From assembly GCA_913041415.1 (NCBI GenBank), contig CAJWHS010000003.1, positions 603-64,602 on the forward strand: 64,000 nt of DNA. The letters run 5' to 3'. Below, piece by piece: positions 1 through 64,000 of the stretch. This DNA is from an uncultured Acidimicrobiaceae bacterium (lineage in GTDB: Bacteria > Actinomycetota > Acidimicrobiia > Acidimicrobiales > Aldehydirespiratoraceae). The position numbers and the translations under genes are program-made. Under the pieces are notes generated by a model. That model had not been told where the DNA came from, searched no databases, and saw nothing but the letters and a program-made list of their open reading frames with translations. Numbering within the stretch: the first letter of the stretch is position 1; each line of letters starts with the position of its first letter.

Positions 1-410
1 AGGTGCACGATCACATTGCGGTTGCGCCAGGCACGCGGCGCCGAAAACGTCGTGCGGTGAAGGCCGGTCGGGTTCTCCGGCGGCGAATACGGAGCCTCGG
101 TGTCGGGCCACGGCATCACGATGTTCGTATAATGAGGCAGATCGCCGGTGTCTTGACGGGTCCAGCAGCCCGGCACATCGATCGTGCGCCAGCGCTCATC
201 CGATGTCGTCGGGTGCATCCATCGAGTGGGTGCGGCAGACGGCGACTCGACCAGGCGGAATCGCCAGGGGCCGTCAAGCGACCGACGCCAGGGCGTGCCG
301 TCACCGTCTCGCGCCGAATCGACATCGGGATACGGCGTCAACGGTGGCCGCGCGGGGAGGCGGTTGACCTCGGTCAGTTCGGGTTGCAGCACATCCACGA
401 CGTCGATCAC
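1..410 (-). CDS. glycoside hydrolase family 2 beta-galactosidase, N-terminal part (partial, continues past left edge)
   Basis: Absent from the ORF track because there is no stop inside the window. My minus-strand translation from GTG at 408-410 reads VIDVVDVLQPELTEVNRLPARPPLTPYPDVDSARDGDGTPWRRSLDGPWRFRLV...WRTIDVPGCWTRQDTGDLPHYTNIVMPWPDTEAPYSPPENPTGLHRTTF. This follows the LacZ N-terminal pattern (NRL..PP, G.WRF, P.YTN..P, ENPTG). The start codon is uncertain. Confidence 0.7.
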   Translation of the reverse strand, partial: MIDVVDVLQPELTEVNRLPARPPLTPYPDVDSARDGDGTPWRRSLDGPWRFRLVESPSAAPTRWMHPTTSDERWRTIDVPGCWTRQDTGDLPHYTNIVMPWPDTEAPYSPPENPTGLHRTTFSAPRAWRNRNVIVH

Positions 411-586
411 GACGCCATGATGGCCCAGCCTCGACCTAGTCGGCTCGGTTGACGGCTCGGTTTGCCAAATCCGTTCGTGCGCAGCGCAACGGAGTAGCTG
501 CTCCGCCAAATTCCTGGCACGCTAACGAGCGTTCACGTTCGCTCTCCCCCAGCGAGGGCAACCAACATCACCCCCGAGGAGGGGCC

Positions 587-1516
587 ATGGGCATTCTCGA
601 CGGAAAGGTCGCGCTGGTCACCGGCGCTGGCCGCGGTATCGGCCGCGAACACGCACTGATGATGGCGTCGGAAGGCGCCAACGTCGTCGTCAACGACCTC
701 GGCGGCGATGCCGCCGGTGGTGGCGCCGACGCCACCCCGGCCCAGGACGTCGTGGCCGAGATCGAGGCCATGGGCGGCGAGGCAGTCGTCAACGGGGGCA
801 ATGTCGCCATCTTCGACGAGGCTGGCGCCATGGTGCAGCAGGCCATCGACACGTTCGGCGACATCAACATCATCGTGAACAATGCTGGCATCCTCCGCGA
901 CCGCATGCTGTTCTCGATGAGCGAGGACGACTGGGATGCCGTCATCGCCGTGCACCTCAAGGGCACCTTCGCTCCGAGCAACCACGCCGCCAAGTACTGG
1001 CGTGAGAAGGCCAAGGCCGGCGAGGACGTCTACGGGCGAATCATCAACACGGCCTCGCCGTCGGGCATCTACGGCAATGTCGGCCAGACTAACTACGGCG
1101 CCGCCAAGGCCGGTATCGCCGCCTTCTCACTCATCGCCGCCCAGGAACTCGCCAAGTACGGCGTCACCGTCAACTGCCTCGCGCCCACCGCGTGGAGCCG
1201 CATGACCGCCGACCTGATGGGTGGCGACAACGCTCCCGACGGGCTTGCCGAGGCCATCAGCCCGCGCTGGATCGCCGTCATCACCAGCTGGCTCGCCTCA
1301 CCCGAGGCGCAGAACGTCACCGGCCGCTGTTTCGACATCCGTGGTGAGAATCTCGGCATCGCCGAGGGCTGGCACCTTGGTCCCGTCGCTAAGCAGACCG
1401 ACGACCCCGCCGACATGGGTCCGGTCGTCGCCGAGCTCATGAGCAAGGCCCGCCTTAACGCCTCGATGGCCGGCACCGACCACGAAGGCCCCGGCTTCCC
1501 GAGCCAGAGCATCTGA
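587..1516 (+). CDS. SDR family oxidoreductase (short-chain dehydrogenase/reductase)
   Basis: ORF 449..1516. The likely start is ATG 587, preceded by gaggagggg. It has the Rossmann motif LVTGAGRGIGRE, NNAG, and a Y..AK catalytic motif (NYGAAKAG). Confidence 0.9.
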   Translation: MGILDGKVALVTGAGRGIGREHALMMASEGANVVVNDLGGDAAGGGADATPAQDVVAEIEAMGGEAVVNGGNVAIFDEAGAMVQQAIDTFGDINIIVNNAGILRDRMLFSMSEDDWDAVIAVHLKGTFAPSNHAAKYWREKAKAGEDVYGRIINTASPSGIYGNVGQTNYGAAKAGIAAFSLIAAQELAKYGVTVNCLAPTAWSRMTADLMGGDNAPDGLAEAISPRWIAVITSWLASPEAQNVTGRCFDIRGENLGIAEGWHLGPVAKQTDDPADMGPVVAELMSKARLNASMAGTDHEGPGFPSQSI

Positions 1517-1546
1517 ACCAGCGCGGCCTGCCGCCAAGGTTTCGAA

Positions 1547-1586
1547 CACGACCCCGGGCACTGCGCCCGGGGTCGTGTCGTTTTTG
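1547..1586 (+). terminator. intrinsic terminator after the SDR gene (possibly bidirectional with msrA)
   Basis: Perfect 12-bp stem cacgaccccggg / cccggggtcgtg with a 7-nt loop, followed by tcgtttttgcg. It lies between convergent genes. Confidence 0.7.
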
Positions 1587-1625
1587 CGACCCGACTCGGT
1601 GAAGCCCTCGAGCCGATGGAGAACG

Positions 1626-2258
1626 TCAGTCGTAGCTGACCTGGCAGAAGCCGTGGTTGCAGTAGCCCATCGGATTCCGGTGGAGGTACTGCTGGTGGTA
1701 TTCCTCGGCGAAGTAGAAGGTCGGCGCGTCGACGATCGTGGTCTCGATCTCGCCAAAACCTCGGAAGCTCAACGCGTCCTGGTACTTCCGCTTGCTGGCC
1801 TCGGCGGCCTCCCGTTGCTCTTCGGAGTACACATAGATCTCGCTGCGGTATTGGGTGCCGATATCGTTGCCCTGCCGCATGAATTGGGTGGGGTCGTGGA
1901 CCTCCCAGAAGATCTTCAGCAAGTCGTCGTAGGTGACGACGGCGGGGTCGTGCACGACCCGGACGACCTCGTTGTGGCCGGTCTTGCCGGTGCACACCTC
2001 TTCGTAGAGCGGGTTGGGGGTGTAGCCGCCGGCGTAGCCAACCGCGGTCGTGTGCACGCCTGGGAGCTGCCAGTAGAACCGTTCAGCGCCCCAGAAACAG
2101 CCGAGGCCGAAGACGGCGACCTCGTGGCCCTCGGGCACGGGGCCGTCGAGTGGCGTACCGAGCACAAGGTGGGCGGGCTGGACCAGCACGGCCTCGGAAC
2201 GACCAGGAAGGGCCTGATCGGGCTCTGGCATGGTCTGCTTGTCACGGCCGAAAAACAT
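1626..2258 (-). CDS. msrA: peptide-methionine (S)-S-oxide reductase
   Basis: 210 aa with the active-site motif GLGCFWGAE and the MsrA-typical HDPTQ..RQG.D.G.QYRS. Confidence 0.95.
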
Positions 2259-2351
2259 TCGGGCCTCCTTCGGCGGGGGATGTAGTGACTGTACGCAGGA
2301 CAGAACGCTTGCACGAATGGCGCCGTTTCCGACAAACCAGAAACGGCACGG

Positions 2352-4877
2352 TCAGGGATCGAGACGGACATCACCGGAAACCGTGACATCCTCCACTGCC
2401 GAGAACTCGCGCGACGAGCGCCCCACCCAGACCCGGTAGGTGCCGGCGTCGACGTACCAGCCAGCCTGCTCGCGATGAGCCACGCCACCACCAGCGGGCA
2501 CGAGCGAGTTCGCCGAAAGTTCGCCGTACGCCGGATCGCCGGGATCGAAATAGGCGAACACCCGGGGCGGCAGGTCGATCTCGACCTCGGCCGCCGCACC
2601 GGGATCCAGCGTGACCTTTGCGAACCCCTTGAGTTCGCGCACCGGTCGGATCGGGTGAGAATTCGTCGGTTCGACGTAGACCTGCACGACTTCGCTCCCG
2701 CGACGGGCGCCGGTGTTGGTCACCGGCACTCGCACGGTGAGACCCTCGCCAGCGTCGATCGCGTCAGGAACCTCCGGAGCACCGAACCCGAAGGTCGAGT
2801 ATCCGAGTCCCTCGCCGAACGCGACCACAGGCTCGATCCTCATCGCGTCATGCCAACGGTGACCGCAGAAAATGCCCTCACCATACCGGGTCACGCTGTT
2901 CTCCCCCGGATAGTTCGGGTAGGCGGCGAAGTGTTCGTAGCGTGCACTGACCGTGGTGGGGGCACGGCCGCCCGGCTCGAGGTCGCCGACGAGCATGTCG
3001 ACGACCGCTTCACCCAGTTCCTGCCCGCCGAATCCAACACTCAACACAGCAGCCGGTTCGTCAAGCCAATCAAGGCTGTGTGGCGAGCCGACGTTCAGGA
3101 CTACGACCGTGCGCGGATTCGCGGCAGCCACGGCTCGGATCAGCGCAGGTTGACCGCCGGGAAGTTCCCACAGATCCCGATCGCGACCCTCCGTCTCCCA
3201 GTCGTCATTGGTCCCGACGACGACGACAGCAACGTCGCACTGCGCGGCCAAGGCAGCGGCCTCGCCGACGAGATCGCGTTCTACGATGGCCTTGCCACCG
3301 ACGATCACGCCTGCCAGCAGGATTGCACCCTCATTGGTGAACTCGATCTCGACGGTGACGGCCTCGCCGGCTTCGAGGTCGATGTCGGCCGACATCTCGA
3401 TCGATCCGAAGCCGAAGAAGGAATCGCCGCGCTCGATATCGGGGGCGCTGGCGTCGATGAAGGTCTCGCCGTTCACCCGCAGAACCGCACGACCGGACTC
3501 GGTGAGGGTGAAGCGATGGGCGCCAGAGACCTCGGGGACGATCGTCGCCGCGACGCGCGCACTCCAGCGTTCAGACTCGACCCCAGGGGAAGGCGAGCCG
3601 AAAGCGAGCAGACGGGTGTTGGGTTGCTCGGTGACGGCGACGACGTCGCCCTCGAACGTCCATCCTTCGAAGAACTCGATACGAGCAACACCGTCGAGCA
3701 GTGGTCGGGTGATCGGCGGAACTGCGCGGTCGATATCGGCGCCGCGGGCGTAGCGGATGTCGAGATCGGGGAAACGATCCATCAGCGCGTCAAGTGGCGG
3801 GGTGTCGTGGTAGGGCCGGACCTTGGCTGAGCCCCCACCCATCACCCGGGCATGCATCGCGCTGGGGCCGACCACGGCGATCGAGCCGAGCGTTGACGGG
3901 TCGAGTGGGAGCACACCGTCGTTTCGGTAGAGCACCGAACCGGCGGCGGCGGCGCGACGGTTGAGGGCGCGGTCCTCGGGCCGGTCAAGGGGCTTCTCCG
4001 GTTCGCCGCCGACACCGTCGAAAACGCCGGTGCGCTCCATCAGGAGGAGTAGGTCGTCGACCAACACGTCGACGTCCGTCTCATCGATCTCGCCCGACTC
4101 GAGCGCCTCGGCGAGCGCCTGACCATAGAAGCGACCGTGGCCGGGCATCTCGAGGGTCAAACGTGCCGCCACCGAACCTGCCGTCGAGCCGTTGGCGAAC
4201 CAGTCGGTGACGACGAACCCGTCGAAGCCCCACTCCTTGCGCAACACCGTGTTCAACAGCCAGGGATCTTCGGAGCAGTACACCCCGTTCAAGCGGTTGT
4301 AGGCCGTCATGATCCCCCACGCGCCGCCCTCCTTCACCGCAATCTCGAACGGCAGGAGGGCGACCTCGCGCAGGGTGCGTTCATCCATCTGCGAGTCGAT
4401 CGTGTTGCGCTCGAACTCAGAATCGTTGCCGACGAAGTGCTTGGCGGTCACTGCGACCCCATGTGACTGCACGCCCCGAATGAACCCAGCGGCGATCTTG
4501 CCGGAGAGCAGTGGATCCTCGCTGTAGCACTCGAAGTTCCGGCCACCCTTCGGTGAGCGATGGAGGTTGATGGTCGGGGCGAGGAGCACATGGGACGACT
4601 TCATCCTCGACTCCTCACCGAGGAGCGCGCCGAGTTCCTGCACCAGATCCGGATCCCAGGTCGCGCCGAGCGCAGCACCCGACGGAATGCACGCCGTCGG
4701 GGTGCCGGTACCGAGAAGGCCGTCGCCACGGGCGCCATTCGGGCCGTCGGTGACCTTCAACGCCGGGATGCTGAGACGCTCGATCGCGCCGGTGTGCCAC
4801 ATGTCGACTCCGGCAACGAAGTGGGCCTTCTCCTCCGGGGTCATCTGGGCGCGAAGCGCCGCGGTCCGTTCACTCAT
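2352..4877 (-). CDS. glycoside hydrolase family 3 beta-glucosidase with PA14-like insertion
   Basis: ORF 2352..4901; the likely start is ATG ending at 4877 (MSERTAAL). It shows the GH3 N-terminal pattern (GPNGARG, KHFVGND, VVTDW nucleophile region), a central roughly 150-aa insert, and a fibronectin-like C-terminus. Confidence 0.9.
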   Translation of the reverse strand: MSERTAALRAQMTPEEKAHFVAGVDMWHTGAIERLSIPALKVTDGPNGARGDGLLGTGTPTACIPSGAALGATWDPDLVQELGALLGEESRMKSSHVLLAPTINLHRSPKGGRNFECYSEDPLLSGKIAAGFIRGVQSHGVAVTAKHFVGNDSEFERNTIDSQMDERTLREVALLPFEIAVKEGGAWGIMTAYNRLNGVYCSEDPWLLNTVLRKEWGFDGFVVTDWFANGSTAGSVAARLTLEMPGHGRFYGQALAEALESGEIDETDVDVLVDDLLLLMERTGVFDGVGGEPEKPLDRPEDRALNRRAAAAGSVLYRNDGVLPLDPSTLGSIAVVGPSAMHARVMGGGSAKVRPYHDTPPLDALMDRFPDLDIRYARGADIDRAVPPITRPLLDGVARIEFFEGWTFEGDVVAVTEQPNTRLLAFGSPSPGVESERWSARVAATIVPEVSGAHRFTLTESGRAVLRVNGETFIDASAPDIERGDSFFGFGSIEMSADIDLEAGEAVTVEIEFTNEGAILLAGVIVGGKAIVERDLVGEAAALAAQCDVAVVVVGTNDDWETEGRDRDLWELPGGQPALIRAVAAANPRTVVVLNVGSPHSLDWLDEPAAVLSVGFGGQELGEAVVDMLVGDLEPGGRAPTTVSARYEHFAAYPNYPGENSVTRYGEGIFCGHRWHDAMRIEPVVAFGEGLGYSTFGFGAPEVPDAIDAGEGLTVRVPVTNTGARRGSEVVQVYVEPTNSHPIRPVRELKGFAKVTLDPGAAAEVEIDLPPRVFAYFDPGDPAYGELSANSLVPAGGGVAHREQAGWYVDAGTYRVWVGRSSREFSAVEDVTVSGDVRLDP

Positions 4878-4957
4878 GCGCGAATCCTCGCACATCCACA
4901 AGGCTGGAAGGATCGCCCGAATCTGACGCCTTGTCAGGTCACCGGTACGATGACTGA

Positions 4958-6700
4958 ATGTTCGACGTAATCATCAAGGGCGGCACGGTTGTCGACGGCA
5001 CCGGCGCCGAAGGGTTCGCTGCCGATATCGGCATCAAGGACGGTCGCGTCGTCGCGATCCGGTCCACCGCCGACGGCGGCGTGACCGAGGAGGCGGCCGA
5101 GACGATCCATGCCTCCGGCCAGATCGTGTGTCCGGGATTCGTCGACCCCCACACCCACTACGACGCCCAGATCTTCTGGGATCCGTACTCGACACCATCG
5201 AACCTCTTCGGGGTCACCTCAATGGTGGCCGGCAACTGTGGTTTCTCGCTCGCGCCACTCGGCGATGCAGCCGACGGCGAGTACCTCAAGCACATGATGA
5301 CCAAGGTCGAGGGCATGGCCCTCGAAGCACTCGAGCAGGGCGTGCCCTGGAACTGGCTGAGCTTCGCCGAGTACCTCGACCGGGTCGAGGAGGGCGGCAC
5401 CGCCATCAATATCGCCTTCATGGTTGGGCACTCTGCGATCCGACGCATGGTGATGAAAGACAACTCTGTCGGTCACGAGGCCACGCCTGAGCAACTGGCC
5501 GAGATGCGGGCCCTTCTCAAGACCTCGATCGAGGCGGGGGGCTTCGGCTTTTCGACCGGGCGTTCATTCACCCACTCCGACGCCGATGGCCAACCCGTGC
5601 CGAGCCGCTGGGCCGCGTGGGAAGAAGTCCTGGAACTGTGCGAGGAGACCTCGCTCCACGAGGGCACGACCCTCGAATGGGTCGCCGACGGGTGCCTCAA
5701 CGGCTTCGACGACGACGAAGTCGAGCTGATGACCAAGATGTCGGTCACCGCCAACCGGCCCATCAACTGGAACGTCCTCACCATCGACTCGGCGCGGCCC
5801 GACGCCTTCCGCAACCAGCTCGACGCATGCGAGAAAGCCAACGAGGCCGGCGCAAAGGTCGTGGCGCTCACGATGCCGATTCTCGTCGGCATGAACATGA
5901 GCCTCGGAACGTTCTGCGCGTTGTTCCAGCTGCCGGGCTGGATGGACTACTTCAACATGGGGATCGACGCCCGGATGGAGAAGTTCCGCGACCCCGAGGT
6001 CGTCACTTGGCTCGAGAACCAGGCCGCGCTGCCCGAGGCCGGCGTGTTCTCCCGCCTCACCGGCTGGGACGACTACATGGTCGGCGACACCTACTCCGAA
6101 GCCAATGAGGGTCTGAAGGGTCGAACGCTCGGCGACATCGCTCGCGAGCGAGGCCAGCGGGCCTTCCACACGATGGTCGAGATCTCCCTCAACGACGACC
6201 TCAAGACCGTCTGGTGGCCGCTGCCAACCGACGACGATGCAGAGTCGTGGCGTCTTCGGGCCCAGGCGTGGGAACACCCCAACGTGATGATCGGCGGTTC
6301 GGACGCCGGCGCCCATCTCGATCGCATGGCCGGAGCGCCGTACACCACCGCATGGCTGGCCGACTGTGTACGAGGCCGTCAGCTCACGTCGATGGAGAAC
6401 GCCGTTCGTCACCTGACTGACGTTCCGGCCCGACTGTTCGGCTTCACCGAGCGAGGCCGTATCGCCGAGGGCTGGCATGCCGACATCGTCGTGTTCGATC
6501 CCGAGACGGTCGGTGCCACCGACGTCGAGCTGATGTTCGATCTCCCCGGCGGCTCGAAGCGGCTTTGGAGCGAGGCCACCGGCATCAGCCGAGTGCTCGT
6601 CAATGGTGTCGTGACCGTTGCCGACGGCACGGCGACCGGTGCAATCGCCGGCAAGGTCATGCGCGCTGGGGTCGACACCGAGACGGTGACGGCGTCCTAG
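4958..6700 (+). CDS. N-acyl-D-amino-acid deacylase (D-aminoacylase) family amidohydrolase
   Basis: 580 aa. N-terminus MFDVIIKGGTVVDGTG...DIGIKDGRVVAI, the metal motif PGFVDPHTHYD, and C-terminal DIVVFDP are typical of this family. Confidence 0.85.
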   Translation: MFDVIIKGGTVVDGTGAEGFAADIGIKDGRVVAIRSTADGGVTEEAAETIHASGQIVCPGFVDPHTHYDAQIFWDPYSTPSNLFGVTSMVAGNCGFSLAPLGDAADGEYLKHMMTKVEGMALEALEQGVPWNWLSFAEYLDRVEEGGTAINIAFMVGHSAIRRMVMKDNSVGHEATPEQLAEMRALLKTSIEAGGFGFSTGRSFTHSDADGQPVPSRWAAWEEVLELCEETSLHEGTTLEWVADGCLNGFDDDEVELMTKMSVTANRPINWNVLTIDSARPDAFRNQLDACEKANEAGAKVVALTMPILVGMNMSLGTFCALFQLPGWMDYFNMGIDARMEKFRDPEVVTWLENQAALPEAGVFSRLTGWDDYMVGDTYSEANEGLKGRTLGDIARERGQRAFHTMVEISLNDDLKTVWWPLPTDDDAESWRLRAQAWEHPNVMIGGSDAGAHLDRMAGAPYTTAWLADCVRGRQLTSMENAVRHLTDVPARLFGFTERGRIAEGWHADIVVFDPETVGATDVELMFDLPGGSKRLWSEATGISRVLVNGVVTVADGTATGAIAGKVMRAGVDTETVTAS

Positions 6701-6735
6701 GCGGCGCCAAGGCGGTGTCGGCCCGGGCGGAGGCG

Positions 6736-7371
6736 TCAGGACCAGGCGTCGACCACGTCGTCAGTCGGCACGACGGTTGCGAGCAGCGAGATCGTATTTT
6801 CCATCACCGACTCGCCGTACTCGACCGGCACACCCACCACTGCGTCACTCGGCACGACGACCTGATAGCCGAGGTCGACCGCTGCGAGCACGAGCCCGAG
6901 AATCCCGATATTGATCGAGTTGCCGACCGCCACGACGGTCCGGATACCGCAGTTGCGCAGAAGTTGATCGAGCTCGGTCGCAACGAAGGGGGTGAGCCCG
7001 TGGGTGCGGGCGACGACGAGATCGCCAGCATCGGCACCCAACTCGGGGATCAGCTCGGTGCCGGGCTGCCCGCTATCGAGCCGGTCACCGTTGAGTTTCT
7101 GGGAGGCGCCTAGGATCCGAGCGTTGGTTGCGGATCCCTTACGGTCGGGGCGGAACTCAGCCGTGCAGTGCACGACGGTGGCACCGGCGGCGCGGGCCGA
7201 GGCACAGATCCGACCGGCGTTGGCCGGCATCGAAACGAGTGCGGCGGCATTTCGGAGGTGTGGAAGGGCTGCGAGATCACCGACTACACCCCGCTGCAGC
7301 TCCATGGTGAGAACCGCCGTCGAGGTGGGGTCGAGGAGCGAACCGAGATCCATCGCAGGAGTTTCGCACAC
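6736..7371 (-). CDS. isochorismatase-family cysteine hydrolase
   Basis: 211 aa with an isochorismatase-like fold signature (VVH...R.D, catalytic Cys region VAVGNSINIGI). The start is uncertain: GTG 7371 or ATG 7353. Confidence 0.75.
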   Translation of the reverse strand: MCETPAMDLGSLLDPTSTAVLTMELQRGVVGDLAALPHLRNAAALVSMPANAGRICASARAAGATVVHCTAEFRPDRKGSATNARILGASQKLNGDRLDSGQPGTELIPELGADAGDLVVARTHGLTPFVATELDQLLRNCGIRTVVAVGNSINIGILGLVLAAVDLGYQVVVPSDAVVGVPVEYGESVMENTISLLATVVPTDDVVDAWS

Positions 7372-7449
7372 AGCGGCTGGATCATCTGACCTGCGGCCGA
7401 CGGGAACGTGAGTCCTCTCGCGCCAGCAACGAGATGGAATTCGGCTGGA

Positions 7450-8685
7450 TCAGATATCGGCCCGGTCAGCCGGTGCCTTGTCGAGTTCGAACGCTGCGTG
7501 CAACACGGAGACGGCCTGCTCGGCCTGATCCTCGCGAACGACGCACGAGATACGAATCGCCGAGGTAGAGATCATCTCGATGTTGATGCCGCTAGTCGAC
7601 AACGTCTCGAACATCGTGGCGGCCACGCCGGGATTGGTCTGCATGCCAGCCCCGGTCAGGCTCACTCGCCCGATCTCGGCGTCAGTCACAACGCCCTTTG
7701 CGCCGATCTCGGCGACGAGCGCATCGACGGTCATCGTCGCCGCCGACACCTCTTCGTGCGGCAAGGTGAAGCTGATGTCGGTAGCGCCGGCGTCGGAGAC
7801 GTTCTGCACGATCATGTCGACGTTGACACCGGCGTCGGCCAGCGAGCGGAACAGCTTGGCGGCAACGCCCGGCTGATCCGGCACACCAGAGACCGTCATC
7901 TTGGCCTCGGAGGTGTCGTGGGTAATGGCGGAGATGATGGCGTTTTCCATGGAAGGCTCCTCGGACACCCAGGTACCGGGCACCCAACTGAAGGCGCTGC
8001 GGACGTGGAGTTTCACGCCGTAGCTTCGGGCGAGCTCGACCGACCGCATGGCCGGCTTCGGGCAGCCGGTGGCGGTCATCTCGAGCAGTTCGTCGAACGA
8101 GATGTGATCCATCTTGCGGGCCTCGGGAACCAGCCGCGGATCAGTGGTGAAGACACCGGGGACATCGGTGTAGAGCTCGCAGGCATCGGCATCGAGCGCA
8201 TGGGCAAGGGCAACGGCCGTGGTGTCGGAGCCGCCTCGACCGAAGAAGGTGACATCGTGATCGGTCGACACGCCTTGACTGCCACCAACGACTGGAACCT
8301 TGCCGGCCACCACCGCGTCGGCGATGCGATGGGCGTTGACCTCGAGAATCTTGGCGTTGCGATGCGTCGTGTCGGTGAGGAAGCCGGCCTGGCTGCCGGT
8401 GAACGACTCGCTCTCAACGCCCAGGTCGGTGAGCGCCATCGCCACAAGCGCGCAGGCTTTGCGTTCACCACCGGTGATGAGCATGTCCATTTCGCGACCA
8501 GGCTTCGACGTACTCACGTCACCGGCGAGACGGAGGAGTTCGTCGGTCTCCTTCCCCATGGCCGACACGACGAGCACGACTTGATTGCCGCGCCTTACAC
8601 AACGGGCGGCGTGGTCGGCGACTTCGCGGATTCGGTCTGGGGTGCCGACGGAGGTCCCGCCGAACTTTTGCACATAGAGCGCCAC
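7450..8685 (-). CDS. lysC: aspartate kinase
   Basis: ORF 7450..8790; the likely start is GTG ending at 8685 (VALYVQKFGGTSV). There is a kinase domain plus two C-terminal ACT domains. An internal in-frame ATG (7948-7950) with a GAGGAG RBS is also present. Confidence 0.95.
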   Translation of the reverse strand: MALYVQKFGGTSVGTPDRIREVADHAARCVRRGNQVVLVVSAMGKETDELLRLAGDVSTSKPGREMDMLITGGERKACALVAMALTDLGVESESFTGSQAGFLTDTTHRNAKILEVNAHRIADAVVAGKVPVVGGSQGVSTDHDVTFFGRGGSDTTAVALAHALDADACELYTDVPGVFTTDPRLVPEARKMDHISFDELLEMTATGCPKPAMRSVELARSYGVKLHVRSAFSWVPGTWVSEEPSMENAIISAITHDTSEAKMTVSGVPDQPGVAAKLFRSLADAGVNVDMIVQNVSDAGATDISFTLPHEEVSAATMTVDALVAEIGAKGVVTDAEIGRVSLTGAGMQTNPGVAATMFETLSTSGINIEMISTSAIRISCVVREDQAEQAVSVLHAAFELDKAPADRADI

Positions 8686-8746
8686 GGCCAAACAGACTAC
8701 CGGCGGCGCCCGCACAGACGACCTGCCGAGGCGTAGGCCCATTTCA

Positions 8747-10108
8747 TCACTGGTCGACGATGGCGCGGCTCTCCCGAGCGACCGCGGCAAAGATCCCCTT
8801 GCTCATGAGGCTGAACTCCTCGTTGCGCCGCTGCTGGTAGATCTCGGCACGAGCGCCGTGCGCGGTGGTTGACTCCGGGTCAGCCTGAACGGCAAGCTCC
8901 ACCACCTGACAGGCGAGACGAAGGTCGCCGGCGGCGGCGAGCTCTGTCGCTCGCGACGTGAGGACGTCGGCCCCGCCTGCCAACGCCGCCATCTCAGCGG
9001 CGAACACAGTTTCGGGGGCCGGTTTAAGGTGGGCCGGATTCTTGTCCCACCAGCCGCCGTAAAGCCGCCACAGATTGCGGACGACGAACTCGGGCTCGTC
9101 GTACACCGGCTGCATCCACGGCTTCACGAGCAGGTCGTCCGGCACGGTGACCTGGTGGATGATGGCGTCGAGCGACTCGCCCGCGTTCATCATTGCAAGT
9201 GTCTCCTCGGTGAGGAGCTCGAGCGCAGCGGCGAGATCGCAGAGCACGGTCGAAACCCGATCAGCGCCGCGAACGACGAGGCCGTGCGCCGGAAGCAGCC
9301 ACTCGGCCTCATAGGTCATCATCTCCCGCAGCGCCTGGGCCCACTCCAACGGATAGCGCTGAACCTTCTGCGGGTTGCCGCAGTTGGGAAACACCCAGGT
9401 GACGAGGTCACCGACACACAACGCCTTGTCGTGGGGCACCCAGGTCCAGAGGTGATCGTCGGTCTCACCCTTCGCATGGCGCGTCTCGAACTCACGACCG
9501 CCGACGCTGAGCGTGTGGCTCGACCCCACCTCGAGATCGGGCCACAGCACGTCGTCAGGCAAAAACTGCGGCACATCGCCAAGCGCCATGTCCTTCACCC
9601 CGCCGACACCGCCGAACTGCCGCATGTTGATGTCGGTGTTGTAGCCGTTCGTGAGTTCGTAGCGACGGAAACGGTCGGCGACGCAGTGATGCCCGACAAC
9701 CCGGATTGGCTCATGGCCACGATCAGCGGCATCGGCCGCCATCGCTCCGCTGCCGCCGACATGGTCGACGTGGCCGTGCGTGTAGATCAGCGTGTGGATG
9801 GGATCATCGGTCCAGCCTCGCACTGCCTCCATCGTGCGGCCTGCCGTGATCTGGCCGGAGGAGTCGAAACACACCAGGCCCTCGTCGGTGCGGAACGAGA
9901 CGATGTTGCTGAACGACTCGACGATCGAAAGATCGTCGTCGAGCACGCTCAGGGTCTGGGTCACGCGGTTGACCTGCTCGTCGTGGACGCCAGCGTCGAT
10001 CACGCGGCTCGACAGCTCGACGGGATCCTCGGTGACGATGGGGAGCTTCTTCTGGAGCTTGCCGATCATGCGGCGACGGTAGCCGTCGTCGGTCGGATCG
10101 AGAATCAC
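8747..10108 (-). CDS. MBL-fold metallo-hydrolase, alkyl-sulfatase-like
   Basis: 453 aa with the metal motif THGHVDHVGG and a helical C-terminal region resembling the alkyl-sulfatase dimerisation domain. No SCP2-like tail is present. Confidence 0.75.
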   Translation of the reverse strand: MILDPTDDGYRRRMIGKLQKKLPIVTEDPVELSSRVIDAGVHDEQVNRVTQTLSVLDDDLSIVESFSNIVSFRTDEGLVCFDSSGQITAGRTMEAVRGWTDDPIHTLIYTHGHVDHVGGSGAMAADAADRGHEPIRVVGHHCVADRFRRYELTNGYNTDINMRQFGGVGGVKDMALGDVPQFLPDDVLWPDLEVGSSHTLSVGGREFETRHAKGETDDHLWTWVPHDKALCVGDLVTWVFPNCGNPQKVQRYPLEWAQALREMMTYEAEWLLPAHGLVVRGADRVSTVLCDLAAALELLTEETLAMMNAGESLDAIIHQVTVPDDLLVKPWMQPVYDEPEFVVRNLWRLYGGWWDKNPAHLKPAPETVFAAEMAALAGGADVLTSRATELAAAGDLRLACQVVELAVQADPESTTAHGARAEIYQQRRNEEFSLMSKGIFAAVARESRAIVDQ

Positions 10109-10653
10109 CGCCGAACGAAAAGCTCCAGACTCCGCTCGCCGTCGGCCCGCGGCTCGCCTGCCCAGACGCGGTCGATGCCCTCAAGTTCGACGACGGCCTC
10201 GGGGCCGACCCAATCGAACAGCACCACGAGGTGCTGATCGTCGACGTAAAGACCTGAGCGGCTCGCCCGGTCGAGCGATCGGACGAAGGGCAACATCGCC
10301 CGGAGCCGCATACCCGGATCACCAAACGATACGAGGCGGCTGCCAAGATCGAGTTTGCGTCCACTCGGGGCGTAGGCGACCCGCTGCCACGACGGCTTGT
10401 CACCGCGACGGCGCAGGCCAGCCTCGCGGATCCGGCGGACGAGTTCTCGACTGTCGACCGCCTCCGCACCGAGTGCGATCGCGCGGTGCCGATCGATTTC
10501 TTCGACGTCGTAGTGGTCGCCCTGAAAGCCGAGCCGGCGCTTGCCAATACATTGCGCGAACTCGTGGAGCTCGTCGAACGACTCGTCGCTCACGAGGTGG
10601 GCCCAACGCGCGTCCTGCCACTCCCACACGGCTGCATCGACAAGCATGGTCAT
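10105..10653 (-). CDS. DUF4031 domain protein
   Basis: ORF 10105..10674; the likely start is ATG ending at 10653 (MTMLVDAAVWEWQDARWAHLVSD..ELHEFA..IG..R..FQGDHYD). Its stop overlaps the start of the upstream MBL gene by 4 nt. Confidence 0.7.
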   Translation of the reverse strand: MTMLVDAAVWEWQDARWAHLVSDESFDELHEFAQCIGKRRLGFQGDHYDVEEIDRHRAIALGAEAVDSRELVRRIREAGLRRRGDKPSWQRVAYAPSGRKLDLGSRLVSFGDPGMRLRAMLPFVRSLDRASRSGLYVDDQHLVVLFDWVGPEAVVELEGIDRVWAGEPRADGERSLELFVRR

Positions 10654-10709
10654 GGCCGTACGGTATCGGCGCATGCTCCGACGGGCGTCTTCGTGCGAGA
10701 CTGCCCACC

Positions 10710-11093
10710 GTGTCCGACCCGACCGACGAGGTCCTCCTCCGCATCCCCGCCCGCCCGGAATACGGGCGCATCTTGCGGGTCGGTGGCGCTGCGCTTGGGA
10801 TGCGGCGAGGACTCTCGTTCGCAGAAATTGACGAATTGCGGCTCGCCGTCGACGAAGCGGTGATCCTGCTGCTCGATGGCTCCGGTGCAGACGGCGATAC
10901 CGAACTCATCGCGACCTTCCGGTTCGACGACAGCCACCTCGAGGTCGAGATCGCCACCGGCCGAACCGAAGCATTGCGCAGTAACGCGGTCGCCCGGTTC
11001 GGCGAGGTGTGTTCGCCGCTGATCGACGCCTACGAAGTCAACCCCGACCGAGGCTGGTTGCGGCTTCGGAAGGCGCCGGCACAGGTCGACTGA
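10710..11093 (+). CDS. hypothetical protein, anti-sigma-factor (RsbW/SpoIIAB HATPase)-like
   Basis: Taken from ORF 10473..11093 with a proposed GTG start at 10710 (VSDPTDEVLLRIPARPEYGRILRV...EIDELRLAVDEAV). The resemblance to anti-sigma regulatory factors is weak and comes from memory only. Confidence 0.4.
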   Translation: MSDPTDEVLLRIPARPEYGRILRVGGAALGMRRGLSFAEIDELRLAVDEAVILLLDGSGADGDTELIATFRFDDSHLEVEIATGRTEALRSNAVARFGEVCSPLIDAYEVNPDRGWLRLRKAPAQVD

Positions 11094-11094
11094 C

Positions 11095-11532
11095 TCAACG
11101 ACCGCTCGACCCGAAGCCCTTGTCGCCCCGCTCGCTGTCGTCCAGCGTGTTGACCTCGACGAACGTGACATGCTCGACCGCCTGTACGACGAGCTGGGCG
11201 ATGCGCTCACCGCGGGCGACCTCGAATGGTTCGGTCGGGTCATGGTTGATCAGGCACACCTTCAGCTCACCCCGGTAACCGGAGTCGATCAGGCCCGGGG
11301 TATTCAAAACGGTGACCCCGTGCTTGAACGCAAGACCGCTCCGCGGCTGGACCAGGCCTGCGTAGCCCTCCGGAAGCGCAATCGCGATACCGGTAGCGAC
11401 GAGGGCCCGACCGCCGGTGGGAGCAAGGATGACGCTCTCTCGGGCGACCAGGTCGATGCCGGCGTCACCCGCTCGGGCGTAGGCCGGGAGCGGCAGGTCG
11501 GGATCGAGGCGGAGGACGGGGAGATCAAGCAC
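11095..11532 (-). CDS. dut: dUTP diphosphatase
   Basis: 145 aa with motifs [15 protein letters not shown] and [10 protein letters not shown]. Confidence 0.95.
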
Positions 11533-11571
11533 GGTGCGAAGCTAGCGGACGCAGCCGTCTACCCTGACACG

Positions 11572-12120
11572 ATGCTCGCCTGGATGGACTTGGAGATGAC
11601 GGGACTCGAACCCGACCGGCACGTGATCGTTGAGATCGCCACGCTGCTCACCGACGACGATCTCGAGTTGATCGCTGAGGGACCCGACCTTACCGTCCAC
11701 GCTACGCCGGAGCAGTTGGCGGAGATGGACGACTTCGTCACCAATATGCACACCCGCAGTGGCCTGCTTGACCAGATCACCACATCGACGACCAGTCTCG
11801 AGGAGGCCGGTGCGCAGACGCTCGCCTTCCTGCAAGAGCACATCCCCGAGGCCCGAACCGTGCCGCTGTGCGGCAACTCGATCGGTACCGATCGTCGCTT
11901 CCTCGCCGCCCATCTCCCCGAGGTCGAGGAGTTCCTCCACTACCGCTCAATCGACGTCTCCACGTTGAAGGAACTCGCCCGCCGTTGGAACCCTGACACC
12001 CTCAAGACGGCGCCGAAAAAAGCCGGCGACCACCGTGCCCTGGACGACATCCGCGAGAGCCTCGAAGAGCTGCGCCACTACCGGCAAGCGCTTTTCGTTT
12101 CCCGCGACGCTTCCTCCTAG
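11572..12120 (+). CDS. orn: oligoribonuclease
   Basis: C-terminal 182 aa of ORF 11170..12120, starting at ATG 11572 (MLAWMDLEMTGL). DEDDh exonuclease motifs are present (DLEMTGL, CGNSIGTDRRFL, HRALDDI). Confidence 0.9.
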   Translation: MLAWMDLEMTGLEPDRHVIVEIATLLTDDDLELIAEGPDLTVHATPEQLAEMDDFVTNMHTRSGLLDQITTSTTSLEEAGAQTLAFLQEHIPEARTVPLCGNSIGTDRRFLAAHLPEVEEFLHYRSIDVSTLKELARRWNPDTLKTAPKKAGDHRALDDIRESLEELRHYRQALFVSRDASS

Positions 12121-12184
12121 CCTGCAGAGCGTGAGCTCCCCCACCTACACGAAGCAGGAACAAGAGCCAGCGTCCGAGGAGGTC

Positions 12185-13210
12185 ATGGAGGTCGCTGACG
12201 GCGTCCTGCGGATGCAGCTGCCGATCTCGTTGCCCGGTCTCGGCCACGTCAACTGCTACGCCCTCGTTGATGGGGATGGTGTCGCCCTCGTCGACCCCGG
12301 ACTCCCCGGCCCCGAGTCGTGGAACGCGCTCATGGCCCGACTGAAGCAGGCCGAGATTCCGGTCGAGCGGGTGCACACGGTCGTCGTCACCCATTCCCAC
12401 CCCGACCACTTCGGTGGCAGCGCCCAACTGCGCGAGGTCGCCGGTGCCGACGTCTTGACCCACGAAGCGTTTACCTCGTTCACCGCTGAAGCCAACGACG
12501 ATCTGGAGCCGTTGATCGCGGACATGACCGAAGCGGAGATCGTCGATCTCTGGAAGGAACGCTTCAAGCAATTCGGCGAAACACCGTGGGGCACCCGCCG
12601 AGAGCCGCCACCCGATCACGCAATCATCCGGATGATCCAGGCCGACGCAGGCGGACAGCGGTTCCTGTCGCCAGAGGCCACGATCCGGGTCGCCGACGGC
12701 GATCCGTTGCACTTCGCTGGCCGTGAGTGGTTTGCCATGCACACCCCCGGCCACACCATCGACCACCTCTGTCTGTGGGATCCAGCCGATGGTGTGCTGC
12801 TGTCGGGCGATCACGTTCTGCCGACGATCACCCCCCACATCGCCGGCTCAACCGCCGTCGACGACCCGCTGTCGATCTTCTTTGATTCGCTCGACCGGGT
12901 CGCGGCGCTCGAGGGCCTCACAACCGTGCTGCCGGCTCACGGCCATCCATTCGAGGACTGCCAGGGCCGCTGCGGCTTCATCAAGGAGCACCACCACGAT
13001 CGCCTGCAGTTGCTGCGCGATGCGGCGGGGGGCACCGGCGATGCGCCGGTTACCGAGTGGATGAAGGTTCTGTTCCGCGAACGCTCGTGGGGCGACATGG
13101 CGGCGAGCGAGACGTTCGCTCACCTGGAGCACCTTCGGTTGGCCGGAGAGGCAGTCACCCACCGAGACGACGGCGGCCTGCTCTACTTCGAACTCTCCGA
13201 CGCCGGCTGA
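12185..13210 (+). CDS. MBL-fold metallo-hydrolase
   Basis: ORF 12035..13210; the likely start is ATG 12185 (MEVADGVLRMQLP). It has the HSHPDHFGG metal motif and a later TPGHT motif. Confidence 0.8.
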   Translation: MEVADGVLRMQLPISLPGLGHVNCYALVDGDGVALVDPGLPGPESWNALMARLKQAEIPVERVHTVVVTHSHPDHFGGSAQLREVAGADVLTHEAFTSFTAEANDDLEPLIADMTEAEIVDLWKERFKQFGETPWGTRREPPPDHAIIRMIQADAGGQRFLSPEATIRVADGDPLHFAGREWFAMHTPGHTIDHLCLWDPADGVLLSGDHVLPTITPHIAGSTAVDDPLSIFFDSLDRVAALEGLTTVLPAHGHPFEDCQGRCGFIKEHHHDRLQLLRDAAGGTGDAPVTEWMKVLFRERSWGDMAASETFAHLEHLRLAGEAVTHRDDGGLLYFELSDAG

Positions 13211-13218
13211 TCAGCGAC

Positions 13219-13935
13219 TCAGAATGGCCGCACCTCGGCCGCACTAGCCGTGCCCGCCCCGGTGGTGAGCCAGGTACGGAACCCGCCGGCGTCGCCCGTC
13301 CAACGGATAGTGGCCGAACCCGGCGGGGTCTCGCCCCCGTGCTCAAGCTGAGCTCGGACCCCTTCGAGCTGCATGCCGGTGCGATGGGCAACCTCCTCGA
13401 CCGGCGCCCACTGGGCGGCGTTGTTGACATGGCCGAGCACGTCGAGATCGACGAATCGGATCGGCCAAGCAAGCTCGGCGGCATCGTCGGGGGACTGATT
13501 CGGGAGTTGGAGACGGGCCGAAACCTTGCGCTCTGTGGCCGAACCGTAGATGTCGAAGAACTCGGCGTTGAGCTTGCGGGGCGCACCGGTCTCACCATCG
13601 ACGTAGATCCAGATCGTCACCGCCTCGACATCAGCACCCTCGTCGCCCCGGATCTCGGTACGGCGTTCGGCCCACCGTCCTCCATGGCCGCTACACCAGG
13701 TCGCCAGCGTGATCTGTTCCTGGAAGACCGGTGCCCGGTGGACGTCGAGCATCGTGCGGCGGACCACCCACGTCATCGCGTCGGTCAGCCCGGAGTCGGT
13801 GGAATCGTCTCGGGCAACATCCTGCAGTTGGCGCACAGTGGCATCGAGACGGCAGCGGCCGGTCGGATCGACCTCGGCGAGTCGAATCCGGCGAGTGTTC
13901 TCGAAGACCCGACCAGCGGCCGGTTTCGGCGTCAT
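13219..13935 (-). CDS. acyl-ACP thioesterase family protein
   Basis: ORF 13219..13959; the likely start is ATG ending at 13935. It has the double hotdog-type layout, and the motifs D..G......L.....A and LDVLGHVNN resemble the acyl-ACP thioesterase family. Confidence 0.65.
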   Translation of the reverse strand: MTPKPAAGRVFENTRRIRLAEVDPTGRCRLDATVRQLQDVARDDSTDSGLTDAMTWVVRRTMLDVHRAPVFQEQITLATWCSGHGGRWAERRTEIRGDEGADVEAVTIWIYVDGETGAPRKLNAEFFDIYGSATERKVSARLQLPNQSPDDAAELAWPIRFVDLDVLGHVNNAAQWAPVEEVAHRTGMQLEGVRAQLEHGGETPPGSATIRWTGDAGGFRTWLTTGAGTASAAEVRPF

Positions 13936-14085
13936 TTCAGCAGCTCCCGGCTCCGGCACGGGGTGGACCGTAGCAATTTTGGGAGATTCTGCTCGTAATT
14001 CGGTTGACGATTTGCAAACGGCCCGCCATCGTTAACGGCGCCGGAACGTCCGGTCGCGCAGGGCCTCGCCCAAGGAGCCGTCCCG

Positions 14086-14244
14086 ATGAACCAGATCACG
14101 TGCCACGAGCATCACGTCGCCACTACGCCCGACGCATGCGCGCGCGCGATCGCGCGTTCGTGCGGCGGCGCCTGGCTCGGTTCCTTCCTCTTCGTGACGA
14201 AGCCGTATGCCGACCAGCGGCCCACCGGAGCACCCCCTGGCTGA
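14086..14244 (+). promoter_or_regulatory. candidate upstream ORF (52 codons) in the whiB7-like leader
   Basis: ATG 14086 lies 8 nt after AAGGAG. My translation is MNQITCHEHHVATTPDACARAIARSCGGAWLGSFLFVTKPYADQRPTGAPPG*, mostly with GC-ending codons. It is too short for the ORF track and ends 33 nt before the attenuator hairpin. Confidence 0.35.
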
Positions 14245-14277
14245 TCCCAGCCACCCACAACAGGGGAAACGCACCGA

Positions 14278-14311
14278 GGCCGCCAGCAACCTGGCGGTCT
14301 TTCTGCTTTTC
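14278..14311 (+). terminator. candidate transcription attenuator in the whiB7-like leader
   Basis: Stem ggccgccag / ctggcggtc with loop caac, followed by tttctgcttttcg. It sits between the uORF stop (14244) and the whiB start (14382). Confidence 0.5.
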
Positions 14312-14381
14312 GTCCCCGTTCCGCCGACCAACCCACCACCACCCAACTAGCACCATCCACGTCAAGAGAGGAGACGAGGTC

Positions 14382-14750
14382 ATGCAAACCCTCGTCGACA
14401 CCAACATTCACACCACCATCAGCGTCGGGGACCTCCCCTGGGAGGACATCGCGGCGTGCCGTGCCGTGCCAAACGCTGCGGATCTCTTCTTCAGCGAGGA
14501 CATCGGCGATATCGCCGCAGCCAAACGCGTGTGCGCCGACTGTTCGGTGTTGGCCGAGTGCCTCGAAGGGGCGCTCGACCGACGCGAGTTGTTCGGCGTG
14601 TGGGGTGGGCAACTCTTCATCAACGGCAAGATGCTGACGGTGAAGCGCCGACGGGGTCGACCCCCGAAGGTCGCCCGTCCGGAGGACCAGATGCCGGTCG
14701 TGCCGATTCCGGTGCATCTGCAGGTCACCGCCCAGAAGCGGTCCGCCTGA
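14382..14750 (+). CDS. whiB7: WhiB-family Fe-S transcription factor with C-terminal AT-hook (WhiB7/WblC-like)
   Basis: C-terminal 122 aa of ORF 14004..14750, starting at ATG 14382 after the RBS agagaggagacgagg. It has four Cys (C..., CADCSVLAEC), the turn motif GVWGG, and the AT-hook KRRRGRPPK. The tail parallels the M. tuberculosis WhiB7 tail (PWGVWGGEIF...KRPRGRPRK) as I recall it. Confidence 0.85.
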   Translation: MQTLVDTNIHTTISVGDLPWEDIAACRAVPNAADLFFSEDIGDIAAAKRVCADCSVLAECLEGALDRRELFGVWGGQLFINGKMLTVKRRRGRPPKVARPEDQMPVVPIPVHLQVTAQKRSA

Positions 14751-14898
14751 GTCCCTCCCAAACCCGGTGGCGGGGTCGTCCCCCGGACCCCGCCACCCCA
14801 CGATCCCCCCACCGCCCGCCCCGGCGTCCTCCACGGCCCGAGTGACGTCGATCGAGCTCCGGCCGTAGCCGGGGACGGGCGGTGGGCATGGGAACGAA

Positions 14899-14938
14899 GA
14901 TGGCGACCGATGCCGGAGGTCGCCATCTCGTCGTTTTC
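14899..14938 (+). terminator. intrinsic terminator downstream of whiB7-like gene
   Basis: 10-bp stem gatggcgacc / ggtcgccatc with a 9-nt loop, followed by tcgtcgttttcgc. Confidence 0.5.
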
Positions 14939-15000
14939 GCCGCACTGGGGGCGTGCTACCCCGACGCCCTCGCTCACGGTGACGCCCGCTAGCGTTTTGC

Positions 15001-15573
15001 ATGGAGCCTTCCGTGTCTCATTCCCCCGCCTTTCGTCCAATCCGTCGCCACGTCATTCTCGGCGTCGCCGGCCTGCCGGCGCTCCTAGGCGCCTGTGGCG
15101 GTGAGGACGACGTCACCCGGCTCACCAACGACCCGATTCCGCTCGAGGAACTCCAAAACGACAACGCGATCGGATCCGGCGTTGACATCGACTTCACGAC
15201 CTTCGACGGATCCCCGTCGAACTTCGCCGCCTACGCCGGCACGCCACTGGTCGTGAATTTCTTCTCTCGCACCTGTGCGCCATGTGTGACCGAGATGCCG
15301 GAGTTTGAGGCAGTCTTCCAGGCGTTCGACGGTAATGTCGCCTTCGTTGGGATCTCCACCGACACCCGGTTCGGTGACGCCGAACTGATCGTCGAGCAAA
15401 CCGGCGTCACCTATGACCTTGGCTGGGACCCGAACACCGACGTGTTCGAGCGGTTCGGCGGGTTCGCCATGCCGACCACCGTGTTCGTCGATGCCGCAGG
15501 GGTGGTTCGTGAAACCTGGTCGGGTGTGCTCACCGCCACAGAGCTGACCGCCAAGATCGAGAACATCGCCTGA
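15001..15573 (+). CDS. TlpA/ResA-like thiol-disulfide oxidoreductase lipoprotein
   Basis: 190 aa with a signal peptide carrying lipobox LLGAC and a thioredoxin-fold CxxC motif (FFSRTCAPCVTEMPEF). Confidence 0.85.
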   Translation: MEPSVSHSPAFRPIRRHVILGVAGLPALLGACGGEDDVTRLTNDPIPLEELQNDNAIGSGVDIDFTTFDGSPSNFAAYAGTPLVVNFFSRTCAPCVTEMPEFEAVFQAFDGNVAFVGISTDTRFGDAELIVEQTGVTYDLGWDPNTDVFERFGGFAMPTTVFVDAAGVVRETWSGVLTATELTAKIENIA

Positions 15574-16691
15574 TGAGTATCGAAGCGCTGGCGTTCCCGT
15601 TCAGTGTCGGCATGTTGGCGGCGTTTAACCCTTGCGGCTTCGCCATGTTGCCGACCTATATCGGCTACTTCATCGGCACCGGCGACACCGAACAGCCCAC
15701 CAGGGTGCGGGCGATCACCCGCGGCCTTTGGGTCGGCTCGATGCTGACACTGGGCTTCGTTGCCGTGTTCGGTGGGCTCGGGATTCTGATCTCGTTGTTC
15801 CTGAGCCAGGGCACGGTGGTCGAGTACCTCGGCTATGTCACGGTCGCTCTCGGCGTTGCGCTCATCTCGATGGGGATCGCCATGTTCACGGGCAGAGAGA
15901 TCATGCTGAACCTCCCGAAGTTGAACAATGGCACCGACAGCCGCGAGAGCAGTTCAATGTTCCTCTTCGGCGTCTCGTATGCCGTCGTCTCGCTGAGCTG
16001 CACGATCGGCTTGTTCATCTCGGCAGTGTCGAACGCCTTCACCACCGACGGCTTCGTTCAGGGGGTGGGAAGCTTCGTCGCCTACAGCCTCGGTATGGGC
16101 ACCATCATTCTCTTTCTCACCGTGAGTCTTGCCCGGGCGAAGAACAACGTCGCCACCAACATGCGGCGGCTCCTCCCGTTCATGGGGACGGTCTCCGGCA
16201 TCGTTCTCATCATCGCCGGCATCTACCTGATCGACTACGGCATCTGGGAAATCCGGATCCAAGACGATCTCGGTGCCCCGAATCTGCTGGTTGACCAGCT
16301 CGAGGCCTTCCAGGCCGCAGTTTCCAACTGGATCGTCGATGCCACCCCGGAACGCATCGGCGTGCTCTCCGTCGTGCTCATCGCCGGCATCTACCTCCTG
16401 GCCTGGTTCGAGGACAACCCTGGTGATCGCCTTCGCCAATGGTCGCTTGCGGTCGCGTGGGCGGCGGTCGTGCTCTTCCTCGAGGCCTTCAACGGCTTCG
16501 ATTTCCTGATCACCCCGATCTGGCGCTTCGCAGCGAACTGGCCGTTCCGCATCGGCAACTGGTTCACCGATCCGCTCCGCGGTGGAGTCCCGATCGAGGT
16601 CTTCTTCGTGGCCTTGGTCGCCCTGTGGGCATACCGCGAAGCCGACAGCTACCGTCGCTCTCGTGCTGCGGTCACTGCTGGAGCGTCCTGA
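15573..16691 (+). CDS. ccdA: cytochrome c biogenesis protein CcdA (DsbD family) with extra C-terminal membrane region
   Basis: 372 aa with the two conserved membrane cysteines (FNPCGFAMLP and SLSCTIGLF). The start overlaps the stop of the upstream redoxin gene. The last roughly 130 aa form additional hydrophobic helices. Confidence 0.85.
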   Translation: MSIEALAFPFSVGMLAAFNPCGFAMLPTYIGYFIGTGDTEQPTRVRAITRGLWVGSMLTLGFVAVFGGLGILISLFLSQGTVVEYLGYVTVALGVALISMGIAMFTGREIMLNLPKLNNGTDSRESSSMFLFGVSYAVVSLSCTIGLFISAVSNAFTTDGFVQGVGSFVAYSLGMGTIILFLTVSLARAKNNVATNMRRLLPFMGTVSGIVLIIAGIYLIDYGIWEIRIQDDLGAPNLLVDQLEAFQAAVSNWIVDATPERIGVLSVVLIAGIYLLAWFEDNPGDRLRQWSLAVAWAAVVLFLEAFNGFDFLITPIWRFAANWPFRIGNWFTDPLRGGVPIEVFFVALVALWAYREADSYRRSRAAVTAGAS

Positions 16692-17268
16692 GGTCACCGA
16701 GATCTGCGAGCTGCGAGGCTCGTTCGGTCTCATGGCGTTCCACGGCGGCAACCTCGAACGCACCACCGACATCATCGCCGCCGAGGTCGCCGAGCGCACC
16801 GGATCGTCCTACTACGGCGTGATCCAGGCCGCGCCGTTCCGACAGCACATTCCCAGCACCAAGTTCGACCCGACCGAGAGCGATGCGCTCGCCTCGTTCG
16901 TTGGGCACGTCGACACGGTCATCGCCGTGCACGGCTACGGCCGCGACGACCACTTCTGGGACGTGCTGCTCGGCGGCCGCAACCGACAACTCGCGACACA
17001 TCTGTCCGGTCACCTTCGCGCCGAACTCGACGAGCGGTTCGGCGTGCTCGACGTCGTCGATGAGATTCCCGGTGGCCTTCGGGGTCAACACGCACGCAAT
17101 CCGGTGAACCTGCCAATCAACGCCGGCGTGCAGATGGAACTGCCCCCGACCATTCGGTGGAACAAGGAAGCGATGAACTGGAGCGACCACGAGGGCACGC
17201 CTCGGGCTCCCCAGGTCGATGCGTTGATCGAGACGTTGGTCGTCGCCGTCGAAACCTGGCAGGGCTGA
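16663..17268 (+). CDS. poly-gamma-glutamate hydrolase family protein (UPF0714/DUF867-like)
   Basis: ORF 16582..17268 with a proposed GTG start at 16663. Motifs are FGLMAFHGGNLERTTD and AVHGYGR. The start is uncertain and would overlap the ccdA 3' end. Confidence 0.65.
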   Translation: MLRSLLERPEVTEICELRGSFGLMAFHGGNLERTTDIIAAEVAERTGSSYYGVIQAAPFRQHIPSTKFDPTESDALASFVGHVDTVIAVHGYGRDDHFWDVLLGGRNRQLATHLSGHLRAELDERFGVLDVVDEIPGGLRGQHARNPVNLPINAGVQMELPPTIRWNKEAMNWSDHEGTPRAPQVDALIETLVVAVETWQG

Positions 17269-17901
17269 TCAGGGCGACTGGCGCTCAATCACCCAGTCGT
17301 CACCCTCGAGTCGGTACCGCACGCGATCGTGAAGGCGGCTCGGCCGTCCCTGCCAGAACTCAAATTGGTGAGGACGGACGAGATAGCCACCCCAGTGCGG
17401 TGGACGCGGAACCTCGTCGGGGAATCGCGCCGAGAACTCGCTCACCGCAGCGTCGAGCATCTCGCGGGACGGGATCACCGACGACTGATCGCTCGCCCAG
17501 GCACCAAGCTGGCTCCCGCGTGGGCGATCCGCGAAGTAGGCATCGGATTCGGCCTCAGGGACGTGTTCGGCCGAACCGATGATGTGGACCTGGCGCTCGA
17601 GATCGTGCCACACGAAGCTCATCGCCGCACGGTTGGTCGCATTGAGGGCCTTGCCCTTCGTGGAGGTCCGATTCGTGTAGAAGACGAGGCCTCGATCGTC
17701 GATACCGCGCAGGAGCACGGCTCGACTCGACGGCCAGCCGGAAGCGTCGACCGTGCTCACCACCACGACCCCGGGATCACGGGGACCGGTGGCCGCCCAC
17801 TCGTCAAACCAGGTCCGGAACTGCACGATCGGATCCGGGTCGACATCGGCAATGTCGAGGCCTGCTTGCTCGTACTGGTGACGGATCGACTCCAGGTTCA
17901 T
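17269..17901 (-). CDS. pdxH: pyridoxamine 5'-phosphate oxidase
   Basis: 210 aa with motifs RAVLLRG.D.RG..FYTN..S.KG and a C-terminal FEFWQGRPSRLHDR. Confidence 0.95.
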   Translation of the reverse strand: MNLESIRHQYEQAGLDIADVDPDPIVQFRTWFDEWAATGPRDPGVVVVSTVDASGWPSSRAVLLRGIDDRGLVFYTNRTSTKGKALNATNRAAMSFVWHDLERQVHIIGSAEHVPEAESDAYFADRPRGSQLGAWASDQSSVIPSREMLDAAVSEFSARFPDEVPRPPHWGGYLVRPHQFEFWQGRPSRLHDRVRYRLEGDDWVIERQSP

Positions 17902-18271
17902 GGCCAGACTCTACGGTGCAGTCATGGATCGAGTCGTACCCGCCGTCCTTGCCGGCGGTGCCGCCGGCGCGGTCAGCCGGTGGGCGATCGGTGAGTTTGG
18001 CTGGTCGTCCGCAACGACCCTGCTGGTGGTCAACACGGTCGGCTGTTTCATACTGGGAATCGTCATTGCGGCCCTTCCCGAGCGCGAGCATCCGATCCGC
18101 TTGGCCTTGGGGGTTGGTGTGTGCGGTGGCCTCACGACGTTCTCGGGGCTCGCCGTCGACCTCGCCATACGACTCGACGCGGGCGACGTCGGCGAGGCAG
18201 CAGCGATGGGTGTGCTCAGCCTCGGGCTTGGCCTGATCGCGTTTCTGGGTGGGCGGGCGGTGTCGGCGTGA
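17900..18271 (+). CDS. crcB: fluoride efflux transporter CrcB (first of pair)
   Basis: 123 aa hydrophobic protein with the motifs NT.GCF.LG and GGLTTFS. An alternative start is ATG 17924. Confidence 0.85.
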   Translation: MARLYGAVMDRVVPAVLAGGAAGAVSRWAIGEFGWSSATTLLVVNTVGCFILGIVIAALPEREHPIRLALGVGVCGGLTTFSGLAVDLAIRLDAGDVGEAAAMGVLSLGLGLIAFLGGRAVSA

Positions 18272-18591
18272 TCGCCGTGTTGTTCGTCGTCACCGCCGCA
18301 GCCGGCACACTGCTTCGCTGGCAGGCGTCGATGTCCGTGCCCATCCGGGCGATCGCGACGTTTGCTGTGAATATCGGCGGCGCGTTCGCGCTGGGACTGC
18401 TCTCCACCGCAAGCGCCGACTCGCAGCTCATCGGTGGCGTGGCGGGCATTGGGGCGCTCACGACCTTTTCGACGTTCGTGGCCGAACTCTTCGAGATCCA
18501 CCAGATCGACCGGGGATGGGCGTGGCGTTATGGGGCTGCAACCTTCGTGTTCGGGGTGGCCGTAGCCTGGATAGGGTTGACGTTGGCCTAG
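18268..18591 (+). CDS. crcB: fluoride efflux transporter CrcB (second of pair)
   Basis: In-frame part of ORF 18121..18591, starting at GTG 18268, which overlaps the stop of the first crcB (GTGA). Motifs are VNIGGAFALG and GALTTFSTF. Confidence 0.8.
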   Translation: MIAVLFVVTAAAGTLLRWQASMSVPIRAIATFAVNIGGAFALGLLSTASADSQLIGGVAGIGALTTFSTFVAELFEIHQIDRGWAWRYGAATFVFGVAVAWIGLTLA

Positions 18592-19556
18592 CTGTTGGCC
18601 ATCGCCAACATCGCCTCGAGCGACGTTGCACCGACGTTGGCACCACAGGTCACGGCGACAACCCGAGTACCGGGGTTCGTGTCGGCGAAGTGGGTGGCTG
18701 CCGCAAGCGCCACACCGGCAGCCCCCTCAACCAGATGGTGATGATCGTCGACCATCGCAGCGACCGCTCGAGCGATATCGAGTTCGCTGATGTCGACCCA
18801 CCTGTCGATGAGGGCACGACAGATGTCGAACGTGATCGTGTCGTCCTCAAGCCCTCCGGCGGTGCCATCAGAGAACGTCGGTTCGAAGTGGGGGGTGGTG
18901 ATCTCGCCAGCATCGATCGACGCAGCCATCGCCCGATCGTTCGCCGCTGACGCACCGATAACGAGCGTCGAGGGCGAATGCGCCTTGATCCATGTCGCAA
19001 TACCGGAGATGAGTCCCCCACCGCCGACCGACACCACCACGGCATCGGGGGCAGGCCCGTCCTCGAGCATTTCTTTCCCGATCGTTCCCTGCCCGGCAAT
19101 GATGCGCGGGTCGTTGTACGGGGAGACATAGGTGATGCCTCGCTCCTCGGCGGCCCGTCGCGCCGCCATCTCGGCACGGCTGGTATCGGTGCCATCCACG
19201 AGCACGATTTCCGCGCCAAGGCGGCGGATCTGAGCGATCTTCGACGGGGCGGCAGCCTCCGGGAGATAGATCGTGCACGCAAAGCCCCGGCTGGCCGCTG
19301 CGGTAGCAACACCAATGCCGTGGTTGCCCGACGACGCAGTGATCACACCTTCGGCCGCAAGGTCGGGGGACAGCGAGTGCACCACATTGGCCGAACCTCG
19401 AACCTTGAAACTGCCGGTTCGCTGCAGATGCTCGCACTTGATGGCGATGTCGGCCCCGTGCCGCTCCGACAGCGGCTCCGAGGTCAGCAGTGGGGTGCGA
19501 AGTACGTGCGGCTCGATGCGGGTCGCCGCATCGTCGATTGTCGCGGGATCGATCAC
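18588..19556 (-). CDS. PLP-dependent threonine/serine dehydratase family protein
   Basis: 322 aa with the lysine motif GSFKVRGS and the phosphate loop SSGNHGIG. Confidence 0.85.
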   Translation of the reverse strand: MIDPATIDDAATRIEPHVLRTPLLTSEPLSERHGADIAIKCEHLQRTGSFKVRGSANVVHSLSPDLAAEGVITASSGNHGIGVATAAASRGFACTIYLPEAAAPSKIAQIRRLGAEIVLVDGTDTSRAEMAARRAAEERGITYVSPYNDPRIIAGQGTIGKEMLEDGPAPDAVVVSVGGGGLISGIATWIKAHSPSTLVIGASAANDRAMAASIDAGEITTPHFEPTFSDGTAGGLEDDTITFDICRALIDRWVDISELDIARAVAAMVDDHHHLVEGAAGVALAAATHFADTNPGTRVVAVTCGANVGATSLEAMLAMANS

Positions 19557-20452
19557 GATGGCCCTCCGGTCATCACGAGTTGAGCCATGGCGGCGTCCTG
19601 GATGCCGAGACCACAGTGATCAGAGACGCTGATCTGTTCGTCCGAGGTGCGGCCCGGCGAACGGCCGGTCAAAACATCGCCGAGGTCGACCGCCCGTTCG
19701 GCAGCCTCGGCGAGATGGGCGAGTTCGCCGACACGACCAGCGATCGACACATCGTCGGCGATCAGCAGGTCGGCACTGCGGAGCACATCATCGGCCAGTT
19801 CCCGCTTGCCGAGGAGGTCGGATCCCATGGCGATGACGTGGGTGCCGGGCGAGAGCATCTCGAACGTGACCAGGGGTTCACGGCTCGGTGTGCAGCAGAT
19901 CACGATGTCCGCGCCGCGCACGGCCTCGACGACCGTGTCTGCGGCGACGGCGTCATTCTCCGCCGCGAACCTGTCTCGAGTTTCCGCACTGCGGCTCCAG
20001 ACGGTGACCGACTCGATCCCGAGGGCCTCGCGTAACGCAGCAACCTGGAACGCAGCCTGAAAGCCGCCGCCGAGAATCGTCACCGTGCAGGAGTCAGGCC
20101 GAGCAAGCGCCCGGGCACTCACCGCAGACGCTGCGGCGGTGCGGATCTCCGTGAGCCAACCACCATCGTCGAGAATCGCAGCCGGCGCACCGGTGGCGGC
20201 GTCGAGCACCGCTGTAAAGCCGGAGTTGCCCCCTTCAGGGAACGCACCTAGGGCGGCCTTGAAGGCAAGATACGGCCCGCCGAGATGGGCTCCTTTCACG
20301 TGGAGTTCGCCTCCGTTGGCGAGGTGCATGGCGAACTCATCGGGCGCCACGACGTCACCGTCGGCCAGGGCGCAGAACGCATCGTGCACGGCACCTCGCG
20401 CGGCGGCGAGGCTCACCCGGGAGCGAACGGTGTCGGCATCGAGGATCTTCAT
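19553..20452 (-). CDS. ornithine cyclodeaminase / mu-crystallin family protein
   Basis: 299 aa with an NAD-binding stretch TILGGGFQA and the family-typical layout. Its stop overlaps the start of the downstream dehydratase gene by 4 nt. Confidence 0.85.
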   Translation of the reverse strand: MKILDADTVRSRVSLAAARGAVHDAFCALADGDVVAPDEFAMHLANGGELHVKGAHLGGPYLAFKAALGAFPEGGNSGFTAVLDAATGAPAAILDDGGWLTEIRTAAASAVSARALARPDSCTVTILGGGFQAAFQVAALREALGIESVTVWSRSAETRDRFAAENDAVAADTVVEAVRGADIVICCTPSREPLVTFEMLSPGTHVIAMGSDLLGKRELADDVLRSADLLIADDVSIAGRVGELAHLAEAAERAVDLGDVLTGRSPGRTSDEQISVSDHCGLGIQDAAMAQLVMTGGPS

Positions 20453-20468
20453 CGGCCCAGTATGTCGC

Positions 20469-21101
20469 TCACGCTCGCTGCGCCGCAGCCCAGAGACCCG
20501 AGCCAGCGCGACCGGCTGTCGCGGTCCACGACCCCGGAAGTGCGTCGACGACCGCTTCTGGGCTCAGGTGGATCGGGGTCTCGTGCCCGAGCGTGTTGAT
20601 CCACAGCAGGCCACCGCCCGGGCGCACGACCCGATCGACCTCGGCTGGGAACAGCAACATGTTCACCAGGACGAGGAGATCGGCTGCACCATCGGGAAAG
20701 GGCAGCATCAAGGCGTCGGCCTGCATCTTCGGGGCGAGGTCGGGCTGATGGCGCAGCATCTCCATCGACAGATCGAGGGCGATGACGTTGTCGAACCGCT
20801 TGATGAGATGCCCGGTGCCGAGGCCGGTGCCCGAGCCGAGCTCTATCACCTTGTCGCCTGCGAGCCCGCCACGCTCGAGCGCGTCGAGGATCGAAGTCTC
20901 ATGCTCCGGGGTGGCGCGACTCGTCCAGTCGGCGGCCATGCCGTCGAAGAGTTCTCGAACCTCGTTACGGCGCGAGGAATCCCACGCCGCATCGAAGGCG
21001 ACCGTCTCGGTCACCTTGCGCATCGGCGACGCCGAGCCGAAGACGGGCAGGTCGGTCACCGTGCCCTCCGCATCGGGAAGCCAGGTCACCGATCCCGGCA
21101 T
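20469..21101 (-). CDS. class I SAM-dependent methyltransferase
   Basis: 210 aa with SAM motif I, VIELGSGTGLGTG. The start codon shares 1 nt with the serS stop. Confidence 0.8.
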   Translation of the reverse strand: MPGSVTWLPDAEGTVTDLPVFGSASPMRKVTETVAFDAAWDSSRRNEVRELFDGMAADWTSRATPEHETSILDALERGGLAGDKVIELGSGTGLGTGHLIKRFDNVIALDLSMEMLRHQPDLAPKMQADALMLPFPDGAADLLVLVNMLLFPAEVDRVVRPGGGLLWINTLGHETPIHLSPEAVVDALPGSWTATAGRAGSGLWAAAQRA

Positions 21102-22390
21102 TAGGCCGGAGCCGGAATCTCGGTGACGCCACCCATGTACGGGCGCAGTGCTTCAGGGATCTTCACCGAGCCGTCGGGTTGCCGGTAGGTCTCGACGATG
21201 CCGGCCCAGACCCGCGGCACTGCGAGGCCCGACCCGTTCAGCGAGTGCACGAACTGAGTGCCCTTCTCGCCCTCAGGCCGGTACCGGATGTTGGCCCGAC
21301 GAGCCTGGTAGTCGGTGCACCAGCTGACGGAGCTGACCTCGAGCCAACGGTCGGCGCCCGGTGCGAACACCTCGATGTCGTAGGTACGAGCACCGGCACC
21401 GCTGATGTCGCCGCACGCAAGATCGAGCACGCGATGGGCAAGACCGAGATCGCGAATCGCGTTCTCGGCCCGCTCGAGGATCTCTATGTGCATCGCCTGA
21501 GCCTGGTCGGGCGTGCAGAACGCATAGAGCTCGACCTTGTCGAACTCGTGGACACGCAGCAGGCCACGGGTATCGCGGCCGGCCGACCCGGCCTCGCGGC
21601 GATAGCAACTGGAGTGGGCCATGAGTCGCATCGGCAACTCGGACTCGTCGAGCACCTCGCCGGCGACCATCGACGTGAGCGGCACCTCAGCAGTGGGGAT
21701 TGCCCAGAGGTCATCACGCTCGAGGTGGTACGCATCATCACTGAACTTTGGAAGGTGACCGGTGCCGATCATCGTGTCGGTCTTCACGACCGTCGGAGGG
21801 CGGATCTGCTCGAAGGCGTCCCGATTACGATCGAGGCCGTAATTGATGAGCGCGCTTAGCAGATGGGCACCGGCGCCCCGGTACATGGCGAACATCGAAC
21901 CGGACATCTTCACCGCGCGATCGCCATCGAGGATGCCGAGCTGTTCGCCGACCTCCCAATGGGGGACCTTCTGATGTTCGGCATAGCCATCAGGGTCATG
22001 GCCTTCGACGCGCACGACGATGTTGTCGTCATCGGTGAGGCCGTCAGGCGCATCCGGGGCCGGCATGTTCGCGATGTGGAGAAGTTGCTGGCGAAGAGCG
22101 GCCTGGAGTTCGTCGGCCTCGGCGGCCAGCGACTTCTCCCGCTCGCCGAGCGACTTGCTCTCGTCTTGCAGCGCGCTCGCCTCATCGCCCTTGCCGTCGC
22201 GATGCAGCGCCCCGATCTCTTTGGACAGGGCATTGACCCGACTTCGAATGTCGTCACGTTCGGTACCGACCACCCGGACACTGGCATCGAGCTCGACAGC
22301 GCGATCGATACCCGAGGTGTCGTCGCCTCGGCGAGCGATCGCCACTTTCACGGCCTCCGGGTCGGTGCGCAGCAGCTTGATGTCGAGCAT
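21101..22390 (-). CDS. serS: serine--tRNA ligase
   Basis: 429 aa with an N-terminal coiled-coil arm and class II motifs (FRRE.G..G.DTRGL.RVHEF.KVE, GSGLAV.R). Confidence 0.97.
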   Translation of the reverse strand: MLDIKLLRTDPEAVKVAIARRGDDTSGIDRAVELDASVRVVGTERDDIRSRVNALSKEIGALHRDGKGDEASALQDESKSLGEREKSLAAEADELQAALRQQLLHIANMPAPDAPDGLTDDDNIVVRVEGHDPDGYAEHQKVPHWEVGEQLGILDGDRAVKMSGSMFAMYRGAGAHLLSALINYGLDRNRDAFEQIRPPTVVKTDTMIGTGHLPKFSDDAYHLERDDLWAIPTAEVPLTSMVAGEVLDESELPMRLMAHSSCYRREAGSAGRDTRGLLRVHEFDKVELYAFCTPDQAQAMHIEILERAENAIRDLGLAHRVLDLACGDISGAGARTYDIEVFAPGADRWLEVSSVSWCTDYQARRANIRYRPEGEKGTQFVHSLNGSGLAVPRVWAGIVETYRQPDGSVKIPEALRPYMGGVTEIPAPA

Positions 22391-22548
22391 GGTCAGACGG
22401 TACCGCCCGCAGGACCCAGCGGCGCTCGTTTCATCGGTGTCCGGATCCGCCGAGCCGGCCGGGAGCCTACGTGCGAATCGGCATCGCCGAGAATTTCACA
22501 TTGACGCCAGACCAGGGTTGCGCAGTCCAACCACTACGGAGAAACACC

Positions 22549-22859
22549 ATGCGCATCACACAGACCACCACGTGGGAAGGAACCCCGGCAGCCATCGAGG
22601 CGGTCGTGGCCGGATCTCAGGAGGCAGCTCCGATCCATGAGGGGCTTAGAGCGAAGAGCCCCGCCTCATGCGCTCGGTCTCGGGCGGCGACGTCCACAAG
22701 GTCGAATACATGATCGACTTCGACTCGTTCGAAGCCCAGGGTAAGTTCTCCGACGCCATCGTCGATAGGGCGTGGTGGACGGGCATGATGCAAGCCGTCG
22801 CAGCCGCCTATCCCGATCTCCTCAACGGCGAAACTCGTCTGACGTACAACGCCATCTGA
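22549..22859 (+). pseudogene. small conserved-looking ORF interrupted by a frameshift (or sequencing indel)
   Basis: ATG 22549 follows the RBS acggagaaacacc and gives MRITQTTTWEGTPAAIEAVVAGSQEAAPIHEGL..., which then decays into Arg/Ser/Ala-rich off-frame text. The -1 frame opens at 22650 and reads ...RLMRSVSGGDVHKVEYMIDFDSFEAQGKF...TYNAI* (ORF 22668..22859). The junction lies at a CCCC run (22659-22662). Confidence 0.4.
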
Positions 22860-22874
22860 GCGTCGGGCCGAGTC

Positions 22875-23774
22875 CTAGCGAGTCTCGACGGGCGGCTCAC
22901 CGGCTTCGGCGAACCGCTGCTCGACGTCGTCAAACGTGAGCCGCCGGTTGTGACGGTCGCGCCGGGCCTGCTCTTCGGCTCGGGCGTTGTTCGCAGCAAG
23001 ACGGAAGAAGCGGACGGCGATGATCGTCCAGAGGTAGAAGCCGCCGATGACCTTCATGACCGCACCGGCGGCCTGCTGGTCTTCGACCGGCGAGATGCCC
23101 CACAGTGCATCGTCGGTCTCGTAGGCCTCGTAGACGACGCTCTCGGCGAAGGTGAGCCAACCGGCCGGCACCGTGGGCACGATCGACATGAGGAAGAGGT
23201 ACAGCATCTTCCCGGGCTCGCCCATCTGGAGTTCCTTGAGCGGACCGACGACCGGGAACCACATGAGCAGCGCCGACGCAAACACCAACAGGTGGATCGC
23301 GTAGTGGAACGGGCCGTTGTTCGACGACAGATTCACCACTGCTCCCCAGTGGGTGAGGATCTGCAGCGCGTTGAAGACGGTGCCCGCCACAATCGGCTTG
23401 GTGAGCACCCGCAGAATCCGCTGGGGTGCGCCATCGTCAAGAATGACGAGGCGGGCCAGCCACGCCGGCATCGCCAACAAGAGCAACGGCGGAATGATGA
23501 AGCTGATCAGCAGGTGCTGGAGCATGTGAACGAAGTACAGGTGCTCCTCAGCGATGTCATGCATCGGCCAGTCGGCGGCGAACCACAACATGACCACACC
23601 GACGATGAAGAACCGCTTCTGATCGACCGTGGTAACCGGCTCCCCTGCCGGCACCACGAGTGGTCCAATGGTTCGGACCGAATAGATCCCCAAGCCGATG
23701 ATCGCAGCCACCAGCAACCACACTTCCGGGTGGAAGTCGTAGTCCGACGCGCTCGCAGCGAACAGGGAAGTCAT
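22875..23774 (-). CDS. ctaG: cytochrome c oxidase assembly protein (Caa3_CtaG family)
   Basis: 299 aa polytopic membrane protein with the motif YFVHMLQHLLISFIIPPLLLLAMP. It is the last gene of the oxidase operon. Confidence 0.85.
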   Translation of the reverse strand: MTSLFAASASDYDFHPEVWLLVAAIIGLGIYSVRTIGPLVVPAGEPVTTVDQKRFFIVGVVMLWFAADWPMHDIAEEHLYFVHMLQHLLISFIIPPLLLLAMPAWLARLVILDDGAPQRILRVLTKPIVAGTVFNALQILTHWGAVVNLSSNNGPFHYAIHLLVFASALLMWFPVVGPLKELQMGEPGKMLYLFLMSIVPTVPAGWLTFAESVVYEAYETDDALWGISPVEDQQAAGAVMKVIGGFYLWTIIAVRFFRLAANNARAEEQARRDRHNRRLTFDDVEQRFAEAGEPPVETR

Positions 23775-23778
23775 GGCG

Positions 23779-24108
23779 TTATCCGAATACGTTGAACGCT
23801 AAGAGGGTCACGATGTAAACCGTCGTGGCAAGAAGCACCCCGGCGAAGAAGGACTGCTGCAGAACCGGCTTGTCCTGCTTCAAGTGCATGAACACCCGAA
23901 CGACCAGCCAGCCTTTGAAGATCATCATCGTGAACAACGACGTGAGCAGGATCCAGCGGGTCTCGAAGAAGGTGAAGACCGATTCGAAGTAGGTCGCAAC
24001 CTCCGCCGCAGTGACCACAGCAAGGATGGTGGCGACCTTGATGTACTCCCAGTCGGACGGGTGGTGATCGTCGTGGGTCTCGACGGCCGCTTCGGTGGTT
24101 TCGCTCAT
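23779..24108 (-). CDS. ctaF: cytochrome c oxidase subunit IV (prokaryotic COX4 type)
   Basis: ORF 23779..24159; the likely start is ATG ending at 24108 (MSETTEAAVETHDDHHPSDWEYIKV). It has three hydrophobic helices and lies directly after ctaE. Confidence 0.75.
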   Translation of the reverse strand: MSETTEAAVETHDDHHPSDWEYIKVATILAVVTAAEVATYFESVFTFFETRWILLTSLFTMMIFKGWLVVRVFMHLKQDKPVLQQSFFAGVLLATTVYIVTLLAFNVFG

Positions 24109-24113
24109 GTCGC

Positions 24114-24737
24114 TCACTCCGGCGGGATCAGATAGATGACGGTGAAGATGAAGATCCACACGAGATCGACGAAGTGCCAGTAAAGGCCGACGATCTCAAC
24201 GGTCTCACTGTTCTTGCCGGTCAGCTTGCCCTGGTTGGCAGCAACCCACAGCGACATCAGCATGATGATGCCGATGCTCACGTGGGCACCGTGGAATCCG
24301 GTGAGGGTGTAGAAGGCTGACGCCGCCGGGTTGGTGGTGTAGCCGAGGCCCTCCTCGTAGAAGGCGGTAAACTCGTAGGCCTGGCCACCCATGAAGACGG
24401 CGCCGAGCATGGCCGTGACGAGCAGCCACGCCTTGCCTCGATCGAGGTCGTTGCGGCCGAACGCCGAGAGGGCGAGCACCATCGTGAGCGAGCTCATGAG
24501 GAGCACGAACGACGAGACCGACGTGAACGGGATGTCGAACAGGTCGGTTGGCAGGACCTCACTATTGCCCCGTGTCTTGTAGATCAGGTACGTCGAGATG
24601 AGCGCACCGAACAGCAAACACTCCGTCGACAAGAACAACCACATCGCCAACTTGTTGTTGGAGATGCCCGTGTTCGTGGCGTGCGGGTCGTGGGAGTCGT
24701 GATGTATATCGGTGGCCGGGGCCGTTGCGGTCGCCAT
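24114..24737 (-). CDS. ctaE: cytochrome c oxidase subunit III
   Basis: 207 aa with motifs FYTLTGFHGAHV and LYWHFVD. The start shares 1 nt with the ctaD stop. Confidence 0.93.
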   Translation of the reverse strand: MATATAPATDIHHDSHDPHATNTGISNNKLAMWLFLSTECLLFGALISTYLIYKTRGNSEVLPTDLFDIPFTSVSSFVLLMSSLTMVLALSAFGRNDLDRGKAWLLVTAMLGAVFMGGQAYEFTAFYEEGLGYTTNPAASAFYTLTGFHGAHVSIGIIMLMSLWVAANQGKLTGKNSETVEIVGLYWHFVDLVWIFIFTVIYLIPPE

Positions 24738-26743
24738 CAGTCCTCCCCCTCCATATCGTCGCCGGCGGCGCCAACCGTGGCGAGTTCGCCATCGGGGTCG
24801 CCACCGTCGCGGTGGTCGTCGTGGCCATGGGCACCGGCGTCCGGATCATCGACCGGCTCCAACACCCAGGCGTAGATGGCGCCGCCGGTGAGCAGACCGC
24901 CCACCACACAAAGCCAAAGGTTGAAGATGAGGCCGTAGCCGATGAGCGGCAGGCCGATGGCCAGCACGAGTGGCCAGAACGACGGCGACGGAAGGTGCAC
25001 GCCGACGGCGTCGCCCTTTTGCGCTGCGTCCTCAGCAGAGGAGATACGAACGACCGAACCGTCGTCTTCGATGTTGTACTTGCGGAACCACCAGTCGTCC
25101 TGCGACTCGATGACCGGAATCTCGTCGAAGTTGTGCTCCGGAGTTGGCGACGGGATCGACCACTCGAGGCTGCGGGCATCCCACGGATCGGGGCCTGGGG
25201 CCGGAAGGTTCGGGGCGTCCTTCTTGGACTTGTAGACGTTCCACAGGAAGTACAACACCGACGCACCGAGAATGTACGAACCGATCGTTGCTACGAGATT
25301 CCAGAACTCGAAGCCGAAGCCCGACGAGTAGGTGTTGATGCGGCGACTCATGCCCTGCAGGCCGAGCACGTGCATCGGGCCGAAGGTCAGGTTAAAGCCG
25401 ATGAGCATGGCCCAGAAGTGGATCTTGCCGCGTCGCTCGTCAAGCAAATGACCGAACACTTTCGGCCACCAGAAGTAGACGCCGGCGAACAGACCGAGGA
25501 CACCGCCACCGAAGATCACATAGTGGAAGTGCGCAACGATGTAGTACGTGTCGGTCTGCTGGGTGTCGGCCGGGGCGAGCGAGTGGGTGACCCCCGACAG
25601 GCCACCGATGGTGAACATCGTGACAGTGCCGACGGCGAACAGCATCGCCGTGGAGAAGTTGAGCTTGCCGCCCCACATCGTGGCGAGCCAGTTCAGGATC
25701 TTCACACCGGTCGGCACGGCGATGAACATCGTCGCCATCGAGAAGGCAAACACCGAGATCGGACCGATGCCGGACACGAACATGTGGTGGGCCCACACGC
25801 CCCAACCCATGAACCCGATCGCGATGCCGGAGAACACCATGAACGAGTAGCCGAAAATGGGCTTCCGGCTGAATGCCGGGATCACTTCGGAAATGATGCC
25901 GAAGCTCGGGAGGATGATGATGTACACCTCGGGGTGACCGAAGATCCAGAAGAGGTGCTGCCAGAGCAACGGATCAGCGCCCGCTTCAGGATCGAAGAAC
26001 TGCGAGTCGAACTGGCGGTCGAACAGCAACAACAGAAGCGCCACGGTGATGACCGGCAGGGCGAAGGCCAGCAGAAACTGCGTGACCAGGAGCATCCAGG
26101 TCAACACCGGCATGCGGAACAGGCTCATGCCCGGAGCCCGCATGTTGAGACACGTCACCGCCAGGTTGACAGCGGAGACCAACGATGCGATACCGGTGAT
26201 CAGTAGGCCGATCGCGTAGAAGTCAACGCCGTTGGTCGGCGAGAAGGTGATGCCGCTGTTGGGTGAGTAGCAGAACCAACCGCAGTCGGCGCCGCCGCCA
26301 CCGACGATCCACGACGTGTTGAGGAAGATCGCCCCGGAGAGCCAGACCCAGAACGAGAGCGCGTTCAGACGGGGGAAGGCGACATCGCGGGCGCCGATCT
26401 GCAACGGGATCAAATAGTTGGCGAACGCTGCCGCAAACGGCATGACGAACAAGAAGATCATCGTGACGCCGTGCATCGTGAAGATCTGGTTATAGACGTC
26501 GGCGCTCAGGAAGCCACTCTCCGGGAAGGCCAGCTGGGTGCGGATGAGCAGCGCTTCAAGGCCACCGACGAGGAAGAAGAACATCGCGGCAACGCCGTAC
26601 ATGATGCCGATCTTCTTGTGGTCGACGGTGCTAACCCAGTCCTTCCAACTTCCGTTGGCCTGGGGCCGGGTCAGGACGCCGAGCGGCCGCTCCGCGTGCT
26701 GCTCACCACTGGTGAGAGCAAGAGGTTCTTCGATGATCGCCAT
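24737..26743 (-). CDS. ctaD: cytochrome c oxidase subunit I (A-type) with C-terminal two-helix extension
   Basis: 668 aa. All canonical ligand motifs are present: FTMHG, WIFGHPEVYI, WAHHMF, VAHFHYV. The D-channel motif ARDVAFPR is also present. Confidence 0.97.
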   Translation of the reverse strand: MAIIEEPLALTSGEQHAERPLGVLTRPQANGSWKDWVSTVDHKKIGIMYGVAAMFFFLVGGLEALLIRTQLAFPESGFLSADVYNQIFTMHGVTMIFLFVMPFAAAFANYLIPLQIGARDVAFPRLNALSFWVWLSGAIFLNTSWIVGGGGADCGWFCYSPNSGITFSPTNGVDFYAIGLLITGIASLVSAVNLAVTCLNMRAPGMSLFRMPVLTWMLLVTQFLLAFALPVITVALLLLLFDRQFDSQFFDPEAGADPLLWQHLFWIFGHPEVYIIILPSFGIISEVIPAFSRKPIFGYSFMVFSGIAIGFMGWGVWAHHMFVSGIGPISVFAFSMATMFIAVPTGVKILNWLATMWGGKLNFSTAMLFAVGTVTMFTIGGLSGVTHSLAPADTQQTDTYYIVAHFHYVIFGGGVLGLFAGVYFWWPKVFGHLLDERRGKIHFWAMLIGFNLTFGPMHVLGLQGMSRRINTYSSGFGFEFWNLVATIGSYILGASVLYFLWNVYKSKKDAPNLPAPGPDPWDARSLEWSIPSPTPEHNFDEIPVIESQDDWWFRKYNIEDDGSVVRISSAEDAAQKGDAVGVHLPSPSFWPLVLAIGLPLIGYGLIFNLWLCVVGGLLTGGAIYAWVLEPVDDPDAGAHGHDDHRDGGDPDGELATVGAAGDDMEGED

Positions 26744-26746
26744 TGC

Positions 26747-28006
26747 TCACTCCACCTCCGTCGCCGCCAGGATCTCGGCCGACGGCTTCTCGCCGAGGGT
26801 CTCGAGATAGGCGACGAGATCGCTAATCGTTCGTTCGGACAGACCCAGATTGGGCATGCCTCGGGGCAATTCACCATCGGGAAGCCCGTTGGCGTAGTTC
26901 TCCTTCACAGTTTCGGGGGCTCGCAGCCACTGCGAAATGTCGTTGCGATTCCACTCGCCAGCCTCGGTGTAGGTGTTGAGGATGCCGCCAGCGAAGGTCG
27001 TGCGGCTCGCGAAGTGGGTGAGGTTCGGCGCGGCCTGCGAGACCACGGCAGCGGCGATGTCCTCATCGCCATTGAAACCCTCGACCAGGTGGCACGACGA
27101 GCAGTTGGCGAGGAATGCCGTGGCGCCTCGCGAGACGGGGTCGTCGGCATTCTCCGGCGGCGCGCTCTGCGGGACCATCTGCTCATCGATCCAGTTCTGG
27201 AAGTCGACGGGGTCCATTGCGATGGTCTGCATCCGCATTTTTGCATGCGAGAGGCCACAGAACTCGGTGCACTGACCGAAGTAGACGCCAGGCTCATCGG
27301 CGGAGATTTCCCACGGAGCGAAGAAGCCTGGGCGGGCATCGCGCTTGCCGTTGAGCGCTGGGATCCAGAACGAGTGGATCACGTCACGGGACGTGACGAG
27401 CAACTCGACCTCTTGACCGGTCGGGATGACCATCTGCCCAGCCGTGACGATGTCGGCGGGCGGGAGGTTGCGGGGATCATCGAGGAAGTCGGCGTCGACA
27501 TCCTCGGTGAAGTAGTAGCGGAACTCCCACCACCACTGCTGGCCGACCACGACGACCTTGGGCTCCCAACTGGTGGAGTCGCCCTCGACCTCGACCTCGT
27601 AGGCGTTGGCCTCGGTCTCGTTGAGGGAGAAGTGCGCGACGGTGGTGAGCACTGCCACGACGACCATGATGATCGCTGGGACGATGGTCCAGCCGATCTC
27701 CAGGGTGTTGTTGTGGGAGATCTGCTCAGGGAATTCGTCGTCGCCGTCGTAGCTCTTCACCCGCTGCTTCTTCGCCATGTAAACCACGGCGCCAAGCACG
27801 AGGACGCCGATCACCCCGGCGATGACCAGCACACGGTCGAGCAAGGTGTCGATGTCACGGGCGTTGTTGCTCTGCGGTTGCAGCGTGTCGAGTTCGGCAT
27901 CGCCAGCGCAGCCGGCCGTGATCAGGCCGATCAGGGCAAGAACGCCTAACAGGCGCGTGCGGGAATCACTCACTGGCTTCTCCCTCTTCCGAATGGTCTT
28001 CACCAT
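26747..28006 (-). CDS. ctaC: cytochrome c oxidase subunit II fused to cytochrome c domain (caa3 type)
   Basis: ORF 26747..28102; the likely start is ATG ending at 28006, with GTG ending at 27973 as the alternative. It has a lipoprotein signal (LITAGC), the CuA motif CTEFCGLSHAKM, and a C-terminal heme c site CSSCH. Confidence 0.93.
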   Translation of the reverse strand: MVKTIRKREKPVSDSRTRLLGVLALIGLITAGCAGDAELDTLQPQSNNARDIDTLLDRVLVIAGVIGVLVLGAVVYMAKKQRVKSYDGDDEFPEQISHNNTLEIGWTIVPAIIMVVVAVLTTVAHFSLNETEANAYEVEVEGDSTSWEPKVVVVGQQWWWEFRYYFTEDVDADFLDDPRNLPPADIVTAGQMVIPTGQEVELLVTSRDVIHSFWIPALNGKRDARPGFFAPWEISADEPGVYFGQCTEFCGLSHAKMRMQTIAMDPVDFQNWIDEQMVPQSAPPENADDPVSRGATAFLANCSSCHLVEGFNGDEDIAAAVVSQAAPNLTHFASRTTFAGGILNTYTEAGEWNRNDISQWLRAPETVKENYANGLPDGELPRGMPNLGLSERTISDLVAYLETLGEKPSAEILAATEVE

Positions 28007-28769
28007 GGTCGTCACCGTGATGTTCGCTGTGATGTTCAAAGTCGCGCTGGCCGTCGACTGCGGTGACGATGCCACCGGCGATGACGGCGACGCCGACCGC
28101 AAGCACGAGGCCTGCGACTACGTTCCTATTCATCTTGGGTCGGGCCGCGTAGAGGATGCCCAGTCCGAAGATGGTGACGGCGATCACGCCGGCCCAAACG
28201 ACGGCGCCGAGCTTGGTCGCGTTCAGGAAGATCCGGCTGGCAGCGAGTGCCATGACCGCAACACCGAGAGCACCAGCAACGGGGATCTCGAAGGGCGCCA
28301 TGATGCGATCGCGCAGGGCCTTGTTGGCCTCGGCATCGCCGGTGGCGCGGTCGGCCCAGGCGTCCATGGTCCACTCGATCGCCACGAGTGAGCAGATCAC
28401 CAGGCCCAGAACGAACACAGCTGGGCCGAGCACAAGGCCGAGCACCATGGCGGCGCCACCGAAGGCGCCGACAACGGGCCAGAAGCTGCCCGAGACGGGT
28501 GTGGTTGGTGCGATGGCCTCGACGCCCATGTAGTGGGACTGAGCGGCCGGGTCGGCGTCGCGGAAGGCGACGATGATGCCGGCGAAGCAGGCAGACGCAA
28601 AGGCGCCACCGATGAGGACCAGGTAGCCGACATGGTCGCCCACGCCGCCCTTCCAGCCGAGCGTGACCGGACCGACGTGCTCACCGCCGGTCGAGTACCC
28701 GTAGGCGACCGCGCCGATGGTGAGGGCGATGGTGAGTCCGAAGAAGAACTTGAAGCCCGTGGTGAACAT
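27966..28769 (-). CDS. polytopic membrane protein, N-terminal part CtaF-like (actinobacterial oxidase subunit IV-like), His/Asp/Glu-rich tail
   Basis: ORF 27966..28931; the likely start is ATG ending at 28769 (MFTTGFKFFFG). It has about 6 hydrophobic helices. The motif SGSFWPVVGAFGG resembles PSPSFWPLVLAIGLP in the CtaD tail. The C-terminus is FEHHSEHHGDDHGEDHSEEGEASE. Confidence 0.6.
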   Translation of the reverse strand: MFTTGFKFFFGLTIALTIGAVAYGYSTGGEHVGPVTLGWKGGVGDHVGYLVLIGGAFASACFAGIIVAFRDADPAAQSHYMGVEAIAPTTPVSGSFWPVVGAFGGAAMVLGLVLGPAVFVLGLVICSLVAIEWTMDAWADRATGDAEANKALRDRIMAPFEIPVAGALGVAVMALAASRIFLNATKLGAVVWAGVIAVTIFGLGILYAARPKMNRNVVAGLVLAVGVAVIAGGIVTAVDGQRDFEHHSEHHGDDHGEDHSEEGEASE

Positions 28770-28776
28770 CTGATCC

Positions 28777-29367
28777 CTACTTGGTGACGAAGATGGCGAT
28801 CCAGGTGACCCAATACATGATGGAGACCGCATGCCAGAACATGGCAGCAGCGGCAACACCATCGTCCTGGGAAGGACCGAACTGACCGAACAGTGCCCGC
28901 ATCGTGGTGAGGGCGAGGAAGACGACGGCACCGATCAAGAAGACGATGTAGGTGCCGGTCATGACGAAGAACAGGAACTGGCCTTGGGTGCCGGCCAGCG
29001 CGAACCCGGTGTCGTTGATGATGAACCAGAGCTGGTTGAACACCGCCGCCCCGAACATGCCGGTGAGCGCAAGCGCTATGTAAGCGTTGGGACGATCGTC
29101 GTTGCGGATTGCCTGCACGGCCCACTGGACCGTGAAGGCGGCGAGCACGAGGGTCCAGAAGATCCAGCCCGACGGGCCGAGTTCGATCACGCCTTCAGGG
29201 AACCATTCCTCACCGGCATCGCGGGCGGCGGCCCGCTCACTGACATAGACGGCAAGCACGCCGAAGTAGGCCATGAGGGCCGCGCCACTGGCGAACATTG
29301 TGCCGACGAGCACCGTGCGGGGCCGGCGGATCGCGGGTGCGGCGAGCTGGGTGGTGGTGGCGGTCAT
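28777..29367 (-). CDS. cytochrome c oxidase subunit III-like paralogue
   Basis: ORF 28777..29481; the likely start is ATG ending at 29367 (MTATTTQL). It aligns by eye with ctaE (FFVMTGTYIVF vs FYTLTGFHGAHV; MFWHAVSIMYW vs LYWHFVDLVW). The start shares 1 nt with the upstream stop. Confidence 0.75.
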   Translation of the reverse strand: MTATTTQLAAPAIRRPRTVLVGTMFASGAALMAYFGVLAVYVSERAAARDAGEEWFPEGVIELGPSGWIFWTLVLAAFTVQWAVQAIRNDDRPNAYIALALTGMFGAAVFNQLWFIINDTGFALAGTQGQFLFFVMTGTYIVFLIGAVVFLALTTMRALFGQFGPSQDDGVAAAAMFWHAVSIMYWVTWIAIFVTK

Positions 29368-31001
29368 CAGGACTCCCCTCCCTCGTCGCCAGGCGTCTCG
29401 TCGAGCAGCGGCGCCTCCGAACGGACTCGGGCGGGCGGCTCGGCGAAGTTGCCGGCGGGCGGCGGCGTGGCGGTGGCCCACTCAAGGGTGTGGCCGCCCC
29501 ATGGGTCGTCGCCGGCCTCGCCTGGCTTGACGTAGGCCAGGGTGATCGCACCAAGTGCGCCGAGGACGCCGAGCAGCACGACGATCGAGCCGATCATCGA
29601 AAGGACGATCATGGCGTCGCCGAGACTGTCGTCGGCGGACGCCAACAGCACGTCAGGGGTGTCGACGAACCCGGCGATCACGTCGGTGGCACCGAGCAGG
29701 ACGCCGCCGAGCAGGAGGAGGATCATCGCGCCAAGCCCCTGGATGCCCGAGAAGAGGCGACCGTCGGTCTTCGGGGCCCAGAACCACCAGCCGCCGAGGG
29801 AGCCAAGAATGGCGGCGACAGCAACGAGGTTGAGCACGCCGGTATCGGCGGTGGTGCCGATGAGGTCGAGCGGGTCGATGACACGCAGAGCGCCAGCGGC
29901 AGTGGCGGCCAAGAAGAGCAGCATCGAGCCGAGAACGCCGATCATGTGGGCGGGCGGGATGCCGACCGGCGCTTCGCCGGAGACGAGGGTGGCGCTGTTG
30001 CCGCCAAGCGAGGCGAGCACGGGGACCATGGCGGCAACACCGAACGCGATGTACACCAGCGTGTCGCGCTCGTCGCCGAAGAACGGCTGGGACCAGCCGC
30101 CGATGGCGAGCAGGCCGGCGAGACCGAGGAGGATCATCATCGCCTCGTGGCTGACCTGGCGGCCCTTAGCGACGACCGGGATGACCGAGCCGGCGATGCC
30201 GAGGACAGGAACGGCAGCGGCGTACACCGCCGGCTGGTCAAGAATCCACGCCAGCTGTGCGTACAAGTCGAAGCTGGGATTGGGTGCGCCAACGAAGAGG
30301 CCGGCACCGCCGGAGAGGTCGATGTAGAGAACTGCGATATTGGCGATGGCGACTGGGAGGGTGAGAACCCAGACACTGCCTGCGACGAGCATCGACCAGG
30401 CGAACAACGGGACCTTGGTGAGACCCATGCCCGAGGTGCGCAGCGACACCACGGTGGTGACGATACAGATGGTGCCGAGGATGATCGACACCATCACCAT
30501 GCCGGTGCCGAGGAGGGTGAGTCGGATGGCGTCGGCTTCGTCACCGGAGACGCCGTCGAGGGCACCCCAGCCCCCGCCCGCGAGGACCGAAATGACGGTG
30601 ATCAGCGAGCCGAGCACATAGCCCCACGCCGCAGCGAGCGCCGCTCGAGGGAAGGCGATGTTGGTGCTGCCGACCTGCATCGGCGCGATGATGGTGGCGA
30701 GACCGACGAACAGCGGGATCGCGACCATCAACACGATGCCGAAGCGATACAGCGACCACATCTGGAAGTAGCTGTTCACCCCGCCGAACACGTCGATCGC
30801 ATCGGCATCAAGTCGCTCAAAAGAGACCAGGACACCGATCACGGAGAAGAAGAGGAGCGACAGGGCGCCGAAGCGCAGCCAGATTCGGCCAATCGCCTTG
30901 TGATCGCTGGTGGTCAGCCAGTCGTACAGTCCGCCGACCGCGGGAAGCGGCGCAGCACTGGACTCGGCCGCCTCCGAAGGCGGTGCCTCAGTCATCGTCA
31001 T
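29367..31001 (-). CDS. heme-copper oxidase subunit I-like paralogue lacking the canonical metal ligands
   Basis: 544 aa and hydrophobic throughout. Clear homology blocks to CtaD are DWLTTSDHKAIG, IAFPR, and C-terminal DPWGGHTLEW (vs DPWDARSLEW). The ligand motifs read QMWS, DQPAVY and WSQPFF, and there is no His in the helix-X equivalent. Confidence 0.85.
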   Translation of the reverse strand: MTMTEAPPSEAAESSAAPLPAVGGLYDWLTTSDHKAIGRIWLRFGALSLLFFSVIGVLVSFERLDADAIDVFGGVNSYFQMWSLYRFGIVLMVAIPLFVGLATIIAPMQVGSTNIAFPRAALAAAWGYVLGSLITVISVLAGGGWGALDGVSGDEADAIRLTLLGTGMVMVSIILGTICIVTTVVSLRTSGMGLTKVPLFAWSMLVAGSVWVLTLPVAIANIAVLYIDLSGGAGLFVGAPNPSFDLYAQLAWILDQPAVYAAAVPVLGIAGSVIPVVAKGRQVSHEAMMILLGLAGLLAIGGWSQPFFGDERDTLVYIAFGVAAMVPVLASLGGNSATLVSGEAPVGIPPAHMIGVLGSMLLFLAATAAGALRVIDPLDLIGTTADTGVLNLVAVAAILGSLGGWWFWAPKTDGRLFSGIQGLGAMILLLLGGVLLGATDVIAGFVDTPDVLLASADDSLGDAMIVLSMIGSIVVLLGVLGALGAITLAYVKPGEAGDDPWGGHTLEWATATPPPAGNFAEPPARVRSEAPLLDETPGDEGGES

Positions 31002-31144
31002 GGGTTCTGCAATCCTCTACGGCGCGGGCCCCTGCCCTCATCGCTGAAATGTTTTTGGTGCGCGTCCGGACAGCACGGACACGAACCCGCCAAAGCCTAC
31101 AGGTGCCCACCGCTTGGAGCGGAAACCGAGCACAAGGAAATGCG

Positions 31145-31196
31145 GCGCGATCTCGCACCGTTTTGCGCAATCTCGCCCCTTCTCGCGCAATTCGGG
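31145..31196. repeat. three direct repeats at 20-bp spacing in the ctaB / oxidase-operon intergenic region
   Basis: gcgcgatctcgc (31145), gcgcaatctcgc (31165) and gcgcaattcggg (31185). The middle copy is embedded in the 8-bp palindrome ttgcgcaa. Confidence 0.35.
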
Positions 31197-31232
31197 CCGG
31201 TTCGGGCCCGAATGAACGGCCGCAGCGCGTGC

Positions 31233-32129
31233 CTAGAGGCCGTTTCGCGCCATGACATCGATAGCCATGGCGCCAAAGAGCAGGGTCACATAGGTGATCG
31301 ACCAACCGAACAGCGCCATCGCCAGCTTCGGTCGAGGATCCCGGTACACCTTCACCGCAAGGCCGAGGAACACGGCGCCGGTCACGATCGCAACACCGAC
31401 ATAGATGGCACCCATGTCAGCGACCGGGGCAAAAGCGAGCGTGAGGCCCCAAAGCAACACTGTGTAGAGAATGATGCGGGTGGCGGTGGTCCTGAGCGAT
31501 TTCACCACCGGCAGCATCGGCACGTCCGCTGCCCGGTAATCGTCTCGGTAACGAATCGCCAAGGCCCAGAAGTGCGGTGGGGTCCAGTAAAAGATGATTG
31601 CGAAGAGCACCACCGGCGGCCAGTCAAGCGTGTTGGTGACCGCTGACCAGCCCACGAGCACGGGCACCGCCCCGGCGGCGCCACCGATGACGATGTTGGC
31701 CGTGGAGTTGCGCTTCAGCCAGAGGCTGTACACGAAGACGTAGAAGAGGGTAGCACTGACGGCGAGGCAGGCCGACAGCAGGTTGACGGTGCCCCATAAC
31801 CACAGGAAGGCAAAGATCTCGACGCCAAAGGCGAACACGATTGCTTGGCGCGGGGTGACCTCCCCGGTGACGAGCGGGCGGTCCTTGGTGCGTTCCATCA
31901 GGGCATCGATGTCGCGATCGATGTACATGTTGAAGGCGTGCGCGCCGCCGGCGGCGAGCGTGCCACCAAAAACGGTGGCGAAGATCAACCACAGCGACGG
32001 CAGCCCACCCTCGGCGACAATCATGGTCGGCACCGTCGTGACGAGCAGCAACTCGACGATCCGGAGTTTCATCAAGGCGACGAACGCAAGGACCTTCGGG
32101 CGCGTCGGCGCATGGGTGGTTGCAGTCAC
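31233..32129 (-). CDS. ctaB: protoheme IX farnesyltransferase (heme O synthase)
   Basis: 298 aa UbiA-family membrane protein with motifs N.Y.DRDID..M.RT..RP and YWTPPHFWAL. Confidence 0.95.
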   Translation of the reverse strand: MTATTHAPTRPKVLAFVALMKLRIVELLLVTTVPTMIVAEGGLPSLWLIFATVFGGTLAAGGAHAFNMYIDRDIDALMERTKDRPLVTGEVTPRQAIVFAFGVEIFAFLWLWGTVNLLSACLAVSATLFYVFVYSLWLKRNSTANIVIGGAAGAVPVLVGWSAVTNTLDWPPVVLFAIIFYWTPPHFWALAIRYRDDYRAADVPMLPVVKSLRTTATRIILYTVLLWGLTLAFAPVADMGAIYVGVAIVTGAVFLGLAVKVYRDPRPKLAMALFGWSITYVTLLFGAMAIDVMARNGL

Positions 32130-32186
32130 AATCTCAGGCTACGGCCACTAAGGCAACTCCAACCAGCTGGCCCTAACGTCTTAGGC

Positions 32187-33110
32187 ATGTTCCGTGGTGC
32201 GATTTCCCCTGAGCGCTACGTGCAGCTCGCCCGCGGCGCACTCTGGTCTCTGGCCGTCATCGTGATCACTGGGGCAGCCGTCCGGCTCACCGGTTCCGGC
32301 CTCGGCTGTTCAGACTGGCCGACATGCGAGGAGGACCAATTCGTCGCCTCACTTGAACACCACGCGCTCATCGAATTCGGGAACCGCCTCTTCACCGGGG
32401 TCGTCACGATCGCCGTGGTGCTCGCCGTCCTCGGGTCGATTCGCCGCGGTCCAAAGCGACGCGACCTGATCCGGTGGTCGTTGGGACTCGTCGTCGGCGT
32501 GATCGCCCAAATCCTGCTCGGGGCGGTGCTCGTGCTCACCCACCTCGATCCGCGTTTCACGATGGGGCACTTCATCTTGTCGATGGTGCTGCTATGGAAC
32601 GCAGCGGTGTTGATCGAGAAGGCCAAGACCGACATCGCCGACCCGGCACCGCTCTGGATGGGCGCACCATCGGGTCACGACCGCCCGATCCGCAACGCAA
32701 GCCGCACCCTCTTCGCCTTCGGCTCGATCCTGCTAGTCACCGGCACGATCGTCACCGGATCAGGCCCACACTCCGGCAGCGACGACGAACTCGTCGCCGA
32801 TCGCCTCCCGTTTCTTGTGCGAGACGTGACTCGCATCCACTCGATCACGGCGTTCACGGTGCTCGCCGTGGTGCTCGTGATCATCCGTCGTGCCCATTGC
32901 GCCGAGAAGTTCGTGTTGCGTGAGCAAGCGATGCGGCTTATGACCCTGCTGGTCGCTCAGGGTTCGGTCGGGTATTGGCAGTACTTCAGTGGCGTTCCGG
33001 CCCAACTCGTGGCGGTCCACATCACCCTCGCCTCGATCACCTGGATCCAGATCGTGCGTCTTGCGTGGCAGGCCGAACAGGTGCCGGCGCGCGATCGTGT
33101 TCTCGTATGA
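32187..33110 (+). CDS. ctaA: heme A synthase (COX15/CtaA family)
   Basis: In-frame part of ORF 31845..33110, starting at ATG 32187 ([11 protein letters not shown]). It has the motif [16 protein letters not shown] and paired His in transmembrane helices. It is divergent from ctaB. Confidence 0.9.
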
Positions 33111-33394
33111 CGGCCCCGCTCACCACACCAACCATCGACACCGAGGAACATGTGGCGTTCGATCACCCGTGGAAGGTGATCGTCTGGGATGACCCGATCA
33201 ATCTGATGTCGTATGTGGCCTTCGTATTTCGGAAGGTCTTCGGCTACTCCAAGGACCAAGCAGAGCAGTTGATGATGCAGGTGCACGTCGAGGGCCGAGC
33301 CGTCGTTTCGTCGGGAACTCGCGAGAAGGCCGAACTCGACGTCTTCCGGCTCCACGAACACGGCCTGTGGGCCACGCTCGAACAGGACCAGTGA
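33107..33394 (+). CDS. clpS: ATP-dependent Clp protease adaptor ClpS
   Basis: 95 aa from ATG 33107, which overlaps the ctaA stop as ATGA. Motifs are [19 protein letters not shown]......S...A..LM..VH..G. Confidence 0.93.
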
Positions 33395-33882
33395 TGCCGG
33401 CCTTCTTTCGTCGTCGTTTCCGTTGGAAGAACGGTCAGGTCGTCGTCGAACTACCCGACGACGAGCAGGACATGCTTCGCCACGTGCTGCCCCAGCTGCG
33501 CGAACTGGTGATGGGCGAGACCGACCCTGCACTGCGTCGGCTGTCGCCACCGGCACGACCCGACGACGCTGACGCCGAGGCGTTCTACCGCCAGATGATC
33601 ACCGACGAGTTGCTGGCGTCGCGTCTCAAGGCGATCGAGGTCGTCGAGGAAGGCATCGGCGGCACCGTCCTCGACGACGCTGGTGTCGACTCGTGGATGC
33701 ACAGCCTCAACGCCCTCCGTCTCGTGCTCGGTGAGCGGCTCGATGTCGACGTGATCGGCCACGACCTCCTTCACGACCTGGACCCCGACGACGATCGGGT
33801 GCCGATCGTGGCACTGTACGAGTGGCTCGGCTGGCTTCTTGAACAGTTGGTCGACGCTGCGATGAACAGCTTCGACCACTGA
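33394..33882 (+). CDS. DUF2017 domain protein (commonly follows clpS in Actinobacteria)
   Basis: 162 aa from ATG 33394, which shares 1 nt with the clpS stop. It is an acidic helical protein, and the family assignment is from memory of the conserved clpS neighbour. Confidence 0.7.
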   Translation: MPAFFRRRFRWKNGQVVVELPDDEQDMLRHVLPQLRELVMGETDPALRRLSPPARPDDADAEAFYRQMITDELLASRLKAIEVVEEGIGGTVLDDAGVDSWMHSLNALRLVLGERLDVDVIGHDLLHDLDPDDDRVPIVALYEWLGWLLEQLVDAAMNSFDH

Positions 33883-34007
33883 CAAATCCGGGTTCTGTCG
33901 GCCACCAGAACCCCCCGGAACCCCGTACACTCTCTAGTCGGTTGGTTCGCCGACCATGAACCATCGGCTCCGGCCGATAGTTCTGCCCCCGGCCCACCGG
34001 GAGGTAG

Positions 34008-34080
34008 GCCCCATTCGTCCAGCGGCCTAGGACGCCGGCCTTTCACGCCGGTAACACGGGTTCGAATCCCGTATGGGGTG
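34008..34080 (+). tRNA. tRNA-Glu (anticodon TTC)
   Basis: Manually folded cloverleaf: acceptor gccccat/atggggt, D-stem gtcc/ggac, anticodon stem ccggc/gccgg with loop cTTTCAc, and T-arm acggg-ttcgaat-cccgt. Confidence 0.9.
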
Positions 34081-34153
34081 CGAGACGGTTGCAGGTTGTC
34101 ATCGCGATGAACGACCTCTACCGTTCCTATGTCGTTCGGTCCGCCGAGCGAGG

Positions 34154-34228
34154 GGTCCTGTAGATCAGTTTGGAGTGATCGCCACCCTGTCAAGGTGGAG
34201 GCCGCGGGTTCAAATCCCGTCAGGACCG
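34154..34228 (+). tRNA. tRNA-Asp (anticodon GTC)
   Basis: Manually folded: acceptor ggtcctg/caggacc, anticodon stem ccacc/ggtgg with loop ctGTCaa, and T-arm gcggg-ttcaaat-cccgt. Confidence 0.9.
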
Positions 34229-34264
34229 CACATGCGCCTTGCAGGAATGCAGAGCGCACCCAGA

Positions 34265-34340
34265 GGTCGGGTAGCTCAGTTGGCAGAGCGACCGCCTGAA
34301 AAGCGGTAGGTCACCGGATCGACGCCGGTCCCGACCACCA
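34265..34340 (+). tRNA. tRNA-Phe (anticodon GAA), CCA encoded
   Basis: Manually folded: acceptor ggtcggg/cccgacc, D-arm gctc/gagc, anticodon stem accgc/gcggt with loop ctGAAaa, T-arm accgg-atcgacg-ccggt, then ACCA. Confidence 0.88.
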
Positions 34341-34346
34341 TTCGAA

Positions 34347-34385
34347 CATCACCCCGGCCAAATCGGTCGGGGTGATGGCATTTTC
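34347..34385 (+). terminator. stem-loop terminator after the tRNA cluster
   Basis: 10-bp stem catcaccccg / cggggtgatg with an 11-nt loop, followed by gcattttcg. It lies between tRNA-Phe and the convergent fadH-like gene. Confidence 0.55.
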
Positions 34386-34389
34386 GTCC

Positions 34390-36519
34390 TCAGAACGCTG
34401 CGGCCGTGTGCCACCCGGCGTGGATCGCCCCTTCGAGATAGCCCACCCCGCCCGCATCACCGATCACGATCGGCTCGAAGCCGGCTTCCGTGAAGGCCTC
34501 GGCCACGGCGAGATCACCATCAACCAGTTGAGCGATCACGACGGTGTCGGCAGCCGCGCCGGCATCGCCCTCGTCGGTCGACCAGGTGACGGTGTCGGCC
34601 CCGATCTCGATGTCGCGGGCACCGGTGACGAGCGCGACGCCGTGATCACGGAGATCGCCGAGCACACGCCAACGCCGAGGATGGGCCATCTCAAGTGCGA
34701 GTTTGTCGCCTTCCTCAAGCACGGTGACCTGCCGATCTCGTTCCATCAAGAACTCGGCGAGTTCGGCGCCGACGAGACCACCGCCGATGATCACAACCCG
34801 CTTCCCCACCGGCATGTACTGCTCGGTGAACTTGGCGAGGATCCCAGGGTCGTCGATCAAGCCGACCCGACGACCGATGCCGAGCGCGAGACGAGCCGGC
34901 AACGAAAGCTTCTTCGCCACCCCGGTGGCGCCAGCACCGGTGAGCAACTCGCGAAAGTCGTCGCCGTCGAAGACGTGCGAGCGGTCGGCTCCGGGCAACG
35001 TCGAGCGCGTGCGGGCCGCCCCGGTCGCCACCACGACATGATCGGGCGAGAGCGCAGCAACGGCGTCGGAGGTTGCGGTCGTGGCCGTGCGGACGTCGAC
35101 CGCCAGGCGCCGCATCTCGTGCTCGTACCACCTGAGCAGCCGAAGGTTGGGTTCGTAGAGCAGCGCCGCAAAACGCAACGCTCCGCCGATGTTCCCCGAC
35201 GCCTCGAAGACGGTGACGTCGTGCCCTCGCAGGGTTGCGACGCGAGCGACCTCGAGTCCGGCAGGTCCGCCACCGACGACCACGATCTTCTTCGGCGTCT
35301 CGGCCGGCGTGGACTCGACGGCACCGAGTTCGGACTCACGGGCGAGCACGGGATTCACCGCACACTTCACCCGACGGTCGAAGAAAGGCTGGGCGACGCA
35401 GACGTAGCAGTTGATGCAGGGCCGGATCTCCTCGACCCGGTTCTCGCGGACCTTTAGTCCCGTCTCAGGGTCAGCAAGCATCTGACGCCCCATCGCGACG
35501 ATATCGGCCTTGCCGTGACCGATCATCTGGTCGCCGGTGCTCGGCCGGATCCGCCCGACGGCAATCACCGGGACCGGAAGCGCCTCGGTGAGACGACCGC
35601 TGAGCGCTGCGTGCTTCGCCTCCTGGTCGAGGATCATGCCGTCGGTGAACGCCTGGCCCGAGGTCATGTCCCCATAGGCGGACAGATGAATGGCGTCGGC
35701 CCCGGCTTGGACTGCGAGCCGGGCAGTGATCTCACACTCGTCGAACGTGATGCCGTCGGGGGTTCGATACTCAAGCGCATCGAGGCGCACCCAAACCGGG
35801 AAGTCTCCACCGGTGCGCGACTTCGCTTCGGCGACGACCTCGCACAGGAACCGGGCCCGGTTCTCGATCGGACCGCCGTACTCGTCGTCGCGCCGGTTCC
35901 ACTGGCGCGACAAAAACCCCGAGAGCAGATAGCCGTGGGCGCCGTGAATTTCGACGGCGTCGAACCCAGACACTCGGGCGCGGACGACTGCGTCGCCGAG
36001 TTGCTCGGTGATCGCAGCGATCTCGTCGGTGGTCATGGCCTGGAACTGCGGCTTCATGTCGGCGCCACCTGATGCAGCCGCCATCGCCATCAGTTCGTCG
36101 ATCGACAAGTCGTTGATCATGTCGAGCGAGCCGTGCCACTCGGGCAGCGACGGCACATAGACCGGGTCGCCGTTAGCGACATCGACCCGGCTGATCTTGC
36201 CGTGATGCACCAACTGCACGGCGATCTTTGCACCATGGCGATGGACGGCGTCGGTGAGCTTGCGCAGCGCCGCGATGTAGCGATCGTCCGACATCGCCAA
36301 CTGGTGGACCGAGTTAGCGCCATGCGGGTAGGCAAAGGCAGCGACCTCGGTGACGAGAAGTCCGGCACCGCCAGCGGCTCGTGCTTCGTAATAGGCGATG
36401 ACCTCGTCGTTGGCCATGCCGTCGTCACCGACGATCTCGACACCCATTGGCGCCATGGCGATGCGGTTGGCCACCGTCATCGAACCGATCTTCACGGGCG
36501 CAAGGAGATGCTCGGTCAT
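34390..36519 (-). CDS. NADPH-dependent 2,4-dienoyl-CoA reductase-like flavoprotein (OYE-like domain + FAD/NAD(P) domain)
   Basis: 709 aa with an N-terminal old-yellow-enzyme TIM barrel (NRIAMAPM, GFDAVEIHGAHGYL), a 4Fe-4S Cys cluster (CINCYVC...C), and C-terminal GGGPAG and GGGLVG dinucleotide folds. Confidence 0.85.
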   Translation of the reverse strand: MTEHLLAPVKIGSMTVANRIAMAPMGVEIVGDDGMANDEVIAYYEARAAGGAGLLVTEVAAFAYPHGANSVHQLAMSDDRYIAALRKLTDAVHRHGAKIAVQLVHHGKISRVDVANGDPVYVPSLPEWHGSLDMINDLSIDELMAMAAASGGADMKPQFQAMTTDEIAAITEQLGDAVVRARVSGFDAVEIHGAHGYLLSGFLSRQWNRRDDEYGGPIENRARFLCEVVAEAKSRTGGDFPVWVRLDALEYRTPDGITFDECEITARLAVQAGADAIHLSAYGDMTSGQAFTDGMILDQEAKHAALSGRLTEALPVPVIAVGRIRPSTGDQMIGHGKADIVAMGRQMLADPETGLKVRENRVEEIRPCINCYVCVAQPFFDRRVKCAVNPVLARESELGAVESTPAETPKKIVVVGGGPAGLEVARVATLRGHDVTVFEASGNIGGALRFAALLYEPNLRLLRWYEHEMRRLAVDVRTATTATSDAVAALSPDHVVVATGAARTRSTLPGADRSHVFDGDDFRELLTGAGATGVAKKLSLPARLALGIGRRVGLIDDPGILAKFTEQYMPVGKRVVIIGGGLVGAELAEFLMERDRQVTVLEEGDKLALEMAHPRRWRVLGDLRDHGVALVTGARDIEIGADTVTWSTDEGDAGAAADTVVIAQLVDGDLAVAEAFTEAGFEPIVIGDAGGVGYLEGAIHAGWHTAAAF

Positions 36520-36564
36520 CGCGCGGGACCGTAGCGAACCGCGCCCGACGGCGGCGAAATCACC

Positions 36565-37968
36565 TCAGTACCGGACGGCGCCGTCGATCACTGCGGCGTT
36601 CGCAACTGCAGCCGCGACGGCAGGCGCCACCGTGTGATCGAACACAGAGGGCACGACGAAGTTCGGAGTGAGATCGTTCTCGTCGACGGTGGCGGCAATG
36701 GCGTGGGCGGCCGCGACCTTCATCGACTCGGTGATGCTGTGGGCGCCGACATCGAAGGCCCCCCGGAAGATGCCGGGGAACGCCAGCACGTTGTTGATCT
36801 GGTTTGGGAAGTCACTCCGGCCGGTGGCCATGACCGCAGCAAGCCCGTCAGCCGCCTCAGGACGGATCTCCGGATCGGGATTAGCCATGGCGAAAACGAT
36901 CGGATTCGGCACCATCTTGCGAAGGTCACTTGCGTCGATCAGGTCGGCGGCGGACACGCCGATGAAGATGTCGGCGCCTTCGAGCACGTCCTGGAGGGTC
37001 CCGGCCTTGCGATCGGGATTGGTGTGCTCGGCGAACCACTCCTTCGCGAAGTTCAGTCGGTCGCGACCCGAGTAGACCGAGCCGGTGGAGTCGACACCGA
37101 CGAGTTCGCCGTACCCGGCGTCGCGCAGGATCTTGCCGATGGCGAGGCCCGCAGCGCCCATGCCGGAAATGACGACCGAACAGTCCTCCGGTTTCTTGTC
37201 GATTAGCTTCAGGCTGTTGGTGAGGCCAGCGAGGGTCACCACCGCCGTGCCGTGCTGATCATCGTGGAAGACCGGGATGTCGAGACGTTCCTTGAGGGTG
37301 TCCTCGATGGTAAAGCACGCCGGTGCGGCGATGTCCTCGAGGTTGATGCCACCGAAGGTCGGGGCGATCCGCTCGACGGTCTCGATGATCTCGTCGGGGT
37401 CCTTCGTGTCGAGGCAGATCGGGAAACCGTCGACGCCGGCGAACTCCTTGAACAGCAGCGCCTTGCCCTCCATGACCGGCATGGCCGCTTCGGGACCGAT
37501 ATCGCCGAGGCCGAGCACGGCGGTGCCATCGCTGACGATGGCGACCGTGTTTTTCTTGATCGTGTACTCGTGGGCCTTGGCCACGTCGTCGTGGATGGCC
37601 ATGCACACGCGGGCGACGCCAGGGGTGTAGGCCATGGCGAGATCGTGGGCGTCGGCGACGCCGCACAACGGCAGCACCTCGATCTTGCCGCCTTCGTGGA
37701 TGCGGAAGGTGCGGTCCCACCATTCGACCACGGTGACACCCGACAAGGTCTCCGCCACCTCGACGAGTTTGCGACCGTGGGCCTCATCGCGGGCGTGGAT
37801 ATCGATGGTGCGCGAGACGCTGGGGCCCTTGGCCTCGAAGCCGGTAGCGCCGGCGATGTTGCCGCCGGCTTCGCCAATGGCGACGGCGAAACGGCCGAGG
37901 GTGCCGGGAACGTTGTCGAGAACGATCTTCAGCCCGATGGAGTAGGCGGCGGTCGGGACCTTGCTCAT
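36565..37968 (-). CDS. NAD(P)-dependent malic enzyme with N-terminal ACT-like domain
   Basis: 467 aa with motifs [29 protein letters not shown] and the GAGAAG NAD fold. Confidence 0.92.
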
Positions 37969-38105
37969 GACCCGGGACGCTAGCGGGGCCGCCGGTCCTA
38001 GCCCCCATGCAGCCCGTCAGCCGTCTTTCCGTTCTCGCCGACACGCAGTAACAGGCCTCGGCGCCATCCCAGAAAGCAGATTGATCCCTCGTTAGAGTCC
38101 ATCAC

Positions 38106-38513
38106 ATGGCACCCCGTCCCGGAGAGATGACCGACGAGCACAAGGCTGCTCTGGCAGAAGGCCGCGCTCAGGGCAGCGCTGTGCGCGCCTACCTCGAAGC
38201 TCTCGAGAGCCACAAACCGAAGCGCGGCCGCAAACGCACGCCCGAGACCATCCGGGCGCGGCTTACGACAGTCGATGCGGCCATCAAACAGGCCGACCCG
38301 ATGAGCCGGCTCCAGATGATTCAGGAGCGCATGGATCTCACAGCCGAACTCGAGGCAGCCGAACGGCCAATCGACCTCAGCGCCCTCGAGGATCGGTTCG
38401 TTGCGGTGGCCAAGGCCTACAGCGAACGCAAGGGCATCTCCTACACCGCATGGAAGGAGTTCGGGGTTCCCACCCCGCTCCTCAAGCGGGCAGGCATCAC
38501 CCGCGTGAGCTGA
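38106..38513 (+). CDS. hypothetical small basic protein
   Basis: 135 aa with good coding-like composition. It has a basic KPKRGRKR patch and a C-terminal helix-rich segment ISYTAWKEFGVPTPLLKRAGI. I recognise no family. Confidence 0.55.
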   Translation: MAPRPGEMTDEHKAALAEGRAQGSAVRAYLEALESHKPKRGRKRTPETIRARLTTVDAAIKQADPMSRLQMIQERMDLTAELEAAERPIDLSALEDRFVAVAKAYSERKGISYTAWKEFGVPTPLLKRAGITRVS

Positions 38514-39938
38514 TCAAACCCGGACCTCGGCGCCAGCTGACGCAGCCTCGGGGTGCGCAGCCAAGACGCCGTTTGCACGGGCGATGACTCGCGCCACCTG
38601 CGTCATGGCCGTGCCGGTGAACTCCTGGGGATTCTCGAGCAACGCCTCTAGCTCGTCGCGGTCGAGCGGCATCAACGAGTCGCCGGCAAGGCGGTCGACG
38701 AGCGACGCGTGATCGCCACCTTCGCGCCGGTCGAGTGCGGCAGCCACGGCGTGTTCCTTGACCAGTTCATGTGCCGCTTCGCGGCCGAGCCCACCATCGA
38801 CCGCAGCGGTCAGAATGCGGGTGGTCGCGAGGAAGGGGAGGTCGCGGCGCAGCTCAGCCTCGACGACCACCGGGAAGACCCCGAACTCATCGAACACGCT
38901 GAGCGCAGTCTGGATGAGACCGTCGGCAGCCATGAAGGCGTCGGGCAACATGACCCGCCGCACTACAGAGCAGCTCACGTCGCCCTCGTTCCACTGGCGG
39001 CCGGCCAAGCCCGCGGCCATGGTGAGGTGGCCGTCGATAACGAGCTTGAGACCGTTGACCCGTTCAGCGCTTCGGGCGTTCATCTTGTGCGGCATCGCCG
39101 AGGAGCCGACCTGGCCCGGGCGGAAGCCCTCGGTCGCCAACTCGTGACCAGCCATGAGGCGAAGCGTGGTGGTCGCGCTCGACGGAGCCGACACGGCCTG
39201 CGCGATCGCCGACACGACGTCGAGGTCGAGCGAACGGGGATAGACCTGGCCGACCGAGTCGAGCACCCGCGAGAAACCGAGGTGTTCGGCGACCGCCTGC
39301 TCGAGTTCATCGACACGATCGGGATCCCCAAGCAGATCCAGTTGGTCGAGACGAGTACCGACCGGGCCCTTCAAACCGCGGAGTGGATAGCGAGCAAGGA
39401 GCTCCTCGACTCGCTCAACCCCGATCATCGTCTCTTCCGTAACATCGGCAAACCGCTTGCCGAGGGTGGTGGCCTGGGCGGCGACGTTGTGGGTGCGGGC
39501 GACCATCACCTCGCCTGCGTGACGCTCGGCCAGCGACGAGAAACAGGCGAGGAGGGCGACGAGACGGTCGCGCAAAATCTCGAGCGATCGCCGGACCTGG
39601 AGTTGCTCGACGTTCTCGGTGAGATCGCGCGAGGTCATCCCCCGATGGATGAGTTCGTGACCGGCCAACGCGCAGAACTCGTCGATGCGGGCCTTGACGT
39701 CGTGGCGGGTGATCGCCTCGCGCTCAGCGATCGACGCCAGGTCGACCTGGTCTTTGACCGCCTCGTAGGCCTCGATTGCTTCGTTGGGCACGGTGACGCC
39801 GAGTCGCTGCTGCGCCCGCATCACGGCGATCCACAGTTCGCGCTCAAGCACAACCTTGCGCTCGGGGGACCAGACCTCATTCATCGCTTCGCTCGCATAG
39901 CGAGCCGAGAGCACGTTCAGCATTGGATCTGTCGTCAT
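38514..39938 (-). CDS. purB: adenylosuccinate lyase
   Basis: 474 aa fumarate-lyase family protein with the signature SSAMPHKMN and a PurB-type C-terminal domain. Confidence 0.95.
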   Translation of the reverse strand: MTTDPMLNVLSARYASEAMNEVWSPERKVVLERELWIAVMRAQQRLGVTVPNEAIEAYEAVKDQVDLASIAEREAITRHDVKARIDEFCALAGHELIHRGMTSRDLTENVEQLQVRRSLEILRDRLVALLACFSSLAERHAGEVMVARTHNVAAQATTLGKRFADVTEETMIGVERVEELLARYPLRGLKGPVGTRLDQLDLLGDPDRVDELEQAVAEHLGFSRVLDSVGQVYPRSLDLDVVSAIAQAVSAPSSATTTLRLMAGHELATEGFRPGQVGSSAMPHKMNARSAERVNGLKLVIDGHLTMAAGLAGRQWNEGDVSCSVVRRVMLPDAFMAADGLIQTALSVFDEFGVFPVVVEAELRRDLPFLATTRILTAAVDGGLGREAAHELVKEHAVAAALDRREGGDHASLVDRLAGDSLMPLDRDELEALLENPQEFTGTAMTQVARVIARANGVLAAHPEAASAGAEVRV

Positions 39939-40025
39939 GGTGTCACCGTTCCATTCCGTTCAGGGGTCTTCAAGAACCCGGGCTGATCGAGAGGCAGGCC
40001 ATGATGTCCGGCGATGCCCACGAGG

Positions 40026-44005
<3,980 letters not shown>

Positions 44006-44041
44006 GGGGGAACCTCCGGGTGCCGGTGCGGCGAGGGAAGC

Positions 44042-44068
44042 AAAGTTGAGTGCCTCTGACTCAACTTT
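44042..44068. promoter_or_regulatory. HspR operator (HAIR-type inverted repeat) upstream of clpB
   Basis: aaagTTGAGTgcctctgACTCAActtt has perfect 10-bp arms separated by 7 nt. It matches the HAIR consensus CTTGAGT-N7-ACTCAAG and lies 37 nt upstream of the clpB start. Confidence 0.75.
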
Positions 44069-44142
44069 ACCGGGGCTGATGTATTCCAGATCTGGAAGGG
44101 TTTGTTCGTTGGGGTGAGCAGCGCCATGTCGGGCGCGGCTGA

Positions 44143-45216
44143 TCACGTGTGGCGTAAGGCTCGAACGGAGAGCAAGGCCGTTGCGACATCCTCCCAGCGA
44201 CTCGACGAGGCTGCGGCCGCCGCCGCGAGTTCATCGAGTTGGCCTGCGGCAGCGAGCACCGCATCGGCCACCGAGACCGCATCGACCGCGTCGGCGACCA
44301 CGCCGTTGACGCCATGCTCAATGACCTCTGGGAGGCCGCCGACCGGGGTCACGACCACCGGTCGGCCGCCGGCGAACGCCAACGGGGCGATACCCGACAC
44401 CGTTGCGCTGCGATACGGGGCGATCACGAGGTGGTGCTCGGCGAGGATGGGACCGATCTCGTCATCGGGCACGTAACCGACCCGCACCTCGACCACGTCG
44501 GCGAGCATCCGCGTCGCGAGATCTTCACGCATCGGCGCAGGATCCTCCCAAAAGTCACCTGCGATCGTGAGACGGAGATCGACGCCGCGACGCCGCAATT
44601 CTGCAACCGCATCGATTGCCAGATCGGCCCCCTTGTAGGCCCGGACGAAGCCGAGGAAGAGCAGGCGAAGCGGTGGACGCTCCGGCATCGACTCAGCGAC
44701 GAGCGGCAGGTTCGGCGGATGTGGTGTCACCGCAATGCGTTCGAGTCTGGCGCGCTCACGCATCACGGCTGCAGACGTCTCGGCGTGGACGACCGCCCCC
44801 TCACAGCGACGCATCACCATTCGCAGCAACGGGCGAGCGAGAGGCATGCGTTCATGCGGTTCGGGGTTGTGTACGAACGCGACGGCCTGACGGCCAGCGA
44901 CCCGCAGCAGCACCCACAACGCAACGGCATGGAACGGCGTGACCCATGGGAACACGATCAGGTCAACAGACCGACACCGGCACCCTGCGAGGACCCAGCC
45001 GAGCGGGTTCCACCACCGCAACCGAAACCGCACCTGCCCATCACGCCGCGACACCGACGGCAGTTCACCCTTGAATAGAGCCGCCGGGTACAACGACTGC
45101 CACGACTCGACCACGACCTCATGCCCGAGACGCTCAAACGCCTCAACCGTGCGTAACCCATGCTGTGCGATACCGCCGCGATGAGGCGGTACGGGGCCGA
45201 CGTAGGCGATGCGCAC
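44143..45216 (-). CDS. glycosyltransferase family 4 (GT-B fold)
   Basis: 357 aa with a C-terminal GT1/GT4 motif (PS..E..G....EA.A.G.PVV). Confidence 0.85.
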
Positions 45217-45236
45217 GACGGCGAGGCTAGTTGCGG

Positions 45237-45620
45237 TCAGCCACCACGCCTGTAGATGGTGATGCTCTGCGCTTGATGCAGCGGCACGAGATCACGCCGA
45301 TGCTCGCGATGCGCTTCGGCAACGGCGTCGGCGGTCTGCTGGCGTGCGGCGCCGAGTTTCGCTTCGAGTTCGGCGACCCGGGCCTCGAGCTCCAGCACTC
45401 GCTTTGCGCCGGCGAGGTTCATGCCCTCGTTGGTGAGTTCCTGAATGCGGCTGAGCAGGGCGATGTCGGCGTCGCTGTACCGACGGCTTCCGCCACCGGT
45501 GCGCGACGGTTCGACGAGCCCCTTGCGCTCATAGATGCGCAAGGTCTGAGGATGCATGCCCGCCAACTCGGCGGCGACCGAGATGACGTAGACCGCCCGG
45601 TTGAAACGTTCGTTGTCCAT
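45237..45620 (-). CDS. hspR: MerR-family heat-shock repressor HspR
   Basis: ORF 45237..45647; the likely start is ATG ending at 45620, after GGAGAGGA. It has the MerR HTH (VYVISVAAELAGMHPQTLRIYERKGLVEP.R......RRYS) and is the last gene of the dnaK operon. Confidence 0.9.
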   Translation of the reverse strand: MDNERFNRAVYVISVAAELAGMHPQTLRIYERKGLVEPSRTGGGSRRYSDADIALLSRIQELTNEGMNLAGAKRVLELEARVAELEAKLGAARQQTADAVAEAHREHRRDLVPLHQAQSITIYRRGG

Positions 45621-45643
45621 CAGTTCCTCTCCCCTTTCGATGT

Positions 45644-46531
45644 TCACACGCCCAGGTGGGTGCGGGGTGAAACGTCACTTGCCGCAGCGAACGCCTCAAC
45701 CGCCGCCTTCTGTTCCTCCGAGAGCGCCTCAGGCACGGCGACGACGGCAGTAACCAACAGATCGCCCGAACCTCCCTTGCCACGCAGACGGAAGGTCTTG
45801 CCCGAGGAAGTGCCAGGCGGAATGCGCATCTTCACTGGACCTGCATCAAGGGTCGGCACCGAGATGTCGGCGCCGAGGGTGGCCTCGGCGAAGGTGATCG
45901 GCACGTCGAGCGTGAGGTCGTTGCCGGCCCGACCGAACAGGTGGTGGTCGCGGACGGTGACCTTGATGAAGAGATCGCCGGGCGGACCGCCCAACCGGCC
46001 GGGAGAACCGCGGCCCTTCAGCCGGATCTTCTTGCCGGTCGTAACGCCGGCTGGGATCCGCGCCTTGATGTCGCGCGGGCCCTCGCCACCGTTGAGATGG
46101 ATCGTCGTCTCAATGCCGTTGACCGCGTCCTCGAAGTCGAGGGCAAGATCGGCCTCAAGGTCATCGCCTCGCTGGGATCGCTGTTGGGCGCTGCGGAACC
46201 CGGGTGGGTTGCCGCCACCACCGCGGCCAAAGAAGCCGCCGAGCAGATCGCTGAGATCGTCAAACCCGACGTTGAAGCCGCCGGCCATCGGACCGAGGCG
46301 CCGCGCCTCGTCGTAACGCTTGCGCTTTTCCTCGTCGCCGACGACGTCATACGCCGCGGAGACCTCCTTGAACCGCTCCTCCGCTGCGGTGTCACCCGGG
46401 TTTTTGTCCGGATGCAGTTCCCGGGCGAGCTTGCGGTACGCCCTGGTGATGTCCTTGTCGGAGGCGTTCTCGGCGACGCCAAGCACCTTGTAGAAGTCCT
46501 TCTCGAACCATTCACGCTGGGGTTCGGCCAT
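45644..46531 (-). CDS. dnaJ: J-domain co-chaperone (DnaJ/CbpA type, no zinc-finger region)
   Basis: 295 aa with a J domain (DFYKVLGV...AYRKLARELHPDKN), a G-rich linker and two C-terminal beta domains. No CxxCxGxG repeats are present. Confidence 0.9.
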   Translation of the reverse strand: MAEPQREWFEKDFYKVLGVAENASDKDITRAYRKLARELHPDKNPGDTAAEERFKEVSAAYDVVGDEEKRKRYDEARRLGPMAGGFNVGFDDLSDLLGGFFGRGGGGNPPGFRSAQQRSQRGDDLEADLALDFEDAVNGIETTIHLNGGEGPRDIKARIPAGVTTGKKIRLKGRGSPGRLGGPPGDLFIKVTVRDHHLFGRAGNDLTLDVPITFAEATLGADISVPTLDAGPVKMRIPPGTSSGKTFRLRGKGGSGDLLVTAVVAVPEALSEEQKAAVEAFAAASDVSPRTHLGV

Positions 46532-46586
46532 CGCCTGCCTCCTTTCGTCTCACTCGCTGACGTTCATCAATCGATCCACGGATGGA

Positions 46587-47116
46587 TCAACCCTTCACCT
46601 TTACCATCGCAGCCCGGAGGACCCGACCGTTCCAGGCGTACCCCGTGCGCAGAACCTGGGCGACGACCGGTCCGTCCTGGTCATCGTCGCCGGGCTCACT
46701 CATGGCAGCCTCGTGCAGATTCGGATCGAACGGAGAGTCGACCTCGGCGATCACCTGAAGGCCGGCTCGTTCGAGCTCGCCCCGCAACTGACCAGCGATC
46801 GGTTCCACACCCTCGACTTCCTGCTGAGCCGCTGCGTCACACGCATCGAGCACCGGCAGGAGCGCCTCGGCAACCCGCGAACCGGCCTGGGCCGCTAAGT
46901 CCGAGTTGCGCTTCTCGGTTTGCTTGCGAAAGTTCTGAAACTCGGCGGACACCCGCTGCAGATCGGCGAGGTGCTGATCGCGCTCGGCCGTGACAGCCTC
47001 GAGCGCGGCGACGAGATCCTCAACCGTCACCGGCGCGTCAGCAACAGCTGTGTCGAGAGACGCCTCAGCGGCACCGTCCTCCACATCGGCAACCGGCGCG
47101 TCGTTGGTCTCATCGT

Positions 47117-47120
<4 letters not shown>
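46587..47120 (-). CDS. grpE: nucleotide exchange factor GrpE
   Basis: 177 aa with the motif R..AEF.NFRK and a C-terminal beta domain. The start overlaps the dnaK stop by 4 nt. Confidence 0.93.
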
Positions 47121-48952
<1,832 letters not shown>

Positions 48953-49116
48953 GTGAAGCTCCTTCATTCGCTGCGACGTCGCCGCAGATTACGCGCCTGC
49001 GCTATTTCGCAGGCGGTTTTCGGGGTGCCGGGCGGTGTAGCCACCCAGCGGTTTGTGGTTGGGGGACACGGAGGTAACAACCAGGCGGGGCGGTAATGCA
49101 TTCCCGATTGATCCAA

Positions 49117-49143
49117 AAAGTTGAGTGTGACTGTATCAACTTT
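49117..49143. promoter_or_regulatory. HspR operator (HAIR-like, imperfect) upstream of dnaK
   Basis: aaagTTGAGTgtgactgTATCAActtt has the same extended arms as the clpB site, with two mismatches in one half-site. It lies about 165 nt upstream of the dnaK start. Confidence 0.6.
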
Positions 49144-49346
49144 CCTCCGATCCCAACTCGCGTGCTTGACCGCCTGCGATCTTGGCATTGATCAACGGCA
49201 CGTCGTCCAAGAAGAACCACCCCGGACGCGGCAACGCCGGCCCCGACGACCCTCCAGGGGGGAGTGGTCGAATCGTCGGAACCGGCGATGCCGTGGATTC
49301 AGAACCCGTTCCTGGGTTCAACTGCGCAGAAGCGCAGGGTGAGGGA

Positions 49347-50717
49347 TCAGCCGCCGCCGACCGTTTCAAGGCCGTACCCAGACGAGCCGTGCTCGGCGAC
49401 GTCGAGGCCGGTGACCTCTTCCTCTTCGGAGACTCGCAGGCCCAGGGTGGCCTTGAGAGCGCCAAACAGGACGAACGAGGTGATGCCGACCCAGGCGGTC
49501 ACGATCAGCACCATAACGAGCTGCATGGCGAGCTGATCGAAGCCGCCACCGTAGATAAGGCCCGCGTCTTCACGGCCGAGGAATGCATCGTCGTACTTGG
49601 CGAAGAGGCCAATCGAGAGCGTTCCCCAGATGCCGCAGGTGCCGTGCACCGAGATAGCGCCCACCGGATCGTCAATCTTGATCTTGTCGAAGGCGAGGAC
49701 CGAGAAGACGACGATCGCACCACCGACGAGGCCGATGACCAAGGCGAAGACCGGGGTTACGGTGCCGACCGGGGCAGTGATGGACACCAGTCCGGCAAGC
49801 GCCCCGTTGCCCGCCATCGCCACGTCGGCCACACCCGTCTTGAGCCAGATGATGGCGGTGGCGCCGATCACACCGGCCGCTGCGGCGATCAAGGTGTTCA
49901 TGGCGAGGAACGGCACAAACTCGTCAGCGGCAAGCTCCGATCCGGCGTTGAAGCCAAACCAACCGAACCAGAGAATGAAAACACCGATGACGGCATAGCC
50001 GACGTTGTGGCCGGGGATCGCCCGGGGCTTCCCATCCTCGCCGTACTTGCCGATTCGAGGGCCAACCATGTAGGCACCAACAAGAGCGGCGACGCCGCCA
50101 GTGAGGTGGACGATGGTCGAGCCGGCAAAGTCTGAGTACACCGCGTCGCCAATAGACATCTGGGCGATAAGGCCTCCGCCCCAGGTCCAGTGCACCACGA
50201 CCGGGTAGATGATGGCGGTCATGACGGCGGCGAAAATGAGGTAGGTCGTAAACTTGGTACGCTCGGCCAAGGCGCCTGACGCGATCGTCACGGCGGTGGC
50301 GGCAAACACGACCTGGAAGAAGAAATTCGTGGCCGGGGTGAGGCCTGCCTCGAGATCGAATAGAACGGCTGGGTCAGCAGAATCCTGGAAGAAGAGATCG
50401 CCGAAGCCACCCAACCAGTCGCTGCCGCCCGAGCCGTAGGCGATGGTGTAACCGACGACAAAGAACATCGTTACGCCGATGGCCATGTCGGCGAGATTCT
50501 TCGCCATGATGTTGGCGAGGTTCTTCGCACGGGTGAGACCTGCCTCGACGAAGGCGAAGCCCGCCTGCATCAGGAAGACCAGCGCGCCGGCGATGACGAG
50601 CCACAGATTGTCCACCACGGCCTGCGGGGCGGAGTCGAGGTCCTGAGCGGATACTGGTGACGCCCACAACAGCGTGGTTGCCCCCAGTGTTGCGCCCGCA
50701 ACGGTTTTCTTAAACAT
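49347..50717 (-). CDS. amt: ammonium transporter (Amt family)
   Basis: ORF 49347..50741; the likely start is ATG ending at 50717 (MFKKTVAG..., signal peptide ending VSAQD). Amt motifs are DFAGSTIVH, GWFGFN and ISVHGTCGIWG. Confidence 0.93.
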   Translation of the reverse strand: MFKKTVAGATLGATTLLWASPVSAQDLDSAPQAVVDNLWLVIAGALVFLMQAGFAFVEAGLTRAKNLANIMAKNLADMAIGVTMFFVVGYTIAYGSGGSDWLGGFGDLFFQDSADPAVLFDLEAGLTPATNFFFQVVFAATAVTIASGALAERTKFTTYLIFAAVMTAIIYPVVVHWTWGGGLIAQMSIGDAVYSDFAGSTIVHLTGGVAALVGAYMVGPRIGKYGEDGKPRAIPGHNVGYAVIGVFILWFGWFGFNAGSELAADEFVPFLAMNTLIAAAAGVIGATAIIWLKTGVADVAMAGNGALAGLVSITAPVGTVTPVFALVIGLVGGAIVVFSVLAFDKIKIDDPVGAISVHGTCGIWGTLSIGLFAKYDDAFLGREDAGLIYGGGFDQLAMQLVMVLIVTAWVGITSFVLFGALKATLGLRVSEEEEVTGLDVAEHGSSGYGLETVGGG

Positions 50718-50784
50718 GACGGATTCCTTTCTCGGATTCATCTGAAAGTTAAGGACCCGGGTTTTCCGATCAGTTTTCGGTGTG

Positions 50785-51297
50785 TTACCCGTTTGCCGCG
50801 AGTTGCTGACCGGATTCTGACAGAGCGTCCATCAGGTACCCGCGACCGCGCACGGTGCGAATGTGGAGACCCACTTCAGCCACGCGGCGGCGCACGCGCG
50901 AGATGTGAACGTCGAGCGCGTTGCGCATCGGAGCCTCGTCGGACCAGACCGCTTCCATCAGATCTCGTCGCGACACGACCGCACCGAAGCGCTTCATCAG
51001 CGCGTCGACCACTCGCGCCTCGACAGGCGACAGAAGAACCGCTTCGCCCTGGAACCGCAGCACGCCTTCGCACGAGAGGGCAGGACGGTGGCGGGCCTCG
51101 GCCCGGCGGGCGAGCGTGTCGACTCGGATGCGCACGTCGGCCTGATCGGCCGGCAGTCGAACCCAATCCTCCAGTTCGTCGGACGGCTCCGGCGGGACAA
51201 CGTCGGCGTCGACCACGACGAGCCGCGGCATCCCCTCGGCGCGAAGAGACTTCAGCTGCTCTCGAGCAGCGGGCCATCGAACGAGTCGGACGTCCAT
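50785..51297 (-). CDS. OmpR/PhoB-type winged-helix regulator with a vestigial receiver domain
   Basis: ORF 50785..51414; the likely start is ATG ending at 51297 (MDVRLVRW). The C-terminal trans_reg_C pattern is present (LSPVEARVVDALM......VSRRDLMEAVW......ALDVHISRVRRRV......IRTVRGRGY). The N-terminal part is only about 70 aa (PRLVVVDADV...EDWVRLPADQADVRIRV). Confidence 0.75.
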   Translation of the reverse strand: MDVRLVRWPAAREQLKSLRAEGMPRLVVVDADVVPPEPSDELEDWVRLPADQADVRIRVDTLARRAEARHRPALSCEGVLRFQGEAVLLSPVEARVVDALMKRFGAVVSRRDLMEAVWSDEAPMRNALDVHISRVRRRVAEVGLHIRTVRGRGYLMDALSESGQQLAANG

Positions 51298-51312
51298 GGG
51301 ATGAAGGTAGAA

Positions 51313-51336
51313 CGAAACGATTTCAATAGTGTTTCG
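51313..51336. promoter_or_regulatory. inverted repeat CGAAAC-N12-GTTTCG in an AT-richer divergent promoter region
   Basis: cgaaacgatttcaatagtgtttcg lies 16 nt upstream of the regulator start. It sits within the lowest-GC stretch I noticed in the window (about 51300-51420). Confidence 0.3.
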
Positions 51337-51506
51337 ACGATATGAAAGTGAACCTAATCGAAGCTGGCAAAGAATAGACGCGTCGGAATGCCCAACCAGA
51401 ACCGATGAGTTCACGGCGAGTACCCGAGGCGCTCACCTCCCCAATCTGAATCCAACCCGTGCCGAGTGCGCGCCGGAAACGTTGACAGAGGTAGATTTCG
51501 CTTGAC

Positions 51507-53783
51507 ATGAGTTCGCGCGTGAAGCCCCATCACATCGTCCGCATCATCGGTGTCGGTATCGCCCTGTTCACGTTCGGGTCCTATCTGGCCCCGTTCGTCT
51601 TCGAGTTCGACGAGGCGTCCGACGTCACTCGCAAGGTGTTCGGCAACGTCCCTGCCGGCTTGAAGCTGGCCTTCTACACCACCATCCCCATGCTGATCGT
51701 CTATGGCGGGTGGGTCGCCTCGTACCGGGTGAAGAACTGGGAGCGCGGTCGGCCCGACAACCGCCGCACCACACTTAAGAACGCCAAACGCCGCGCCGGC
51801 GACTTCCGCGCCGGCGTCTACATGCAGACCCTGCTGCGCGAACCGGGCGCCGGTGTCATGCACGCCATGATCTACTTCGGCTTCTTGATTCTGCTGGGTG
51901 TCACCACCGTGCTTGAGGTCAACCATCAGCTGCCGACCGACCTCAAGTTCCTTCACGGCAACGTGTATCGCGCCTACGCCCTCATCGGCGACACCGCTGG
52001 CCTGATCTTCACGCTCGGCATCGTGTGGGCGATCATTCGCCGTTACGGCCCCTTCACCTGGCGCCCGTACCGCATCCGCGTCAAGAGCAAGCCCGAACAC
52101 GCCGTCATTCTCGGCACGTTCCTCGCAATTTCGATCACCGGCTATGGCGCCGAGATGTTCCGCATCGCTCTCGAAGGCATGCCCGAGTACGAACGCTGGA
52201 GCTTCGTCGGTTATCCGCTCGCCACGCTGGTCGAGAACAACGCAAACCTGGCCGGCTGGCACCAGTTCTGGTGGATCGCTCACGTCATCAGCTTCATCGC
52301 CTTCCTCGTCATCCTCCCGACGACGATGCTGCGCCACATGTTCACGTCGCCGCTGAACATGTACCTAAAGGATCGCGACCGCCCGAAGGGTGCAATGAAG
52401 CCGATGCCGAACCTCGTCGAGGGTGACACCGAGCTCGAAACCTTTGGTGCCAGCGTCATCGAGGACTTCACCTGGAAGCAGCTGCTCGACACCGATGCCT
52501 GCACGATGTGCGGTCGCTGCACCTCCGTGTGTCCGGCCCACGCCACCGGCAAGCCGCTCGACCCGCGCGAGATCGTGCTGAAGACGGGCGAGGTCATGGC
52601 ACGCACCGGCGATCCGGCCGTCTCGCCTCCGATCGGTGTCGACAGCGAGATCACCGTTCCCGCCAACTGGATGTTCGACCGCGTCAGCCAGGAAGAGCTG
52701 TGGAGCTGCACCTCCTGCAAGGCCTGCGACGAGATCTGCCCGGTCAACATCGAGATCCTCGACAAGATCCTCGACATGCGTCGCTACTTGACGCTTATGG
52801 ATTCCGACTTCCCGTCCGAGCTCGGCCAGGCGTACCGATCGATGGAGAACTCCTCCAACCCGTGGGGCATGTCGCAGAGCGACCGCGCCGACTGGACACG
52901 GGGCGTCGAGGGCATCGAGATCGTCGAGGGCGGCGACCCGCTCGAAGCGGAGTACCTCTACTGGGTCGGCTGCGCCGGCTCGTTCGACGACAAGAACAAG
53001 AAGGTCACCCAGTCGATGGCGAAGCTCATGCAGCGCGCCAACGTCGACTTCGCCATCCTCGGCCCGTCCGAGGCCTGCACCGGCGATTCCGCCCGCCGCT
53101 CCGGCAACGAGTACCTGTTCCAGATGCTCGCAACCCAAAACGTCCAGACGCTCAACTCGATGGGTGTGAAGAAGATCGTCACCCAGTGCCCGCACTGCTT
53201 CAACACCCTCGCCAACGAGTACCCGCAACTCGGCGGTCACTACGAGGTCGTGCACCACTCGCAGTTCCTCGAGTGGCTCGTTGACCAAGGGAGCCTCGAC
53301 CTCACCACTGCTGAGCTCGACGAGCGCGTCGTCTACCACGACTCCTGCTACCTCGGCCGCCACAACGACGTCTACATGGCGCCGCGCAAGGTGCTCGGGT
53401 CGCTCGGCGGAATCCAGCTCGTCGAGGCCGAGCGTAATGGCACCAAGGGCATGTGCTGCGGCGCCGGTGGCGCTCGCATGTGGATGGAAGAGGACATCGG
53501 CGACAAGGTCAACGACGTCCGGGCCAAGGAGCTGGTGGAAACCGGCGCCGACCGGGTCGCGGTCGCCTGCCCGTTCTGTTACGTGATGATGGACGACGGC
53601 GTGAAAGCTGCGGGCAAGGAAGAGGATGAGGTCCGCGTCGCTGACATCGCGATCACCGTGCTCGAGGCCATCGAGACCGGTGAGGCCAAGTCACAAGCCG
53701 CGTCGCTTGCGTCCCAGACCGAGCTCGCCTCGCTCTCGCTGCAGCGCCCGTCGGACGGCGGCGGCGTCACCACCCGGGACTGA
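51507..53783 (+). CDS. membrane-anchored Fe-S oxidoreductase (NarI/DsrM-like membrane domain + 2x[4Fe-4S] + two CCG domains; HdrD/GlpC-like)
   Basis: 758 aa. The N-terminal roughly 280 aa are polytopic. Ferredoxin motifs are CTMCGRCTSVCP and CTSCKACDEICP. CCG-type motifs are CPHCFNTL, MCCGAGG and CPFCYVMM. Confidence 0.85.
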   Translation: MSSRVKPHHIVRIIGVGIALFTFGSYLAPFVFEFDEASDVTRKVFGNVPAGLKLAFYTTIPMLIVYGGWVASYRVKNWERGRPDNRRTTLKNAKRRAGDFRAGVYMQTLLREPGAGVMHAMIYFGFLILLGVTTVLEVNHQLPTDLKFLHGNVYRAYALIGDTAGLIFTLGIVWAIIRRYGPFTWRPYRIRVKSKPEHAVILGTFLAISITGYGAEMFRIALEGMPEYERWSFVGYPLATLVENNANLAGWHQFWWIAHVISFIAFLVILPTTMLRHMFTSPLNMYLKDRDRPKGAMKPMPNLVEGDTELETFGASVIEDFTWKQLLDTDACTMCGRCTSVCPAHATGKPLDPREIVLKTGEVMARTGDPAVSPPIGVDSEITVPANWMFDRVSQEELWSCTSCKACDEICPVNIEILDKILDMRRYLTLMDSDFPSELGQAYRSMENSSNPWGMSQSDRADWTRGVEGIEIVEGGDPLEAEYLYWVGCAGSFDDKNKKVTQSMAKLMQRANVDFAILGPSEACTGDSARRSGNEYLFQMLATQNVQTLNSMGVKKIVTQCPHCFNTLANEYPQLGGHYEVVHHSQFLEWLVDQGSLDLTTAELDERVVYHDSCYLGRHNDVYMAPRKVLGSLGGIQLVEAERNGTKGMCCGAGGARMWMEEDIGDKVNDVRAKELVETGADRVAVACPFCYVMMDDGVKAAGKEEDEVRVADIAITVLEAIETGEAKSQAASLASQTELASLSLQRPSDGGGVTTRD

Positions 53784-53810
53784 TCCGCACCGCCGATAAC
53801 GTCAGCGACT

Positions 53811-54395
53811 GTGACGGACTCACCGACCATCCTCGTCATCGACAACTACGACTCGTTCGTCTACATCCTCGTGCAGTACCTCGGGGAACTCGGAGCGCGT
53901 CCGGTTGTGCGACGTCACGACGAGATCGACCTCGATGGCATCCGGGCGCTCGACCCCGATGGCATGCTCATCTCTCCCGGTCCCGGCAACCCCGACGACT
54001 CGGGCGTGAGCATGGACATCTTGACCAACCTCACGACCGACACACCGATCTTTGGGGTGTGTCTCGGTATGCAGTGCATGGGTCAGGCCTTCGGTGGCGA
54101 GGTGGTGCGAGCGCCGCAGGTCATGCACGGCAAGACTTCGATGATCCATCATCGCGACATCGGCGTGTTTCGCGGTCTCCCAAACCCCGTCGAGGCCACC
54201 CGCTATCACTCGCTGATCGTCGAGCGCGCCACCCTGCCTGATGCGCTCGACATCACCGCAGAGACCGACGACGGTCTGATCATGGGCCTACGGCACCGCG
54301 AGCGCGACATCGAGGGTGTGCAGTTCCATCCCGAGTCAGTGCTGACCAGCGCCGGGCGCCCACTGATCACCAACTTCCTCGACCGCTGCCGCTAA
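53811..54395 (+). CDS. pabA: anthranilate / aminodeoxychorismate synthase component II (glutamine amidotransferase)
   Basis: 194 aa starting at GTG. It has the class I GATase triad context (GVCLGMQ, HPES). It occupies the same position as trpG (Rv0013) next to pknB in mycobacteria. Confidence 0.92.
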   Translation: MTDSPTILVIDNYDSFVYILVQYLGELGARPVVRRHDEIDLDGIRALDPDGMLISPGPGNPDDSGVSMDILTNLTTDTPIFGVCLGMQCMGQAFGGEVVRAPQVMHGKTSMIHHRDIGVFRGLPNPVEATRYHSLIVERATLPDALDITAETDDGLIMGLRHRERDIEGVQFHPESVLTSAGRPLITNFLDRCR

Positions 54396-54416
54396 GACGC
54401 CGGTCGAACGGCGGAA

Positions 54417-56573
54417 TCAGTCGCCGTCGGCCGTTGTGGTCGGTGGGGTCGTCGTCGTTGTTGTCGTAGTCGTTGTCGTAGTCGTCGTCTCCGGGGCGGC
54501 CTGACCGACGGTGATGGTGACGAACAGGCCGACCTCGACCTCTTCATTCCGTTCCGGATCCTGCGCCATCACACGACCAACGTTCGGCGAACCGGCAGGC
54601 ACCTGCTCAAAGATGACAGCCACATCTAGCAATTCATCACGCAGGAGCTCGATCGCGGTCTCAGCGAAAAGATCCGTCACCGCCGGCACCTCCACCGTCG
54701 GCAGGCCCGTCGACACCACGATCGAGACCTGGGAACCAAGAGCGGCGAGCTGATCAGCGGCAGGTTCCGTACGGATGACCTTGCCCTCTTCGATCTCCTC
54801 ACTCGCCTCTTCGACCTGAGAAGGATTGACAATAAAGCCCGCTTCTCGCAGCGCGTTCACCGCTGCGATCACGTCAAGGCCTTCAACATCGGGCACCGGC
54901 GTAACTTCAGGACCCGTAGAAACCGTGATCTCCACCGTACTGCCAGGGGCAAGCACCGAACCCGGCGACGGGCTCTGACTGATAATCGTGCCAGCGTCCT
55001 GGGGACTCGTCGCGGTGACCTCGGTAACGACGTACTGGAACTCCTGCAACGTCGCAACCGCCTCCTCACGAAGACTGCCGATCACGCTCGGAACCGTGTC
55101 CGCCGTGCCAGAACTGACCCGGAGCGTCACCACCGAGTTGGGCTCAACCCGCTCACCCGAGGGCGGAACCTGAGCAAACACCTGGTTCACCGGCACCTCA
55201 TCATTGGTCTCAAACTCAACATCAGGCTGAGCCAACCCAGCCTCAAGCAAAAGCTCACGAGCTTCTTGCACATCAAGGCCCTCAACGCTGGGCACGTCGA
55301 CAACGTCGGCAACAACATCGACTGGCGTGTTCTCGTCGTCGCCCCCAAGAGCATCGAGGAACGAGGCGAACAGGTAGCCGAGGATCACGATGAGCACACC
55401 GAGCGAGGCGACCAGCGCAACGGTGCGCCAGATCCCACCGCCGCGAGGGGGTTCTTCGTAGTAGTAACCGGCAGCGCCATAGGCCGCCTGTTGCTGGGTG
55501 ATGGCCGCTTGCTGGGCCGGGTCAGCGTAGCCAGGGATCGGCTGCTGGGGTACCCCAGTGCCTGGTGTCGGCGTGACCGGCTGTGCGGTGGTTGCATCGA
55601 CCGCTGAGATCGGCGCCGTGGCCGGTGGCTCGGTGACTGGCGTTTGGGCCGGAGAATCGGGAGGGGCCTCAGCGGCGCCCGCAACAGCGCCAGCGGCACT
55701 GCCTACGGCAGCCGCACCCTTGCCAGAGATGCGGTGGGCACCAGCAAGATAGCGCCGAAGGTCGTTTCGGAGGTCGTCGGCAGTGGGATACCGGTTGGCC
55801 GGACTCTTGGCCAACAACTTAATCGTGATCGCCTGGAGCGATTCGGCGACCTGGACCCCGCGTTCGATGAGGCCGTCGGGACGCTCCTGCACGTGCTTGT
55901 AGGCGACAGCGACCGGGGTCTCGGCCTGGAAAGGCGGCACGCCGGCGAGCATCTCGTAGAGCACAACGCCCAGCGAGTAGAGGTCGGAACGGCCGTCGAG
56001 CGCCTTGCCCTGGGCTTGCTCCGGCGAGAAGTAGGTGGCGGTCCCCATGACCGATCCGTGCTGGGTGAGGGCCGCATCACCGCCGCTCACGAGGGCGGTG
56101 GCGATGCCGAAGTCGGCGACCTTCACGTCGCCGCTGTCAGAAACGAGGATGTTGCCGAGCTTGATATCGCGGTGCACGAGGCCTGCGGCATGGGCGGTGC
56201 TGAGCGCAGCGGCGACATCGGAAGCGATCTCAGCGGCGCGGTCGGGATGCAGTGGTCCGGTGGAGCGCAGGACATCGGACATCGACCGGCCCGACACGTA
56301 CTCCATCACGATGTAGTAGGTGCCCCGCTCTTGCCCCCAGTCATAGATGCCGACAATGTTGGGATGGTTGAGGTTTGCGGCAGCCTGAGCCTCACGACGG
56401 AAGCGCTCGACAAAGTTCGGATCGTTTGCGAACTCGGGGAACAGCACCTTGAGCGCGACCTCGCGACCGAGCAGCCCGTCACGTGCGAGGTAAACGTCGG
56501 CCATGCCACCGCGGGCGATATGGCGCAACAGTTCGTAACGGCCGTTGAAGACGGTAGGGCCCTGCTCGGACAT
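54417..56573 (-). CDS. pknB: Ser/Thr protein kinase PknB with four extracellular PASTA domains and poly-Thr tail
   Basis: 718 aa with a Hanks kinase domain (GGMADVY, HRDIKLGNIL, DFGIA, GTATYFSPEQ), a Pro/Ala-rich linker, one transmembrane helix, four PASTA repeats and the tail APETTTTTTTTTTTTTTPPTTTADGD. Confidence 0.95.
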   Translation of the reverse strand: MSEQGPTVFNGRYELLRHIARGGMADVYLARDGLLGREVALKVLFPEFANDPNFVERFRREAQAAANLNHPNIVGIYDWGQERGTYYIVMEYVSGRSMSDVLRSTGPLHPDRAAEIASDVAAALSTAHAAGLVHRDIKLGNILVSDSGDVKVADFGIATALVSGGDAALTQHGSVMGTATYFSPEQAQGKALDGRSDLYSLGVVLYEMLAGVPPFQAETPVAVAYKHVQERPDGLIERGVQVAESLQAITIKLLAKSPANRYPTADDLRNDLRRYLAGAHRISGKGAAAVGSAAGAVAGAAEAPPDSPAQTPVTEPPATAPISAVDATTAQPVTPTPGTGVPQQPIPGYADPAQQAAITQQQAAYGAAGYYYEEPPRGGGIWRTVALVASLGVLIVILGYLFASFLDALGGDDENTPVDVVADVVDVPSVEGLDVQEARELLLEAGLAQPDVEFETNDEVPVNQVFAQVPPSGERVEPNSVVTLRVSSGTADTVPSVIGSLREEAVATLQEFQYVVTEVTATSPQDAGTIISQSPSPGSVLAPGSTVEITVSTGPEVTPVPDVEGLDVIAAVNALREAGFIVNPSQVEEASEEIEEGKVIRTEPAADQLAALGSQVSIVVSTGLPTVEVPAVTDLFAETAIELLRDELLDVAVIFEQVPAGSPNVGRVMAQDPERNEEVEVGLFVTITVGQAAPETTTTTTTTTTTTTTPPTTTADGD
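54481..55349. repeat. direct repeat copy A (pknB ectodomain coding region)
   Basis: Aligns base-for-base with 56811..57670 at an offset of 2330 nt, apart from one 9-nt indel near 55300. It includes an identical block at 55015-55267. Confidence 0.9.
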
Positions 56574-56722
56574 AGCTCAGCAGCTTACCGTTGCATGACG
56601 AACGCACAGATGCACGGTCCTGATCGGAACGACATCACGAGGCTGTTAGTTGTCCGCAACTCCGACGGGGCCCCGAAGATCGACCACGGTTTCTTCACTC
56701 GCCCCTTCGCTGGTCTCGACGA

Positions 56723-57811
56723 TTACGGCGACGTCGTCGGGTAGCTCGTGGTGGGAGGGGTCGTTGGGGTCGTCGGGTAGGTCGTGGTGGGAGGGGTCGT
56801 TGTTGTCGTCGTCGTCGTCTCCGGGGCGGCTTGACCGACGGTGATGGTGACAACCAGACCGACCTCGACCTCTTCGAACGGTGCCGGATCCTGCGCCATC
56901 ACACGACCATCACTCGGCGAACCAGCAGGCACCTGCTCAAAGATGACAGCCACATCAAGCAACTCATCGCGCAGGACCTGGATCGCAGTTTCAGCGAAGA
57001 GATCCGTCACCGCCGGCACCGTCACCGTCGGCAGACCCGTCGACACCACAATCGAGACCTGCGAACCAACCGCGGCCAGCTGATCCGCAGCAGGCTCCGT
57101 ACGGATCACCTTGCCCTCTTCAATCTCCTCACTCGCCTCTTCGACCTGAGAAGGATTGACAAGAAAGCCCGCCTCTCGCAACGCGTTCACCGCTGCGATC
57201 ACATCAAGACCTTCAACATCAGGCACCGGCATCACTTCCGGACCCGAAGAAACCGTGATCTCCACCGTGCTGCCAGGGGCAAGCACCGAACCCGGCGACG
57301 GACTCTGACTGATAATCGTCCCCGCGTCCTGGGGACTCGCCGCCGTGACCTCGGTAACGACGTACTGGAACTCCTGCAACGTCGCAACCGCCTCCTCACG
57401 AAGACTGCCGATCACGCTCGGAACCGTGTCCGCCGTGCCAGAACTGACCCGGAGCGTCACCACCGAGTTGGGCTCAACCCGCTCACCCGAGGGCGGAACC
57501 TGAGCAAACACCTGGTTCACCGGCACCTCATCATTGGTCTCAAACTCAACATCAGGCTGAGCCAACCCAGCCTCAAGCAAAAGCTCACGAGCTTCTTCCA
57601 CATCAAGGCCCTCAACGCTGGGCACGTCGACAACAACATCGACTGGCGTGTTCTCGTCGTCGCCCCCAAGCGAAAAGAGGAGCCAGGCAAACAAGAACCC
57701 AAGGACAAAACCAAGCACGCCGAACAGCGCCGCAGTCCGCCAAAAACCGTCGGCAAAACGCGGTTCGAGCTCGTCGCGGGCATCGACGACAGCAGGCCCC
57801 TGATCAGACAT
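56723..57811 (-). CDS. membrane-anchored four-PASTA protein without kinase domain (truncated pknB duplicate)
   Basis: 362 aa made of MSDQGP... plus about 25 cytoplasmic residues, one transmembrane helix (FWRTAALFGVLGFVLGFLFAWLLF), four PASTA repeats nearly identical to those of PknB, and a Thr/Pro-rich tail. Confidence 0.85.
   Translation of the reverse strand: MSDQGPAVVDARDELEPRFADGFWRTAALFGVLGFVLGFLFAWLLFSLGGDDENTPVDVVVDVPSVEGLDVEEARELLLEAGLAQPDVEFETNDEVPVNQVFAQVPPSGERVEPNSVVTLRVSSGTADTVPSVIGSLREEAVATLQEFQYVVTEVTAASPQDAGTIISQSPSPGSVLAPGSTVEITVSSGPEVMPVPDVEGLDVIAAVNALREAGFLVNPSQVEEASEEIEEGKVIRTEPAADQLAAVGSQVSIVVSTGLPTVTVPAVTDLFAETAIQVLRDELLDVAVIFEQVPAGSPSDGRVMAQDPAPFEEVEVGLVVTITVGQAAPETTTTTTTTPPTTTYPTTPTTPPTTSYPTTSP
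56811..57670. repeat. direct repeat copy B (PASTA-only gene)
   Basis: Partner of 54481..55349; the identical block is at 57345-57597. Weaker similarity continues through the transmembrane helix, the first codons and about 80 nt of the 5' leader. Confidence 0.9.
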
Positions 57812-57883
57812 GGATACGAACCCTACCGCTGCATTGCGACCTCATCGATGCACGCTCCAAATCGGAGCGACGGCAACACGGCA

Positions 57884-59437
57884 TCAATTGAACGCTGCTT
57901 CGATGACGGCTTGGGCGATTGGGGCTGCCACACGACCACCGGTCTGCTCGCTCGCGCCTTCCTGCGCCTCGACGATCACAGCGAACGCAAGGGATGGTTG
58001 CTCATTGGGCATACCGGCATAGCCGACGATCCAGGCGTGACTGTTGGGTGGAGTGGTTCCGAGCTGGGCGGTGCCCGTCTTGCCGCCGACGACAACTCCT
58101 TCGGTGAGCAAGTTTCGGGCTGTGCCTTCCTCGGCGACGACGCGCATGGCGTCGCGTAGGATTGCGGCGGTCGATGCTGACATCGCAACACGCAGTGGTT
58201 CGGGCTCGACGCGGTCAAGGAGCGAACCGTCGAACGCCAAGAGTTCGGTGACGACGTGAGGGGTCATCACCACGCCATCGTTGGCGATCGCCGCAGCAAC
58301 GAGCGCCATCTGCAGTGGGGTTGCGGCAACGTCGTTTTGGCCGATCGAGGTCTGGGCAAGCCGGGCCGAGTTCTCGTGAACCGGCACTGCACCGTTGGGC
58401 AGTACCGTCTCGGCCCCTTCGGCCGGTTGCTGATCGGGCGCCCGGTAGCGATCGACATCGGCGAGTTGTTCGCCGTAGTCGGTTGGAAACCGAGACTCGG
58501 CGGCGCCCGGAAGGTCGATGCCGAGGTCGGCGTTGAAACCGAACGCCTCCGCAGCGGTGACCATCTGCTCCGGACCGACCCACTCGGCGCCGATTTCGGA
58601 GAACGCCGTATTGCACGACACGCGCAAAAGTTCGACGAGGTCACCGCCGCAGGCCGACCCGGCAAAGTTGCGGATCGGTGCACCGGCCGGGACCGGCTCG
58701 TACGTCGTCGCCACCGGGAAGACGGGCGTGCTCGCGCCGATCAGACCCGTCTCGACGCCAGCTGCGGCAGTGACAAGCTTGAAGGTCGAGCCGGGGAAGT
58801 AGATCTCCCGGTAACTCTTAGCGAGTAGCTGCGTATTCGGGTCGGCGACCAGGGCGTCGAAGGCGGCATTCGCGACCGTGCCGTCAGGATCGGCGAGCGG
58901 GTTCGGGTCGAAGCTGGGGAAGGTCCACAGTGCGATGATCTCGCCGGTTCGCGGGTCGAGTGCGACGACCGAGCCCTTGCGGTCGCCGAGTGCCTCCGCC
59001 GCAACCCGCTGGACATCGTCGCGGATCGACAGCGTGAGCGTGGCGGTGGAGTTGCGATCGGCGAAGAGATCACCGAGCGACGCAAAGCGCTGGTCGATCG
59101 GATCGCCGGCGAGTTCGTCGTTGTAGCTGCGTTCGAGTCCAACGGCCTCGACGTTGAGCGACTGATAGCCCGTGATGTGCGCGTAGAGCTCACCCTCGGG
59201 GTACTCCCGGCGGAAGTCGACCGACCCGTCGTACTCGACCGATTGGGCGACAAGCACACCATCGGCGGTGATGATTGGGCCGCGCTCTCGACCGAACTCA
59301 CGGATCAAGCCCCGCGTGTTGTTGACGTCGTCCTGCAGGCGTTCAGCACCGAAGAACTGGACCCGGTTGAGCTGCAGGAACAGCACCAGATACAGCACGC
59401 TGAGCACGACGCCGAGACGCCGGATCCGGAGGTTCAC
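57884..59437 (-). CDS. pbpA: penicillin-binding protein 2 family D,D-transpeptidase
   Basis: 517 aa with an N-terminal membrane anchor, a PBP dimerisation domain, and the transpeptidase motifs STFK, S.N and KTGT. The GTG start overlaps the rodA stop. Confidence 0.92.
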   Translation of the reverse strand: MNLRIRRLGVVLSVLYLVLFLQLNRVQFFGAERLQDDVNNTRGLIREFGRERGPIITADGVLVAQSVEYDGSVDFRREYPEGELYAHITGYQSLNVEAVGLERSYNDELAGDPIDQRFASLGDLFADRNSTATLTLSIRDDVQRVAAEALGDRKGSVVALDPRTGEIIALWTFPSFDPNPLADPDGTVANAAFDALVADPNTQLLAKSYREIYFPGSTFKLVTAAAGVETGLIGASTPVFPVATTYEPVPAGAPIRNFAGSACGGDLVELLRVSCNTAFSEIGAEWVGPEQMVTAAEAFGFNADLGIDLPGAAESRFPTDYGEQLADVDRYRAPDQQPAEGAETVLPNGAVPVHENSARLAQTSIGQNDVAATPLQMALVAAAIANDGVVMTPHVVTELLAFDGSLLDRVEPEPLRVAMSASTAAILRDAMRVVAEEGTARNLLTEGVVVGGKTGTAQLGTTPPNSHAWIVGYAGMPNEQPSLAFAVIVEAQEGASEQTGGRVAAPIAQAVIEAAFN

Positions 59438-60747
59438 GCGGTGCCCTTCGCCGGACGGATCGAGACCCGCTGCTCGTGGGACATGCGGACGAGCAGTGCA
59501 AGCAGGACATAGTTGGCGACGAGCGACGAACCGCCGTAGCTGACGAAGGGCAAGGTGATGCCGGTGAGTGGTACGATCCGCAATACCCCGCCGACGATCA
59601 CGAAGGTCTGCACGGCTAGGAGGGTGGTGAGGCCGAGCGCAAAGAGCTTCTCAAAGACTCGATCGGCCCGCAACGAAACCCGAAGGCCTGAGCCGATGAG
59701 GAGCAAGAACGCCATTAACACCGCCGCGGAGCCGGCGAGACCGAGTTCCTCCCCGATCGCGGCGAAGATGAAATCGGTTTCCGCAAACGGAATCCGGCCT
59801 GGTTCACCTTGACCGAGACCGGTGCCGGTGAGCCCGCCGTCGGCGAGCGCAAACGAACCCTCGACAATCTGGAAGCCATCGCCCTTCGGATCCGCAAACG
59901 GATCGAGCCAGATATCGACGCGCTTCTGCACGTGGTCGAACATCGTCCATGCTGCGAAGGCACCGGCGAAGAAGAGGACTGCGCCGACGGCAAGCACCAC
60001 CCACCGTTCGGAGGCGACCCACAGCACGACGACGAAGAGGGTGAAGAAGAGTAGCGACGAGCCGAGATCGCGCTGAAAGACCATCACGCCGAGCGAACCG
60101 GCCCACGCGATACCAATCGGCGCGAGATCACGAAGTTCGAGGCGGCTGCGCAGCAGTTCCCGCGAGTCGACCAGGTAGCCGGCGAAGAACGCCGCAAGGG
60201 TGAGTTTGGCGAACTCGCCGGGCTGAAAGTTGATCGGGCCGACGCTTGCCCAGATCCGAGCACCGTTGATCTCGGTGCCGAGCCCTGGAACGAGAGGAAT
60301 CATCAACAAGAGGAGCCCGCCAACCCCGAGGAGATAACGGTACTGCTCGATGACCCGAACTCGCGGCAAGAAAAGCAGCGTGGCGATGTAACCGCCAATC
60401 CCGATCGCCGTCCAGGTCGATTGGAGCGCAGCCAGGCTGCCGTCGAGGCGAGTAATGACGACATAGCCGAGCCCGTTGAGCAAGAGCGAGATCGGAAGGA
60501 AAACGGGGTCGGCTGCCGACGCAAAGTGACGGTTAGCCAGGTGGGCGACCGCACCGAGACCGAACATCCAGAGCAGGAAGGGCCCCAGGTTCGCGGGGAT
60601 CGCATCGTTGGTGCCGAAACTGGCGAGCCCGTAGGCGACGGCGACGGCGACCCCCACCATCACCAGCAGGCCCGTCTCGACACGCCGCGGCTTCATTGCA
60701 AGCAGCGGAGAGACCAGATGCGTCGGTGGCGACTCGGTGGCCGTCAT
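59434..60747 (-). CDS. rodA: FtsW/RodA/SpoVE-family peptidoglycan glycosyltransferase
   Basis: ORF 59434..60966; the likely start is ATG ending at 60747 (MTATESPP), 13 nt after the pstP stop. It is polytopic, with motifs QPGEFAK and the SEDS-family-typical TD.IFAAIGEELG. Confidence 0.9.
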   Translation of the reverse strand: MTATESPPTHLVSPLLAMKPRRVETGLLVMVGVAVAVAYGLASFGTNDAIPANLGPFLLWMFGLGAVAHLANRHFASAADPVFLPISLLLNGLGYVVITRLDGSLAALQSTWTAIGIGGYIATLLFLPRVRVIEQYRYLLGVGGLLLLMIPLVPGLGTEINGARIWASVGPINFQPGEFAKLTLAAFFAGYLVDSRELLRSRLELRDLAPIGIAWAGSLGVMVFQRDLGSSLLFFTLFVVVLWVASERWVVLAVGAVLFFAGAFAAWTMFDHVQKRVDIWLDPFADPKGDGFQIVEGSFALADGGLTGTGLGQGEPGRIPFAETDFIFAAIGEELGLAGSAAVLMAFLLLIGSGLRVSLRADRVFEKLFALGLTTLLAVQTFVIVGGVLRIVPLTGITLPFVSYGGSSLVANYVLLALLVRMSHEQRVSIRPAKGTA

Positions 60748-60760
60748 GATCGGCGGTGGA

Positions 60761-61933
60761 TCACGACCCCGAGGAGTCGCTCGAGTTCCGGAGGTTCTCG
60801 AGGTACAACTCGGCGGTTTCGAGCGCGTCGAAACGCTGGCCGTCGCGGACTGCAGTGACCGCTGTCGGGGGGAGTTCGTCGACATCGATGTCGGACTCGA
60901 CCTCGAGGGTCTGGTCGAAGAAGAGGAAGCCGCCGTCGCGTCCCTTGAGGATGACAACAGTGCCATTGTCGCCCTCGGAAACGGTGTAACCCGAACGCCC
61001 GATCGCTGAAACTGCGACGAGCATGCCGATCATGACGAAGAGCACCGCAGCGGTGACGAGGCCGACACGCCGCGTCACGGTCGGCGGCACAAACCCGCTT
61101 GGAGTCTCGTCGCGGCAAGGCCCGGAAGTGATCGGGCCGGCATCGCCGAGCACCTCGCCGGACAACGCCTTGTGGATGCCGGCAACGCGATCAGCGGGAC
61201 GCTCCACACCGGGGTCGGCCTCGACGACATCGACCACGACAACGGTGATATTGTCGCGGCCGCCAGCCTCACGGGCTCGGCGCACGAGTTCGTCGGCAGC
61301 ATCCTGTGGCGACAACGCGGACTGCAGAACCTCGTGGATCTCGCCATCGTCGATTTCACCGAAGAGTCCGTCGCTGCAGAGAACGTAGCGGTCGCCCACG
61401 ACAGGAATCAGCTCCCAGGCGTCGACAAGGACCTTGTCGTCGATACCGAGCGCCCGCGTCACGATGTTGCGCTGCGGGTGCACGGCGGCTTCGGCTCGGG
61501 TGAGACGACCGTCGCGGACGAGCGCTTCGACCAGGCTGTGGTCCTCGGTGTGCTGATGCAGACCGGAGTCGGTCATCCGGTAGAGCCGGCTGTCGCCGAC
61601 ATTGGCCACCCCGAGTCGATGGGATCCCGCCCGTTCGATGTCGGCGAGCATCACCACGGTGGTTCCCATGCCCCTGAACTCGGGCTGCTCACGGGCACGT
61701 TCGAGAATGTCGGCGTTGGCTTCCTGAACGCCTCGGACGAGATCGTTGATCGAGTTGATCGGGCCGATGTCGGCGAGGCGGTCGACGGCGACCTGTGAGG
61801 CAATCTCACCGCCGTTGTGGCCGCCCATGCCGTCGGCAACGACGAACACGGTGCCGGCGACAACAAACGTGTCCTCGTTGTGGGCTCGGACCTGGCCGAC
61901 ATCGGTGGCCGCACCGGATACGAAGGCGGTCAC
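60761..61933 (-). CDS. pstP: PP2C-family Ser/Thr phosphatase with membrane anchor (PstP/Stp)
   Basis: 390 aa with PP2C motifs (R..NED, VADGMGGH, LCSDGL), then one transmembrane helix and a small extracytoplasmic domain. The GTG start overlaps the fhaB stop. Confidence 0.92.
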   Translation of the reverse strand: MTAFVSGAATDVGQVRAHNEDTFVVAGTVFVVADGMGGHNGGEIASQVAVDRLADIGPINSINDLVRGVQEANADILERAREQPEFRGMGTTVVMLADIERAGSHRLGVANVGDSRLYRMTDSGLHQHTEDHSLVEALVRDGRLTRAEAAVHPQRNIVTRALGIDDKVLVDAWELIPVVGDRYVLCSDGLFGEIDDGEIHEVLQSALSPQDAADELVRRAREAGGRDNITVVVVDVVEADPGVERPADRVAGIHKALSGEVLGDAGPITSGPCRDETPSGFVPPTVTRRVGLVTAAVLFVMIGMLVAVSAIGRSGYTVSEGDNGTVVILKGRDGGFLFFDQTLEVESDIDVDELPPTAVTAVRDGQRFDALETAELYLENLRNSSDSSGS

Positions 61934-62427
61934 GCCAACTCCATCACATGTTCGCCGACCTGGATACGGTCACCGGGGCCGACGTTCTCGGGATGGTCGA
62001 GGACGTGGTCGTTCACCAGCGTGCCGTTGGTGGAGCGGAGATCCTCGACCATCCAACGGCCATCGTGTTGGAAGATGCGGGCGTGGACTTTGGAGACACG
62101 AGCGTCGTCGATCACGACCGCGCAGTTGGATGCCCGCCCGATGGTGGTCTCAGCCTGGAGTTCGAACACCTGGCCGGCCACGGTGGGAGGGGTGATCACG
62201 ACGAGTCGGGAACCAGCCTCGCCGTCGTCGTCGACGGGCGCAGCAGGCGGCGGCGCACCGGCGTGGGTCGACGCGCCGTTGGTGGCGGGCACGGCAGCCG
62301 GTCCCGGCACAACGACCGGATTCTCCGTACGCAGTTCGACCCAGACCGCCCGCAGCACCCGAAAGAAGGTGAGGTAGACGATCGCCAAGAGCCCAAGGCG
62401 CAAGAGGAAGAGGAATTGATCCGTCAA
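61930..62427 (-). CDS. fhaB: FHA-domain protein with N-terminal membrane helix (FhaB/FipA-like)
   Basis: 165 aa with an N-terminal hydrophobic helix and a C-terminal FHA domain (TIGRAS.C.VVIDD..VS..HARI......W.V.DL.STNGT.VN). Confidence 0.85.
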   Translation of the reverse strand: MTDQFLFLLRLGLLAIVYLTFFRVLRAVWVELRTENPVVVPGPAAVPATNGASTHAGAPPPAAPVDDDGEAGSRLVVITPPTVAGQVFELQAETTIGRASNCAVVIDDARVSKVHARIFQHDGRWMVEDLRSTNGTLVNDHVLDHPENVGPGDRIQVGEHVMELA

Positions 62428-62471
62428 GGTCGTGTGATCCTACTGACGTCGCTGCGGCCGATCGGGGGCGC

Positions 62472-63122
62472 CTAACCTGCGCGGAACTCGAACGAGGTCG
62501 TCGCGCCCAGCGAGACGATGTCGCCGTCGTCGAGGCGACGAGAGGTGATAGCGACGCCATTGACGGTGGTGCCGTTGGTGGAACCGAGATCCGTGAGCAC
62601 GAAACCATCGCCGTCCGGGCAGATCTCGGCATGTTCGCGGCTGACATTGGTGTCGTCGAACGTGATCGTGCACTCGGGAAGCCGACCAAAGGTGAGGCGG
62701 TACTCCCCGAGCACGACCTGCTGCCCGTTAGAGAGGTGCAACACGCCGGTGGCGCCATCGGCCTCCTTCATGCGGGCGTCGACGCGCAACTGGCCAGGTC
62801 GAACATTGGCGCCCTCGGTCAAGATGACCTGCACAGGGCCCATGAAGTTCCAACCGTCATCGCGTGCGGCCTCACGAGCGGCCTCGCAGAGTTCACGGAC
62901 GAGCGACTCCTCGACATCGGCGAAGTGGGCCAGGTCGGTCTCGTTGAGTTGGACCTCAAAGTGGTTGGGAACAACGGACTGCCCTTTCACACCGACAGAG
63001 CGGGAATCGGCCATCTCGCGCACGAGACGGTGCCCAATTTCCACTGGTCGAACGCCGCCGCGGAAGAAACGCCCGACGGCGCCGTCGACCAACCGTTCGA
63101 GTCGTCGTTCGACTGATCGCAT
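62472..63122 (-). CDS. fhaA: FHA-domain protein with DUF3662 (FhaA N-terminal) domain
   Basis: ORF 62472..63203; the likely start is ATG ending at 63122 (MRSVERRLERLVDG). The N-terminal FhaA_N-like domain joins directly to a C-terminal FHA domain (FGRLPECTITFDD.NVSR.HAEI......VL.DLGSTNGT.VN). Confidence 0.85.
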   Translation of the reverse strand: MRSVERRLERLVDGAVGRFFRGGVRPVEIGHRLVREMADSRSVGVKGQSVVPNHFEVQLNETDLAHFADVEESLVRELCEAAREAARDDGWNFMGPVQVILTEGANVRPGQLRVDARMKEADGATGVLHLSNGQQVVLGEYRLTFGRLPECTITFDDTNVSREHAEICPDGDGFVLTDLGSTNGTTVNGVAITSRRLDDGDIVSLGATTSFEFRAG

Positions 63123-63203
63123 GCCCACGACGGTGAGGATACCCCTGACGCAATCTGCGTGGGTTGCGGTACGCTCCTCCGAGCACTTTCCGGAGTGCGC
63201 CAC

Positions 63204-63287
63204 GCGCGAGTGGCGGAATTGGCAGACGCGCAGGCTTCAGGTGCCTGTGCCCGAAAGGGTGTGAGGGTTCAAGTCCCTCCTCGCGCA
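63204..63287 (+). tRNA. tRNA-Leu (anticodon CAG), long variable arm
   Basis: Manually folded: acceptor gcgcgag/ctcgcgc, anticodon loop ctTCAGgt reading CAG, a long variable arm (gcccgaaagggtg), and T-arm gaggg-ttcaagt-ccctc. It holds the same position as leuT beside fhaA in mycobacteria. Confidence 0.9.
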
Positions 63288-63359
63288 CAACACAGGCGGG
63301 TCCTCGGCCTTCTCACGAACCTCCGAGCCGATCTCGTCCGGCCGCTAACCTCGGCGGCG

Positions 63360-64000
63360 ATGGCCCCTGATCCTGCAACGCTGGTTTGGTACGCCTGCTA
63401 CGGCTCAAATTGCGCTCGCGATCGTTTCCTCGTGTACCTCACCAGCGGCCGTGCCGAGGGCGCTGACCACGACCACACGGGTGCCCGCAACGACGCACCG
63501 CCAATCGCCGACGGCCCCACCGTGTTCGGCACGGATATCTGCTTCGCTGGCCACTCCACCCGGTGGAACGGCGCGCCCGCCTTCCTCGAGCACCGCGCCG
63601 CTCCAACCGGAGCGCTCGGGCGCCGCTACCTCATCACCCTCGAGCAGTTCGCCGATGTCCAGGCTCAGGAAAACCGGATGCAGCCCGGTGGTCTCGAGTT
63701 TCCCGACAACATTCTCGACCTCACCCCCGGTCACCGGCAGACGGTGATCGACGGCGCCTACGGCGCAGTCGTCGCGCTCGACCCGTTCGACGGCCACCCG
63801 ACCTTCACCTTCACGGCGCCGACACCACCGGAACAGCGTCCCCCTGCGCCACCGAGTGCGCCGTATCTCGCCACCATCCTTCACGGACTCCGAGAGGTTC
63901 ACGACCTCGACGACACCGTCATCGTCGAGCGGGTCGGCCACTCCCCTGGGGTTCGACCGAACTGGAGCTCGGCAGCGATGTATCGGCTTCTCGACACGCC
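63360..64000 (+). CDS. hypothetical protein (partial, continues past right edge)
   Basis: Absent from the ORF track because no stop lies in the window. My translation from ATG 63360 is MAPDPATLVWYACYGSNCARDRFLVYLTSG...RRYLITLEQFADVQAQENR...APYLATILHGLREVHDLDD.... It is stop-free to the edge, with GC-rich third positions and protein-like composition. The opposite-strand ORF 63405..63941 looks like an antisense artefact. Confidence 0.55.
   Translation, partial: MAPDPATLVWYACYGSNCARDRFLVYLTSGRAEGADHDHTGARNDAPPIADGPTVFGTDICFAGHSTRWNGAPAFLEHRAAPTGALGRRYLITLEQFADVQAQENRMQPGGLEFPDNILDLTPGHRQTVIDGAYGAVVALDPFDGHPTFTFTAPTPPEQRPPAPPSAPYLATILHGLREVHDLDDTVIVERVGHSPGVRPNWSSAAMYRLLDT

Follow-up and report, generated by a model that had tools for sequence, protein, structure and literature searches.

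In the window, the whole 64,000-nucleotide stretch of DNA that was analysed, a compact block of minus-strand genes encodes a caa3-type oxidase, and three further genes for membrane proteins (psI, psIII and X) lie directly between ctaB and the structural genes of this enzyme. The features of the locus are as follows.

32184..33110, plus strand: ctaA, heme A synthase, divergent from ctaB, start approximate (Pfam COX15-CtaA, E 3.3e-21)
31233..32129, minus strand: ctaB, heme O synthase, 231 nt upstream of psI (Pfam UbiA, E 2.9e-64)
31094..31127, minus strand: conserved promoter-like element, GGTTTCC-N19-TGTAGGCT, with the start codon of psI about 90 nt downstream
29367..31001, minus strand: psI (pseudo-CtaD), 544-aa cofactor-less subunit I paralogue of the heme-copper oxidases (HCOs), recognised by Pfam COX1, AlphaFold, Foldseek and its orthologues
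28777..29367, minus strand: psIII, 196-aa, CtaE-like divergent subunit III paralogue with 5 transmembrane helices (Pfam COX3, E 1e-8)
27966..28769, minus strand: X, 267 aa, a membrane protein (about 7 transmembrane helices) that belongs to no Pfam or NCBIfam family
26747..28006, minus strand: ctaC, working subunit II fused to a cytochrome c domain (caa3 type), with a lipoprotein signal (Pfam COX2_TM, COX2, Cytochrom_C)
24737..26743, minus strand: ctaD, working subunit I, 668 aa, with all ligands (Pfam COX1, 524 bits; TIGR02891, 689.6 bits, above cutoff)
24114..24737, minus strand: ctaE, working subunit III of the QoxC/CyoC-like 5-helix type (Pfam COX3)
23779..24159, minus strand: ctaF, subunit IV of Bacillus/proteobacterial type (COX4_pro), start uncertain, with an ATG at 24108 possible
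22875..23774, minus strand: ctaG, caa3-type assembly factor, last in the block (PF09678 Caa3_CtaG, E 1.5e-40)

The working genes form a Bacillus-type caa3 operon. The CtaD has two additional C-terminal helices like those of QoxB/CyoB, with a PF12270-like hairpin at residues 579-629, and the top PDB matches of CtaE are Bacillus subtilis QoxC (130 bits) and Escherichia coli CyoC (122 bits). The ctaF product scores 28.2 bits against PF03626, just below the 28.9 cutoff, and matches TIGR02229 at E 7e-5. The ctaC start overlaps the end of X, and both the CuA and CxxCH motifs were found in the four CtaC orthologues checked (L031, L035, L058 and L060). The Rfam search over the 64-kb window returned four tRNAs only.

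The original prediction had placed psI first in the oxidase operon. It does head the block of structural genes, but ctaB precedes it on the same strand. In the spacer between the two, the GGTTTCC element is conserved in alignments of divergent relatives; its strict form occurs in 13 of the 80 ctaB-psI spacers of related loci and is otherwise absent from the 2.47 Mb of locus sequence, both strands included. This putative promoter-like element suggests that psI may head its own transcription unit. Generic sigma-70 and terminator scans returned nothing above chance.

Homology, fold and ligand positions of psI

psI is a genuine HCO subunit I homologue. Its frame is unbroken from an ATG start, it matches Pfam COX1 (PF00115) over residues 37-450 with 116 bits (E 2.3e-33; cutoff 34.8 bits), well over the cutoff, compared with 524 bits for the adjoining bona fide CtaD (26743-24737), and BLASTP aligns it end to end with that CtaD at 24% identity (E 4e-37). 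The AlphaFold model has 12 transmembrane helices (pLDDT 80, pTM 0.85), and its top Foldseek match is an actinobacterial CtaD (TM-score 0.83, E 2.7e-18). These results bear out the original description of an uninterrupted 544-codon reading frame, homologous to the downstream CtaD and with about 12 hydrophobic helices. Its codon usage was also rightly described as neighbour-like, GC3 being 0.85 in both psI and CtaD, and the proposed translational coupling to the next gene is matched by a real stop/start overlap (TGATG), in which the psIII start ATG overlaps the psI stop.

In the family models, psI stays below the cutoffs of both TIGR02891, the CtaD_CoxA equivalog (199.8 bits against 670.75; the neighbouring CtaD passes with 689.6), and NF050116 for the actinobacterial aa3 subunit I (172.8 bits against 880). 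Several relatives of psI are named "cbb3-type cytochrome c oxidase subunit I" in the public NCBI records, which is a generic label assigned through a Pfam-level rule. A cbb3-type subunit I (CcoN) was rejected for psI itself, with no TIGR00780 match at E <= 0.01 and best matches that all belong to A-family subunit I. The N-terminal peptide MTMT(E/D)SPP is invariant and resembles the N-terminus of mycobacterial CtaD and, in part, that of the real CtaDs; it is probably ancestral rather than a family-specific signal or an RNA element.

The functional positions were mapped with BLASTP, with phmmer against PDB sequences and with MAFFT alignments that included 26 real CtaDs; these agree except in helix X. 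The residues of the operon's CtaD and of psI correspond as follows.

Helix II heme a ligand: CtaD His91, psI Tyr85
D-channel entrance: CtaD Asp120, psI Asn114
Helix VI CuB ligand: CtaD His270, psI Gln256
D-channel Glu: CtaD Glu272, psI Ala258
Cross-link Tyr: CtaD Tyr274, psI Tyr260 (kept)
Helix VII CuB pair: CtaD His319/His320, psI Gln305/Pro306
K-channel Lys: CtaD Lys348, psI Ser331
Helix X heme a3 ligand: CtaD His405, psI Val389
Helix X heme a ligand: CtaD His407, psI Asn391
Heme-propionate Arg pair: CtaD Arg467/Arg468, psI Asp450/Val451
Key psI codons, minus strand: Y85 at 30749-30747, N114 at 30662-30660, Q256 at 30236-30234, Q305-P306 at 30089-30084 and V389/N391 at 29837-29829

In helix X, the class-wide alignment gives Val389 and Asn391 and a 114-sequence alignment gives Asn plus a gap, with histidine in neither. 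The only four histidines of psI (positions 34, 285, 352 and 504) all lie away from the ligand positions. Further swaps in the D channel replace Asn by Thr103, Asn by Ala121 and Ser by Ala124, and both canonical proton channels are lined by apolar residues. The His-Tyr cross-link is absent, Tyr260 being kept while its partner histidine is Gln256, and the tyrosine position is itself frequently Phe or Leu across the class. The ligands of NO reductases (cNOR, qNOR, eNOR and others) were also sought in the psI alignment, and none was found at those positions. Because the six ligand histidines, the D- and K-channel residues and the propionate arginine pair are all replaced, psI cannot act as an oxidase or NO reductase.

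The hand alignment behind the original prediction had reached nearly the same picture. Its replacement of the helix VI CuB histidine by Gln with the tyrosine kept, the change of WAHHMF to WSQPFF in helix VII, the absence of histidine from helix X, the Asp-to-Asn change at the D-channel entry and the count of four non-ligand histidines all recur here, and the profile and structural alignments that it had called for find every ligand substituted. Only its His-to-Trp change in helix II has to be corrected, since the histidine aligns to Tyr85 and not to Trp82, three residues away from the register of the hand alignment.

Nowhere in the searchable literature, which mostly excludes subscription journals, was an HCO subunit I without ligands found to be described, nor did this literature yield a characterised HCO class with a psI-like active site. 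A parallel exists in the recently described gNOR, eNOR, bNOR, sNOR and nNOR, which are likewise divergent, genome-mined HCO subunit I families with altered active sites (PMC11214002). In gNOR, one active-site histidine is changed to Asp; according to Murali et al. 2024 (PMC11214002), every other HCO family conserves these histidines completely. However, gNOR still binds hemes and a metal, whereas psI has none of the six ligands.

Retention and variation of psI, psIII and X in Acidimicrobiia

A locus scan gave at least 592 matching stretches, and 80 related loci, all from Acidimicrobiia, were retrieved. Among the matches listed, psI orthologues are intact and in the same position in 80/80 retrieved loci, down to 31% identity, and psI was never seen apart from caa3 genes in these loci. 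The gene order ctaA, ctaB-psI-psIII-X-ctaC-ctaD-ctaE-ctaF, with ctaA placed divergently, recurs in every retrieved locus long enough, except that ctaB is displaced by several kb in three loci (L031, L050 and L051) and ctaA went undetected in some. X is likewise present in every locus long enough among the 80 listed matches. In the retrieved loci ctaB lies upstream of psI with a median gap of 147 nt. The stop/start overlap of psI and psIII is conserved class-wide. Across 68 loci, the median gap is -1 nt from psI to psIII (-1 in most loci), 9 nt from psIII to X and -1 nt from X to ctaC; this tight psI-psIII-X-ctaC spacing is consistent with co-expression with the oxidase in fixed proportion.

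The dN/dS values are 0.06-0.44 for psI and 0.04-0.22 for CtaD, and 0.03-0.39 for psIII with a single value of 0.90 at dS 0.02. psI is thus under purifying selection and maintained across the class. Orthologues of the pseudo-subunits share 31-58% identity, compared with 58-83% for CtaD, so that the pseudo-subunits evolve about twice as fast. The orthologue survey and the selection test proposed with the original prediction therefore came out as it had anticipated for a maintained, non-catalytic pseudo-oxidase rather than a decaying pseudogene: with the ligands lost, the fold is intact and the gene remains syntenic and constrained, while the scaffold role that it attached to psI is an interpretation and is weighed below.

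The real CtaD keeps all ligands in 26/26 orthologues. Among 77 psI orthologues, by comparison, a complete ligand set or binuclear-centre set is absent from all, the K-channel Lys and the Glu are found in 0/77 each, and the D-channel Asp in 1/77. The helix II low-spin ligand position is occupied by Y, H, S, F, R, Q or G, and the family-wide function therefore cannot rest on a metal ligand there. Both low-spin heme ligands are retained in nine psI relatives, and the cofactors were therefore lost stepwise. In the clade of the window, Gln256, Gln305 and Pro306 are invariant in 114/114 sequences (with one Asn at the Pro position), and Tyr85 followed by Arg86 is nearly invariant; class-wide, Gln occupies the former CuB positions in 62/77 and 60/77 orthologues, and Trp252, beside the old active site, is kept in 73/77.

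Class-wide, the conserved residues of psI are nearly all structural Gly, Pro and Trp together with the cytoplasmic loops, as in real CtaD. Relative to real CtaD, conservation peaks (ratio 0.70-0.85) in helices II-V and loop 3-4, as well as in the cytoplasmic loops and the C-terminal tail, and is lowest (ratio 0.39-0.57) in helices VII-XI and the outer-face loops. The latter regions normally carry the active site and are turned towards subunit II. Such uneven constraint is the pattern that would be predicted for a subunit-III-binding scaffold.

Both partner proteins point to actinobacteria. psIII scores 45.8 bits with the NCBIfam model aa3_CtaE_Actin (NF050119), below its cutoff of 190, versus 16.2 bits with CyoC, and in the PDB it aligns best, along its whole length, with mycobacterial CtaE (46.7 bits), while QoxC and CyoC give no match. 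It resembles the actinobacterial CtaE, not the QoxC-like CtaE encoded in its own operon. Residues ~7-136 of X are probably a CtaF-like domain, that is, the actinobacterial subunit IV, which supplies the two helices missing from CtaE, although each line of evidence is weak when taken alone. Sub-threshold, co-linear matches to PF12270 occur in 13 of 31 X orthologues (best E 0.0012), and the members shown individually align residues 7-136 to positions 6-125 of the 132 in the profile with 11.7-16.8 bits (cutoff 26.9); the window's own X has no match to it at E <= 1. A profile of the X family searched against PDB sequences had as its top hit the N-terminal SPWP hairpin of COX3 at a non-significant E of 0.07, and hhalign aligned the SxWP hairpin only (E 0.0034). 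The AlphaFold model of X is poor (pLDDT 60.5, pTM 0.39), and its top Foldseek match, Corynebacterium glutamicum CtaF (7q21_F; probability 0.94, E 0.2), is accordingly a weak pointer. The C-terminal part of X adds three helices, which CtaF lacks, followed by an acidic His-rich tail. Taken together, these matches make an actinobacterial-type origin of psIII and X the better-supported one.

The closest known system is the aa3 core of Mycobacterium and Corynebacterium (CtaD, CtaE and CtaF; 6adq, 6hwh and 7q21), in which the function of subunit III is divided over two proteins (PMC8361435). psI has the same 12-helix subunit I, without extra C-terminal helices, and finds its best sequence and structure matches among actinobacterial CtaDs, with which it shares an N-terminal TEAPP/AEAPP peptide and a C-terminal R-[IV]-R-S-E-x-P tail; the operon's real CtaD also matches mycobacterial CtaD best, so that for psI alone this match fits descent from the actinobacterial type as well as descent from the operon's own CtaD. 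With psIII matching CtaE and the first half of X being CtaF-like, psI, psIII and X look like a cofactor-less copy of this core inside a Bacillus-type caa3 operon. Unlike the actinobacterial enzyme, the module lacks the ligands for heme a, heme a3 and CuB, the proton channels and subunit II, for which no paralogue accompanies psI, psIII and X in the retrieved loci. The original prediction had missed the two partner genes, the actinobacterial aa3 architecture, which the adjacent working genes do not share, and the low-spin site kept in some relatives.

Possible roles of the module

The best explanation, which is tentative and falls somewhat short of probable, is that psI is a catalytically dead yet functional paralogue that forms, with psIII and X, an inert module serving as a permanent structural partner of the caa3 oxidase or its supercomplex. 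The three proteins would be made from the same compact gene block as ctaCDEFG and would together build an inert module in the membrane, with about 24 helices and consisting of a subunit I and a two-part subunit III without subunit II. The module would bind permanently to the caa3 oxidase, or to a supercomplex containing it, and would carry no electrons and pump no protons. Membership of the three proteins in a single complex, docking of this complex on caa3 and a structural rather than transient role are inferences. The operon position would be the same for a subunit and for an assembly factor, ctaA, ctaB and ctaG sharing the cluster, and the roughly twofold faster evolution of the pseudo-subunits is perhaps more than a tightly packed permanent interface would allow. 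The invariant Gln256, Gln305 and Pro306 may mark a new site for a small molecule or an ion instead of mere packing.

In mycobacteria, CtaE and CtaF jointly form subunit III and contact complex III (PMC8361435), so the CtaE- and CtaF-like parts of the module might be thought to dock onto an actinomycete-type bcc complex. However, at least Ilumatobacter is reported to have a Firmicutes-like split cytochrome b (PMC4122944), and mycobacterial-style docking onto QcrB is therefore doubtful. A Rieske gene was found neither in the 64-kb window nor, up to 10 kb away, in any of the 80 loci, and the cytochrome b marker PEW[YF] occurred there in only two ORFs (loci L065 and L079).

The main rival of a permanent scaffold is an assembly platform, a possible but rather unlikely role in which psI, psIII and X would be a transient template or chaperone that stages subunits or cofactors (heme a via CtaA/CtaB, copper via CtaG) and is released from the mature enzyme, much as NifEN is a scaffold paralogue of the nitrogenase NifDK. 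The position of the trio directly between the heme-synthesis gene ctaB and the structural genes, in a cluster shared with ctaA and ctaG, agrees with such a role, as does its faster evolution relative to the catalytic subunits, and the nine relatives with both low-spin ligands indicate that an ancestral form could have held heme. In most members, however, no residue at the old sites is a plausible ligand of heme or copper, and the residues there are variable; moreover, at about 1000 residues and 24 helices the trio is large for an assembly factor, the known oxidase assembly factors generally being small, and the stop/start overlap and tight spacing suggest structural rather than catalytic amounts. 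An independent new activity, with the 12-helix scaffold re-used for small-molecule or ion binding or conduction at the CuB pocket, or for sensing, and with the operon link being regulatory, is improbable. It would account for the invariant Gln and Pro residues of the window's clade, the prevalence of Gln class-wide and the retention of Trp252, but the conserved residues are nearly all structural positions shared with real CtaD, constraint is weakest in the helices that surround the old active site, the channels are apolar, and psI never leaves the caa3 genes in the retrieved loci.

Still less credible, and very unlikely, is a psI that remains redox-active, binding heme or a metal through non-His ligands such as Tyr85 for electron transfer. 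The nearly invariant Tyr85-Arg86 and the bis-His low-spin site of nine relatives speak for it, whereas psI of the window has no second axial ligand (Asn391) and no propionate-binding arginines, the helix II position is unconserved across the family, and there is no subunit II paralogue to supply electrons. The chance of a decaying pseudogene, or of a recent tandem duplicate under neutral drift, is negligible: its sole point is the loss of all catalytic residues, and it is ruled out by the 80/80 locus retention together with dN/dS well below 1, the 544 codons being intact and the orthologues keeping the same place across the class. Nor is psI a recent copy of the neighbouring ctaD, because the architecture differs, with 12 helices versus 14 and actinobacterial-type partners.

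A bolder extension of the permanent-partner explanation, speculative and on balance unlikely, is that an ancestral actinobacterial-type aa3 oxidase lost its binuclear centre before the class radiated and then lost the low-spin heme repeatedly in separate lineages, its I/III/IV core becoming an obligatory redox-silent module of a Firmicutes-like caa3 chain. Such a fossil oxidase might, for instance, form a pseudo-dimer with the active enzyme or serve to organise a supercomplex.

Similar logic is known elsewhere. Core1 and Core2 of mitochondrial complex III are inactive relatives of the mitochondrial processing peptidase, and plant complex I has gamma-carbonic-anhydrase-like subunits, inactive enzyme paralogues kept as structure; in both, as proposed here, a fold stays in a respiratory assembly after losing its chemistry. 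Those paralogues, however, are peripheral soluble domains of an origin unlike that of the host complex, whereas psI is the membrane core of the oxidase family itself and its membership of a complex is proposed. NorE, a COX3-fold protein without cofactors, is encoded beside an HCO enzyme in nitric oxide reductase clusters, but it occurs alone, whereas psIII is paired with a dead subunit I.

Since public records name these proteins oxidase subunit I, metabolic reconstructions of Acidimicrobiia, which abound in marine, soil and wastewater habitats, may credit them with one terminal oxidase too many. The psI family, which has discarded all six ligands and is still selected across the class, indicates that the 12-helix scaffold is useful beyond catalysis, and its retention probably spans a very long time. 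It offers a natural case of an oxidase membrane core that folds and packs without hemes or copper, and the relatives with the low-spin heme site only provide an ordered series for studies of cofactor loss. If the module belongs to the oxidase complex, it would represent a new respiratory architecture. Should the ancestral-oxidase scenario be true, the complex would be the first in respiration to have an inactive copy of its catalytic core at its centre.

Fold and ligand positions of psI

The psI gene, encoding a cofactor-less paralogue of heme-copper oxidase (HCO) subunit I, lies with the following features in the oxidase gene cluster:

31127-31094, minus strand: promoter-like element GGTTTCC-N19-TGTAGGCT, conserved, in the ctaB-psI spacer about 90 nt upstream of the psI start
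31001-29367, minus strand: psI, intact ORF of 544 codons with an ATG start
29367-28777, minus strand: psIII, divergent five-helix subunit III, its start ATG lying inside a TGATG overlap
28769-27966, minus strand: X, a membrane protein gene with no family assignment
26747-28006, minus strand: ctaC, working subunit II, fused to a cytochrome c domain and bearing a lipoprotein-type signal (LITAGC)

Against the subunit I family of Pfam (PF00115), psI scored 116 bits (E 2.3e-33) and the working CtaD (26743-24737), encoded 2.6 kb downstream of psI, 524 bits; the two proteins are 24% identical end to end (BLASTP, E 4e-37). The AlphaFold model of psI, built from 32 family members, has twelve long helices (mean pLDDT 80.4, pTM 0.85), and its top structural matches are solved subunit I chains, with Corynebacterium glutamicum CtaD first (E 2.7e-18) and the Mycobacterium smegmatis CtaD chain at an equal TM-score of 0.83. 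The HCO fold of about 12 helices proposed in the original prediction is thereby supported. The reading frame is uninterrupted for 544 codons, as had been claimed, and the neighbour-like codon use is reflected in a third-position GC content of 0.85, equal to that of the adjoining oxidase genes.

Ligand positions were read from BLASTP, from phmmer against solved structures and from MAFFT alignments with 26 real CtaDs, all of which agree save for helix X.

Residues of psI at functional positions of subunit I
Helix II heme a His: Tyr85
Helix VI CuB His: Gln256
Cross-link Tyr: Tyr260, kept
Helix VII CuB His pair: Gln305-Pro306
Helix X heme a3 His: Val389
Helix X heme a His: Asn391
D-channel residues: Asn114, Thr103, Ala121, Ala124, Ala258
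K-channel Lys: Ser331
Heme-propionate Arg pair: Asp450-Val451

At the helix X His positions, V389/N391 are found in one alignment and Asn plus a gap in another, with His in neither. The histidines of psI (34, 285, 352 and 504) all lie away from ligand positions. These results agree with the original prediction of only four histidines, none of them a ligand, of a helix X without His, of a helix VI CuB His changed to Gln with the cross-link Tyr kept, of a lost helix VII CuB pair and of a D-channel Asp changed to Asn. The helix II heme a His, which had been paired with a Trp, aligns to Tyr85, the hand alignment being three residues off. The alignments show the ligand substitutions to be real. With ligands and channel residues replaced and the remaining His elsewhere, psI retains the fold but lacks every feature by which oxygen and nitric oxide reductases are defined. 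Gln256, Gln305 and Pro306 occupy the former CuB site in all 114 sequences of the window clade, apart from one Asn at the Pro position, and the two Gln are common, not universal, across the class (62 and 60 of the 77 orthologues). We infer that these three residues may form a hydrogen-bonded stitch that takes the place of copper in joining helix VI to helix VII.

Distribution, gene order and selective constraint

The psI protein search returned 374 clusters, with identity down to 47% among the 120 listed; where one of the 120 has a named source, it is an Actinomycetota/Acidimicrobiales metagenome-assembled genome, and the listed proteins contain 3-12 histidines each. Scanning one genome per species gave at least 592 psI-matching stretches, of which the best 80 loci, with identity to psI down to 31%, include Ferrithrix thermotolerans, Iamia, Rhabdothermincola, Microthrixaceae, Ilumatobacteraceae and the cultured Actinospongicola halichondriae. 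Named species in culture are represented by A. halichondriae Hal317 (L044) and F. thermotolerans (L068). The order ctaA (divergent), ctaB-psI-psIII-X-ctaC-ctaD-ctaE-ctaF is present in every one of these 80 loci that is long enough, except that ctaB lies several kb off in L031, L050 and L051 and that ctaA was undetected in some loci. A second contig with independent gene calls has the same cta/psI order, with ctaG added. In L081 (14536-16616) and L065 (about 14391-16233), the working ctaD is seemingly split into two reading frames, which may be a true frameshift or an assembly error of long-read metagenome bins. The subunit I downstream of psI, psIII and X (the pseudo-trio) in the Microthrixaceae locus L035 (about 14704-15894) is 39% identical to the window CtaD, compared with 58-83% in other loci, and the working oxidase of this locus may have been replaced by another type.

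Genes for ClpS and a DUF2017 protein (32975-33882, plus strand) adjoin ctaA in the window, and a seryl-tRNA synthetase gene (22390-21101) follows ctaG; the same flanking genes are found in the distant relative L081, indicating that synteny reaches beyond the oxidase cluster. A transposase gene (DDE_Tnp_1) and a reverse transcriptase gene (RVT_1) are located at 2753-5770 of L081, a few kb from its cta cluster. Rfam matches in the window are tRNAs alone, three clustered and one further (34008-34337 and 63204-63287, plus strand).

Across 68 loci, the psI-psIII gap is -1 nt in most, and the median gaps are 9 nt for psIII-X, -1 nt for X-ctaC and 147 nt for ctaB-psI. The TGATG overlap noted originally between psI and the next gene contains the psIII start. 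The strict promoter-like motif is present in 13 of the 80 spacers but absent elsewhere in 2.47 Mb of locus sequence; its -10-like part resembles the actinobacterial TAnnnT type, and the leader of about 85 nt downstream contains conserved blocks too. The gene spacing and the putative promoter suggest that psI probably heads a transcription unit reaching ctaG. Its description as the first gene of the oxidase operon therefore holds for this probable unit, with ctaB lying upstream.

Nei-Gojobori dN/dS values over 14 close pairs are 0.06-0.44 for psI, 0.03-0.39 for psIII (a single outlier at very low divergence aside), 0.06-0.51 for X and 0.04-0.22 for CtaD. The evolutionary rate of the pseudo-subunits is about double that of the catalytic subunits, yet they are clearly constrained. 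That psI is a pseudogene is hardly conceivable given its intact frame, the syntenic orthologues in the retrieved loci and dN/dS well under 1, and the conserved family and gene order likewise favour the maintained gene of the original prediction.

The residues of psI strongly conserved among 77 orthologues are almost all at positions that real CtaD conserves too. These are Gly, Pro and Trp residues of structural importance, two cytoplasmic loops (P-x-Q-x-G...AFPR at 107-119 and R188...GM...P-x-F-x-W202) and the segment DPW-x-G-x-x-LEW (499-508). The ratio of conservation in psI to that in real CtaD is highest (0.70-0.85) in helices II-V, loop 3-4 and the C-terminal tail, the region that faces subunit III in oxidases, and lowest (0.39-0.57) in helices VII-XI and the outer-face loops, which house the hemes, CuB and the K-channel and face subunit II. 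This uneven constraint fits a psI that still binds a subunit III partner, without an active site or subunit II.

Partner subunits and two oxidase architectures

The psIII protein matches the actinobacterial CtaE model with 45.8 bits versus 16.2 bits for CyoC, and among solved structures it is closest to mycobacterial CtaE, along its entire length. The working CtaE has the opposite preference (130 bits for B. subtilis QoxC, 122 bits for E. coli CyoC and 87-97 bits for actinobacterial CtaE). X may be akin to CtaF, as four weak signals point in this direction: sub-threshold matches to PF12270, the model of actinobacterial subunit IV (CtaF), in 13 of 31 orthologues, with co-linearity over residues 7-136 in the individually displayed members; a best PDB match of the X family profile to the SPWP hairpin at the N-terminus of seven-helix COX3; C. 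glutamicum CtaF as top Foldseek match of a poor X model; and an hhalign pairing of the SFWP hairpin in X with the corresponding hairpin in M. tuberculosis CtaF. Mycobacterial subunit III is made up of CtaE and CtaF jointly, with the first two helices from CtaF (PMC8361435). Acidic His-rich tails occur in several subunits, at the C-termini of X (27966-28040; e.g. HHSEHHGDDHGEDHSEEGEASE) and CtaD (about 24737-24850) and the N-termini of CtaE and CtaF; the X tail is predicted by helix count and charge distribution to lie outside the cell, and metal binding is conceivable.

The working ctaC, whose start overlaps the X end by about 40 nt, shares its lipoprotein-type signal and fused cytochrome c with the Bacillus caa3 oxidase. 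The working CtaD has two extra C-terminal helices, like QoxB and CyoB, and the working subunit IV is of the COX4_pro type. The 12-helix length and a C-terminal R-[IV]-R-S-E-x-P tail are common to psI and mycobacterial CtaD, and there is no pseudo subunit II. The pseudo-trio appears to be of actinobacterial aa3 architecture, and ctaCDEFG is of Bacillus caa3 architecture, indicating that the trio is not a recent copy of the adjoining genes. For subunit I alone, the best matches favour neither origin, since mycobacterial CtaD is the best match of the real CtaD as well as of psI. The psI N-terminal MTMT(E/D)SPP (codons 1-8, 30978-31001) and C-terminal V-x-S-E-A-P-L-L-D (29388-29421) are almost invariant with hypervariable residues adjoining; they resemble mycobacterial CtaD termini (AEAPP... 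and ...RIRSERP) and may be cytoplasmic contact motifs.

Probable stepwise cofactor loss and candidate functions

The binuclear-centre ligands are kept by none of the 77 aligned psI orthologues. Nine (L044, L046, L050, L052, L056, L060, L062, L064 and L079), those of Actinospongicola halichondriae and an Iamia sp. among them, retain the low-spin heme ligands, namely the His of helix II and the second His of helix X; here the local alignment is convincing (IFSLHAV in helix II, QIHYV in helix X) and the heme a3 and CuB ligands are absent. In most of these loci the psI orthologue lies at about 10001-11600. The nine proteins may still function as cytochromes of the b or a type. With real CtaDs as the root of a neighbour-joining tree, the psI family is monophyletic with a long stem, and the nine are scattered over its deep branches, the earliest included. 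The most economical interpretation is that loss of the active site preceded the radiation and that the low-spin heme site disappeared on several later occasions.

The function of psI outlived the later losses of the low-spin site, making redox chemistry unlikely as that function, and a residual redox role via odd ligands is considered highly improbable. We tentatively infer that psI, psIII and X would form an inert membrane module that is co-produced with the caa3 oxidase and bound to it in a structural role. A transient assembly platform composed of the same proteins seems rather unlikely, and a newly gained activity, related to a ligand or ion, at the remodelled psI pocket improbable. Docking of the pseudo-trio onto complex III in the mycobacterial style is weakened, as neither Rieske genes nor clear cytochrome b genes accompany the cluster in the loci searched and a Firmicutes-like split cytochrome b has been reported for Ilumatobacter (PMC4122944).

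In the gNOR family, one active-site His is swapped for Asp, and those His are described as completely conserved in all other HCO families (Murali et al. 2024, PMC11214002); no account of a ligand-less HCO subunit I was found in the literature searched. Several psI relatives are named "cbb3-type cytochrome c oxidase subunit I" at NCBI, and JGI names for them are generic heme/copper oxidase subunit I; X is labelled "hypothetical protein". The psI family is rated here as a branch of pseudo-enzymes within the heme-copper oxidase superfamily that has partner subunits of its own.

Follow-up and report, generated by a model that had tools for sequence, protein, structure and literature searches.

How PASTA domains control the kinases that carry them is still argued, with ligand-induced activation, localization, or both under discussion, and the question has so far been approached mainly with artificial truncations, which are toxic if overexpressed. 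PASTA domains are also carried in cis by Firmicutes class B penicillin-binding proteins (PBPs) such as PBP2x, PBP2B, and SpoVD. Actinobacterial class B PBPs carry no PASTA domains (PMC6273383). In mycobacteria, a fusion of RFP to the transmembrane (TM) helix and ectodomain of PknB without kinase or linker (ED-PknB-RFP) goes to mid-cell (Mir et al. 2011, PMC3145798). Overexpression of the membrane-attached PknB PASTA domains (TMP) delayed regrowth, elongated the cells, delocalized vancomycin staining, and sensitized to beta-lactams (Turapov et al. 2015, PMC4632501), and the authors of that study suggest competition with native PknB for ligand. Mg2+, and not muropeptides, relieved the toxic effect of TMP overexpression (PMC4632501), so its mechanism is unsettled even in mycobacteria.

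A kinase-less PASTA gene between pbpA and pknB

In the window, by which we mean the whole 64,000-nt stretch of DNA that was analyzed, the ORF listing places a gene that we call copy A between pbpA and a full-length pknB (positions 56723-57811 including the stop codon; this and every feature located below are on the minus strand). It runs from an ATG start to a TAA stop and encodes 362 aa. A first-pass annotation had described a product that lacks a kinase and in which a short stub is followed by a single TM helix, four PASTA domains, and a tail rich in Thr and Pro, and the ORF listing, Pfam, and hydropathy bear out that description. The sole Pfam match is PF03793 (PASTA), in four stretches (E=1.4e-47; 159.9 bits against a cutoff of 23.2). 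The Pfam search found no kinase family (Pkinase, PF00069), and alignment of the orthologues with pknB leaves only the first 15 codons as a remnant of the kinase gene. Nor did Pfam find a transpeptidase domain (PF00905), so copy A is not a PASTA-containing PBP. Against the Stk1/PknB family model NF033483, copy A scores 168 bits, below the 450 cutoff, and matches profile positions 337-532 only, while the neighboring pknB scores 581 bits. That neighbor (copy B, 54417-56573) encodes 718 aa comprising a Hanks kinase, linker, TM helix, and four PASTA domains, as identified by Pfam and NCBIfam. On the other side lies pbpA (57884-59437), a class B PBP gene without PASTA; further upstream are rodA/ftsW, a PP2C phosphatase gene, and two FHA genes.

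Copy A lies in the pbpA-pknB operon, has a conserved pknB leader of its own, and is presumably expressed from the same operon as the kinase. The 72-nt leader A, between pbpA and copy A (57812-57883), contains a conserved TGCATC and, 8 nt 5' of the ATG, the -10-like hexamer TAGGGT (TANNNT); its 72-nt duplicate 5' of pknB, leader B (56574-56645), carries TGCATC followed by TAAGCT-N8-ATG. The TANNNT-N8-ATG motif was derived from the leader alignment. A scan with E. coli-type consensus returned no promoter, and terminators at chance level only. A leader hairpin (GCTCC..GGAGC) considered as an RNA element was dropped, as it is conserved in close relatives only.

The acidic stub (24-25 aa; residues 1-25, 57737-57811) is a composite: alignment of the copy A orthologues with the N-terminus and TM region of PknB assigns residues 1-15 to the first 15 pknB codons and residues 16-25 to the juxtamembrane EPPRGGGIWR. 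Next comes the single TM helix (residues 26-48, TAALFGVLGFVLGFLFAWLLFSL; 57668-57736), where the 19-residue Kyte-Doolittle average peaks at 2.46 at residue 28 with nothing comparable elsewhere. Three Arg flank it on the N-terminal side and none on the C-terminal side, and from these features we infer an N-in/C-out topology with the PASTA domains on the outer, C-terminal side. The helix is private to this copy, having a 3-aa deletion and a GxxxG (G34-G38) that PknB lacks.

PASTA 1 spans residues 63-126 (57434-57625; best Pfam stretch 61-124, with boundaries set by the VPxVxG..SSG motifs). PASTA 2, residues 130-190 (57242-57424), was placed by Pfam and motifs and aligns to the M. tuberculosis PknB PASTA domain in 2KUI; PASTA 3, residues 196-259 (57035-57226), by Pfam, motifs, and a PDB sequence match; and PASTA 4, residues 265-327 (56831-57019), by BLASTP, motifs, and comparison of the copies. 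PASTA 4 holds most of the amino-acid differences between copies A and B in the window. The closest solved structures by PDB sequence match are the PknB and Stk1 ectodomains 2KUI, 3PY9, and 3M9G, which together with the Pfam matches settles the fold. The Thr/Pro-rich tail (56726-56830; 35 residues, 19 T and 9 P) includes a 36-nt tandem repeat (56733-56804) and is hypervariable in length and sequence among strains of the cluster. Tail comparison shows that it ends in ..YPTTSP, as in ancestral single-copy PknB, and that the PknB encoded here ends in a derived ..TTTADGD.

Tandem duplication, deletion, and assembly

Residues 16-351 of copy A align with PknB 374-709 at 87% identity (BLASTP, E=1e-171), and the two genes match at 91% over 954 nt of DNA. 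The homology extends to the N-termini (MSDQGPAVVDARDEL in copy A and MSEQGPTVFNGRYEL in PknB) and to the two leaders, which are about 68-77% identical. Between the genes lie, in order, a pbpA 3' remnant and then the leader, both of them repeats. The remnant (56646-56725) is a decayed version of the final ~100 nt of pbpA (57884-57985), to which it retains about 73% identity; those ~100 nt form the upstream end of the duplicated unit. The first bases of the remnant provide the stop codon of copy A, at the point where the last pknB codon joins pbpA-derived ..TGATCGTCGAG; this is the tandem-duplication junction. The second junction, internal to copy A, fuses RYEL to EPPRGGGIWRT, with PknB residues 16-372 removed in frame. 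The pknB segment whose counterpart was deleted (55458-56528; BLASTP and orthologue alignment) encodes the kinase domain and juxtamembrane linker, and two orthologues (L042 and L011) are still nearer the ancestral sequence at this junction. The arrangement has the marks of a tandem segmental duplication: the copies are head-to-tail, the downstream end of the unit is joined to its upstream end, and both flanks are repeated.

From these sequence comparisons, we regard the following history as almost certain: in an ancestor of the clade that carries copy A, ~2.3 kb comprising the final ~100 nt of pbpA, the 72-nt leader, and pknB up to its stop codon was duplicated in tandem, and the upstream copy then lost codons 16-372 in frame. 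The first-pass annotation had proposed a whole-pknB tandem duplicate minus kinase and linker, on the grounds of a PknB-like start, a pknB-like leader, and collinearity with PknB from about residue 375 to its end; each of these likenesses holds in the alignments, and the proposal is supported down to both junctions. We also considered another sampled pknB lineage as the source of the copy A 5' block and rejected it, since the block is no closer to any of them.

A near-identical tandem repeat could be an assembly artefact, an expanded or chimeric repeat where only one PASTA gene is really present, and some public data look that way. Several short-read contigs and MAGs (L001, L027, L041, P0125, P0128, P0129, and P0134) run from a copy A N-terminus via PASTA domains into the tail of pknB and on to pabA without a kinase, and others (L010, L011, and L042) end inside PASTA 1. 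In the kinase-less joins, however, the sequence turns from A-like to B-like exactly across the tract where A and B are identical, a signature of collapse that the window does not have. Because of this switch, the Ns present in L001 and L041, and the evidence of the long contigs, L001, L027, and L041 are more likely repeat collapses than genotypes without PknB. Misassembly of one gene cannot, moreover, produce the private leader, N-terminus, TM helix, and tail of copy A, which differ from pknB by 27-33%, nor a junction bearing a pbpA remnant diverged by 27%.

The tandem order was also seen in seven contigs besides the window. L028, L029, and L030 are independent tandem assemblies, L057, a 23.8-kb Tara scaffold, has both genes intact, and L066 and L067 show the tandem on contigs of 2.10 Mb and 730 kb; both of the latter are named '_pilon', which suggests long-read assemblies. 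An artefact is therefore barely conceivable as an explanation and, for the window, is refuted; the duplication is real, in keeping with the earlier proposal. Being so alike, the two copies make short-read assemblers lose the kinase, so that public MAGs of the clade (e.g., NZNH01000029.1) show the PASTA protein and seemingly no PknB.

Copy A occurs only within a narrow marine clade of the Acidimicrobiaceae, and its protein cluster has 51 members. An exact-sequence look-up of the window's 362-aa protein gave no match, and the cluster representative P0001 (97% identical) stood in for it. The survey of relatives recovered PASTA-only paralogues at this locus within the clade, while the closest relatives have pbpA and pknB only, the sister lineages L040/L033 and L031/L032 having a single pknB. 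The clade is shallow (pbpA dS up to 0.27), and its nearest relatives manage without copy A, an observation that speaks against a role in modulating PknB. The gene had been described as sitting where pknA normally sits, but this is a coincidence of position: no pknA was found in close relatives, and each of the 15 distinct relatives with a contig running from pbpA to pknB has pknB immediately after pbpA, so nothing took the place of pknA.

Gene conversion and selection

Copy A and pknB share an exact 253-nt identity tract (57345-57597, equal to pknB 55015-55267), a recent gene-conversion tract, with dS=0 over codons 53-130. Equivalent tracts in other genomes measure 317, 326, and 768 nt, and the boundaries vary by genome. 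Across the PASTA region the two copies within a genome differ by 0-1.8% in L057, L066, and L067 and by 6.2% in the window, compared with 3.5-7.5% between orthologues of different genomes; within-genome paralogues are thus closer than between-genome orthologues in L057, L066, and L067. Overall, the copy A PASTA domains are 87-100% identical to those of the co-resident PknB. These distances indicate that the copy A ectodomain is held near-identical to that of PknB by repeated gene conversion, in either direction. As a result, both proteins present the same, otherwise fast-evolving, PASTA surface, although this concerted evolution may follow from the tandem repeats themselves and not from selection.

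Across the family, the ectodomain is 55-59% identical and the kinase about 90%. This far faster ectodomain, together with the hypervariable tail, could be read as the mark of a surface decoy unrelated to signaling, in which an extra ectodomain and Thr/Pro tail counter phages or grazers that recognize the PknB ectodomain. We regard this as very improbable, since a membrane-bound identical copy adds receptors and removes none, no phage-related genes adjoin copy A, and the idea is pure inference.

Once gene conversion was evident, the dN/dS of copy A against pknB over the PASTA region was rejected as uninformative: conversion imports constrained pknB sequence, so a low value is silent on copy A itself. 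Our test of constraint instead rests on comparing orthologues over the 49 copy-specific codons of the stub and TM helix. There we counted 20 synonymous and 9 non-synonymous minimal events (neutral fraction 0.747; binomial P~1e-6), with pairwise dN/dS of 0.14-0.23. Seven of the nine non-synonymous changes fall in codons 1-23, in the stub, while codons 25-49 show about 10 synonymous and 2 conservative changes. The TM helix is nearly invariant in 11 DNA orthologues, of which L042 and L011 have A28V and F35L, and it does not vary among the 10 cluster members read. This pattern of substitution indicates that purifying selection maintains copy A, acting on the stub and TM helix that are private to it.

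These data bear on whether copy A is a functionless young duplicate, kept open mainly by conversion repair from pknB and eventually to be lost. Its narrow distribution and the single pknB of the sister lineages are what such a duplicate would show, conversion can account for the apparent constraint on the ectodomain, and the stub evolves faster than the PknB N-terminus (dN 0.077 versus 0.018). The stub and TM helix are nevertheless too diverged from pknB (dS about 1) for conversion to repair them, yet they carry the excess of synonymous changes and a nearly invariant TM helix. Seven orthologous ORFs are complete and three are cut off at contig ends; L066 and L067 have open frames as well, with the frame of the tail unreliable in both. 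The start codon is kept in all orthologues, the start codon and -10-like hexamer are kept in all four A-copy leaders compared, and the good-quality assemblies contain no premature stop across pbpA dS up to 0.27. Neither a disrupted ORF nor a dN/dS near 1 outside converted sequence was thus found, and the decay that the first-pass annotation had named as a refutation did not appear. A functionless duplicate is therefore quite improbable, and copy A is probably a functional gene.

Possible roles and comparison with known systems

By analogy with the engineered PknB truncations, copy A is most likely a membrane-anchored PASTA ectodomain that shares the ligand and location of PknB and modulates PknB signaling or peptidoglycan synthesis. 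It would insert N-in/C-out and recognize, through its PASTA domains, whichever peptidoglycan precursor or muropeptide serves as the PknB ligand, and the shared ligand would bring it to the same wall-synthesis sites. Because it has neither kinase nor phosphorylatable linker, it could not itself signal. Acting as a stoichiometric competitor or co-receptor, it may thin out PknB where the ligand is present or associate with the PknB ectodomain, and so set where PknB is activated or at what threshold, and the RodA-PbpA synthase encoded just upstream would perhaps also be affected. That copy A works as such a competitor or co-receptor at ligand sites is a real possibility, if one a little short of even chances, and ectodomain identity and the engineered analogues make it a candidate for a decoy or dominant-negative receptor class. 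The first-pass annotation had suggested a decoy, a co-receptor, or a localization factor, and these too are candidate roles. The strong divergence of its TM helix from that of PknB (dN about 0.27, plus the 3-aa deletion) argues against simple TM-mediated heterodimerization.

The rewritten TM helix, strictly conserved thereafter and bearing a new GxxxG, would also fit a new intramembrane partner. Copy A could thus be an accessory subunit of the elongation or division synthase, its PASTA array giving RodA-PbpA in trans the module that PASTA-bearing PBPs of Firmicutes have in cis, and positioning or stabilizing the synthase independently of PknB signaling. Such a subunit would make sense directly after pbpA in the same operon, in a phylum whose class B PBPs lack PASTA domains (PMC6273383), and PASTA-PBP binding is one model for the mycobacterial TMP phenotype (PMC4632501). 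Its position is, however, a direct consequence of the duplication mechanism and not functional evidence, and pbpA shows no detectable co-evolution, its protein remaining 96-97% identical in amino acids to that of relatives without the duplicate. We therefore consider a synthase subunit unlikely.

Returning to PknB, the conservation of copy A under selection makes it probable that this kinase-less protein is a natural partner of the sensor or competes with it. The fuller picture is tentative and somewhat doubtful: a bacterial Hanks-type receptor kinase would have a natural decoy or co-receptor, with an ectodomain kept in register by gene conversion and a TM helix rewritten and then frozen, that sets the threshold or place of PASTA-kinase activation in wall growth. 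If it is true, then together with ECF-linked and other kinase-less PASTA proteins it would make PASTA ectodomains a portable wall-sensing module with several outputs beyond kinases and PBPs.

The earlier suggestion that copy A is not a described component of the PknB/PASTA pathway stands to the extent that our literature searches turned up no account of a kinase-less PknB paralogue in nature; the architecture is not unique, as databases contain uncharacterized 'PASTA domain-containing proteins' with a TM helix, 4-5 PASTA domains, and no catalytic domain. P0009 and P0010 adjoin an ECF sigma factor and resemble anti-sigma factors; P0107, which may be a pknB that was split or frameshifted, comes after a gene for a kinase alone at a pbpA-pknB locus; P0105 and P0033 are stand-alone proteins. 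Literature searches found no characterization of these five, their N-termini and origins are unlike those of copy A, and none is a tandem pknB duplicate. ECF sigma/PASTA pairs (L058 and L060) are recognized by overlap just 3' of the ECF sigma gene and an N-terminal M(V/D)DLETQLxRYADQ, whereas copy A follows pbpA and takes its N-terminus from pknB.

Like the Firmicutes PASTA PBPs, copy A ties outer-face PASTA domains to a class B transpeptidase, in its case by gene adjacency to pbpA; unlike them, it is a separate, kinase-derived polypeptide without a transpeptidase and with four repeats, not one or two. Eukaryotic kinase-less receptor isoforms and decoys, such as truncated Trk and insect insulin decoy receptors (receptors of this sort are described in PMC5591008 and PMC7253209), offer an analogy only: a ligand-binding ectodomain and TM helix without kinase, co-expressed with the full receptor, as proposed for copy A. 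They are made by splicing or ancient paralogy, are unrelated to copy A, and imply no homology. Among PknB/Stk1-family kinases (NF033483; M. tuberculosis PknB, S. aureus Stk1, and B. subtilis PrkC), copy A is a direct descendant of the resident pknB that shares the topology, four PASTA domains, and operon; it differs in lacking the kinase and juxtamembrane linker and in its private TM helix, and it can neither phosphorylate nor be docked by FHA proteins.

The engineered M. tuberculosis PknB TM-PASTA constructs, ED-PknB-RFP and TMP, have the same architecture of a TM helix and four PASTA domains with no kinase or linker. Evolution has made and fixed that same truncation here and kept it under selection across strains whose synonymous divergence reaches about 0.27 substitutions per site. 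The result is a natural, tolerated TM-PASTA/PknB pair whose ectodomains are identical or nearly so and whose TM helices differ in defined ways, and it could be transferred to a tractable actinobacterium to learn what a kinase-less PASTA receptor does to signaling and wall synthesis. Whereas ED-PknB-RFP and TMP are plasmid-expressed laboratory truncations, copy A is chromosomal and fixed in its clade, has its own evolved TM helix, is under purifying selection, and occurs one-to-one with pknB.

A kinase-less PASTA gene in the pknB operon

The minus strand of the window carries an actinobacterial cell-wall signalling operon of two FHA genes (62472–63203 and 61930–62427), a PP2C phosphatase gene (60761–61933), rodA/ftsW (59434–60966), pbpA (57884–59437), a short gene for a 362-aa protein (56723–57811; hereafter copy A), and full-length pknB (54417–56573; 718 aa), after which lies a convergent pabA/trpG-like glutamine amidotransferase gene. 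At 510 aa, the mechanical rodA ORF shares about 200 nt with the PP2C ORF; because RodA is 437 aa in the gene calls of relatives, the long N-terminal extension is probably spurious and the true start further downstream.

By Pfam, PknB combines a Pkinase domain with four PASTA repeats, and it passes the NCBIfam Stk1/PknB model NF033483 (581 bits, cutoff 450). Copy A matches four PASTA repeats only, in agreement with the first-pass annotation, which had reported no kinase domain in this ORF; it scores 168 bits against NF033483, below the 450-bit cutoff, with the match confined to the C-terminal portion of the profile. The copy A protein is a member of the PASTA domain family, but since it shows none of the kinase features of the PknB/Stk1 family and also has no transpeptidase, it falls among neither the PASTA kinases nor the PASTA PBPs. 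It consists of an acidic 25-residue N-terminal stub, a single strong hydrophobic segment (residues 26–48), PASTA 1–4 (residues 63–327), and a Thr/Pro-rich tail of 35 residues (19 Thr, 9 Pro). Three Arg precede the helix and none follows it, so that by the positive-inside rule an N-in/C-out orientation like that of PknB would be expected. The tail holds a 36-nt tandem repeat (56733–56804; 92% identical); among strains (database proteins P0124–P0132) its length ranges between about 25 and about 85 residues, and it ends in YPTTSP or ..LPQESGPTTVL.

Origin by tandem duplication and internal deletion

Residues 16–351 of copy A align with PknB 374–709 at 87% identity (E = 1e-171), and the genes share 91% DNA identity across 954 nt, bearing out the earlier claim that the transmembrane helix and ectodomain are collinear with PknB from about residue 375. 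The 72-nt leaders preceding copy A (57812–57883) and pknB (56574–56645) are likewise homologous, as are the first 15 codons, at about 68–77% identity; their resemblance had also been pointed out. Behind the copy A stop codon (TAA in the window, TGA in the Tara scaffold L057) comes a degenerate 80-nt repeat of the final ~100 nt of pbpA (about 73% identity), with the second leader and pknB after it. This stop is placed exactly where the last pknB codon meets pbpA-derived ..GATCGTCGAG, and copy A shares its ..YP(T)SP-stop ending with the single-copy pknB of the close relatives L040 and L031, whereas the window pknB ends ..TTTADGD-stop. Together, the position of the stop and the ancestral ending show that the duplicated unit began inside the pbpA 3′ end and closed with the stop codon of pknB. 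In genomes that have the duplicate, pknB invariably ends ..TTTAD(G/S)D (window 54417–54450, compared with the L040 and L031 3′ ends), leaving the kinase-less copy as the sole carrier of the ancestral ..YP(T)(T)SP ending. An internal deletion then fuses ..RYEL to EPPRGGGIWRT.., removing PknB residues 16–372; the orthologues in L042 and L011 (MSEQGP..RYELEPRFAGGLWRT) are nearer the inferred junction than the window copy. Because both junctions can be read, the first-pass reconstruction, a tandem duplicate of the whole pknB gene that lost the kinase and juxtamembrane linker in frame, is correct in detail.

The leader was duplicated along with the gene, so that copy A has its own. The motif it contains is conserved throughout the family: all 17 aligned leaders keep TGCATC..N21..TANNNT-N8-ATG, that is, TGCATC, about 21 nt, and TA(A/G/C)NNT exactly 8 nt ahead of the ATG, at both window sites and at the same place in L004–L009, L031, L037, L038, and L040. 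The motif is probably an internal promoter, with TANNNT as its candidate −10 element, from which pknB would be transcribed as a leaderless or near-leaderless mRNA; an E. coli-type promoter scan returned no match.

Among public genomes, the nearest is a MAG from a marine member of the Acidimicrobiaceae. The order pbpA, copy A, junction, pknB recurs outside the window in several contigs: L028 (98–99% identity with the window); L029 and L030 (about 92–93%), which start in the copy A 3′ end and cover the junction and complete pknB; L057 (23.8 kb), in which both genes are intact; and L066 (2.10 Mb) and L067 (730 kb), which we take to be long-read assemblies from their "_pilon" names. The copy A protein cluster has 51 members. 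That the arrangement is an assembly artefact is thus extremely improbable. Three further contigs (L010, L011, L042) break within PASTA1, just past the copy A N-terminus. In L001 (NZNH01000029.1, MAG EAC9; 10001–11062), L027, and L041, pbpA is followed by a hybrid PASTA-only gene and pabA, and no pknB kinase is present; here and in proteins P0125, P0128, P0129, and P0134 a copy A N-terminus leads through PASTA into the pknB tail. Judged against a genome with both copies, these joins turn from A-like to B-like exactly over the tract identical between the copies, and the repeat is interrupted by Ns in L001 and L041. We therefore read them as repeat collapse, although they may represent real recombinational deletion of the kinase. 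Gene inventories from collapsed short-read MAGs of this clade would wrongly record PknB as absent.

In relatives just a little more distant pbpA is followed directly by pknB: L033/L040 (PbpA 96% identical in amino acids; pbpA dS 0.33), L031/L032 (pbpA dS 0.54), and eleven more distant relatives with a spanning contig. A PBP gene also directly adjoins pknB in Streptomyces (PMC6273383). Since pknA is absent from all relatives whose contig covers the pbpA–pknB region, the earlier description of copy A as lying where pknA normally sits reflects a positional coincidence.

Gene conversion and selection on copy A

In the window the copies share a 253-nt exact tract (57345–57597 = 55015–55267), past which they drift gradually to 86–90% identity in PASTA3–4. 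Exact tracts measure 317 nt in L066, 326 nt in L067, and 768 nt in L057, and distances between the copies over the PASTA region are 6.2% (window), 1.8% (L066), 1.8% (L067), and 0% (L057, a short-read scaffold in which consensus calling may inflate the agreement). The tract always starts directly after the last copy-specific deletion. Window and L066 orthologues are 3.5% (copy A) and 7.5% (pknB) apart; paralogues closer within a genome than orthologues between genomes are the hallmark of gene conversion, and the two ectodomains evolve in concert. Owing to conversion, the dN/dS of 0.1–0.2 between the two PASTA regions is uninformative about copy A itself, and we discarded it as a measure of constraint. 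Across the family the ectodomain is 55–59% identical in amino acids, compared with about 90% for the kinase, and conversion keeps the copy A protein matched to this moving target. The linker is about 50% identical among family-level relatives (L004–L009 and L034–L038 against window pknB); the sensor face of PknB changes much faster than its catalytic face.

The copy A leader, first 15 codons, and transmembrane region are 27–33% diverged from pknB and from single-copy relatives, whereas pknB itself is only 12–19% from the latter in these regions; the copy A helix region has changed by just 3–7% since the clade's crown. This excess may reflect a stem-lineage burst above the pbpA synonymous rate, silent and non-coding sites included, an older duplicate that the lineages of L040 and L031 have since lost, or a block imported from an unsampled lineage. 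The divergence of the pbpA remnant, about 27%, is compatible with a duplication at about the time of the L040 split or a little earlier, with a large error from its ~100 nt.

The ten copies whose reading frames were compared are all uninterrupted (seven reach the stop and three end at contig ends); those of L066 and L067 are also open, with Thr-repeat tails read in another frame, probably owing to indel errors. Codons 1–49 are too different from pknB (dS about 1, dN about 0.27, two 9-nt deletions) to be repaired by conversion, and the selection test was limited to them. Among 11 orthologues they show at least 20 synonymous and 9 non-synonymous changes against a neutral expectation of 75% non-synonymous (binomial P about 1e-6), with pairwise dN/dS of 0.14–0.23. 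Seven of the nine replacements fall in the stub (codons 1–23); helix codons 25–49 carry about ten synonymous changes and two conservative replacements, and the helix sequence is identical in the 10 cluster members read. Such constraint, especially on the helix, implies that the protein is presumably made and that its membrane anchor matters. Copy A is not the decaying duplicate that had been considered, and it is improbable that it has no function.

Possible role and relation to other PASTA proteins

Kinase-less PASTA membrane proteins occur elsewhere, annotated just as "PASTA domain-containing protein"; some stand alone. Two others, P0009 and P0010 (54–60% identical to the window ectodomain, with their own N-terminus M(V/D)DLETQLxRYADQ), lie behind an ECF sigma factor gene (L058, GCA_039195265.1, 5553–7344; L060, GCA_039193795.1, 5553–7107), where the 151-aa sigma gene and the gene that follows it, for a transmembrane protein with 4–5 PASTA repeats, share 8 nt. 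These loci look like ECF sigma/anti-sigma pairs with a PASTA sensor, for which we found no description in the literature searched. In L064 (GCA_963756965.1, 1.12-Mb contig, 3989–5879) the kinase (312 aa, Pkinase only) and the PASTA array (292 aa) are annotated as distinct genes 74 nt apart, ahead of ddl, at an FHA-PP2C-RodA-PbpA locus, owing either to a split of pknB or to a frameshift. P0025 (568 aa) joins a trypsin-like protease domain (PF13365/PF00089) to PASTA repeats, a further use of the module outside kinases and PBPs. Our literature searches returned no description of other kinase-less PASTA membrane proteins or of a natural kinase-less PknB paralogue. The domain and pathway are familiar; a selected, conversion-maintained, kinase-less tandem paralogue appears undescribed.

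The function proposed here for copy A is plausible. It is a membrane-anchored copy of the entire PknB ectodomain, encoded in pknB's own operon, and without kinase and linker it has no autophosphorylation sites for FHA docking. Its helix has been rewritten and contains a GxxxG that PknB lacks, which points to a changed intramembrane partnership and leaves room for an accessory role serving the RodA–PbpA synthase instead, a reading we consider unlikely; that copy A is a surface decoy seems very improbable. Our leading but tentative reading is that copy A may modulate PknB, because two mycobacterial experiments used constructs of the same architecture. An RFP-TM-ectodomain fusion of mycobacterial PknB, without kinase and linker, localised to mid-cell (PMC3145798). 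Overexpression of membrane-attached PknB PASTA delayed regrowth, elongated cells, delocalised nascent-wall staining, and increased beta-lactam sensitivity, for which the authors listed ligand competition with native PknB, PBP binding, or direct interference with peptidoglycan (PMC4632501). By analogy, the copy A protein would most likely sit at PknB's sites and most likely compete for, or share, its ligand, thereby tuning how densely the kinase gathers there and how far it is activated. Though found in a narrow uncultured clade, copy A amounts to a natural experiment, and a clean one, on how PASTA receptors function, with the same architecture as the TM-PASTA constructs engineered from mycobacterial PknB.
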